Part shown: piece by piece, positions 1-64,000 of the stretch
Numbering within the stretch: the stretch's first letter is position 1
Layout of the letters: each line of letters starts with the position of its first letter
Source of the DNA: Macrostomum lignano
Lineage: Eukaryota
Direction of reading: 5' to 3'
NCBI GenBank assembly: GCA_002269645.1
Contig: NIVC01001062.1
Location: forward strand, 304,647 to 368,646
Length of the DNA stretch: 64,000 bases
Translations under genes and position numbers: made by a program
Notes under the pieces: model-generated
Databases searched by the model: none
Seen by the model: the letters and a program-made list of their open reading frames with translations, nothing else
What the model was told of the DNA's origin: nothing

Positions 1-275
1 AGAGGATCTGGGGAGGAATGGCAGGCCACTAGACTCTAGAGGATCTGGGGAGGGAATGGCAGGCCACTAGAGGATCTGGGGAGGGAATGGCAGGCCACTA
101 GAGGATCTGGGGAGGCCACTAGAGGATCTGGGGAGGAATGGCAGGCCACTAGAGAATCTGGGGAGGGAATGGCAGGACACTAGAGGATCTGGGGAGGAAT
201 GGCAGGCCATTAGAGGATCTGGGGAGGGAATGGCAGGACACTAGATGACCTGGGGAGGCCACTAGATGATCTGGG
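1..275. repeat. Minisatellite, ~30-bp unit AGAGGATCTGGGGAGGAATGGCAGGCCACT
   Basis: About 9 degenerate tandem copies read directly; the array runs off the window start. Confidence 0.95.
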
Positions 276-794
276 AGGGAAAAGAAAATAACTAAAAGGA
301 AAGACTGAGAAAAATACAAGCCAATTGGTTTATGCATTTATTGAACTAATACGCGGACCGATGGTTATGTTTGAAACTAGAAGGTTTTGCAACTAACTAA
401 TAAAAATACAAGAAAGGTATTAAAATGCTTAACACTGCTACAGTTTAAATAGTAAAGCACACATATTTATTTACTGTAATTTTATTCAGCTAACAAATAC
501 ATGATTTTTTATGACAATACAGATTGTAACCGGATTAAAAGCCCTAAAATAGGGGCCTAGTCTTATAACGCGACAAAATGCAACGCAAACACACATGCAG
601 TTGGACAAATTAAATAACTTAAAGAGGAAATTAAATGAAACAACTACTTCAAGTAGTTTCATTATTTACGTTAAATATTAGCTTCCAGAATCGATGGATT
701 AAAATGAAATTAGTGCCCAATTTAAATAACTTTCAAAAAATAGAATACAAACTTAACCTAATTGAAAACAAATAACAGTGAGTTACAAATTTTT

Positions 795-1430
795 CGCGAC
801 ATATCGGCACTTAGAAACAATATATTAGAACCAATACGTCTTAATTCATAAGACCATTTAGATTGTAACAGAAAATAGAAAATTGTTTAATCAGAAATGA
901 GTTACACGACTTTCGATACATATCGGTTCTTAAAAAATGACTAAATTTAATATTTCTACCGACTTACAAAAGATGATACTTTGGTTAGAATTTAGCAATC
1001 ATTTATATAATTTTCGATACATATCGGTCCTTCAAAACTGACTAAACATTTCTATTGACTTACAAAAGCTTGTAGTTTGGCTAGAATTCAGCAGTGAGTT
1101 ATATAACTTTCGATACATATCGGTCCTTATAAACTGACTGAATTTAACAATTTCTACCGACTTACAAAAGATGATACTTTGGTTAGCATTTAGCAGTGAG
1201 TTATATAACTTTCGATACATATCGGTCCTTATAAACTGACTGAATTTAACAATTTCTACCGACTTACAAAAGATGATACTTTGGTTAGCATTTAGCAGTG
1301 AGTTATATAACTTTCGATACATATCGGTCCTTATAAACTGACTGAATTTAACAATTTCTACCGACTTACAAAAGATGATACTTTGGTTAGCATTTAGCAG
1401 TGAGTTATATAACTTTCGATACATATCGGT
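795..1430. repeat. 102-bp tandem repeat immediately downstream of the Nup133 stop codon (putative 3'UTR)
   Basis: The anchor CGATACATATCGG recurs at ~913, 1015, 1111, 1213, 1315 and 1417 (mostly 102-bp period), with a degenerate copy near 797. The 34-aa periodic ORF 1032..1433 is a by-product. Confidence 0.9.
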
Positions 1431-1457
1431 CAACCAACAAAAACTTTAGGAATATTT

Positions 1458-12250
<10,793 letters not shown>

Positions 12251-12804
12251 GGTTAAAGAAATTGAATGGCAGAAATTTGTGTTTTAATAATTTGATATTT
12301 TAAGTAATGTTCTTTTGTAATAGGGTGTTTCTAGCCATAGTTGTAGCTCATGGATCATACATGCGCAACCCCCCCCCTGATGTACACTGGCCGTGTGACT
12401 TACATTTTGACCCAAAATGCGACTTACCTATGAAAGAGGTACCTAAATGCCACTTTGACTTACCTAAACAAAAATAAACGTAATCTTGGGTAAACGGCAG
12501 GAGTAAAAGTACTGTATTATTAAGGCTACATTCCTCGTCATCTAATAAGTATTATGTTTGTAGTTTACCACAAAAAACCATCCAGTTGTTTCAGGAAAGC
12601 CTTTTTGTAACAAAAGCAAGTCTACAAGTGTTTCCTCTGTTTTTCCTTTTTAACACATTCTTCCCCTATTCTATACATTTATGTGCATGTGCAAGATGTA
12701 TAGAGTATTAGTGTATACAATTCTACTGACACAATTAAAACTCATATTTTAGTAATGAGAAAACTTCTTTTCAATTAAAAAAACTTACTTCTCCCTTCTA
12801 ACAG

Positions 12805-13520
12805 GCCTAAGAAATTTGTTCTTGATTATGAGGCCGCAGTGTGGCAAGCCTTTTGTAAAACTTATCCAGGCGGCCGCATCAGGGGGTGCATCTTTCACTT
12901 CACTTAGGCAGTTTGGCATCATATACAAAGCCTAGGCTTGCAGGGAGCCTACTGCAAGGATGATGTTGAAAACTCATGGCACTTCCATTTCTATCTCATC
13001 ATGAGATGGCAAGAGCATTCTACGGCTTGAATGCAACACTGACTGCAAGTCAACCTGCTTCTTCACCATAGCTTACGGCACTTTGCAACTATGTTCAGGT
13101 AATTATAATCTATAATAGAATTTACTATGTATTATGTACCTACATGTAAAACAGTACTATATATATGAATGTAAAATTCAATTAATTGCTAAAGTTGCCC
13201 TTCAAAATTTGCATATACAATTGTACACTGTACATGCAAAACTATTCACTGTTTTTTTAATTTGTCAGTAATATACATTCTTAATTCATACACGGCTCTA
13301 CTCCTTTCATTTTGTCAGAACACATGGATCACCAGCGACATATTTCTACTTGAAAGCTTCTCCATGTTTAGAGAAAGTGTGCGCACTAACAACAACATCA
13401 AAAGGTGGCACAGAAGACTGAATGCCCGTGTTCAATGAGGCCAACTGCCCTTTTACCTTCTGAACCAGTTGTTTCACGAGTTGCTTGATGAGTTGAATGA
13501 GCAGCTTATCTCAAGTACTA
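12805..13520 (+). mobile_element. Degenerate Mutator-like (MULE) transposase remnant
   Basis: Manual translation gives FVLDYEAAVWQAFCKTYPGGRIRGCIFHFT*AVWHHIQSLGLQGAY and FRESVRTNNNIKRWHRRLNARV. These match the recalled MULE motifs DFE.A...GC.FH..Q and RTNN..EGWH..LN; in-frame stops are present. Confidence 0.85.
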
Positions 13521-16500
13521 GATGAAGTTTGCTTCACTCTGAGCAGAGTACGAAATTGGTCTGTGTACCACTACGCAGCTGCTATATGCCTGTAGCAAAC
13601 TGAATATGCCATGATAATTTCAGTAATAATGAATGTATACATGCTCTACCCAGAGAGCAATTGACAATTCATACTATTCATTTATGCTATACAAGCTTGT
13701 GTGTATATATATAAAGGTCAAAAATTTGTATATGCTGTATACCTGATACTCTACATATATATACATGTATATATGCATATGCATGTAATTTTTAAAAACC
13801 AATAAACTGCATATATACTAAAGGCACAATTGTTTTCCTGATCTGACTTTGACTTTGTTAATAAAACCAAAATTATAAGTAACTGACCATTTAGCTAGGT
13901 TTTCAATTAGAAAGTAGACATTTTAAGAATATATATAATAGAGGGGTGTTTTTTAAACTGTGTGAAGGATTTTAAATTTCTAGCATTTCTATGGTAATGG
14001 AGTTCTATACTAAATATTTGTTTGAATGCGCCTATTGTCCCCTCTTCCCTTTATTGGTTTTGGTATAAATAGAAGCAAATTTTGCAGCCAGAGAGGCTAA
14101 CTTCTTCTTTTTTCAACCAATCTTTTGGTTTAAAGTCAATTTGCCTAGAAAATTAAAGAGTTGTTCAGTCTTTCCTTATTTGCTAAAACTAAGAGCAAAT
14201 GCTCATTGGACAGGTAGAAGTTACTAAGAGTGCAAAACACAGTCTAACAGCCAATAGCAGATTTGCAAAGAGCAGAGGCGTAATTCAGCCGATTGACAAT
14301 GAGAAATATCTCAATACAACTATTCAAACTGAACAGCCAATGGGAAGTCATGTGTGACAAGAGCAAATCTGTAAAAGGAAATTGAGATTCACTGGGCAAC
14401 CTTGATCCATTGGAGGGCGCTGCTTTAGGACTTAGTTATCCCCATCTTCCCTAGCTAAATAATGTTTTGCCGCTTAGGCACTGCACACTACTAGGCCTAG
14501 GGCAATCTATGCTTGTGTGAAAGCCCATAATCTCAAACTCTATGAAACCATATCTTTAGTAGTTTAAAGCATACAAACAAACCTTAGAGATTTAGTATAT
14601 TTAAATGACAAATCTAATACCTATTTTCATGGAATTATAAAATTATAACAATTGTTATCCTACAACAACTTAGTGTCTGCATTAAGATAAAAGCATATTA
14701 TACCATGACCTTTGTGCTTGCTAGGCACTTATTCTTGCCTTTTAATGCCATAGACTACATTTAAACCTGCTTTCAGGAGTCAAACTTACTTTAATGCAAA
14801 TTAGCAGGCAGTTAATATTATTTGATGCTCAATTGTCTATTTCAAACTTACTTTAATGCAAATTAGCGGGCAGTTGATTTCATTAATTGCTTGCTAATTT
14901 TGTCCCACTTTGTCAAGGACACAAATGTCTATGGCACAATAATACTAGGGGGCCTAATAGGGCCTACCTATGCAGCTATGCTTTGCGGGCATTAATAAGA
15001 AATCCTTAGGCGCCTAATGGTGCCCTTTGATTTTCCCATTAACGCCCTTAAATCATGGGTATTAATGTACTATTAACTATACTAGACCAGTAACAACTTG
15101 GTGATTGTGGTGGAATTTATAAAATAATAAAAAACCCCTAGAACAACTTGGTGACGCAGTGGGATAGAATACAATAATAGTAAAAAGGCCTACAACATAT
15201 ATATGAACATTTAATTTTGCTATAGGCCTAAACATTTAAGAATATTCTTAAAACTACTTCTGTTTAAACTGAAGAAATAAGGTCTTCACAAATCAATATC
15301 TAAAATACCTAGGTAAAAACATGCTAAACTTTCCAGTTTCCAACCAAGTCAAAAATGTATTTCAATGGTTTGTTTTTTTCTTTGGTAATATATTTACTTA
15401 GTATCTTGGCATGGCATAGAACTCTAGCCATTGCCTAGTATAGTATCTGTATCTTATGGATTAGCTAAATGAGATTATGGAATACAGTTGAAATTCAATA
15501 TGAATTAAAATATAATTTTGAATATGAGTGGACTGACTAGGCCTATTCTGTGTAAAGAAAGTACAACAAAGTTGCAATTTAAGTAATTTTGAGCACTTAA
15601 TTTTTAGTTGTAGGTAGTAAGTATGTAGTGACCTTGTACTAGACCTTTGCAAAACTTTCAGCCATTCATGCAGTAAATATTTCATTCTAGAAAACTCTAT
15701 ACATCGTTTACTACATGTAGCATCGTTGATGGATTTCAACTTTCCTAACTAAGTCTAGGGGCCGTGTAAGTCTCCATAGCACTAGCACGCTTGCTGAGTG
15801 CAGCCAACACCAACTTGTAATGTACATACAGGATACAGCATATGCAATTAAATTGAACGGATTTTTTCAATTTAAAGAAACGTGCCAGTTTAACAAAATT
15901 AATACTGTTTTTATCAGGAATATCTAACGTTTTGTAAAGTATTTATCATATTTGTTATAGGATTTCTTTTTATTATCATCATTTTGGCGTAATATAATCT
16001 GGGGCACCGAAATGCCGGGCACCGAAAAGCACGGGCACCGAAATGCATGGAAACCAGAGTCAAACATTATATTAAAGAGTCAAACATTTAATTACGTTTA
16101 CATCTATTGTACAGGGGTTTAAAAGTCGAAACGATTTTTCACGATATTTAAACCATGTTAAGGTGCAGTTTTATGACAAAACTTTTGTTGTTGAGCATGC
16201 ATGATGAGTGCACGATGACGATGTCGTCGCGAAATTGATTTAATCGGAACTTTGTAATATTTTATCTCGCGCTCTTCACTCTTACTCTAAACAAATTCTG
16301 TTTTTTTTAATTCAAACTTAATGCTTTGCGCTACTTCATATATTGTAGAAACTTATGCTCAAGTGACGACGATGTCATATATTACCCTTTCTATATTTTT
16401 CTGAAATTCGAATATGTTGAATTACTTTGATGTTCCTTCAGATCACAGCTTCTTAAAAAGCTCATCAAAGGCAATTTTGTATGTACATCATTTCTTACAG

Positions 16501-18519
16501 TCGCCGAGTAACCTTCCATGATTATGAACGATGTTAGGTCCTTGAGTATGACAGGGCTGTGAGAAATTTCTTAATTGATATTACTGCTACGAATTTATTG
16601 CTTATTTAGTAAATTATAAAAATGTAAAAAACGATGGAAGTCTTGTCAGTTATTTCACACAATATTGGCCAACACGCAAGACGACGCAGTCTGACAGTTG
16701 ATAGATATTTGTGCAGCAAAAAATGATTTTTTATTCGAATGGTCGACTTTAATGGCCATACATGAGTGTTGGCTAAGCTAAAGTATGAATTTAGTTTGAT
16801 AATAAAAAATGAATACGAGTATAACATTTTTGATACAGTTTTTAATAACAGCTGGGGACAGACACCAAGGAACTGATTATTTTAGAATATATTAATAGAC
16901 AAAATTGAAAATGGGGTCTAGCGAATTACAGGGAGATAGAATCAAAAGGGGAGACAATAAATGATTTAATTTCGTACAACAGCTGCCAACAAGCGCAAAG
17001 GGTATTGGGAGAAAACTGTATCTAACTCAGCGCAAATTAAACAAAAGAAACGAAATACAAGATATAGACGGAAACAACAGATATAAACATGTTATTTTGG
17101 TATTTTATATAAGTTGTTAATTTTAACCTGTCTTCTCACTATAGTATCTAGCTAATTATTAACAACGAAAAATAGAAGTTTTAACAAAGATGCAAAAATA
17201 CGAAATACCTTTTTGTCCCTAAATAATAAAGTAATAACGAACAATATCATAATTAAATTTTAAAGTAATTCTTAAATATGATCATGTTTTGCGACAAGAA
17301 ACATCCTTGTATAGCTTGACCCATATATGAACTCTATACTCGTATTAACAAACAACATGTACGCGGTTATCCTATACTAATACACTATTAAAAAAACTAA
17401 ACTACAAAAATTGACCGGGCCAGACAACTTATCTAGATACTTGAAAAAATGATTTCTTTAAAGCTGTGACAACAGTAGAAAAAAGGTTGACAAGGGTTTC
17501 GCCAAAAAAACGTAAAAAGAAACGCAGCATAAAACGATAAATACACTTGAACTTTACACAGGGTTTCTAGTGGAAAAGTATGCTGAACTGTATTTTTTTA
17601 AACATTGCGCAGATTATATGCTACTGTTTTGTAGTTACGTCTATCAAAACTGCATGGCTATTACCACTAAATGTTAACATTCTTACTTTAAGTAGGCAGA
17701 AAAATTAACCAATATTTTTATTTGCATTTTAACTGCAACTTAATTTTTTTCTAATTTATGTATTTGTAGCAGAGCCTCACCAACTATTAAACTAAACCCA
17801 ATTTATAATGACGCGTCTTTTACTTTCTGATACATTTTTTTCAATTATTGTAATAAAAAAACAAGCAAAAAATAACATAAAAATGTAAACGCATAACAAT
17901 ATGACGCAAACACAATAAAATAGTAACAAAAGTTTAAAAAGAACCAAAAAACAAATAATAACTAGAATTAACTAAACTTCATTTTTACGGTACAAATACG
18001 ACCTACTTACAATATCTGACCATTTGAAAACAATAAACGCGTTAAAAAAACACAAAGAAAACGCATTATAACAAAGACGTGCTAATAATACTACCAAGAT
18101 TAACTGGTTTGGGCTACTACTTTACTAAATATATTAAACCGCGTTGACAACAATATTTTATTAAATTAATAGACCAGTTACAAAAAATGGCTGTAGTACT
18201 CGTTACCGAGAATAATTAAATTATTTAAGCAATGCAAAATTACGCTGGGTAGCTTGCTCAGACTACGGAAACAGAAGCAAACATAATAGTGCAGCTTGGC
18301 TCTACAGACCTAAACAGATTAAAATATTAACCACTTAAAACCTTTTGTTTTTACAGAAAAGTACACAAATATAAGAAAACCGTGGCAGAGCAAGACAGAT
18401 AGATAGGACAATTTTTAAATAAATTAAAACAAACCCAAATTAAAGTGTTTTCCAAATTGTCAAGTTTTTTTGCGAATCACTTTTCAAAGGTTGAAGTTGT
18501 TGGTCTAGATTGGTTTTAT

Positions 18520-19440
18520 TTAGTCGGTAGCCGCAGCAGCGACAGCAGCAGCGACAGGTAAGTCGACCTTCTTAGTCTCGACGCTGGCTCCAGCATTAAC
18601 CTCAGGGTGTTCGCCTCCATTATCAGTTCCGCCATTCAGACTCGACGAGATTGCCTTCTCAGCAGCTTTCGACTGCTGCTGGCCATTCACTGAATCGCCA
18701 GTGTCACTGGTTTTACCGTTGGATTCGGGTAGCTTGACAGTCGGCTCCTCGTTAATAACAACTGGCTGCTCTTTCAACATGACTGGTTTAGCTTCCTCTG
18801 AAGTGACTACTGGCTTCTCTGGTTTATCAGTAGTATTATTATCATCATTGTTACTAGCATTTGTAGCTATCTGTGGCATCATGCCTAGTTTAGTTACATT
18901 GTTGGCTATTGGCTCCGGTGCTGTTGGCGGCTTCTCTACTACGGGATTAGCGGTGGTAGCTTCCGGTTCCGGTTTCTTAGGTTCCGTTCCGGGTTCCTTA
19001 GCTTCTGGTTCTGGTTCTTTAGCCTCCGGTTGTGGTTTTTTAGTCTCCGGATCGGGTTCCTTAGCTTCCGGTACAGGTTTCTCAGTTTCCGGTTGTTCTT
19101 TAGCGACCTCTTCAATCTCTGTTGGTTTCTCTTCCGCCACTGGCTTGGCCTCAGTGGTGTCCATCTTCTCTTCCGGTTGCTCATTCCCATTGGATTGTTC
19201 AACAACACCAGGCTGGTTGTCTTCAGCTTCACTCTGCTGCTGCGGTTTCTCCGGGCTCAACGAAGTTTTTGCCTTCTTATTTGGCGATGCGCGCGATTTT
19301 TTCGGCGACGGTTCGCCAGCAGATGATGCGGCTGGAGCGGTAGCCGCCGGCGGCGGCGCCTCCTCTTCTTTGGCAGCCAGACGCGATGAACGGCGTCGGG
19401 GCTCGGTAGGCTCACCAGCTGATCGCTTACCACGGGGCAT
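18520..19440 (-). CDS. Intronless, intrinsically disordered Glu/Lys/Pro-rich protein (306 aa) with an N-terminal HMGN-like RRSxRL motif
   Basis: Open 921-nt GC-rich frame in an AT-rich neighbourhood; ATG at 19440 (the track starts at an upstream TTG). Sequence begins MPRGKRSAGEPTEPRRRSSRLAAK and contains 7-aa EPxxxPE repeats encoded at ~18960-19100. Confidence 0.8.
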   Translation of the reverse strand: MPRGKRSAGEPTEPRRRSSRLAAKEEEAPPPAATAPAASSAGEPSPKKSRASPNKKAKTSLSPEKPQQQSEAEDNQPGVVEQSNGNEQPEEKMDTTEAKPVAEEKPTEIEEVAKEQPETEKPVPEAKEPDPETKKPQPEAKEPEPEAKEPGTEPKKPEPEATTANPVVEKPPTAPEPIANNVTKLGMMPQIATNASNNDDNNTTDKPEKPVVTSEEAKPVMLKEQPVVINEEPTVKLPESNGKTSDTGDSVNGQQQSKAAEKAISSSLNGGTDNGGEHPEVNAGASVETKKVDLPVAAAVAAAATD

Positions 19441-20067
19441 TGTGCAGCGCAACAGTCTAATATTTATTGAAAACCTGACTTTGATTGATTTGGATTTTTA
19501 GATTGTTATTTATTGTTGCCAAATCAGCATGCATATTGATGAAGAGTAAATTTATTGTCGATTTTTTAAAACCAAGAAAGCAAAATCAAAAGAAAGGGCC
19601 TATTTAGTCTATGGTCAAAGCTGGCTTACTTACAAATGTGACCATAATACTTGAGTTGAGAAACGAAGTCTAGTGCTGCTAAAATTCTATAACAATTAAT
19701 GCTATACTCAAGATTACAAATAAACAAAATATAAGCAAGCTGCATGCAAACCTACTTATAATTAGTTTAATGGATTGAAAACTAAGTGCATCACTAGCAC
19801 ACAGTTTGTTCTCTCCCCCACTAATTAACCAGCCAGACACCTACCTCATAGCTATACACACTGGCTATATATATGTGTATCATTTGTCAGCATGCCTGTC
19901 TTAGTTTGCGCCTAAAGGCCTACAAATATATGGGAAACCCAAACCCTCCATTTTAGTCTTGGCTTTTTCTGCTACTTAAGAGCAGTTCAGTTGTTTTTTG
20001 CTTCTTGTGTGATGCAAAGCAATAATTTATGACTTGGTATTTATATATATTGTAAAGATACTAGAAA

Positions 20068-20432
20068 GGGGGGCCATAGCCCAGCGGTAGCGCAGCTGCT
20101 CTGGTGTGCCAGCGACCCAGGCTCGATTCCAAGTGCAGTCACATTAATTTGGGGCTGAATTGGAATCTCAGCTTGGCTCTGCTCGTGCAATTAACGGCCT
20201 TGAGAGTCAACCCCCCCAAGGCGCAGTGAAGTGTACATGCCTAACGATAATATAAAGTTAGGGCCGCTGTACACTCCTGTGTGAGTGTGTGCCTGCGTAC
20301 GTATCCGCGCGCTTGTATGCCTGCTCAGGGGAGTCGGCGGAATGGGCAGTAATGCCTCTCGCCGGTTGTGTGCCTACGTCGCTTTAAGTGCGCCAGGGTG
20401 CACACAACTCCCCTGCCTCTAATAATAAAAAA
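20068..20432 (+). mobile_element. tRNA-derived SINE with A-rich tail and 13-bp target-site duplication
   Basis: Head GGGGGGCCATAGCCCAGCGGTAG (A box) ... GGCTCGATTCC (B box); tail AATAATAAAAAAAA; AAAGATACTAGAA at 20054-20066 and 20433-20445. Confidence 0.9.
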
Positions 20433-20819
20433 AAAGATACTAGAATATCTAGGTAGCAAAGGCCATTGTAACAGTTTTATCCAATGGCTAAGATATACTA
20501 AATAATAGGCTTATGCCCTATATGTATGCATTCATTGTGAATTTTTCATACCTAATAGTCTAGAATGTTTTTATTTTATTTCTATATCTCTATTAACCTA
20601 AATAGTAATATTTACTACCTAGATATACAAAATTCTTAGTACGCTCATAGATTCATTTTAAGTTGATGAAGGTGAAGATAGCAAATAAAAAATATGGTTT
20701 CAAAAGATTATTATATAGACCTTAATTTAGGCTTATAATAAATACATCTAACATGCAATGTCTATGCTTTATCTACTATCTTCTAGTTGCATATTTAATA
20801 GATAAATATTATATACATA

Positions 20820-21830
20820 CAGTTATGCACAAAAGTAAGTACACCCCAAGCAAAAAATGAGAGAAACTGTTATAACTTCTGAACTGTCAGCACTATTTTA
20901 ACCAAACTGCATCACAATGATCCTTATTGACTGGCGTTTATTTTAACACATCAAGCTTTGAAAAACTCTGAATGGCTAAAGAGCTGTAGCCAAAAATTGT
21001 CAAACACACCTGTGCAAAAGTAAGTACACCCTGCCCTTTACTGCCAGTAAAACCTCCTTTGTGCAAATTCAAACTACCACAAGTACATTGCCAGCAGCCT
21101 CATTGCCTGTTACATCATTAGCTACTTAAGTCATGCTCACCCCTGCCCACAATTGGCTTAGCCACTGGCCTCATGCTGCTATAAAGCTCATGTATGCTGC
21201 AGCCACTTCAGCATTGATTTGAGACATGCCAGAATGATGCCAAGAGGCTAGGAGCTGTCAGTTTAATTGAGAAATTGCATTGTAGCAGCTCACAATAGTG
21301 GCGATGGCTACAAGTGGATATCTGCTGCCTTCAACGTGCATGTATCAATGGTTAGGTGCATCATTGCAAAGTACAAGCAGCATGGCACCACAGCATCTCT
21401 GCCTCGCAATGGCCAATAGAGCAAAATTTCAGCTCGCGCGCTACACGAATGCATGCAAGAGGTCAGCCAAAACCTGAATGCAACATCAGGTGAGCTGCAG
21501 CAGATGCTGAATGCAGCTGGCTTATTGCCACACAAGACCACTGTTCACCAAGCCCTGAACCGTGTGGGCCTCTATAGCTGCATTCCGAGAAAAAAGCCTC
21601 TGCTGCAACAGCAACATCCCAATGCGATGCTATGCAAGCTAGATAGCTACTGACAGTCAGTGCTTTGGACTAATTAAACCAAGATTGAGCTGTTTGGCAG
21701 GAATGAGAAACAGCGCGTATGGCGCAAGCCAAACATTGCATTTGAGACACCTGAAATCAACAGTCAAGCACAGAGGTAGCAACATCATGCTAGTGGGTAG
21801 GGAGGTTCCTTCAGGTCACCACAGCTGTGG
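20820..21830 (+). mobile_element. Tc1-family DNA transposon, 5' portion with IR/DR-type left end; transposase pseudogene
   Basis: TA|CAGTTATGCACAAAAGTAAGTACACCC terminus with an inner direct repeat GCAAAAGTAAGTACACCC at ~21014-21031. Translation: MPRG*ELS...GDGYKWISAAFNVHVSMVRCIIAKYKQHGT...TVHQALNRVGLYSCIPRKKPLL...VLWTN*TKIELFG. No right end seen. Confidence 0.9.
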
Positions 21831-22364
21831 AGGCATTGGTCAAATGACCAATTTTATTGGCTTACTAACCTGGAGAAGGCATGGGCTTCTCTGATTGGTC
21901 TACTCAACCCTCTCTAACCCTGGGGAGGTTTTGATTTGAGCTTGGAGTAGGTGCGACACCCCAACGGTAGGGGGTAGGGCCCGCCTTCAGCCCAACTGGT
22001 GTCACCTGCTCGGCTTGATGGCCACAGTTTTTCTTAGCCTAGCTTAGAAACCTAGTGTATATTAGTACACTCCCAATTTGCAAGTTGGATCCTAATTCAT
22101 TCCTAGTATCATAAAAGCCTGTTCAATGGCTGAGGCACCTTATTACTTATTCTAGTTAGTTAGTTGTGGAGAAGAAAAGGTTTCCTGTCTTGAATAATGT
22201 TAGTTCAATTCTAACCTAAGAAAAATATAAAGATAAGACTAGGAATAAGGTTCATGTATAAAACTACTACTAGTAGTCTATGTCAGTAACAAATAGGAAC
22301 TAATATGAATACTTATAAGCATGCTTATTCCATTTATATCTTTGAGTTAATAATCTTGGTTTCT

Positions 22365-23195
22365 ATGGAATAGAATCCCAGATGCTTGGGATCCCAAAAT
22401 TTTGGGATTAGGCCCAAATTCTGGGATCACACTTGTCTAGGATTTGAAAATCCTAGTATTAACCATTGGGATCCTGATCCCAGTTTGCATTTATTCTTGA
22501 ATAGTTCATTCATTCTTTAGATGCCTAGCATAAGGTTGGTAGCAGAACTATATACACTTTAAGCAGTCCCTGCCTTTAAAATTTATTGGCCATGGTAGGG
22601 ATTAGAACACTGGGACTTTGCTATTGGACTATAACCCAAGCTGCTAGTTCTCCATCTAGGGCAGATGCCTTTGAGAAGGTGAGGTCTGATCTTTTTCTAC
22701 CTTGGTATTAGTACTTTGGGCCATGGCTCTACTCTATAAGCTATCATTCCCTAGGTTATACCACATTCAAATGTGATTTTCCTAAGCTAATACTGGCATA
22801 TAAAAACTACATCTAAAATGCCAACCCATTAGGCCCAATATCCCCAGTATTAAGATGCCCAGTATCAAGCCCAGTATCAAGATGACCCAATATCACACTC
22901 CAATTTAGGGCTTATTGTCAATTTCTATGCTCATAGTTAGCAAAATATTTTGCTCTATTTTATATTATTATTGAAAGCCTTTTAAAATCAGGTTAGATGG
23001 CTTTGTAAACCTAAATTGCACCAACAAAGATTAAAAACTTTTTTATTCCTGGGATTTTGGCCCAATTTGTTGGGATCCTGTGATTGGCAAAGTCTGGGAT
23101 ATCTCAATCCTAAGAATCCTAGTATTTTTTAAGTCTGGAATATCCTAATCTTGAGAATCCAGGGATTGGCAAAACTTGGGATTTTGTATTCCTTA
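22365..23195. mobile_element. Possible degenerate non-autonomous DNA transposon (MITE) with GGGAT/ATCCC-rich ends
   Basis: Clusters of GGGATCCC/GGGATT motifs at 22370-22485 and 23050-23190. Weak inverted termini GGAATAGAATCCCA / TGGGATTTTGTATTCC. Confidence 0.35.
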
Positions 23196-23945
23196 TTAGT
23201 TTTCTGTCTAATTCCTTCAATTTTCTAGATACTAGGTTTAGGATTAAGGACTATTCATATGGCTAATATAGTAACAACTGCCAAGCCTTATTGGAATAAG
23301 TTGACAAAATGCGGACAGAATAAATCTAAGAAATAAATCTAAGCTTATCTTAAATCTATAAATCTATCTTATAATTTTACCTTTACATCTATGCTTTGCC
23401 GGTGCGCATGGACATAGTATTTTATATATTTATTTTGTAAGCTTTTGACAAGTTACATTTTCGACAAAATAATATAGCATGTTTCTGAGAAGCTGCACTT
23501 TGCTTTCAAAAGAAATCTTAAAAATTAAAATATATGTTCTTTTTCTCAGAAACACCTCACTTTAAACAAGCAATATACTTCCTTTTCAAAACTGACCTAT
23601 TTAAGCAAGGCATTAAATTACAAGTGACTAATCTAGAGTAGGCCCTATTTATTTTAGTTTAGATGTAAAATTATGCACACATTATTTTGTCATCAAAGTA
23701 ACCTGTCACCGAAATGGATGTCACCAAAGTGACTGTCACTGAACTGACTGTCACCGAAATAACCGTAATTCTATACACTACCTTAAGAGAGTCATTTTGT
23801 TATCTACCAATCATATTAGTTTCATTTTTAAGTGATTTATGTGGCAATTAAACATATTTACTTAAAATCCAAATGATCCTAGTCATTTTTTATCTTGATT
23901 GATAAAACATATCAATTGATTGGATTCTGCTTACTGCAGCTTATA

Positions 23946-24923
23946 CGAGGGTTATCCCAAAAGTTTCAGCAATTGAATGATTTTGTGCCATAGACAACTT
24001 TTAGGACTACAGCACTTATACCACACGAAAGATGAGCATATTTTGGGTGTCTGAGTCAGTTTTTAGCATTCTAGCTACAAAATTCTGTTTTCTAAAGAAC
24101 ATTTTGTGAGATACTAAATCAAACATTGGCCAACAACAATAAAATGGAATTTCCTTTGAACTTGGAGCAGTGCTCAGACATTAAAATGGAATGTCTTTGT
24201 AGTGTCCCTGGAGCTCAAATTCACCATCAGTTGCTGCAGGCCCATGGGCCAAATGCGATGAGCCAGCTAGCCATGTACGACTGGTACAGTCGATTCAAGT
24301 ATGGCCACTCTGATGTCGAGGATGACCCACAATCTAGAAGGCCAAAAGAAGCTCGCACAGAGTCGAACATTGAGTTGATCCAAGGGCTGCTGAACATTGC
24401 AGATTGCCATTGGACATGCAAAGAAATGGCTGAGCTGTCCGGAATCCCCTCGTCAAGCTTTATTATTCACCATCTTCAGCCTGCCTTGCGCAAAAAGCGG
24501 CCATAGACCTTGGAACTTGGTCTACTCTTTCTGCATGACAATGCCAATTCGCACACAGCCCGCATTGTGTAGGACCTACTGCGGGACTACCAGTGGGAGG
24601 TGCTTCCTCATCCTCCTTACTCCCCAGACCTTAGTCCCTACGATATTGACCTTTTTCCAAAGCTTAAGAACTAGCTCTGAGGGCATCATTTCCATTGCCT
24701 GGATGACCTGTTCAGCGCAGTCGGCCATATTGCAAAAGACCTATGCGAGTCCAGTGCTACTGACGGCATTCAGAAGTTGCCTAACTGCTGGGAGCACACA
24801 ATTCAAGTCAATGGAAGTTATTTTGAAGGTTTTTGATCATTGTTCATTGTTCATTGTTCTGACACTTGTTTGTTGAAAATTAATAGGCCTAGGCATTTGC
24901 TGAAACTTTTGGGATGACCCTCG
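23946..24923 (+). mobile_element. Mariner-family element, internally deleted, with both TIRs and TA TSD
   Basis: TIRs CGAGGGTTATCCCAAAAGTTTCAGCAA and TTGCTGAAACTTTTGGGATGACCCTCG, flanked by TA. The HTH region (WYSRFKYG..DVEDDPQSRRP) joins directly to LHDNA and HPPYSPDLSPYD motifs; the WVP and first catalytic Asp region is missing; stops are present. Confidence 0.95.
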
Positions 24924-25888
24924 TATTATAGGCCTAGTTAATGAAAAAAAGTTTATACTAGGCCTAGGCCCTAATTTGAATCTCATATATATTAATTAGT
25001 TAATGACAAAGTAAAAAGCATATCCAATATAACTAAATATTTGGTAACTTCATCATATTATTTTTCAAAGCTATTTTGCTTCTGGTCACTTTATCATCTG
25101 GTAGGCCTATGAAAAAATCAAAATGGAATATGATGATCTGTTCAGTGACGAGTGACCATGTTGGCACCCCAAACTTAGATTGCCCCCCTCCTAAAATTAA
25201 ACTCTAGATCCACCACTGATATGCCCTAGGCCTAGCCTAATCTAATGTTAACTAATATCAACTATAGGCATAGGGCCTATTAACTAGGCCTTTTAATATA
25301 AATATTGTAGATAGAAATTTAGTAGGCACCTAAGCATAGGCCTACTCATAGCTATATAGTCGTATAGATAGGTTCACTAGCTAGACTAGACCTAGAACTA
25401 GAATCACTAAGCAAATGACAGGGCCTACCTAAACCTACAATAAAGTGTGAGCATAGGCCTAGCTAGGCCCTAGGCCTAGCCTACTGCTAATTTTTACTGT
25501 ATGGCCTAGGCCTACGCTTAATGGCTAGGCATAATGCTCATAAAGAGTGACAGTGAGACTAGAAAAAATAAAATCCTGACGCCTGAGCTGAGCCTGGTTG
25601 GACCAGGCTGAAACTGAAACCAAACCGAAGTGGAAGTATTCAGTTTTAAAGAAGGGTTAAAAATACACAATTATTTACATTTTGACATTTTGAAGGAATT
25701 ATGAATAGGCCTACGATACATAAAAATATATTTATACTTTACTAAACAGGCGCACAGGCTTACTGGATTTTGCCTTAAATAGCACAGCCCTTACGCCAAT
25801 AATGCAATCGGACAGATAAAGACAAAAACAAAAAATCATTGAAAAGTCATAGGGCCTAAGTGTTATTATTGTTCTATAACAACAGATA

Positions 25889-25899
25889 AAAATGGCGGC
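25889..25899 (+). promoter_or_regulatory. YY1-like motif AAAATGGCGGC upstream of MYCBP
   Basis: Matches the recalled YY1 consensus, ~290 bp upstream of the MYCBP ATG; function inferred only. Confidence 0.3.
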
Positions 25900-26185
25900 C
25901 GACAGCTCGTAAAAATATTTTTAAAAATTCTTAAAATTTTTTAATTTAAAAGATAAGACTTTAAACTGTGTTACTTAGTTAATTTTCTGAATTTTAGCAG
26001 CAGTTTGCTTCAAATTACTTATTCAATTTTTACAGTTTTGTTTTAACTCATTTACAATAGCAACGCAACATAGAAATTAAATTCGTAAAATTGTGCATTT
26101 TTTCTTGTGATGTAAACAAATTTCTGCAGTTTATGCGAGTTTATGCGAGTTTATGCGAGTTTAAAAGAGTTCTTACAAAGATACA

Positions 26186-28130
26186 ATGACATCATACAAG
26201 GTAAATTACTCAATACTGTTCTTTTCTTACCCTATGTGTTAGATTAAAATGATATACATGGTGTACTAATGAAACATTCTGTCATTGTTTTCGATTGATT
26301 TATTTAGCTTCGTAGAGCAGCGTCTACAACTAAAACTACAAATGTTATATTTCGCTGAAATTCTCTTTAGGCTTAGGCAATATTAAAATAAGTTTTAACT
26401 TCATCATTTTATGTGGTTATGTTATGTGCGTTCGAACTTGAATCGAAGGCATGGTCATAAATGTAAATGACCTAGCATTGTAACAAAACCATCAACTGCA
26501 GCTTAATACTTGCATACAGATTTTACTGCTTTGCAGAATTTTTAGGTAGAAGTCACTGTATATCGGTACAATAGGCCTTCTCAGCTCAGCTGTATTTACT
26601 TATACAAGTAGATGCAATTCAATTGTGGGGTACCCAACTTGTTTTTACAAAATTCTTAAAAATGGCTTTTGATTTTAAGACCTAAAAGTAAAAATTAGCT
26701 TTTTACTCATTTTTTTTTATTTTGAAAAGCTCCAAAACGCTCTAAATAGTTTAAAAGTCTTAGCTTGTAAAGAAATATTTTATATAAACCATTTACTTTG
26801 TAAAATGAACTTAAATAGTTGATTTCAATGCAATTTTCTCATTTATAGGCTGCTGATTCCAAGCGCGAGGAGTTTCGCAAGTACCTGGAGAAGGCTGGCG
26901 TGTTGGATGCTTTGACTAAGGGTGAGATTAATTTTTTATTTTGCCAAATACTATGCTTAAAATTAGAGATTGATGTTTTTGCAAATCGAAATTTTTATTT
27001 TTAAAGTTCTTGTCGGCCTGTACGAAGAGCCGGAGAAGCCTAACAATGCGTTGGAATTTCTCAAGCTGCACCTGGGCACCGCTGGCCCAGATGCGCCAGA
27101 CGTTGAAGCCATGAAGGTGGAGATCACCGAGCTGCGGACACGGAAAGAACAGCTGGAGGCTGAGAACCAAGAGCTTCGAGGGCGAGTGAGTAGCTTTCAG
27201 TACATCCGCTCCAATCTTCTTAAGCTTCCATTTGTAGATTGGATTCCAATCAATCTTCTTTGAGTAGATCGGATTCCAATCAATCTTCTTTGAGTAGATC
27301 GGATTCCAATCATTCTTCTTTGAGTACATCAGCTCCCAATCAATCCTCTTTGAGTAGATCGGCTTCCAATCAATCGTCCTTGAGTAGATCGGCTTCCAAG
27401 TTCAATTTTCTTTGAGTAGATCGGCTTCCAATCAATATTCTTTGAGTAGACCGGCTTGCAATCAATCTTCTTTGAGTAGATCGGCTTCCAATCAATCGTC
27501 CTTGAGTAGATTAGTTTCCAATCAATTTTCTTTGAGTAGATCGGCTTCCAATCAATCTTCTTTGAGTAGATCGGCTTCCAATCAATCTTCTTTGAGTAGA
27601 TCGGCTTCCAATCAATCGTCCTTGAGTAGATCGGCTTCCAAGTTCAATTTTCTTTGAGTAGATCGGCTTCCAATCAATATTCTTTGAGTAGACCGGCTTG
27701 CAATCAATCTTCTTTGAGTAGATCGGCTTCCAATCAATCGTCCTTGAGTAGATTAGTTTCCAATCAATTTTCTTTGAGTAGATCGGCTTCCAATCAATTT
27801 TCTTTGAGTAGATCGGCTTCCAATCAATCTTCTTTGAGTAGATCGGCTTCCAATCAATATTCTTTGAGTAGACCGGCTTGCAATCAATCTTCTTTGAGTA
27901 GATCGGCTTCCAATCAATCTTCTTTGAGTAGATCGGCTTCCAATCAATCTTCTTTAAGCCGACCAGTCTCCAAAAATCTTATTTCAATGAGAACAACCCT
28001 ATTTATAATTCTCATTTTAAATCATTTTCTCTTCCCCTAGTTGAAGAAGCAGAAATTTATAGCTCTTTATATATCTTTTATTCAGCTGCAACAGTATGAA
28101 GCGGCCCCGGCAGAGGCGGCAGAGGAGTAA
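26186..28130 (+). CDS. MYCBP: c-Myc-binding protein (MYCBP/AMY-1); exons 26186-26200, 26849-26921, 27007-27185, 28086-28130; 103 aa
   Basis: Spliced translation MTSYK|AADSKREEFRKYLEKAGVLDALTK|VLVGLYEEPEKPNNALEFLKLHLG...ENQELRGR|LQQYEAAPAEAAEE* matches recalled MYCBP in sequence and length. GT-AG introns with consistent phases. Confidence 0.93.
27200..27960. repeat. 30-bp minisatellite TTTGAGTAGATCGGCTTCCAATCAATCTTC in MYCBP intron 3
   Basis: About 24 copies starting ~15 bp after the donor. A higher-order block (~27390-27630) is re-duplicated at ~27630-27870. Confidence 0.95.
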
Positions 28131-29550
28131 AACAAAACAAAACGGCACTTGAGTCTCCAAGCGGTGTAAGAAAGTAAATCTATGAGAAGTAAACGAAGAT
28201 AGCTTTCAGTTAAGCAGAGCTCACTTCTTCTAAACTTACCGTTTGCTACGACTGCGCTTTGTAAGTTCATGTGATTCCGAATAAGTCTGCCTCCGCTTTG
28301 TTGTGATAACTGACCAGTTTTTTTTCTTTTTTGTTTTAATGGTTTCAACTTTATATAGGATTTTCTTACTTGCTTTAAACCACACATTAAAGGGAATTGA
28401 AAATTGAAACTTATAAAATTCCCCAACTTTATTACTTTCTTATTTTATAATTATCAGTTAAGTTGAGCCATTGATTTCAGTTAATTGTATCTAGATTTTT
28501 GTGGATCGCTATATTTTCTTCCAACACAATTATTGCACAGTCCAAACTGTTTAGCGGTCACACGTCTTGTTACTAACTGAAATTTAATTAATTTTAATTA
28601 ACTCAAACTGTTAATAGTTTTTCTGGAGTTAAATACATAAAAATTTAGAGTCAAATCTTGTTCTTGTGGGTATACACATGTCAGCCGAAATGTATTTAAA
28701 AATATTTTGTTTATTTTAAGTGATTTTATTTTTGTTACAAGTTTGGGTTCCTGGTGATGATAATTGAGAGTACACGACTGTCACGGGTGACAAATATACG
28801 CTCGATCGTAAGAGTCAAGAGGTGACGAATGGGTAAAAGAGGTGTCAGTGCTTGAAGGTGGATAACAGGTGTGTTGACAGATCACCCCTAGCACTCAGCT
28901 GTCACCCCTGACACTCTATCCGTCACCAGCGGGTATTGGATGAGTTGTGAGCCATGGAATTCGCGCAAGAATGTCGCTGTAAATCGTGGGTTCGGGTTTT
29001 TCCAGCAGCTAAATAACATGGGTGCATGAGAAGGATGAATCAGCGCACACTAGTAATTACACACACTCCCAGCTACACATGTTATACGACATACGATCGC
29101 AATACAGATTAAATAACTGCACGTACAAGTAACTACATGTATACAACTTCCCTACGGGGTGGAGCCTTCCCTCTGCTCCTGTAATGCCCGGACCCTGGCC
29201 ATTTAGTGGGAGCTGCTAATGCATGAGTAATGCCATGACCAAGATTTTTGAACTTTCTATTCTATCAAGTATACAAACTAGAAGCGAAAGAGTACATGTA
29301 ATGTAAAAAATTGTCTCTGGCAGAAAGGGTCAGCTACTTTGCTACACCCAATTCGCAAAGCCGCATTCTGTACCAGAAATCGTAGTCTATGGCTGCTCCC
29401 TCTCTCACGGGAGACGGTTTTGAAGAGTAAAGCTCGATTACTTGACCGCTCCTCAAGGATTCGGTTCGACCGAGCAGCGACCATCCCTCCTCAGCAGTTC
29501 TTCTAAGCACGCGGTGTTTCTAAACGGCTCACTAATCCAACAAACACGCG

Positions 29551-30480
29551 ATGGCCAGCAAGATTTTCTCCACTGCTGCGACTCTAGTTGACAAGAAGAG
29601 TGGCAAGAAGCAGCAGCAGCAAAACAAGAAGCCCGAGCAACCGATGCCGCAGCCTCAGCCCCTGAAGCCTACCGAACCTGCCGAGAGCCTCGACGTCAAG
29701 AAGACCGACATTGTCAAGCCAGTCGAAGACAATCCAGTCGGTCGACTTCAAGAACTCTGCCAGCACCGACTGTGGCTGCTGCCCTCCTACACGTTCGAGT
29801 GTAGCAACGTCGACAATCCGAGCAAGCGCCAGTTCACCTGCACCGTGAAGCTTCAGGGTCACACCGACAGAGGCGTTGGACGCTCCAAGCAACTGGCTAA
29901 GCGAGCCTGCGCCCAGGCCATGCTGCAACAGTTGGCAGCCTGCACGGAAGCAAACTGCTGCCAGTCCGCCCTGGCTGAGATCAAAAAAAGCACCGCCGGA
30001 GACGGCAACAACAAGAAGAAGGTAGCGGCGGCTGCGTCAGCTCAGCAGAAGCCGGCAACTCCGCCGCCAAGTCCGCTGGACGAGGCCGCATTCCAAGAGT
30101 TGCGCTCGTCCAAGCGACTTCAGTCGGCTGCTCGCGCTGGCGCCGAAGTCAATGGACTGTTCCGCGGAGTGAGAAACCGCAAGGCCGGCGTAACGCTGCC
30201 GCCTCTGGAGACGCCAACAGCCGGTCCCAGCAGCGCCAGCGAGCAGCTGACGGAGCTGAGCAAGCAGCACCGATTCGGGGTGCAGTTCCTTGACAACGGC
30301 TCCGACAACAGCAGCGGACAATACCGAGCCGTTGTCAAATTATCCACTATGCCGACTATCGTTGCTGTTAGCAACGGAGCAAGCGTCGCCAACGCCAAGG
30401 AACAGGCTTGCCGAGCCGCCATAGAGTACCTGTGCTCTTTGACGCGAGAAACTACGGGACCCGCCGGCAAGAAAGCCTAG
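29551..30480 (+). CDS. Intronless dsRNA-binding protein of the TRBP/PACT/Loquacious family (one canonical dsRBD plus C-terminal type-B dsRBD)
   Basis: NPVGRLQELCQHRLWLLPSYTF...FTCTVKLQGHTDRGVGRSKQLAKRACAQAML is a dsRBD with a KxxAK motif. EQLTELSKQHRFGVQFLD...SGQYRAVVKLSTMPTIVAVSNGASVANAKEQACRAAIEYL resembles TRBP/Loqs dsRBD3. AATAAA at ~30520. Confidence 0.85.
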   Translation: MASKIFSTAATLVDKKSGKKQQQQNKKPEQPMPQPQPLKPTEPAESLDVKKTDIVKPVEDNPVGRLQELCQHRLWLLPSYTFECSNVDNPSKRQFTCTVKLQGHTDRGVGRSKQLAKRACAQAMLQQLAACTEANCCQSALAEIKKSTAGDGNNKKKVAAAASAQQKPATPPPSPLDEAAFQELRSSKRLQSAARAGAEVNGLFRGVRNRKAGVTLPPLETPTAGPSSASEQLTELSKQHRFGVQFLDNGSDNSSGQYRAVVKLSTMPTIVAVSNGASVANAKEQACRAAIEYLCSLTRETTGPAGKKA

Positions 30481-32270
30481 CTGTTGAACTCTTCACCCCG
30501 CTGCCCAGCGCGCTCGATTTGAAACTTAGCCAACTGACTGAGACTGAAGCTTATAACCTTTTAATTTTTTTAATAATGAAAATAAAAACTGCTGCCTTGC
30601 CGCTTTAAAAAACAAGCAGACATTTACAAATAAAAATTTCGGTTTAAACCAATAGAAATACCCAATCTCTGTCTTAGTCCTCAGTTTTATTTCATTAACT
30701 ATTAGCTTTAACGTTAAAAAGTTTGCTAATTTAACTACTGTTTTGTGACTCTTTATTCAAAAATCAAGCGCTTAGCATGCACTAATCTAACTAAAGGCCT
30801 GGTTTGCAAAATTCATGCAGATTAATAAACAGTTAAGGTTTGTTCAGATGCCATCATGCATGAAATGGCAACCAAGACCGACCAAGTACATCAGTAACAA
30901 GCAAGTCTAAAAATCAATATGCATCATCAGTACGTGCACTCGTAGCGATGATGAGCCGTATATAACGTACGGTCGTAAATCTAGGTAAAAACGTTCTTTA
31001 CAACTGAGTCTACAGGAGAGTACTAAAAAACACGGTATGCCATCCAAATGATAAATACGAGCTAAAGTCTGACGGCGATGTGTCGCTGGAAAATACATGT
31101 ACATGTAGGGGGTAACTTTTACCAAAGACGACTGAAATAACATATATATATATATACATGTATATATAGGACACGAGACTCAACTTTCGTGGAAAGTAAA
31201 GTAGTCCTTGACATATACATGTAAATTACAGCCTACGTGCATACACACACTCGTTTGTGTGCATACCGAAAAGCATTCCGACTTCAGCCAAGATATGGCG
31301 TCGTTATCCTGCATCGCCGTGATGTACATGTACGCTCGTACAAAAAATCCATTTTGATGAATACATGTATATATCTAATCGTTTAATGAAATATCCTAAT
31401 TAAAAGCGATTATAACTGGCTTTTGAGATGTCTATGAGCATATTAATTTCTGGACATTAGCTAAATGCTAGAATACCTCAAATAAACCAATTTTAAAAAA
31501 CCCGACCAATAGAAGTTAATAATATGCCATTTTAGAGGCTGCATGACTTTTACGCTCGTATTTTACTGCTAGGAAGGTTTTCAGAAAGAAAGAGTATACA
31601 GAACATATTGAGAAGGGCGCACTTTTTTCCAAATTTCACGCTCGCACATGGGTTCCGAACTTGTTAGCCTACTAACAGCAGGCTATGGGGATTTTTCTCC
31701 TTTTTATGCAATTTTCATTGAATTCGTACATGTATTACATGTAGTAGGATCTTTGTAGCTATATGATTTTGCCATACTTGTCGTCATAATAACATAGGCG
31801 CGGTTTTCGCTGCTTTTGGGGTCATAAATCATTGGTTGTGAACTGGTCTGACAGCCACCTGCGCCTGTCACTGAGTCTACGCCTGTCACTGAGTTGAGGC
31901 TGGCGCCAGATGGTCTGAGAGGATGCGAGCGGTTGCTTTTTTTCTCATCATTTTTGACAGGCCATCAGATTTATGAAGTCAAAGCCTATTGTTCGTGTTC
32001 ACTCAAGCGTTTGACAGTTTTGACAGCTATGCGTTTTACCCCTAAAAGTACTTTGGGATTAGCGATTATCGATTTCTCTTCACTATCTTTACTTTCGATT
32101 TAATGAGATCTTCCTAATGCATTTTTTCATTAATTTTTGTAATTCCTACACGAAAGGCAATTTATCATAATGTAGCGATTTTGAGTGATTTATGACCGCA
32201 CCTGTCGTTTTTTTATGGCCCTGAGGGAACTGATAAGATCTTTTGGTCACGTGAGTTTGGGTGGCAACAA

Positions 32271-32378
32271 GCTCAGCCAATCAGAAAATTCGACGTCAGT
32301 TATAACAAATCGGCTCAGCCAATCAGCGTCGAGGTGTTCCATTATAACAAATTGCGGTCCAGTTGGCGGCTATTTAAA
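32271..32378 (+). promoter_or_regulatory. Candidate retroelement promoter: two CCAAT boxes and a TATA-like box
   Basis: GCTCAGCCAATCAG at 32271 and 32313, TTATAACAAAT at 32300 and 32342, TATTTAAA at 32371, upstream of the DIRS/Ngaro fragment. Confidence 0.5.
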
Positions 32379-33124
32379 CCGATGTTTTTGGACCGCCTGG
32401 ACTCAACTCGTCCTGACTTCGTCAACCTTTTTGGACTCCCGGACTCATACCTCCAGAGTCACGACCGTCGTCTCTTGATCCCCGGATTGCGACAACCCCC
32501 CCCCTCATCATCAAGGACGAATCACCCGCCCGGTCAACGTCATCGATCGTTGATCATCGATCGATTAGGATCATCACCTGCTAGCTATCTGCGAAGATTG
32601 TGACATCAGCATCATCCCGGGCCTACAGCTTCGAGGCACTAAGCCGATTCGGTCACTGTGGATCACCTGGTCTCCGGCTGCTAAGTTTCTGTTTGGTTGG
32701 GTGAGATGCTACCTAGACTTGTTTGATTGGGTGATTCCTTATCTGTCCCCTGTTTCAGTAGCTGGATTGGGCACACACTTTTGCTCATTTTGTTCAGTAG
32801 TGCTGTTATTGAGCCAGAAATCATTCAATAATAAGTTTAAATCTGACAGTTATTTTTATCGGTTTTATTTTTTTGTTCGCCGATGGCTCAGATGAGTAGC
32901 TAAGCTAGTAGGCGCCGGTCACAGTGGACCAATGGCAAGGCAGTTCTCAGTCGATCAATCTGTCAAATCAGTTAGCGAAATTGCCAATAGTGCAAAATCG
33001 GCGCCAGAGATGTACTCTGTGCACTCTAGATTCGCCAAGCGGCTCGGGTGATGAATCATGCGGTCTCTGAGGTTCGAGTTAGTCTATCATCAGTGCTACG
33101 AGAGGCTGTGGAAGTGTAACTCGT

Positions 33125-33600
33125 CTAACAAATAGTAGGAAAAATAAACGTCAACAAAAACATAAAAAGTAAACTTTGTTTAATTCTAGCCAACGCGTTT
33201 CGTCAAACACAAGACGTCGTCAGGGCAAATTCAATCAACCTAAGATCACACCACCAATATATTTAAGAAAAAATCACTGTACAGTCCAGAGGCGGGTCAA
33301 AACAGTCCGGTAGAATTAAGAAAGTGCCAAGTACACAAAAAAGTGAGAGAGAGAGAGAGAAAAAAAAAATAAATAGGCACGGCTCTGCTCACAGTACTCT
33401 TAGCTCACGCTCCACCCCATTGCCAGCAAGCTGCACATTCAGGTTGGGTTTGTGCATTCTGATATCCGAAGCTTCGATAATCTTAAGCTTATGGTCAAAT
33501 TTGCACCCATCCAGCACTTTAAAGAGCTGAATCGGTTCACCGTCACAGCATTTTTTACAAACAAGCAGATGGTCATTAATCGCAGAGTGCACACTAGAGC
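33125..33600 (-). mobile_element. Penelope-like element 3' fragment (GIY-YIG C-terminus and pLTR tail) nested antisense in the DIRS/Ngaro fragment
   Basis: ORF 33389..33610: SAINDHLLVCKKC...FKVLDGC...LKIIEASDIRMHKPNLNVQ matches the recalled PLE endonuclease end (SAI..HL...IL...EA..I...P.LN.Q). A hammerhead motif lies downstream. Confidence 0.85.
33189..33226 (-). ncRNA. Minimal type I hammerhead ribozyme
   Basis: Minus strand reads GCC CUGACGA C GUC uuguguuu GAC GAAA CGCG U U GGC: catalytic core, stem II GUC/GAC, palindromic ACGCGU stem III, GUU cleavage triplet, stem I GCC/GGC. Confidence 0.8.
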
Positions 33601-33879
33601 TAGGGAACATTGGCTAAAAAGCCTTGCAACTTCGCAACATGTCTGCCGCATCTGTGAGGCTCCGCATCCGGCCAATCAGCACCAGCACAACAATGGCTCG
33701 GGTCCAAAAAACTGATTGACACCGCCTCGCCTTCCGCCTCACCTGCTGCCTTGCCTGCTCCGTCTTTAACCTCGCCTCCAAACTCGCATACAGCTTCATT
33801 CTTATCCATCTCGCCTTATCCGTCATCGGCTATTGCCGCGCCTGGTAGTGCCATAGCGGCCGCCAAATCGCCTAACCCG

Positions 33880-34025
33880 CCAGCCCAGCCGCCAGCTCAG
33901 CAGCCAGCCAAGCCGCCAGCCCAGCCGCCAGCCCAGCCGCCAACCCAGCCGCCAGCCCAGCCGCCAGCCCAGCCGCCAGGCCAGCCGCCAGCCCAGCCGC
34001 CAGCTCAACCACCAGCCCAGTCACC
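33880..34025 (+). repeat. 12-bp CAGCCGCCAGCC repeat (QPPA)n within the DIRS/Ngaro ORF
   Basis: About 11 copies read directly. Confidence 0.9.
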
Positions 34026-35557
34026 GGCCTCGACCTGGTCGCTTTCGCCATCAGCTTGGGAGCCTGTTCTAGCCAACGATCCGGATGCGGAGTTTCTCCG
34101 TTTTGGCTTGCGCCATGGATTCCTCATCGTCAACAAGCCAGCCCAATCAGCCTCCGAAGTCAGCAATTACGAATCCGCTCTTTCTGAGGACACCTACCAG
34201 CTGGTTGAGTCCCAGATCAGAGAAGAACTTGAGACTGGCCGCTATGTGCGCGCATCAGAGCTGGGCATAGGTGTCTCCGTCAAAGTCAGCCCACTTGGAG
34301 CCATCAAGAAGAGCAACGGAGGAATCCGCCTAATCCACGATGCATCTGTGCCCGCCGGAGACAGCATCAACGACTGCTACACAGAGCGTCAAAGAATGCG
34401 GTTTGCAAGCGTCGATGACCTGACGCGGCGCCTGAAGCGCAACTGGTTCATGAGCAACATTGACCTCAGCCAGGCCTATCGTAGCGTGCGCATTCACCCG
34501 GACTGCTATCAGCTGACAGGCATCAAGTGGCACTTCGCGGGTGATCCGCATTCGCCTTACTTGGTGGACACCAGACTGCCGTTCGGTGCATCAGCGTCGG
34601 TCAACATTTTTTAAATCAGTTCGAAACTGCGCGACCCCACAAGCAGGTAGTCGTTGTCTATCTGGATGACTTCTGCGTGGCTGCCGAGACCTTTGAGAGT
34701 TGCTTAGAAGCTCACAACTTGCTGTTGGATTTGCTTCCCTCGCTGGGATTCTGCATCAATTGGGAAAAGACCAGCCCACCTGCCACGTGCATCACGTTTC
34801 TGGGAGTGCGAATCGACAGCACATCCAGTCTGCTGTCCCTGCCGCAGAGCAAGACTGATGAGCTGTGGATGTTGCTACGTGATTGTCAGAGCGCTAAGAG
34901 TTTGTCAAAGCTTCAGCTCCAAAAGCTGGTGGGCAAGATCGGCTGGTTTTGCAAGGTGGCTCGTCCCGCTCGAGTCTTCCTGCAAACTCTCATTGACGTC
35001 ACCAATGCCATCAACGGGCGTTATCGTCTGATTCCCGTGGCGGGCGAGCTCCGTGCGCAGCTGGACTGGTGGCTGCAGGCGCTGCCCGCCTTTCCATGAG
35101 ACCGGCTGTAGGTGCGGTGTGGGTGTGGGTGTAGTTTGCTAAAGCTAGCCATATACGTATACGAGCGTGTAATCTCCGTTTAAAGTATTAATTAAGCTCA
35201 GAGCAGCTGAAGCGTACAAGGCCGGCCGGTCGGAAGAAAAAGACGAAAATATGCTTTTTCTATTTCCACGACCACGCAATTGCTTTCTTTGCTAACGACG
35301 TACAGACTGTTGCTTCGATTAAATACTGATTATATAAAACGAAATTTGATAGTCGCTAGGAGTAAAAATTAAGATTGAAATATTAAATATAGATAAGCTA
35401 GGTATCAAAAGCAATAAAAAGAAAAAAAGTTTTTGGACGGCAACAAGGCCAAAATACTCGAAAAACAGATCCACGCAGGATAAAAACAAAGTTCTAGGTA
35501 AAATGTTTCTTGTTTTTTTCAAGCTCTCGATTTTCTCGACACTTCTTGATTAATCAC

Positions 35558-38500
35558 TCATTTTGGATTGCGATCCAGTCTCGCATTCACACTCAGGTGG
35601 GCATGAGCACGGTCCCATGTGCGCAGCGCAGCATTGTGCCTATTCAGCAGGGATTCCACCGAGTTCAGCCTCATTTCCACCAGGTCAATGGATGCATCGA
35701 ACGCGACTGAAATGACGACAACATTACTCAGTATCAAAACTAACCAGTGCTAAACAGCCCCAAGGTCAACTCACCGTCAGAATCCACATACGACTCGTGT
35801 GTCTCCTGCGCTCTATTCCAGAAGGTGTTCTTGAATCGCTGCAGGATGAATTCCACAATCTGGAAGTCGCGCACTTCGGCGACCTCGCAGTTCTTGGCCA
35901 TCTCGTAGCTTTCATTCAGGACGCTGATGAAGAAGTTGACGATGACGAACGTAAGAAAGGAGACGTAGATCGAGAAGGCTATCTTCGGTAAAAGTCCGTG
36001 GTGAGTGACCGTCTGTATGTCGAACTTGCCCAGCATCGCAGTGAACAAGGTGGACATTGCGCCAGCTGGTGAGTTGAACTGCTGCTGCACTGAGCCAAGC
36101 AGCAGATTCATGAGCAGGCTGAAGGCAACGAAGATCACACAGAAGACGATGCTGAAGGAGCGCATCTGGCTTAGAGAGAGGCGAAGTGTAGCAAGCAGGT
36201 GACTGAGGTTGGTGCTGAACCTGACGAGACCCAGCAGAGACAGCTGAAGCATGAAGGTGCCGGCGCCAAGGCAGTAGTAAAAGTACTGGTTCAGCAGCAG
36301 CAGAGCCCGTAGCTGAGGTCTGCCGCCGTTCACAGCAGCTTCGAGAGTGGCCCCAGTGTTGGCAGTCCGGACTCCGTAGATGATTGCGGTCGCAGTCATG
36401 CTCAGCGCAACGCCAACGTCCAACCAGTTCTCGAAGCTGTTCCAGAAATCTCGAAACTTCCGCAACCGCAAAAGAAGCAGGACCAGCCGAATGAGGACGA
36501 TGATGCCAGTCAGAATCTCTGAGACCAAAGCGAAGACTCCCATGGCACCGATGTACCGATAGAGACGAGTGCTCAGCAGCTGCTGGCTCACCAGAGCTCC
36601 ACCAAACGGTTGCAGCTCAACAGCCAGGGTGACAGAAGTGAACAGGTTAATGTCGGAGTACAGCAGGTCCAAGTCGATGGCCACAAAGCGAGTGTGTCGA
36701 TCCAGCCAGCTCAGGCTCTTCAGCTCATCGATCAGAGCTCGGCTTTGCTCAAGGCTGTCGGGCAGCAGGATCGAGAAGCCACCTCCGCGGTACTCAGCCA
36801 GCCGTCCCGAGTATCCGGCACCGTCGACACGGTTCATGAAGGCTTGGGCAAGAAGCTCGCCATCCGTGAGGTTGCACGGCGTCAGCTCTGTCCAGCCGGG
36901 AGCAAAGCAGCGCGTCTCGTCTTCGTCCCTGTCGCTGACGAGCCCGACGCTGACCGGCTTGCGACGCCGCCGCAGCTGCCGCACGGAGACGCGGCTCAGC
37001 CGATAGCCGCAGCCGTCAGAGATGAGCTTGGATCCGGACTTCGGGAACACGGATGGCAGAAAGCTGTCGTTGAGTGCGCTGTACATTTGATCGACAGTGT
37101 TCGACACAGACTCAATATCAGCATATTTCAAGTGGTTCAGAACGCTCTCGTGCAGCTGGAAAGTCATCGGGTCCAGATTGGTGTAGCAGATGCAGTACTG
37201 CAGGAACAGCAGCAGAATGGCAAGACAGGCGTTCACGGAGCTGCTGATGGCCTCTTTTCTCAGGGGATCCTTCTTGGCCTCGGACTGCAGCTCGTGCAGG
37301 TAGGCGACGCCCTCTGTGGGAGTTTGAAGTCGCACAAGCCATGCAAACGTTTCTGCGCCATGACTAATGTATGCAGAGCATCGCGAATAAATTTAATGAA
37401 TTAAAGGATCAATCAAAACATACATACCCTTTCGAACTACTTTATTGTAGTGAGAGACTCGAACCAACGGAGTATGCTCAAAATCGTAGTCCTTTCGAAA
37501 GATGACGACAAGGATGAACCCAATAACAATTACCTGCAAGTACATTAAGTAGTAATTTAGTTCTACGGTGTCCAATAACAAATGACACCGATCTAGATAG
37601 CTCGTACTAGAGTAAGGTTGTACCGAAATATAAAGTATATAAATGTTTTACTATGTGGATGTACCTTTTTTAAATAGTTTATTGTAGTAGGACACTCGAA
37701 CCAACGGAGTGTTGTCAACATCGTAGTCCTTCCGAAAAAATACAATCATAGCGAATCCAATGATTGCTATCTGCAAACAAACAGTTCGGCGTTAAATGAT
37801 GAATTTCAAAAATTCAGAGGTACCCATAAAATGCATGGAATCAATAAAGCAATTTTTACTTTCAGTGGCTGAACAAACAGTGCTGCTTCAAAGAACGACA
37901 ACGCAAAGGACAGCAGCCACTGCTGCGACTTCTCCTGCCCCCACTGCATCGCGTAGAACACCAGAAACACGCCAGCGCCAACCATGCTGCCGAGAACCAA
38001 AGCCCAGCCGATGTACTGGCACCAGTACGGCAAGGTGAATCGCTTTGGGTGCGAACCGGAACCCTTCTTCACCAGCGGTGTGTTGGCGGGATTCTCTGTG
38101 TAGTTGTTCGCTCGTCCGCTCAATTCCTTGGATGTTCGAAACACTTGCATAGTCTGAAACATTTGGGTAATCCATTAGGTTTGTCTAAAAAAACGGAATG
38201 ACTCTTTAAGTGTCTGACCTCATCATTAAAGTGCTCAGTAGCCAGTGCATCATCAGTATTTTCTTCAATATGCGAAAGAATAACGTCGGAGGGCTCGTCT
38301 TTCTCTGGCTCCGGCTTTCGCTCCGACTTTAGAAAGAATATTGTAACCACAGCAGAAACGGGAATGACTACGAGGCCTCCCATGATGGAGGTGAAGAGAG
38401 TGTTGATTGACAGCTTGATGGGCCCGATGGAGATCGTGTCAGAAGCAGCCTGGCTCTCTTCACCTACGCCGTAGAACATGGCGTTGGCAATCATGGTCAT

Positions 38501-41500
38501 GAACAGCAGGCAGAAGCACACCCCGAAGCGCTGCAGGCGGCTGAAGTTTGTGTCCGTATCGCGCTTGAAGACGGACATCCACAGGTGGTCGTCTTGAAAT
38601 TTGCGCTGCAAGTTGAGCTTCACAAAGCGAGGCTGGAACGCCAGAAGCTCCTTGGTCGCCAGTTTCAGAATCACCGGCGGATCGAAGCCGACAATCGGCT
38701 CCGAGTTGACAAACACGTACCTGGCAATCATGAGCAAACAGTTACGGGCTTCATCGCTGTTTTTCGGATTGCTAAACATTTGACTACTCACGTGGCATTG
38801 TACAGCTGGTCTGTGATGACAATCTTTCTCAGCGTCCATGGAAACACTGGGCGGGTGCCTTCCAGAGTAACACTAAGCTGCATGATGTCGCCCAGATGCT
38901 TTGCGGTTGTCATGGTAAAGTGATCGATGTCTCCTGATCGGAGGTTCTAACATAAACAAAAAATGTGTTAAGAATTCGTTTTTTCCACAGCACTATTTCA
39001 ACAGAATCCAACACGATTCCAATACAATTTTGCTCACCTCGCGAACTCCATCGGAGAGGATCCTGCAGGCTTCTAGGTGGTTTCTTCCGACAATGCTCAA
39101 CAACGGAGTTCCCGTTGTGCTGCAGCCCTCGTACTTGTCGGTGTACACATCCATCAGGTAGCGGAACTGCCGCTGACAGTCGTCAACGAGCGGCAAGTGT
39201 TTGAACTGAAAAATCAAATCGAAAGTCAATCACTTAAGCGAGACAAACAGCGAAACGAAGACTCAACTCACCTTCTCCAAGTCTTTCTTGTCAACGTGGC
39301 GAAGCCACACGGCTATGGGAATGAAGATGATCCACAGCGTGACGACTGTAGCAACCACAGCCGCGCTGTCAGCCAGTTTGCCCTGCCAGTTCTCGAACAG
39401 TGTCCCGAAGTCAATAAGATTCGGCAGAACATTCAGTCCGACACCGAAGCTGCCAAACAAGTTGCTGACGAATCGAGGCTTGCTGGCAACAGAGCTGGGC
39501 TCAGGCCGGCACACATCCTCAGATGGTGTGATCCAGACGTCAAGGCTTGAGTCCCACATGCTGCAGACATACAGAGATAGACCGAACTCGTAGGACAAGA
39601 CTGGGTCTGGGCACGAGGCGGCTGTCACATCTCCGCTGGCGTCTCGATCGCAATCTGCTCGACCCACGGCAATGAAGTAGCTCTCGTTTACCGCTGCCGG
39701 CAGGTAGAAAGAGCCCTGACTCACATTCAGCATGCTGTCGGTGGGTGTTGGCAGGCGTCCGAGCTGCACAGATACCTTCAAGTTCTGCTTTTGGTTTAGT
39801 GGCAAGACCGTCACCTGCAGCAGCCCACTTGTCACATTGACGCTATGATAGAACCTCAGCCAGCGATCTGTGGGAGTCGCATTCACCACTATTCTGGGTC
39901 CTGTTGTAGCAGGAAGAGAGAACTCAAAAAAATCCGTGGTGTCGATGGCTCTTCTAGTCCGACAGCCCTGCTTTCCAATCATAAGAACAGGTGAGCTGAC
40001 ACTGTTTTCGTTCTGCCAGAGATAAGGACTCGGTCGAGAGAACAGAACCTTCACTGACTCGCAGCCAGCAGTGCTGGGCAAGACTACTTCTCCAAAGTTG
40101 GATTGGAAGGTGACGTTCTCAGTCCCACTGCCGTTCAATTTGAGACCTTGAGCTGATAGCGAGTCGTCTGATATTGAGTACGTACTTGACGAGTTTAGCA
40201 GAGTGTCAGTGACGCTATCGATGGCTGCAAGGACCGTCTCCGTTACTCGCTTTACTTTGCTCTGAGCTTCCGTATCATTGTGACTGGATCCGTTCACTGA
40301 CGCAGCAGAAGAGTTCACGGTGCTTTCTGAGGCTACCCAGATGTTTGATCCGGTCGAAACGATGTCTGAAATCGGCGAAAAGTCGAGGAAACGTCATCTG
40401 TTTTGAGTGCAAGCTCTTAAACGAAAATGTCATGCGAGTCTTACCTGGTCCGAGAAAGATCACTGAGTCAGCCTGGATTTTTTCGCCGATGCGGCCAAAG
40501 CTTTGGCTGATTTCTGATAGCTTCTCGGCTGCACTCTCCTGAGTGGGAATAGCAAAAAGTAAGCAATGTTCTGATTACAATTTGTACCATTAGAGCTGCT
40601 GTTTGGTTACCTGAGACTCGACTGTGACCTGATTGATTCTGTCTACAGGGATCGCGTTTTTCAAAGCATAATTCACTTGCTCAAGATCTTCAGGTGTGTC
40701 CACAGAGAAATTAGAAATTATTGAAATCATATTTGCTCTTAGCTGGAAAGAAGTGGCAGTGGAAAGTAATAGTTTTAATGCGGAACATACATTTCAAGGA
40801 ATCAGTTTATTTATGCACAATTTTATGCGATGTCGCACCTCAGTCATTTTGTTGTGAAAAACTGCAGTCTTCTCAGATGTAGCATTTGACCCCTCGGCGT
40901 CCTCGTTCCTAGCGTTCATCACGGATGCCAGGCACACGATGGTGGTGGCAGCCGCCTGCTGGTTTCCACTTCGCAAATGCTTCTCCAAGTCGTCGTTGGA
41001 TCCATCGAAAATTGCGGTCAAGTTTTCAAGCAATACGCTCGCGGGGATCGGAGGTGGATAAACCTATCAAGGGATTAACGACGCCAAAAATTATTGTCAA
41101 AATCCATTATAAGCTACTTGAGTATGGTTTACAGCATCGTCACTTACAAATACGTCAAATACAAAGGCGATCTTATCTCCGATGCTGTCAATAACGTTGA
41201 TGTAAGCGTCAGACCTGAATCCATGCGAGCCAGAGCCAACAGGCAGTAAAACTGGCGGTGAAATGGCTGCTGGTCCATAAAACAACAGAATGGTTCGCCG
41301 AGTTCCCTTTGGTCGAATTCGATATTCGTAGGTGAGTTTATTGGAGGTGACGTTGAACTCCTGCCAGCCCCAGCATGAGATCTGATATTCGGTGATCATC
41401 GCGTAGCCAAATTTCGGCTCGATTGTGCAGTTGCCTCCACTGGCCGGCTTGTTAACAACCAAGATTTTTCCCACTGTGACCGGACCGTCCTGTCCGATGC

Positions 41501-44500
41501 TGGATGCAGACACTTGGATGAGGTACGCCACACCCAGGGTCATTGTGTTGGCTTTTCGAATCAGAGTGTTGTTGGTGAAACCTAAGCAAGAACGGATTTA
41601 GTTTTAGGTTTAAATTTTTCCTTATTCTAAGAACGACGATTCTGTCACAATTTACCCGACTCTGCAACGAGTTCCAGATCGTCAAAATGACTGGCCGTCA
41701 GCTGCTTCATTGCCCAGTCATAGGAAAGGCCCGAAAACTTGGTCCCACAGTGGGCTACGCAGTCTGCCTGGTAGACCAAAGGCGTTGAAGCGCTCACTTT
41801 CTCGGCACAGTTGCTCACGCATCTAAAAAGCAAATCCAGCGCAAGCCAGCAGCAATCAACTTTGGTTTCATTGGTAGGCACCTTGGGTGGCCTTGGGAGT
41901 TCCCTGTCAGCCACACCCTTCCGCTTGTCCTCCAGTGTGCACCATACCCTACTCCCGGTACGTACATCTTAATGTCGGTTTAAATTTGGGAAAAACCGAT
42001 CGGCCAAATTTATACTCGTATACACAGAAGTGCTGAGATATCGAGGCTTACTGGGGAAATTGCTGAGATATTGAGGCTTACTGGGGCATTGCTGAGATGC
42101 CAAGGCTTACTGAGGGAATCGATGAGATCTCAAGGCTTACGGGGGAATTGCAAATATGTCAAGGCTTGGAGGGTTGCAATGATGTTAAGGCAAATAGGAT
42201 ACACATTAGTAATTTTTGTCCCTTGGCTGCCCCAAAGGGAGGCCCAAAATTGCTAGTCAATCAACTTTGATCAATAGTGCTGCTTTATTGCAACACGATT
42301 AAGAAGTAATTTTATAGGCTTTACTCGACCAATAGAGCACTGAACTTACGAAACGCTTAACGATGCTTGTTTTTGAGGCCTGACAAAAATGGTCCAGTTA
42401 GCATTGGCTGTACGCCCGTCCTTGGTCAAAAGTGTTCGAACAATGTAGGTGCAGTTTGGAAGTATGTGAAAAGTGTCAAGAACCGCTGTGGCTAATTCCT
42501 TCTGTTCCATGAAGATTCCAATGCCGTTGCCAAAGCAGCCGGAATACATTTCAAGACCTTGGCTCACAGGAATGCTAATCCGAGTTGCGACATTGTCAGG
42601 AAGTGACGGCAGCTCCGCCTCCTGCAGGCAAATCCAGCGAAACGCCATGCCCGTCAGATTCCCATCCTCAACGTCCCAGTCCCGAGGCGACAGCTCCAGC
42701 ATGACAGTTTCGTTGTAGGCAGCGGAGGCCGGTGTTGACGCATTGTTGAAGCTCAGCGTCAGAGGCGTCTTCGTGATTTTGAGGTAAAACACGAACTCTG
42801 CAGACACTGGAGGCGTCACAGCAAACATGGATAGGTTGAGTACAACCTTGTACAGACCGTACCAGAGTGTGCGGTTCGGCACCTGCAGCAGAAACGAGTT
42901 ACCGAGACTCAGGCTGACTTCAGCTCCGGCTGCATTCAGAACTCTCCAGCGCCAATACGTGTTGCTTGTCTTCGTGCAGTTCAGCTCTGGAAGACCCTCT
43001 ACGACGATCTCCTGGGACCTCATCAGCTGCAGAGGCCTCTCGGGATCCCACTGGGTCAGAATCCGACCAGCATGAGAAAAGTTCAGCTTTGGTTTGTCGC
43101 ACATCCAGTCGAGTATAATTGCGAGAGTTTCGGCCGTGTCGTTGCTGACGTGGTTGAATGCTAGCAGAGAAGCCGAAAAGCCACCAAGACTTGGATAAAC
43201 GTGAGAAAACGAAAAAAACGTGTTGTTGTAACAAATTTCAGTAAAATTGATACCACGAGTAGCAGAGTAGGGCTGACACAAAAATGGAATGCCAAAGCTG
43301 ATCGATGTAGAGTCTCCAAAATCTACGACAAAACAGCTGTTTGTGCCGAATCTGGTGATATTTAAGAAGAAGAAAGTCGCGTTCGATAAGAAGGCCGAAC
43401 CGTTCGTTTTGAAGCTTCCGACTATGACAGCATCGAGCACAATGTCTACAGAGATCGGAAGCGTTTGGAAGGAGACGAGGTTGGAGCAGTTCAGACTGAA
43501 GTTTTGCAATCCCAAGGCAGCTCTGGGAAACGAGTGAGACAAGGCAACGTCCGCACTGAACCCAATCGTGTCGGCGTAGATATAGCTGGAGCCAAATATG
43601 TCCCAACTGAACACGCAATGCACATTACTCAGCGACAGCAGGAAATTCGACAGTCGAAAGTGCACCTCAGCAGGTGTGTACAACACGCTAGAGTTGTACT
43701 CCAGTGTCAGACCTCGAACTCTCTCTTGTACCACCACAAGACCGAGCGGCACCGACTTGTTGCTGACGTCATTCCATACGAACACTCGCGCGGTGAAGTT
43801 GCCGACACTTGGAAACTGCAGCTCAACAGTGCCCAGGTGTCCCAAAGCTGCTATGCGGCCGTCACCGAAGTTGATGCCCACCCGCAGAGCAGATCCGGTA
43901 ACTACCGAGACTGTGAAGTTTCCAGCTTCCGCTTTGACCAGGACCGTGGGACCGGTGAATGTTAGACCACTCACTGCCTCCTGACAACGCACTGTTACAT
44001 TCCGAGCATGCAGAATGGACACCAAATTCCAGCAGGTTACTTGCACTGGCTCCGGTCCTTGAAGGAGACTCCTTGAACACGCGAGCGGCAGCTGAGTTGA
44101 CACTTCTGATATCGAGAGTTGTGTTGCTATGCTTCCGAACACGAAGCTGCAAGTTGCATTTGTTGGTAGTGGCTCAGGGTGACTCAGTGTGGCGCTCACG
44201 TTTGTGACAGACAGCTCCAGGAATGTCGGGGCTTGCACAGTCAGTGACTGGACTGGATTCTGAACTAAAATACCGAGCGTCACGGTCTCAGATCGAGTGT
44301 GATAGTTGGCGGCGAATGCGGTCAGTTGGTAATAGCCTGGTCTGTGGAAGCTCATGTTGAAAACATCTGCAGCTGCCCAGGCAAACAGATGCTGATCTTC
44401 TAAATGTACCGAGCTGCCATTTCCAAAGTCTAGCTGATATGTCACGTGACTACCGGTGTCAACAGAGAAAGTGAGCGAGAAGCTGTGGTTTGTAGCAACG

Positions 44501-47500
44501 ACAGAATCGCTTGTGCTGAAGTGAAAGTTTGTCACGTTCTCCTGCAGAATCCCATAGAAAGAGGCGGTGTGAACGGACAGGCGGTTCCAACAGGTGACAT
44601 TCGCCACTGCGAATGACGCATCGAGTGGGAAAATAATTAATTCGTCGTAGCTAACAGTTGGCCGAAGAGTCGTTGTGATGTTAAGCTGCTGGACTCCAGG
44701 CTGCAACACGGCAGTGCAGAAGATCGGCAGATTTGACACTGCAGTGCCGCGCATCATGTCAAGGCGAAGAGTAGCGTTGAGTGGCGCTGCTGTGGGAACG
44801 TAAACCAGAAGCAGCCTGAGATAGTCGACGAGTTGAGGCGCGACCTCCACAGCTCCGAAGGATTTCCAGTCCCCCGTGCCATTGCCGATCGTGCATTGAA
44901 AGTCAAACAGGCCGACGTCTTCTCCAAATGAAAAAGGAAAGTTCAGTAGAGTGAGCAAGAAAGTTGCTTGTGTGTCCAGCGGCTACCCAGTTCCAGTGCT
45001 GCTTTTGTCCGTTACTGAAGTTGGCAACCAACTGCAGACCTGAGCCTTGATGCCACGATGCAGTCACTTTAAATGTCTCATTGAGTGACAGCAAAGACTT
45101 GGACACTTCGCATGTGGCATTGAGAAGCGGAACTTCAGAGCAGGACAGATTTTCAATGATTGAGGCGCAACCAATGTTGTTGGATAGGTCGCTTTCCGTA
45201 TAAGACGGCCCATAGCTCTCATTGAAAACTGCACACAAACGGGTAATGTCGGGACAGCTTGATGCAGAGACATTGAAGATGTAGCTGCAATTTACGATAC
45301 TGAAATTCGAGAGGCCCTGACGCAGTTGGCCTGGCTGACAGAATGCGGTCTTTGGCATCTCAATCGCATTCAGAGAAAAGCCGGATGTCAAAAACGCAAC
45401 CGGCTCAAAATTTGTTCGTGGTGGTGGAACTTCAGCTACTGGCAGTCCAAGGCTTAGATGCAGTAAGTATGTGACAGTCAGGTGCACTGGGTAGCGATGG
45501 ACCCATGTGCTGTTGCTGACTCTATAGATCACGCTGAGCAGCTCTGTGTCTGTATTCGGACTGCAGTTTCGCGGCAGTTCTGTACACGCTGCGCCGTTCT
45601 CTGGCGAAGCCATGACGAAACTGCCCTTCGGCCCTACAGATGCTCGAGTGCAGACATAGGGAAAAAGTTCGCAAGTGGCCAAGTCAAGATTTGTCTGCGC
45701 ACTCAGCGTGAAGCCAGCGGCCTCGCCAGGATGCACAGAATCTCCAGATGTCAGGTTGGCAGGTAAACTCAAATTTAGCATTAAGCATGAGGAGGAAATG
45801 CAGCTGGTGTTCAAGCTACAGTTGCTGCGGCAGAGAAATAGGACTGGTTCCAGCTGTGGAAGTGAGATCATAATTTTTAATAATTTAAATAATTTATAAT
45901 ATCCCACAAAAGTATGAAATTTATCTCTTACTTGAAAGTTTGCATCCGGCAGGGTCACCGCGGCCACGTGAAGGGGACTGGATGGGCTGAGGATGAGCAC
46001 TGACTCAAAAATCAGAAACTCCTGAGTTGATCGAGTAATCACCGGAGGGCTTATCAGATGAAGTGATGCTGAGACATTCAACTCAGGCTGGCACAGCTTG
46101 TTGAAAGAGACGCAGACTTCGTTGTTGTCCAGCTGGTAGTCGACAAACTCGGAGAAGCTGCCCGGTGCTGCGGACACGCAGACGTTTGAGATCTGGTGGC
46201 AGATGCTTCCGGCAGGCAGCTTTAGTGTTGCTGTGCACAAAACATCGAATGTTTCTCCAAGATAGCGTGCAGCACTGAGGTTTCCGCTGACAGCGATCGC
46301 TGAGCTGGCGGTGGAGTTCAAGTCGCTGACTGATGAATTAAAGCGGGCGGTGAGGTCGAAGTTCGTCATCGGAGACGGAGCGGCCGTCAAGCTTGTGGTG
46401 GCGTTGAGAACACGAATTCTGAAGCTGAACGTCAGGTTGGTCGCGATGTCCCGAACTACTGTCTGGGTAGAGACCAAACTCAGTGAGTTGACTTCGGTGT
46501 CCATCACTGGAAAAGAAAATGAGGTTATGAATCACGCATTCTATCACTTGTAACGAAGCAAAAGCATGCAGCAATTTGTCCTGAGCCACTTACAAAGTTT
46601 GCACAAAGCTTTCCGCATCACGTAGCCAGACTTGCACAAGCACGTCGTATTCAACGGTTCTCCGGGTGACAGACACACCGTGTACTTTGCCAGAGTGCAG
46701 CTTGCATCCGCGAAGCAAGCATCGTTAATATTTTTAGCTGGAAAAAATCGAGATTAGTTGTAGCTCCTTCGATAATTGAACAAGTTAGGGTAGCAAAAAT
46801 CAGACTTACGTAAGTGATAGTAGGATTTTTGAATGATTCTCATTTGAACCTGAGCCCCTGACGCGCTGCTCAACGACCATCTGATGGAGTCGGATCGGTT
46901 TGAGCCGGCGCTCCCTGTGAGCTTCGTGGCGGGACAGTCGCTGCTGAACCACCAGCCGCTGCCACCAGCAGTTGCGCACATCTTTGCGGTGCCGAAGTCG
47001 AACGTAGAGAAGGTCGACATGTTCTGAGCTTCGAACAGCTGCCCGTCACCGAAGTCGGAGGTACAGTCTTCCAACCGGAGCTGAAAGTCCAGAAACGACG
47101 GTGCCACTTTGACCTCCCGGCACTCCACATATCGAAAGCTTCCGTCGGAGATCCACGCGTCGATCCGCATGGAGAAGTTGACCATGAGTGTCAGATCGCT
47201 GAGTGACTGCAGCCCGATCCAAACGAGGTTGTCCATCTCGAAGCCAGCCTGATACTGAGCTATAGAGAAGTTCATCGAGCTGTTCAGGTTGAAGTTTTGA
47301 TAAATGATCATCCAGTCGTGGTAGCAGTTGATTTTCTTGCTGTCAATGGCGGTCTCACTGCGACCCACGCATGTCGGTACTGGGAAAAGCATGTTCAAAT
47401 TTAGTTAGCACTTTCCCACTTCTGACACAAAGCAGTTTTGTAAAATATAATGACTAATATATATGCAGACAACTCACCCTGCAGCACGCTTTCAAATAGT

Positions 47501-50500
47501 TTAAATTTAAAACTCAAATCGCTCCGGTAACTTGCAGGCATAATCTTGGCCTGCTGAGTAACCACTATTGTGCGGGACTGAAGTATCACAACCTGGTTCA
47601 GCAGATGCCGTTTGTTTACTGAGAGTCCTGAAGTCTGAAACCGATAAAATTCATTCATAAATTCATCCGGTTACTCTCAAGGAAAATGCAGCTTTTAGCT
47701 TACCTGGTTCTCATTGAGCACAAATGTTGCAGGAAACCAAGTCATGGTCTCACCGTCGAAGTACAACAACAGGATAGAGTTGTATGCGAGGGGCTCTCCG
47801 TCTACGCGTTTCAGGTTGTTTCCGGCACCAGAGAAGCCTAATCCGGTGATTCTGACTTGTCTCGACATTGTCACCTGACGGTAGGTCATGATGGCTTTCT
47901 ATCTATCTCTATTAACAGTCTATCTTGCAGACAAAAAAACGGTCAATTACAAGTACCATTATGTAATATCCGTTGAAACACTCCGAAGGTGACAAAGCTG
48001 GAGACGACAAGAGCGAATCAGCTGCAGTTCCGTTTGTAGCGTTGGCTGTGAAAGTAACACTGACGTTCGATGTTTCAGACATCAAGTTCTGCCAGGTATC
48101 CACTGAAACAATTTATATTATCAACTGCAAATAAATGATCATATCTACTGCACATGTCAAGACTCAAAATACGAAAGCGAAGTGACTCACGACGACAGAC
48201 TTGCTCCACGAAGTGAGTGCCGATTCGCAATACTGCTTGGAAACTGATTGACAGAGTGTCCACATCCAGCCCTGTGAAGCTCTCGTGGGAAACCTCCAGG
48301 CTCCTGCACCCTCCATCCTGGCACTTCACCAGCGCACTCTGAATGCTGTCCACTTGTAAGGACTGGCGGGTGTCGGAGACAATTGAGTAATTGTAGAAGA
48401 CATTGTAGAACGGGTTGGAGCAGCTCAGATGTTGCAGAACATCTGCAATTAATCAAGTCAAGGATCTGACCCAGCTTCAATGACAGTCTCTGCATCAACC
48501 TAGATCAAGAATCTGACCCAGCTCCAATAACAGTCTCTGCATCAACCCAGATCAAGAATCTGAGCCAGTTCCATCTGACCCAGCTCCAATGCTTCAATGA
48601 GTCTTTGCATCAACCTAGATCAAGTCGGTCGTCTCACCGGCCTCAGTCTGGCACAGGATGTGGCCTCTGAAGGAGCCGCAGTCAACTGCAGTCCAGGCCT
48701 CTTCAGTCAGCCTGGTGGCAGCGCAGGCGCCCGCCGCCGAGGGCTCCCCGATGCTCCAGTGCGCCCAGGCTCCCAGGCTGCTGTTGGTCGCCTCAGACAG
48801 CCACTGGCCGCTGCTGGAGTTGAGCACTGCGCCAACATGAAACCTGAGGTCGCTGGGCTGCGAGCTGAAGCCGCTGCGGGTGCACAGAGTTGGACGAGTT
48901 TGTCAGTGAGAGGATGGCATAGTGCTGGGTTAAAGCAATGCGAGCGATTCTGGCATACAGCGAGTGATCGATGAAGGCCAGCTTCAGAGCGGTGTAGTCA
49001 GCGTATGAAGTAGGCAGGAAGAGTCCGCCAGGCCGGTCCCAGTTGAGGCTGCCGCAGTAAGCCTTCGCCACTTCGCGCGCGACTCCCGGAGTTCCGTCCG
49101 CAAAGTGGTGGCGGCAGCGGCCTTCGAAGTAGTAGAAGTTCACAGGGCAATCTGTAGAATGGCGCATGTTTGATTGAAATCTTGTGAATAAATGACAGGT
49201 AAAAAGATTTAAAACTGTGGCTTACCTCCCGATGGACAGCCGTATAAAGTGTTGATGGCCAAATTATGTATCTCAGATGCGTTTCCCAGTATCTTTCCGC
49301 TCTTGGCAATAAAAGTTTGATTCAGCCAAATACGGTTGATTACGCGAAAAGTCTAAAAACATCGTTAATAGTGAAGATTGTTTAAATAATCAAGTATAGC
49401 GAGTATCTAGTATCTATCGGATTAATGGAATGGCTACATACCAAAGTGCTGTCGCTTCCATTGACAGACAATTGAAGAGCAGCCTCCGAAACTGTGAGAT
49501 GAGCGCTTACAGTTAGGTTAGTGAGGTAATGTTTTCTGCAGCTCGAATTCAAGAACAAGCAAATCGGTTGCAGAAGCGAATGTAGTATTGAAAGCAGTCG
49601 AAGATAAAGTTGGACATTCTGAAAGCAAGAGGACACTCACTGTTTAAATTTAGCTTACGGAGATTCACCCAATTAGCCATTAGCACAAACTCACGGAGAT
49701 CACTCAATTTATAGCTACTATCAGTGAAACTGCACTTACCTACAGGAAACCCGACGACTCCAACTGTCAGTAGAGCGTCTCCATAGAAACTGACAGGTGT
49801 CAGGACCAGGAACTTTGCCACTACAAAATCCGGCAGATCTTCCACAAAACTCACATTGGAAATGACTGAACCCAGCAATTCTTTGTCTGGAATGCCTGCC
49901 CTGGGCACTTCCTGAAGCTGGGAGTCGTCATGAGTTCCATAGTGCAGTCTGTACTGATTCAAACAAGATCCATTGATCCCGGGAGTAACAATGGAAAACA
50001 CTTGATGAGAACCGGGAATGTGATGCGGACGGAGGCATTCACAGGTAGCTCAAAGGCTGAGCCACTACTCAGCAGCAGGGCGGCAGGCCCGCGTTCCCAG
50101 CTCGCACTGGAGGGCCGGCGCACCGTGACCTGGTGCGGCGCCACCGGCACGAAAGGCGCCTCAGGCAGCGACTCGGGAGAGCAGCCGAACAGCTCAAACT
50201 TTCCGGCAAACCGGCCAACCACTCGCAGTGGGTAGATGCGGAAATGGCGGCCGATGACAGGGTTGGGTAGTTGCTCGATCGAGGTTATGCAGCTGTTTGG
50301 GTAGTCCGCAGGTCCGTGCAGAACCTGCATGATAGGTGATGAATGAGCCTGTTGTCATAGCTCAGTAATAACTGAAGTATTCAATGAATGCTAGTAGTCC
50401 ACTTTCACAACACTTACGGACGGCGCCAAGCCCCAGAATGTTCCGCTACGAGAGTACATCAGTACATAAGTGACTGCTGCCTCCCTTGCGAGTCCAGTTA

Positions 50501-53500
50501 GACAGTAGATACCGGACATTGCAACAGCTCGAATTCTAGCTTGCGTCTGGAGGGTGATTTGAAGCCACTCATCCAGACCGGCGGATGCTGCTCTAAAGAA
50601 GCCGAAGGTCCCGACCGGAGCGTCTGAAATATTGTACAAATAAAGAGAATGGAGTATGCAGACAATCAGGCGAAAAACTAAAACCATGATTAATGGTGTG
50701 AGTGACGGTAGGGTAGTCATAATCATAATCAATTCTAATGGGTTAGTCGAACAGGGATTGTTAGCCTGCCAATGAATTCCTTTAAACCTTTACATTTAAA
50801 ATGAAGTTAGTAAACTTTTACTAACTTTTAGTAAAGATTTTTGTTAAAACATTAGGCAGAAGCTTTGTAAGAAATCGGTTACTGCAAGTATAGCGATAAA
50901 CGAATATGAAGCAATTGTCTCACAAAATTTGAAAAAAATCAAACTTGAACGAATCTTGTATTATAAAACAAAATATGAAAATTAAGGGCATATAAAACTT
51001 TAAAGGCGATTAAAAAGCTTTTGAAGAGAATAGACTAGAGAATCGGTCATTGGTGTTCTGTGTTGAATTCTCACTTTATGATGCACATTTAGAAGTTTAA
51101 ATGCATGACAAATACGAACTATAGCAACCAATCACGGGAATGTCCCATGAAATCTTGTTGGTAAGGTTACCTTAGAAAATTAGAAGCCAAATAGAAGTTT
51201 GCTTACTTGGAGAGTAAAACCTGAACGATACGTGCTCAGGCGGGTAGCCTGGAAGGCTTGACTTAGAAGTGATGCTGGACACCATCACAGTTGCGTTGTC
51301 GTTTGGGTCCGGACTTAAAAGCGGGCTGTCACAGTCTGCAGCTGAAATTTGTTTAAAACAAGCAAAACATTTCAGATATATGAGAATGCTCAATAATCAG
51401 TTTAAAAGTTTTTGCTTATGGATCAGTAAACACCGGCACTGTTACAGTCACGAACATTTTGCCAAGAACTTTCGTCGCTCACCATAGCACCGCCACCGAA
51501 ACGAACTGTTCAGGGCAGCCGTTGAACTCTGAGTTGCAGCTTCAGCTTCCGCTGTGGCCGCATCACTGACGGTAGCGGGAGGATGACTCAGCAACACAGC
51601 TGAGCAGTTCCGAGTTTCATTTCGGTGGCAGTCGATCAAAGGCTTCAGAATTGGGTTCGATGTAGCGTACGTCCTAATGGGAGTGGCTGCTGACGAACTC
51701 AGGGCAGTCACGAAATATTTCGACTCGCAGTAATTTCCTGCGTATTTAATTGTTAAAAATATGTGCGAGAGTTCAAACAACTCAATGTCAGATGCAGCAG
51801 AGAAAATCTCACCAGGTGCGGCTGGCACCTCACAGATGAACGGAAAGACGGCAGTTTCGCTGTCGCAGGGCACGTGGACCACTGCATTCGCTCGCCGACC
51901 TCCGACACCACGCAGCCGCTGGTTGCATTGCTGGGCAGCTTCCAATTGTTCAGATGGGCTGACAGAAGCCTGCCGTCGGAGGTTTCAAATCTGCCGCTGG
52001 CGTTGCTGAACTCGCCATCGATTTGGATGAACTTGTAGGCCGGGACCGAGCTGAAACATAAGTTATCCAAGATATGATTCGATTGCATCTAACTGTAGAA
52101 TGTTGTATGTGAATGGTTTCAGTTTAGCTCAAACTCTCACAGGTTCAATTTTCCATAAAGGGCTTTGAAAATCTGTAGCTCAGACTCCGTAGTCATCTTT
52201 GCTAGCCGTCCTCTTCCGTTCCAGGCAAGAGACTTGCAGATCTTGTGAACAGTTTGCCTCGTTGCGATTGTATGAGGCTGGCTGGAGTCCGAGAATGGAG
52301 CCCAGTAGCAGAGTTGGCCATGACGGAAGGTGTTGATGGGACAGTCTGCGGGCAGGGGTCCCAGTAATGCAGTTACGATTGTGTACTACATTTTTGTACT
52401 TTTGTATCGCTGAATCCCTGGCCTGCGAGGCACGTTACGGTAGGGTGTACAGGGTACACTGGGTACAGTACAAGGACATGGGTCTTTGCTCGCTCCAACG
52501 TGACTGAAGCCCTCTCAGGACGCCGGGACACCAACCACCTGATGCTAGTTTCATAACACACAGGCTGGCGTAAAATCAAAGCGAGTAGGGTGTGACTACA
52601 TGTGCGTAGCCGAATCTGAGTCGGCGTCAGAGCACACGGACCCTTAGCTGCCACCTTGGCAACCGAAAGAAAAAAGACGGATGAGCCCACTCAGCGTACT
52701 TGGCGGCAGGAACTAATACAAGCAGCCAAGCACAAACCTCCATAGGCCTCCCTTTTGATTCTGTTCTCGCTTCATATTGTTATTATTCAGCTTGTCCTGG
52801 AGTGGCGTGGGTGCCTGCAGACTAGTGGAGCGGGCGACCAAAAAGCTAGACAAAGTCAGATAGAAAAATCGCACACACGCCCAGCAGAGCGCGGCGCGAC
52901 TACCAGCTACCTAAAAGTCAGCCCGCGCGGGGAAACCATTCCACCACACACCCCACCAGCCGGCCGTTGGGCTTTACCCCAAACCAGCCAATCACAACGC
53001 GGGGTGAGAGAGGAAACTCGTCAAGCCAGCAACTTGGCGCAGCTAACCAGCCGCAGTGGCTTTCAGTGCCAGAGAGAGCTAAAGTCGAAAACAAAATGAG
53101 AAGCATGATGGGGGGGGCAAAGACAAAAAGCTCTTGCACTGTGAAAAAGTTCAAAAGGCAATACTACGTTTACCACTACTACGAGCATTGAAAGCAGTTT
53201 TAAAACAGTAGTCTGGGAAAGGGGCTTTCTAGGACAAAAATTATCGCAGCCTCCATAATACACAAACGATTAACTTTATTATTCCCAAAGAGAATAATCA
53301 CATCCCGAAGGATGTGAAGCTAACCGGAATCGAGCTGTATTTGGAAGTCATTGAGCCAAAGACCGCACTAAAAGCGGATTATCTCAAGGCAATGGAGAAG
53401 GAAATTGATGTTGCATACACGGCCTACATGTGTCGAGATAAGCGAAACGAAACTAGAACAAACATCTGCATTAAAGAGGGATCATGCAGCAATCCAAGAT

Positions 53501-56500
53501 ATATTATTATTAACATGAGAAACCCAAATAGCATTATACGCTACATGCATGGAGACGTGCGGTCCATTCAGCATGAAATCAGTGATAATCTTTAACCTGC
53601 ACTGCCACAAAATGGAGATTTCAGTCAGAACAAGATTAGCAAATTTTACATCGAATTGGTCGAAAGAGAACAATGGAATTGCTATCACTGCTCTTCAATA
53701 TGGAACTCTATATCCGATGTTTGGCGTTGATGTGTCTGCCAGACAAATGCCTACTGATAACAGCCCTGTGAATATCGTGACTAACAGTGAGAGGACTGCC
53801 GCAACACCCGTGGACTTATACATTATCTATGCATTTGAGAGGAAGTGAAGCTTAATATGATCAACAATCATCCAGTAAAGTTTAAATATTTTTTGTGGGT
53901 GAAAAAATGGAAGCGATTGCTGAAAGAAAATAATATTATTTCTCGCTCTAAGGAGAGCATTCCTATTACAATAACTGGGCGAATTAATGACTCAAACGGG
54001 ATATTTGTTAAAAATTAGAGCAGGCGATTCGCCTGGATCCAGGTGCTAATTACATGTCTATCTTAACGACTTCACTGGTTGGTCAAACGTTCCTAATGTG
54101 ATGGCAGCAAATACTAAGTTTTATTACAAATGGAAAGGTGCAGCAGGAGAACCTGTGGTATTCCCTGTGAGCACGCAAAGTGTGGATACCTACAATTACT
54201 TTCTAGAAAACGTCTTTACTAAAAGAGGCCATTTTGAGACACCTGATCTGATTAAGCCAGAACTGTTCCCTGTCAAACTAACCTATGATCTCACTGTAAT
54301 GAGAGTGGTCATGCAAGTTCACAAAGATGCGGAGGTTGAGTTTAAAGATGACACTTGGTATAGGGAATTGGGATTCGAGAAGAAAGTTTATAAGGCAGAA
54401 TCCGCGGCGCGGACCGCCACTCAAACGTCGGGGGTCGTTAGCATGGCCCGGGAAAGTGTAAGCGGTTTGTTCTTAGCACCCAATATTGCAGACATTGTAA
54501 AGGGTTTGAATATTCTAATCAGAAGTAATCTCAGTCTTGATTGGGTATTTAAGAGAAAGCGAACGGATATTTTGTACAACATCTCTAACTCTGTAGCTGG
54601 AGGACAGATGCTGGTAGAGAAACCAAATCCAGTGAAAAGAGTTGTATTGAGTAATAAGGAGATTCACGAGATTGTGCTACACTTTGAGACTGAAGATGGG
54701 GTGGGTTTTTATTTCAACGGTGAAGAGTTTGTGTTGACGTTGATCATTGAGAGAATGTGAGAAAAAATTACAATTGCTTAATGATTTCTGCAAAGTTATA
54801 GTAGCTGTCGTAATCTTTTACGTAGGTCACTCCATACTTAAGAAACCAGTGTCTTTGGAGAGCTAGATTAATATTAGGGACATTGATATCAACACCAAGC
54901 CAATATTTTCTCATGTATCGCTGCATTCTAGTTTGCATCGGTACTTACTCTTGTAATAAGGCTCGTGCCTTTTGTAAAAAGAACCTGGAGAGACGATTGG
55001 AAGCATTTAATATTGAGAATTTAATTCTATCGGAGGATGAGCACCCTGGGTTTGGGGATTGGCGCTAATTTGATTGTCTTGGCACACTTTTTGCAAGGCT
55101 GGGAATATGGAGACTGATATTTTGTGCTAGACTTATGAGGCTGCGTAAATTTTTGATAATAAATGTAGAGACAGATTTTTGTGAGGGGCAGGTACTCTTT
55201 TTTCCTGATCTCTTTGGGAATAATAAAGTTAATTGTTTGTGCATTATGGAGGCTGCGATAATTTTTGTCCTAGAAAGCCCGTTTCCCATACTACTTAAAA
55301 CACATAAGAGGAGGCTGAATATTCAAGATGAGTATATTACCAGGAATTGGGCAGCCACGAATTTCGAATCTCGTAGTGACTTGATCTGCATCAGAAAAGT
55401 TAATGAAAAGCATTCTAGTCCGCAACGTTGTCGGCAGATATTGCTCAAAACCGAGACTCAAGTTGAACAGCTGGAATAATTCAAATGGGTGAAATTATTT
55501 TTCAAAATATGCGTTTTTAGAAACTATTAATACATTTTATTTAATAAAAATTTCGTGGGTCTGTTGCTACGACTGAGTCAATTCGTAAGGTTAGATCAGT
55601 CTTGTATCGCTGAAGTGGCTCCGATCAATATCCTAGGGCAACCACTAACCAAACTATAGTCACCCATTGTACACTGCTAAAATGTACAGAAGTATAAAAC
55701 CTTATATGAGCTATAAATAGACATCTCACATGCGCTGAACCGTGAAGTGTGACTGGACGGACGCTTTCATCTACAGGGCTTGCATAGGATACGACGAATG
55801 TGGCGTTCTCCGACAGGCCGTTTAGTCTCCACCCTGTGAGCAAGTGCGCAGTTGCCAGCTGAACCTGCACTGTAGTTGGCGATGTTTGCGTGATTGTCAA
55901 CACAGCGCTGCTGACCCAGTCGCAATCTGAAGTGAAATTTAGCCATTAGCGTTTGAATTTCAGTTCTGATTGATTTTCCTACGGCAACCGCGTCTCACCT
56001 TCAGGATAGCCCAGCAGTTCTAGTCTCAGCAGTCTCTTCCTCACAAATCCGATTGGCAGAATTCTGACTACTCTGGCAAGAAACGGCTTAGTGAAGGACA
56101 TCCGGGTGGCCATTTCGTTGCCTGTGAGACCGGTTCTGATGATCTGTAATTGACGAACGGTTTGTGCTCTAAAATACCTATTTATCTTTTCAATTGTACT
56201 TCCAAGTTGAACAGTACTATTTTTAACGTCAATCTCACATGGCTTAGTCCTCCAGCAGAGTACTCAGTATAATTGAGCATTTCTGTCGAGCTGTTTCCAT
56301 ACCGAATTCGGGCGGTCGTGACGTACCCGTCAAAGCCTCCAGTTGCGAAGTCCAAGACTCCGCTGCCCTGCCACACAATCCCGGTGATGCGGTGGATTAC
56401 ATCCAGCTGAATCTCCAAGAAGCTGCCGTCAGTGGCTGCTGCAAGTTAGAAATGCCTCATTTTAGCCTCAACTATCAACTGCAGCACTGCTCACAGCTGG

Positions 56501-59500
56501 GATCAATCAGCTCAATCAACTCAATCATCTCAATCAGCTGCCAAGCGACTCACAGTCAGAGAAGACGGCAGCGGGCGGCAGGCCGACCTCCTGGCCGCGA
56601 TTCAGCGCTGCCATGAGCGGAGTCGGGTGCCGAAATGCATCCTGCGGACTGGCGGCTGTCGCATCGCCGACTGCCAGCTGATTGGCCATAATGCGACCGT
56701 CCTCGAGTCCGACATTTGAGTTGATGAAGTAGTAGGCAGCTGGAAATAAAAGAACTAGTTGACGTTAGAGTGACGCTGTTTACGAACTCCTGTAAAATCA
56801 GTTAAGTTTTTGTCGGAGTAAAGATTTGATGTAATCAGCTCACCAATGCTGGGATAGCCGTAGACTTCGAACTCGCAGAGTGAGAGAGTTCCCAGCGATG
56901 AATGCTTTCGCAAGCCAGCGACTGAAGCAACCTGTTGGTTATTATAGATCACCTCTAAGACTTGTACTTCTCGTTGAGAGTGAAAAAGCTGCCATTTATT
57001 TTCTGTTTAAAATGACGGAATCGCTACCTTATTGACGTTAATCTTCCACAAATGGGACTTCATGAAGCCGCCAGTCCAAGTTTCCAATATCGTGACTGCT
57101 GTCGCGTCCCACGGAGCGGCCGTGCTGTTGCTGATGTAAACACTGGCTGACTGCATGTCCTCGGATAAGGCCTGGACTTTGTCTGTCGGATCAGGGGGTA
57201 AATAGGGAAGTCCAATAAGTGCGATTGATTTGTTTAAGGCGACACAGAAAACCTTCTGCAGCTCTGAGGACTCACCGAGTGTCTCGACCATGTCGACTAT
57301 AAAGATGAAGACGATTCGCTGCGCCACTCCGAGATCCACGAACCAGTAAAGATAAGGATCGGCGGTGCCGGAGTGCTGGAAGCAACGGCCTGACAGAGCG
57401 TGGCTCTCGAAGTTCCCGTCGACAGGCAGTCCTGTTGCTGCGTCGGAATTCGATCCGGTGGGCCGGTAGCGGGACAGCAGAATCGGGTTGGCGATGGCGT
57501 CTGGATATGGCGCATTCGGAACGGCAGGATTGAGGCTTGCAAACGCACTACTCGGACCTCAAAAAACTAAACAATGCATGTCAATGTCCCCGATATGCAA
57601 CTGTTTTCTTTTACTTACTGGCGGAGTCGCTGCAGCCGAGCAGCTGCCACTTGAACTCGAGTTTCCGCGTCCAGCTCAGCGGATACAGCCGGAAGCCCAA
57701 CGCGACGGGCTCGGGCAGCAAGCGATGCTGAGACTCGTGCTGAGCCACGAAGACTCCGGTCAAAATCTGTGGAAAGAATTGAGGCTGTCTGTGTGAGTAA
57801 TTGTTCAATGAACTCAATGGGGAAGCGCATGCAACTCACCCAGCCGTCTCGGTGCAGGGTCCAGTACTTGCCCTCTTCGCTCACCGCGGCCCTGAATGAC
57901 GTCACGTAGTTAGAGTTGTCTCCGGCCTGGTTGACGATGGCGCCGCCGCCGATGGCCACCGCGAACAGCCGGCAGCGTCGTGGAAGAATCGCCTGCAGAG
58001 TTGGCGAGTTCCTCGTTAGTCAGCAGGTGCGAAATTGGACTTCAAATTACTGGGCGGAGCAAGCTGCACCTCCAAAAGGTCTTACCTGGACAAAGACTGC
58101 TGTAGTGGCTGGATTGTCGCTCAGGTACGCAAGCAGGCTGGGCGAGAACGCACCCATGCTGCTGTTGTCCAGCTCATGGAACACCAGGTGCGGCGCCATC
58201 TTGCCAGCAGTGTAGGAGTCTGACTCGACAACGAACCGCTTCTTCCGCCTTCTGTAGGGCTGAATGAGTCCGGAGTAGCCGATCTTGTTCACCTGGATGC
58301 CGTAGACGGAGTCCCAGCAGCTGCCCAGCGACTGGTTATTAGAGAACACCCTGATAATGGTGAGGTTGCTGCCAGCGCTTTTCGACTGCTGCCAGGTGAC
58401 GCTGATGTTGGCGAAATCGTCCGTGTCGAACACCACAGGGTCGGAGAAATCCGAATCCAGCGATGTGAGCTCAAAGTCTGCATATCTGTAGTCCTTGTGC
58501 TCAACGGTGCAGCCGCTCAGCCTGATGTGGCTGCCATTTCCCATCAGCTTGACGATGTAACGTTTCTAGACAAGGCAGAAGTTTTGAGACCATCAATAAT
58601 TTCCTGACCTATTTGAGTTTTATTGCAAGAGACTTTCTCACGTTTCTCATGGCTTTGTCGTATCCGTACTGATCCGTGAGCCAAATTTTTAACGTTGTTG
58701 TTTTCAAGCGGGCTTGGAAATGTACTTCCTGCTGAGGGATCGCGGCTGCCACAACGTCTCTCGGCATCCATTCCGGCCTCACTTGCACGTTCTCATCGAG
58801 AGTGTAGTCTGAGAAAGGAGAGTTGCACTCGTAACAAATTATACAGTAATCTGTACATAAAATCTGTTTCTTCCGAATTTGGAGAGTACATGTAAACCTT
58901 CTACTTTATTATGCAGCCTATCCTAAGTCATTGTCTTCTAGAGCAAATTAAAGAGATGATACTTGTACTTACACTCTTTGCCATACACATGCAGAGCAGT
59001 GATGCTCAGCGGGGATCCGTGCTCGATCCTCCGCACAATGGCCAGGTATCTGGACGGTTCAGAAGCGACGCAGGCAACGACGAGCTTGGAGCTCAGGATC
59101 GGCACCTCGACAGATCCGCACTGGGGCCACGCGTCGAAGGCCGAGCCGCCAAGTGCCGGCTGCCAGACGGTGCTGGTGAGCAGCCGAACTCCGAACTGGC
59201 TGCGAGTGGCTTTTAGGGTTGGGATTCGCTACATCAGTCAGTTTCGATATGAGTACAACAAAGACCCTTTAATCCCCCATCCTGTTCGACAACTTTCAGC
59301 ATAGCTAAAGTTGAGTCTTTACTATGAACCAAAGAAGCATCAATGCGGTTAACGTAAACGATTTTGCATCAGTGTTTCTCAATAACTCAAACTAAATATG
59401 AACAAACTACCTGTCTCCATGTCGACTCCGGAGATGAGGTGCAGGCTCTTGAAGTCAACAAGCAGACTGTTGACTTGCGTTCCGACCACAGGTGCAACGC

Positions 59501-61402
59501 TATTAAGGACGAGCCTCAAAAATCCTTGCGCAGTTCTACCTCTGATGTTGACCTTCTGACCGTTATAGTAGATGGTCTTGAAGTAGGCGATGTTGTGTGA
59601 GTACGGTTGCGATCTCCAAGGCTCGTAGTCGTGAACTTCAATGAGTGAAAAAATATTTACGAGTATTATTACTTTTTCTGTTTCAGAAACAGTGTTTGGG
59701 TTTGTGAAAAGATGATCAATTTCCAGGGAATTTAGTCGCGGAATTTCTGTGGAAGGCTACCAGTTTGCAAAATTGGCCGGGATGTGGGACGACCTCGCTT
59801 CGAAATTAAAGGGGTGTTGAGCCAGAAATAATGGTAGCGAATAAAATTCAATACCACAAGTATGATTTCTGTATTTTAGTTAGGCAATTGGTATTTGCGT
59901 ATTTTACCCAGTATAATTATTGTATTTGAACCGACTTCGACAGCCAAAAATAAGCTGAGTAGCGAAACAAGAATATCTCAAATACTCTAAGCATAAAAAG
60001 ATTAACATAAGAGTGAACACAAATAGTGTGAGACCAGAGGGCAAGAGAGGGTGAGAGCACAGAGGATGAGTACAGAGGTGAAATCATATTGTTTCACGGA
60101 ATTCTGCAACGCACCCGCGGATCGGAGACTTTCCACAAACCCTACTGTATTCAACTAGGAGGTCTATTGGAACTCACGGCAGTTGTGTCGAATGCAGTCT
60201 TCTGTGGATAGTTTGTCGGATTCTCGGCAATAGGGTGATCTACCTTCGGTGGCTGCATAAGTATAAATACCAGGTAATTAAAAAACGCATTGAGGAATTA
60301 CAAACATTGGCTACTTTCGTTGAGTGAAACAATATTTCTGCAGGGCAAAAGCACTTACGACTGATGCAGTAATTGCGGAAGTGTCTTTTACTGCTTGTGG
60401 TTGCTGGCCTACAAACCCGGCCCCTTGCAGTCACGTTGATCTTGTAGACAAAGTTCTCATAATCACCAGTTGACAGAAGACAGTTAGCTGAAAGGTGCTA
60501 CTAAATGCAAGTTTGAGAAAGCATAGCAAGTGCAAGAAGTACTAGATCGATAGTGAACAAGTCTTACCGCGCATTCGAACTCCGTTTCCAATGATGGAGC
60601 CAGCAGAGTCAAAGTAGGACGCAGAGAACGGGAAGCCCCGGACCGAAGCTCCGCTGCCTTCGCCAAGGAGCGGACGGTAGCAGTCTGGATCGGGAATGAT
60701 GCACATGACCCAAGGAAAACGATGTTAACAATCATAAGAACTGCTTTTTGCTCTGGATTGTTAGCCGATGTTTACCTCTTTCGGCTGGCATCACAGTCAC
60801 AATTCTCCTATTAAAGGCTGGCCGAGCACCTCCCACCAGATCGGGCGGCACGCTGCAGGCAAACACAGTGGAGTTCGAATACTGAGTGCTGCTGGTGCTG
60901 AAGCCGCTCTGACTGCCCTCTAGCAAATGCAGCCGATCGTACAGCAGCCTGCGGTACCGGTTTCTGCCGGGGTCCGGCTGCTGAACACAAGCTCTACTGT
61001 GGCTGCCACCAAAGCTGGCCCTCTGATCGGCATAGGCCACATGACTCACTAACATCGTTACTTTTTCGCCTGAATTAGAGTTGAGTTCGTTTTTTAGAAT
61101 GGAGTTTGCACATTGACATTTTGAAAATGCTTAAGTGTTTAACGCACCGTTTCGTTGGGGTGCCTGCGGCAGCTGGCAGGCGAACATCTCCTTGGTCCCA
61201 GCTTCGTGTGCAACGATGGACGCTTGCATTGTGCTGTACACGCCGTAGATCTCAGACGGCTGGCCGAGCTTCCAGTGCGAGTTTGGCACCGCTGTGCCGT
61301 CGAACCAGAACCAGCCGGAGTTGTTCCGCTGCATCCCGATGTGGAATTCAAAGTCGTTCCTGTGTATATTGTTACGGATTGCAATTGCTTGGTTGAATGT
61401 AG
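35558..61402 (-). CDS. Giant polycystin-1-like (PKD1L/REJ) receptor-channel, multi-exon; 5' end not identified
   Basis: C-terminal exons were checked by hand for GT-AG and phase: terminal 35706-35558 (coiled coil IDLVEMRLNSVESLLN), channel/TOP exon 37313-35775 (EYRGGGF, LKSLSWLDRHTRFVAID, FLTFVIVNFFISVLNESY), TM4/5 (CQYIGWALV...FVQPLK), DDHLWMSVF...FSRLQRFGVCFCLLFMTMIANAMFYG, PLAT (~39200-38700), GPS/TM1 (~39575-39290), REJ and PKD-like repeats (~40300-46500). Upstream minus-strand exons encode EGF, fibrinogen, CTL, F5/8C and FTP domains. Joining all exons above 46.5 kb into one transcript is inferred; frame problems at ~44970, ~52400/55600 and ~60480 are noted in findings. Confidence 0.85.
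37428..37533 (-). CDS. PKD1-like duplicated exon A (106 nt): VIVIGFILVVIFRKDYDFEHTPLVRVSHYNKVVRK
   Basis: Acceptor TACTTGCAG, donor G|GTATGT, phase 0 to phase 1. Confidence 0.85.
37665..37770 (-). CDS. PKD1-like duplicated exon B (106 nt): IAIIGFAMIVFFRKDYDVDNTPLVRVSYYNKLFKK
   Basis: Acceptor TGTTTGCAG, donor G|GTACAT, phase 0 to phase 1; paralogous to exon A. Confidence 0.85.
42035..42185. repeat. ~28-bp minisatellite (GCTGAGATNTCAAGGCTTACTGGGGAATT) in a PKD1-like intron
   Basis: About 5 degenerate tandem copies. Confidence 0.8.
46590..47398 (-). CDS. Fibrinogen C-terminal (FReD) domain exon followed by an EGF-like exon of the PKD1-like gene
   Basis: WMIIYQ...YQAGFEMDNLVWIGLQSLSDLT...MRID...FSTFD...CA...GSGWWFSSDC...LTG; then NINDACFADASCTLAKYTVCLSPGEPLNTTCLCKSGY. 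Confidence 0.85.
48460..48625. repeat. ~47-bp tandem repeat in a PKD1-like intron next to the donor at ~48635
   Basis: GATCTGACCCAGCTCCAATAACAGTCTCTGCATCAACCTAGATCAAGAA, about 3 copies. Confidence 0.8.
53190..53848 (+). pseudogene. Polinton/adintovirus-like major capsid protein (double jelly-roll), C-terminal half, decayed
   Basis: KLTGIELYLEVIEPKTALKADYLKAMEKEIDVAY...SNPRYIII and LYPMFGVDVSARQ...SPVNIV...LYIIYAFE resemble recalled Polinton MCP segments (K..W..P.V.P, KPRYVII, YPLFVFD.S.Q...DI). Stops and one frameshift at ~53560-53595. Confidence 0.65.
53907..54760 (+). pseudogene. Polinton/adintovirus-like minor capsid protein (penton, single jelly-roll); 220-aa open 3' part with frameshifted 5' part
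   Basis: Reconstructed N-terminus SKESIPITITG...EQAIRLDPGANY.VYLNDFTGWSNVPNVMAANTKFYY and C-terminus ELGF...NIADI...ILIRSNL...DILYNISNSVAGGQMLVEKPNPVKRVVLSNKEIHEIVLHFETEDGVGFYFNGEEFVLTLII follow the recalled penton pattern (PI.LD..Y.L.L..F....SIPNI...NNKF; V.PG..I.E.P; I..I.I...DQ.G..I.F.GE...L.I). Confidence 0.8.
54790..55490 (-). pseudogene. Second, divergent MCP-like remnant, tail-to-tail with the penton gene
   Basis: Shares a near-identical ~85-bp patch with 53200-53290, then PLTKICLYIY (versus KLTGIELYLE) and PKPRVLIL. Many stops. Confidence 0.45.
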
Positions 61403-61664
61403 CTTATTCGCTAAATAGTACGCTTGAGGCATTTTAGCAAATACACTAGCAATCAGCGCCCCCGTTGGGAGCCAAAAAATGCAGTACAAGTTTTTTAATA
61501 AACTACATGTAGCATCTCTTTGCAATATACCTCAGCAGTCCCTTGTAGGCCTTGACATGTCAGCTATTCCCTCCCCCCCACAAGCCTTAGCATATCAACT
61601 TCCCCCTTGACATCGCAGCGATGCCCCCTATAAGCCTTGAAATCTTAAAAAATCTGTCAACCTG

Positions 61665-61709
61665 CTAACCCTAACCTTAGCCTAACCATAACCCTAACCC
61701 TAACCCTAG
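61665..61709. repeat. Short interstitial telomere-like (CCCTAA)n tract
   Basis: CTAACCCTAACCTTAGCCTAACCATAACCCTAACCCTAACCCTAG. Confidence 0.8.
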
Positions 61710-61711
61710 TC

Positions 61712-61834
61712 GTTCCGCTGCATCCCGATGTGGAATTCAAAGCCATTCCTGTGTATATTGTTACGGATTGTAATTGCTTGGTTGAATGTAGCTTATTCGC
61801 TAAATAGTACACTTGAGACATTTTAGCAAATACA
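61712..61834 (-). repeat. 123-bp direct duplicate of 61323-61445 (acceptor and 5' part of a C-type lectin exon)
   Basis: Near-identical sequence with a few substitutions, offset 389 bp. Confidence 0.95.
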
Positions 61835-62139
61835 TGAAAGGGCTGAGAAAGCTTTTTGTTAGAGCAGGAAAAAACTCAAAGTATCATCTTTGTTCTCATC
61901 CAGCGGATTCGAAAAGACCCCGGTCCGTGTGCGGATGGCTCCCGAAAAATTAAATAATCTTCAAGTGAGGTTAATGAGGGTTTTTATTTTTTTTACATCC
62001 CCAAAGCAGGTGATACAAAGTAGCCTATTAACCCTGCCTCCGAGATTTAAACGTGGATGCTGCTTAACCTCGGGAAGATCAGTAATTTAGCTGCTGGAGA
62101 TATAAACTTATTTATTTACTGATAGATAGATAGATAGCC

Positions 62140-63310
62140 AGGTTGTCTGCAGTGGCCGGTCTTTTTCAATTATTTTCCACCATTCACCGGTTTAGCGAGT
62201 CTTCTGGTCTGAGCGATCGTCTGCCGCTTGATGAGCAGTTAAAGAACATCATGCGCTGGTGATGCCTTCAACAAGTACTGGTTAACTACAAAGAGGCTGT
62301 CGCTGCCTCGCTTGCCCCGATGTACTGGCGTCATCAGCTACAGAATAAATGGGTTGCCATCTATTGTGACAACGTCCGTGCCTGCGAGATAATTTACAAG
62401 GACTCCTCCAAGGAGGTCCGGCTGCTGCAGTTACTGGAGTCTGCTGCCCTGCAAGGCGTAAAGCAGAACTTCATCATTACCGTCCATCATGTGCCGACTC
62501 TCTTTCAGCTGTTTAATGATGCTGCCTCCCGCCTGCATTGTAGGCAGGTAGTGATGAATTTTGTGTTACGTGCCGATGCAGCATGCTCTTTTTGTCCGCT
62601 GGAGACTGCTGGTCATGCGCCCAGCCTAGCCCCGCCCAGCCCTTTTTCTTTTTCTCATTACAGCCTATGCGCTCTGTCGTCTAAGAAGTCAGTCGCAGTG
62701 CGCTCCTGTCTCTACCTGCTGTGGTGCCGATCTGTCAAGGACGTCGCGAACTATGTTGGCCGGTTGTCGGACAACTTTTAAAGCTCATTTAGAAGTGTTC
62801 GGGTGCACATCAGTGCGTTTTCAGTTAACTTCCCGTAGGCAGGGGCGCCAGATCTGACCAAGCACTCGCTGCTGCACCTGCACCTTGACCTGGGGGGGGG
62901 GCAAAGCGCGAGCCTGGGGCGGAATCGAGTCGCAAGCTGCCAGCATCGCTGGAGAACCTGATGAGACTGCACAGTCCAGTTGACTGCTTGAACCTTCTAC
63001 AGGCGGCCTGCTGGTGGCAGTTTTGTGTAGAGGAATGTCCCAGGAAGTTCTGCCTGCTGCAAGCGAGTCACTTTGACCCGCATGTGCTACGCTTTAGCAA
63101 TCTGTCAAAGTTCAAAGGTCTGCTGCTGACTTCTATTCTTGTACAGAGTGCTGGTTCAGCACTGACACTTGGCCACCCGCTATGTCCCGTTGCTGGTCTG
63201 TTTTTTTCGTCCATTATTCATCTGGACTTGACGTTGAAAACTCGACTCGCTGTGAACTGCTACCTTGACGGTGTGACGCTTGGTGCAGCTCAAAAGTTTG
63301 CAACTGCAGT
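62140..63310 (+). mobile_element. DIRS/Ngaro-type retrotransposon, 3' part (RNase H and tyrosine recombinase), degenerate
   Basis: NYKEAVAASLAPMYWRHQLQNKWVAIYCDN...NFIITVHHVP....NDAASRL is RNase H. YLLWC...ANYVGRLS...RVHISA and LQAACWW...FDPHVLRFSNL..SK...HPLCPVAGL are YR N-terminal and catalytic-domain remnants. Confidence 0.8.
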
Positions 63311-64000
63311 TTTTTGACAGCGGTTCTTGCTAGTTTTCTTTCTTTTGATCGAAGTTTTTTCCTTCTGGCTTTTGGAAGGTTTAGTGCCTCTTTCTTGTTT
63401 TCGACAGCTTCTATCCTATTCCCGGTTCTGTTTTTTGTGTGGTGGCGGTGAAAGCTAATTAAAAGCAAAATCTGACGATCGAAACAAATGTTTCACTTCA
63501 ATGGTTGAGTTTTTACGACGATCAAGTTTTGGTTTTTGGAGTGCCAGGCACAGATGTCAGTTATGTTATTGCTACAATCTGATCTACGTCAGACTCACCA
63601 AACACTCAGGAAGCTCATCACGGCGCGTCCTTCGGCATCAGTAAGCTGCCTCGGCACCAGCCCAGAAGTAGGAGCTGCACAATCTGTGAGCACTGCTCTC
63701 TGCAAAGCCTTCACGCGCCGAAGTGCAGGCAGATGTCTCCGGTGCGGGGTGAAACCTGGCGGACAGGGTTGGCCTGGACGCCCAGAGGGACACTTCCTCC
63801 GGCTGCAGGACCGTTGTGTGACGTGGATTGTGAGATGGATCGGCGTCAGCAGCACCGGGAACTCGAATATCCAGCGGGCTGAGCTTGTCTGGAACTGAAG
63901 TGTGGGTAAAGGTGAACGTCTGCACAAAGCAACAACACTTTTTAAAGCTCGCCAGGAGTCTTTTGTGCAACAACGATGGCAAGCAGCAGCGGCTACATCG

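What the first reader, a model, noticed from the sequence alone, without database searches (positions are those of the whole stretch)
37428..37770. Tandem duplicated 106-nt exons: predicted mutually exclusive splicing in a polycystin-1-like channel
Two paralogous exons have identical length and phase (0 to 1), intact splice sites and open frames, and share FRKDYD..TPLVRVS.YNK. The upstream exon ends in phase 0 (QPLK|) and the downstream exon starts in phase 1 (E GVAYL). Exactly one copy restores the frame; including both or neither frameshifts the whole TOP/channel region. They encode the end of TM5 and the start of the cytoplasmic loop, so two channel isoforms are predicted. Retained frame and sites despite divergence argue for selection on both. 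I do not recall mutually exclusive exons being described here in PKD1-family genes.
Basis: partly seen in the sequence, partly recalled or inferred. Interest (0 to 1): 0.75.

Follow-up and report, generated by a model that had tools for sequence, protein, structure and literature searches.

The report
Twin alternative exons, flatworm polycystin-like gene
A polycystin-1-like channel gene of the flatworm Macrostomum lignano carries two tandem 106-base copies of one small exon, of which exactly one must be used to keep the reading frame; this is a common way for channel genes to make two variants, but use of both copies in RNA is still unproven.

Summary
On the minus strand, exon A (37770-37665) and exon B (37533-37428) are both 106 nt. 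They are 72% identical in DNA and 60% in protein, have GT-AG sites, and are open only in the shared frame. They lie between a phase-0 exon end (QPLK, 37860, not 37866) and a phase-1 exon start (37313). Using both or neither gives an early TGA.

The window is Macrostomum lignano (GCA_002269645.1, NIVC01001062.1). The gene is PKD1/REJ-like. The exons encode the last ~11 residues of TM5 plus the linker to S1.

Both copies look constrained:
- dN/dS is 0.25.
- Differences by codon position are 13/3/14.
- The TM half keeps 12/12 hydrophobic residues despite 47% nucleotide divergence.
- The flanking introns cannot be aligned.

UniProt fragment models join A to the last exon (one model) or B to it (four models), but these may be ab initio predictions. 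No transcript data could be reached. No RNA-structure, steric or U12 mechanism was found; only frame incompatibility enforces exclusivity.

An M. lignano paralogue and scallop PKD1L2 each carry a single copy. Verdict: a probable, unproven mutually exclusive exon pair, which is a new member of a well-known kind.

The parts
37860..38153 (-). Upstream constitutive exon (e2), 294 nt, phase 0 to 0. It encodes TM4 and the first part of TM5 (...LPYWCQYIGW...WLLSFALSFFEAALFVQPLK).
   Evidence: acceptor tgtttcag|ACTATG at 38153, donor CTGAAA|gtaaaa after 37860. It aligns to human PKD1 LLPAWC...EPLK.
37771..37859 (-). Intron 1 (89 nt, GT-AG). Its 3' ~50 nt (37820-37771, core 37796-37776) resemble the 3' end of exon e2.
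   Evidence: for the intron. (repeat D2) and for the remnant: 17/21 identical with 0/2000 shuffles reaching this, and local alignment p=0.004.
37665..37770 (-). Exon A, 106 nt, phase 0 to 1: IAIIGFAMIVFFRKDYDVDNTPLVRVSYYNKLFKK(+G).
   Evidence: UniProt fragment A0A1I8FT24 (P0002) starts here and joins it directly to the last exon, at 100% identity.
37534..37664 (-). Intron 2 between exons A and B (131 nt, GT-AG). It is long enough to be spliced out.
   Evidence: For comparison, introns of the paralogue are 79-432 nt and the e3-e2 intron of this gene is 65 nt.
37428..37533 (-). Exon B, 106 nt, phase 0 to 1: VIVIGFILVVIFRKDYDFEHTPLVRVSHYNKVVRK(+G). It is the copy closer to the family consensus.
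   Evidence: B-type exons are joined to the last exon in UniProt fragments P0005, P0004, P0003 and P0001. B scores a mean 3.1 bits better than A against 146 homologues.
37314..37427 (-). Intron 3 (114 nt, GT-AG).
35740..37313 (-). Last exon (1574 nt including the TAG stop), starting in phase 1. It encodes the pre-S1 linker, S1, the polycystin/TOP domain and the S2-S6 channel domain.
   Evidence: Pfam Polycystin_dom and PKD_channel; PDB sequence and fold matches to PKD2, PKD2L1, PKD1 and PKD1L3.
38219..38839 (-). Exon e3 (5' limit not determined). It encodes TM2 and TM3 of the PKD1-like N-terminal TM bundle.
   Evidence: It aligns to PKD1 in 6a70_B.

Best explanation
The two exons form a mutually exclusive pair made by a lineage-specific tandem duplication of an ancient small exon of a PKD1L2-like polycystin-1-family gene in Macrostomum lignano.

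Each mRNA must carry exactly one copy. e2-A-last and e2-B-last both give a full 11-TM-type protein. e2-A-B-last and e2-last shift the frame into an early TGA and would give a truncated product, a likely target for nonsense-mediated decay.

The two isoforms differ at 14 of 35 residues. Seven are conservative hydrophobic swaps in the cytoplasmic end of TM5. Seven lie in the juxtamembrane start of the TM5-S1 linker (V/F, D/E, N/H, Y/H, L/V, F/V, K/R). The expected effect is to tune helix packing or the lipid or partner interface next to the voltage-sensor-like domain, not to change the fold.

Shown here: the anatomy, the frame logic, the constraint on both copies, the protein location, and the absence of the duplication in two homologous genes. 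Inferred: that both exons are really spliced in, that the choice is regulated, that NMD removes the aberrant forms, and any functional difference between the isoforms.
For: Geometry and frame:
- Equal 106-nt length, phases 0 to 1, GT-AG sites and a single open frame in each copy. One copy restores the frame; both or neither give a TGA.

Constraint on both copies:
- dS 0.97, dN 0.25, ratio 0.25.
- Differences by codon position are 13/3/14 of 35.
- The TM half differs at 17/36 nt, yet all 12 residues stay hydrophobic in both copies. P is about 0.001-0.002 under random substitution.
- A model in which one copy has been neutral since the duplication gives the observed ratio plus an intact ORF in at most 1.5% of simulations.
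- Similarity stops at the exon borders. The flanking introns are not alignable (p = 0.5-0.96), while the exons score 48 against 4.1 +/- 1.9.
- Both copies keep the subfamily motif IG...RKDYD....(V/I)RV shared with M. lignano paralogues P0057, P0011 and P0027.
- dS near 1 is far larger than the 5-12% divergence of the homeologous contig, so the pair predates the genome duplication and has been kept since.

Database models:
- P0002 is A joined to the last exon at 100% identity to the window. P0005 has the same extent with B joined to the last exon. P0003, P0001 and P0004 carry B-type exons from other copies.

Exon unit and copy number:
- A 106-nt phase 0-to-1 exon follows QPLK| in a metagenomic relative (L004). 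Pecten PKD1L2 has a 130-nt phase 0-to-1 exon at the same place, in single copy.
- The M. lignano paralogue Mlig000160g1 has a single TM5 segment.

Location:
- The exon covers residues 306-340 of the modelled fragment. These are the end of helix 280-316 and then a low-confidence linker before the S1 helix 344-386.

General knowledge:
- Tandem-duplicated exon substitutions are enriched in ion channels and transmembrane proteins (PMC9741552). Frame incompatibility with NMD is a recognised way of enforcing exclusivity (PMC5740500).
Against: - No transcript or junction evidence was obtainable.
- The gene is not among the transcript-derived GenBank gene calls in the part of the locus I could see. 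This suggests low expression or filtering.
- The UniProt fragment models may be ab initio. A predictor would skip one exon simply to keep the frame, so they are not independent proof. Four of the five use B.
- Exon A is the less canonical copy, and I could not check whether it is conserved in the homeologue. Locus L002 ends about 250 nt short of the gene.
- No regulatory mechanism was found. There is no significant RNA structure (z = -0.25), inverted repeats are at chance level, the 131-nt intron between the exons is not sterically limiting, and there are no U12-type sites.
- Divergence is uneven: 47% in the TM half against 19% in the loop half (p = 0.003). Partial gene conversion from the used exon could inflate the apparent constraint on the other copy in the loop half.
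Confidence: 0.6

Rival explanations
1. Exon B is the constitutive exon. Exon A is an unused or barely used duplicate, either a decaying or only recently silenced pseudo-exon or an exon in the making, so in practice a single isoform exists.
For: B is closer to the family consensus: V follows QPLK in 75 of 99 homologues against I in 17, and B scores a mean 3.1 bits better. B-type exons are present in four of five UniProt fragments, including more diverged copies of the locus. Exon A is abutted by a non-coding remnant of exon e2, which suggests an odd secondary origin. The low synonymous divergence in the loop half could reflect gene conversion and not selection on A.
Against: A keeps its ORF, both splice sites, exact length, second-codon-position conservation (3/35 differences) and an all-hydrophobic TM half despite 47% nucleotide divergence there, a region where conversion cannot be invoked. 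Neutral evolution of one copy since the duplication fits in at most 1.5% of simulations. One database model uses A. A recent loss of use cannot be excluded.
Confidence: 0.2
2. Exon A, the copy nearer to e2, is the exon actually used, and exon B is the silent relic.
For: P0002 joins A to the last exon and is 100% identical to this locus. In this window exon B carries F18, where all other copies and exon A have V.
Against: B is 33-34/35 identical across at least three other M. lignano copies, as conserved as the rest of the protein, which is about 91% identical. B is the more canonical sequence and shows the same constraint signatures.
Confidence: 0.06
3. Both exons are spliced, but the main role of the pair is quantitative. 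Double inclusion or double skipping produces frameshifted, NMD-targeted transcripts that tune expression (unproductive splicing), so the pair does not serve to make two functionally distinct channels.
For: Both non-productive patterns are sterically possible: intron 2 is 131 nt and all sites are consensus-like. Both lead to premature TGA codons. Nothing in the sequence prevents them.
Against: Protein-level constraint on both copies is not needed for a purely regulatory role. This reading is also compatible with the main explanation and does not exclude it.
Confidence: 0.1
4. The duplication is an assembly artefact or collapsed heterozygosity in the redundant Mlig_3_7 assembly.
For: The assembly is known to be redundant and polyploid (PMC5730564).
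Against: The copies are only 72% identical and are separated by unique intron sequence. A- and B-type sequences also occur in independently produced UniProt models. Assembly errors do not produce anciently diverged, in-frame paralogues.
Confidence: 0.01

Closest known systems
Mutually exclusive, tandem-duplicated exons in voltage-gated cation channels (for example SCN exon 5a/5b; CaV and Slo clusters in human and Drosophila)
   Same: Adjacent homologous exons of the same length and phase encode part of a transmembrane helix plus the adjoining loop of a 6-TM-type channel domain protein. The isoforms differ by a handful of mostly conservative residues. This class is enriched in ion channels (PMC9741552, PMC12772994).
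   Different: In those cases both exons are documented in RNA, are often conserved across phyla, and sometimes have known intronic regulatory elements. Here usage is unproven, the duplication appears lineage-specific (absent from a paralogue and from scallop PKD1L2), and the segment lies in the N-terminal TM1-TM5 bundle and not in the voltage-sensor or pore domain.
Frame-enforced mutually exclusive exons (exon lengths not divisible by three, with double inclusion or skipping removed by NMD; described across human MXE clusters in PMC5740500)
   Same: 106 nt is not a multiple of 3. Including both exons or neither gives premature stop codons. No steric or splice-site incompatibility is present.
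   Different: NMD of the aberrant forms has not been shown in this species for this gene. The TGA in the A+B form lies 50 nt from the last junction, and the TGA in the skip-both form is in the last exon, so NMD efficiency is uncertain.
PKD1L2-type polycystin-1-like proteins (for example Pecten maximus XP_033737386.1; M. lignano PAA69298.1)
   Same: They share REJ and PKD domains, the TM4-TM5 LPxWC...QPLKV signature, the polycystin/TOP domain and the PKD channel domain. The phase-0 intron at QPLK| and the following small phase 0-to-1 exon are shared with the scallop gene.
   Different: Those genes carry a single copy of the TM5 exon or segment. The M. lignano paralogue has also lost the intron at QPLK|.
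Docking-site/selector RNA-pairing control of mutually exclusive exons (Dscam1, 14-3-3xi, ATE1)
   Same: Only the outcome would be the same, namely one exon chosen out of a cluster.
   Different: No significant competing RNA structure was found here. Folding gives z = -0.25, and the best intron-exon complementarities (13 nt at 85%, 9 nt at 100%) are at the level expected by chance.

Membership tests
Polycystin-1-like (PKD1/PKD1L/REJ) 11-TM proteins | REJ domain and PKD (Ig-like) repeats in the ectodomain | tested here: met
   Pfam REJ E = 3e-13 and 6.9e-17; PKD E = 2.9e-19, on upstream minus-strand ORFs.
Polycystin-1-like (PKD1/PKD1L/REJ) 11-TM proteins | GPS motif before TM1 | tested here: inconclusive
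   No Pfam hit. By eye there is a C..W......W.....C pattern ending ...RFVSNLFGSFG before the first TM, but without the canonical HL(T/S) site.
Polycystin-1-like (PKD1/PKD1L/REJ) 11-TM proteins | PLAT domain in the first cytoplasmic loop | tested here: inconclusive
   On my rough splice of two exons, Pfam PLAT gives E = 0.014 and 16.5 bits, below the 23-bit cut-off.
Polycystin-1-like (PKD1/PKD1L/REJ) 11-TM proteins | TM2-TM5 bundle with the LPxWC...(Q/E)PLKV signature | tested here: met
   Aligns to human PKD1 chains 6a70_B and 8z6b_A and to 146 family representatives. AlphaFold helices at 252-278 and 280-316.
Polycystin-1-like (PKD1/PKD1L/REJ) 11-TM proteins | C-terminal polycystin/TOP domain plus a 6-TM PKD channel domain | tested here: met
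   Pfam Polycystin_dom 1.6e-22 and PKD_channel 1e-14. PDB phmmer hit to PKD2L1 at 8e-36. Foldseek TM-score up to 0.80 on the target, E = 8.5e-23.
Mutually exclusive exon cluster from tandem exon duplication | Neighbouring exons that are homologous, of equal or similar length, and in the same phase | tested here: met
   106/106 nt, phase 0 to 1, 72% nt and 60% aa identity.
Mutually exclusive exon cluster from tandem exon duplication | Intact splice sites and an open frame in every copy | tested here: met
   GT-AG sites resembling those of 12 transcript-supported introns of the paralogue. Each copy has one open frame.
Mutually exclusive exon cluster from tandem exon duplication | A reason why the exons cannot be combined (frame, sterics, splice-site type or RNA structure) | tested here: met
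   Frame only: both or neither gives a premature TGA. Steric (131-nt intron), U12-type and RNA-pairing mechanisms were looked for and not found.
Mutually exclusive exon cluster from tandem exon duplication | RNA evidence that each exon is joined to both flanking exons while bridging the other | not testable with these tools
   No M. lignano transcript data could be reached. Only UniProt fragment models of unknown evidence type show the A-to-last and B-to-last joins. The upstream joins e2-to-A and e2-to-B are not covered by any model.
Mutually exclusive exon cluster from tandem exon duplication | Purifying selection on, or conservation of, every copy | tested here: met
   Within the genome: omega 0.25, codon-position pattern 13/3/14, retained hydrophobicity P about 0.001-0.002, and the neutral-copy model fitting in at most 1.5% of simulations. 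Conservation of exon A across copies or species was not testable. B is conserved in other copies.

The most novel reading that the evidence does not exclude
This would be the first mutually exclusive exon pair described in a polycystin-1-family gene. It would give two channel or receptor isoforms that differ in the cytoplasmic end of TM5 and the juxtamembrane TM5-S1 linker, possibly with cell-type-specific use in flatworm ciliated sensory cells.

In addition, exon A may have been created from a spliced template, through reverse transcription or a complex rearrangement. About 50 nt of the upstream exon's 3' end lie fused directly in front of exon A, although the intron at that junction is ancient (it is shared with scallop).
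Probability: 0.45. Interest if true: 0.45.

Novelty: new member of a known kind. Interest (0 to 1): 0.3.

Why it matters
Tandem-duplicated, mutually exclusive exons are among the few alternative-splicing events with consistently demonstrable protein-level function, and they are concentrated in ion channels. I found no report of one in the PKD1 family.

If both isoforms are expressed, the variable 35 residues would point to a functionally tunable spot in polycystin-1-like proteins: the TM5 end and the linker to the voltage-sensor-like domain. This region is poorly resolved and little studied, and M. lignano is an animal in which RNAi and transgenesis are available.

The finding also flags a large PKD1-like gene that the transcript-based GenBank annotation of Mlig_3_7 does not call, at least in the part of the locus I could see. 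That matters for anyone cataloguing flatworm sensory channels.

The significance is modest otherwise. The mechanism is textbook, the event looks lineage-specific, and expression is unverified.

Tried and rejected
1. Transcript evidence. Three word-indexed protein searches and one exhaustive search returned only UniRef fragment models for this gene. No Logan or ENA transcript-derived proteins were found. Exact look-ups of P0001, P0002, P0006 and P0044 had no contig on record.

2. Homeologue DNA. I reached the syntenic contig NIVC01003091.1 through the neighbouring TARBP2 gene. The 10-kb flank ends about 250 nt before the PKD1-like stop codon, so exon A could not be examined there.

3. Relative from a metagenome (L004). 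It has the same intron and a 106-nt exon, but the contig ends 58 nt after the donor, so a second copy cannot be seen.

4. RNA-structure control. The whole-region fold has z = -0.25. The inverted repeats found (for example intron 1 AAUUGCUUUAUUG with the 3' end of exon B; the e2 end with the intron 3 end) are at chance frequency. There were no Rfam hits. Rejected as evidence.

5. Steric and U12 explanations. Intron 2 is 131 nt, with branch-point-like motifs near its 3' end, and the donors are U2-type. Rejected.

6. The idea that intron 1 is a decayed third exon copy. The 5' part of intron 1 is not similar to A or B (p = 0.32 and 0.64). Rejected.

7. The idea that the e2 remnant reflects an intron-less ancestor. 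The paralogue lacks the intron, but scallop PKD1L2 and the metagenomic relative both have it. The intron is therefore ancient and this idea is unlikely.

8. A test for cDNA-like continuation of exon A into last-exon sequence was not significant (p = 0.11).

9. The Wasik et al. 2015 genome paper, which would give the annotation method behind the UniProt models, is not in the held library.

10. A prokaryotic promoter/terminator scan is irrelevant to this eukaryotic locus.
Full report
**What is there**

The feature lies on the minus strand. I re-read 37200-38000 and extracted the two proposed exons.
- Exon A (37770-37665) and exon B (37533-37428) are both exactly 106 nt.
- Exon A has acceptor ...ctgtttgtttgcag| and donor AAG|gtacat. 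Exon B has acceptor ...atgtacttgcag| and donor AGG|gtatgt.
- Each exon is open in only one frame, the same one for both. The translations are IAIIGFAMIVFFRKDYDVDNTPLVRVSYYNKLFKK and VIVIGFILVVIFRKDYDFEHTPLVRVSHYNKVVRK.
- Identity is 76/106 nt and 21/35 residues, with 30/35 positives.
- The repeat finder independently reports one 115-nt direct repeat at 74% identity with 237-nt spacing.
- An alignment of the exons scores 48, against 4.1 +/- 1.9 for shuffles.
- tblastn finds no third copy in the 64-kb window.

The upstream exon (e2, 38153-37860) ends ...CAG CCA CTG AAA|gtaaaa in phase 0.

With either A or B spliced in, the frame runs open to the TAG at 35742-35740. With both exons there is a TGA at 37480-37478, and with neither there is a TGA at 37262-37260.

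**Whose gene it is**

A UniRef fragment (A0A1I8FT24) matches at 100% identity. The neighbouring single-exon TARBP2 gene places the window on Macrostomum lignano assembly GCA_002269645.1, contig NIVC01001062.1. The fetched locus is base-for-base identical to the window, and the window end coincides with the contig end.

The minus-strand gene is polycystin-1-like:
- Pfam finds PKD and REJ domains on the upstream ORFs, and Polycystin_dom and PKD_channel on the last exon.
- PDB sequence searches hit PKD2, PKD2L1, PKD1 and PKD1L3.
- An AlphaFold model built with 36 homologues (mean pLDDT 74) matches polycystin cryo-EM structures, with Foldseek E = 8.5e-23 and target TM-score up to 0.80.
- PLAT (E = 0.014) and GPS (no hit) remain inconclusive on my rough splicing of those exons.
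- The transcript-based GenBank annotation calls no gene here, at least up to window position 40480.

**Where the exons sit in the protein**

Exon e2 aligns to the human PKD1 segment LLPAWC...WLLSSSASFLASFLGWEPLKV, which is TM4-TM5. In the model, TM5 is one helix spanning residues 280-316 of the modelled fragment. The alternative exon covers residues 306-340. That is the last ~11 helical residues plus ~24 residues of a low-confidence linker that leads to the S1 helix at 344-386. The cytoplasmic side is inferred from the established PKD1 topology.

**Are both copies under selection?**

- Nei-Gojobori estimates give dS 0.97, dN 0.25 and a ratio of 0.25.
- Differences fall 13/3/14 on codon positions 1/2/3.
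- In the TM half, 17 of 36 nt differ, yet all 12 residues remain hydrophobic in both copies. Random substitution at that density achieves this in 0.1-0.2% of trials.
- I simulated one copy evolving neutrally since the duplication. The observed pN/pS together with an intact ORF is reproduced in at most 1.5% of runs. Both copies constrained at omega 0.15-0.25 fits well.
- Similarity ends at the exon borders. The flanking introns cannot be aligned (p = 0.5-0.96).
- Both copies keep the subfamily motif IG...RKDYD....(V/I)RV seen in the nearest M. lignano paralogues.
- dS near 1 is far above the 5-12% divergence between this locus and its homeologous contig. The pair therefore predates the genome duplication and has been retained since.

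Two caveats apply. Divergence is uneven, at 47% in the TM half against 19% in the loop half (p = 0.003), so partial gene conversion could mimic constraint in the loop half. A recent loss of use also cannot be excluded.

**Independent models**

Five UniProt fragments from the earlier M. lignano annotation cover this junction.
- P0002 starts at exon A and joins it directly to the last exon, at 100% identity to the window.
- P0005 has the same extent but starts with exon B, with V instead of F at residue 18.
- P0004, P0003 and P0001 carry B-type exons from further copies, two of which are about 91% identical overall.

So both 3' joins exist in a public annotation, and B is 33-34/35 identical across copies. 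I could not find out whether these models rest on transcripts, because the relevant paper is not held. A gene predictor would skip one exon just to keep the frame. I count this as weak support.

**History of the exon**

- An exhaustive family search found 4065 relatives. Exon B matches them slightly better than exon A does, by a mean of 3.1 bits. V follows QPLK in 75 of 99 relatives and I in 17.
- The transcript-annotated M. lignano paralogue PAA69298.1 has a single TM5 segment and no intron at QPLK|V. It keeps the phase-1 intron after the segment.
- A metagenomic relative (53% identity) has the QPLK| intron followed by a 106-nt phase 0-to-1 exon. The contig ends before a second copy could be seen.
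- Scallop PKD1L2 has the same phase-0 intron and a single 130-nt phase 0-to-1 exon.

The small exon is therefore ancient, and its duplication is specific to this flatworm gene lineage.

**How exclusivity would work**

- Intron 2 is 131 nt. Introns of 65-432 nt are spliced in this gene family, so steric hindrance is not the reason.
- The donors are U2-type.
- The region does not fold better than shuffles (z = -0.25). The best intron-exon complementarities are at chance level, and Rfam finds nothing.

The only mechanism visible in the sequence is frame incompatibility, presumably with NMD of the aberrant forms. This is a recognised class of mutually exclusive exons (PMC5740500). Any regulated choice would depend on trans-acting factors that cannot be read from one sequence.

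**Comparison with what is known, and novelty**

Mutually exclusive use of tandem-duplicated exons is well known and is enriched in ion channels and TM proteins (PMC9741552; SCN genes, PMC12772994). Full-text searches for such exons together with polycystin or PKD1L found nothing relevant. The two human catalogues do not mention PKD genes in their main text.

I therefore rate this as a new member of a known kind. It is plausible (about 0.6) but unproven, and of modest interest (0.3).

**Unexplained**

The last ~50 nt of intron 1, directly abutting exon A, are homologous to the 3' end of exon e2. The core is 17/21 identical with 0/2000 shuffles reaching this, and the local alignment gives p = 0.004. 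Exon B has nothing comparable upstream.

The intron at this junction is ancient. The arrangement therefore suggests that exon A was copied from a template in which e2 and the TM5 exon were already joined, either a spliced RNA or a complex rearrangement. A test for continuation into last-exon sequence was not significant (p = 0.11).

Noticed in passing
window 37771-37820 (core 37776-37796), minus strand: The 3' ~50 nt of intron 1, directly in front of exon A, are homologous to the 3' end of the upstream exon e2 (37872-37892; F E A A L F V). The core is 17/21 identical with 0/2000 shuffles reaching this, and local alignment gives p = 0.004. The remnant is out of frame and contains a stop. Exon B has no such remnant. 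Because the intron at QPLK| is ancient, this hints that exon A was copied from a spliced or rearranged template.
   Followed up: partly
window 37428-37533 versus 37665-37770: Divergence between the two exons is uneven: 17/36 nt differ in the TM half and 13/70 in the loop half (Fisher p = 0.003). The loop half has runs of 12-17 identical nucleotides, including at synonymous sites. The cause could be partial gene conversion or a nucleotide-level constraint such as splicing enhancers.
   Followed up: partly
window 37480-37482 (exon B codon 18): Exon B in this window has TTT (Phe) where every other M. lignano B-type copy in UniProt, and exon A, have Val. This is a derived, locus-specific substitution or an allele.
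   Followed up: no
window 35740 to about 50330, minus strand: A large PKD1/REJ-like gene is not among the GenBank gene calls for this contig in the part I could see (up to 40480). Upstream same-strand ORFs carry a fibrinogen C-terminal domain (46754-47398, Pfam E = 7e-11) and what look by eye like C-type-lectin-like sequences (48615-49167; Pfam found no domain there). They may belong to the same ectodomain.
   Followed up: partly
L003 (NIVC01001334.1, paralogue BOX15_Mlig000160g1) 9258-9665: The M. lignano paralogue (38% identity) encodes TM4, QPLK and the TM5 end in one exon, so it has lost the phase-0 intron that scallop PKD1L2 (L005, about 44105-44289) and a metagenomic relative (L004, 1483-1556) share with this gene.
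   Followed up: yes
window 29551-30480 (+): A single-exon dsRBD gene (TARBP2, 97% identical to ALD16269.1) lies 5 kb downstream of the 3' end of the PKD1-like gene. A truncated 186-aa copy is annotated on the homeologous contig NIVC01003091.1 (L002), which is syntenic at 82-95% nucleotide identity.
   Followed up: partly
window 33751-35099 (+), including the 12-nt repeat at 33877-34020: Reverse-transcriptase/pol-like ORFs preceded by a (PAQP)n-coding 12-nt tandem repeat lie between TARBP2 and the PKD1-like gene. The same element sits at the same place on the homeologous contig, so the insertion predates the genome duplication.
   Followed up: no
window 1-11800 and 27234-27955: There are dense satellite-like tandem arrays: a 22-nt unit x105 (3690-6027), a 22-nt unit x45 (9110-10092), (TGTC)n and (TATC)n tracts (6992-7781, 10618-11161), a 102-nt unit x5 (898-1431) and a 30-nt unit x24 (27234-27955). 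The strong GC/AT skews at 4-8 kb come from these arrays.
   Followed up: no
window about 39330-39420, minus strand (before TM1): The GPS-like segment reads ...CSMWDSSLDVWITPSEDVCRPEPSSVASKPRFVSNLFGSFG, without the canonical HL(T/S) autoproteolysis triad and with no Pfam GPS hit. This protein may not be cleaved at a GPS site.
   Followed up: no
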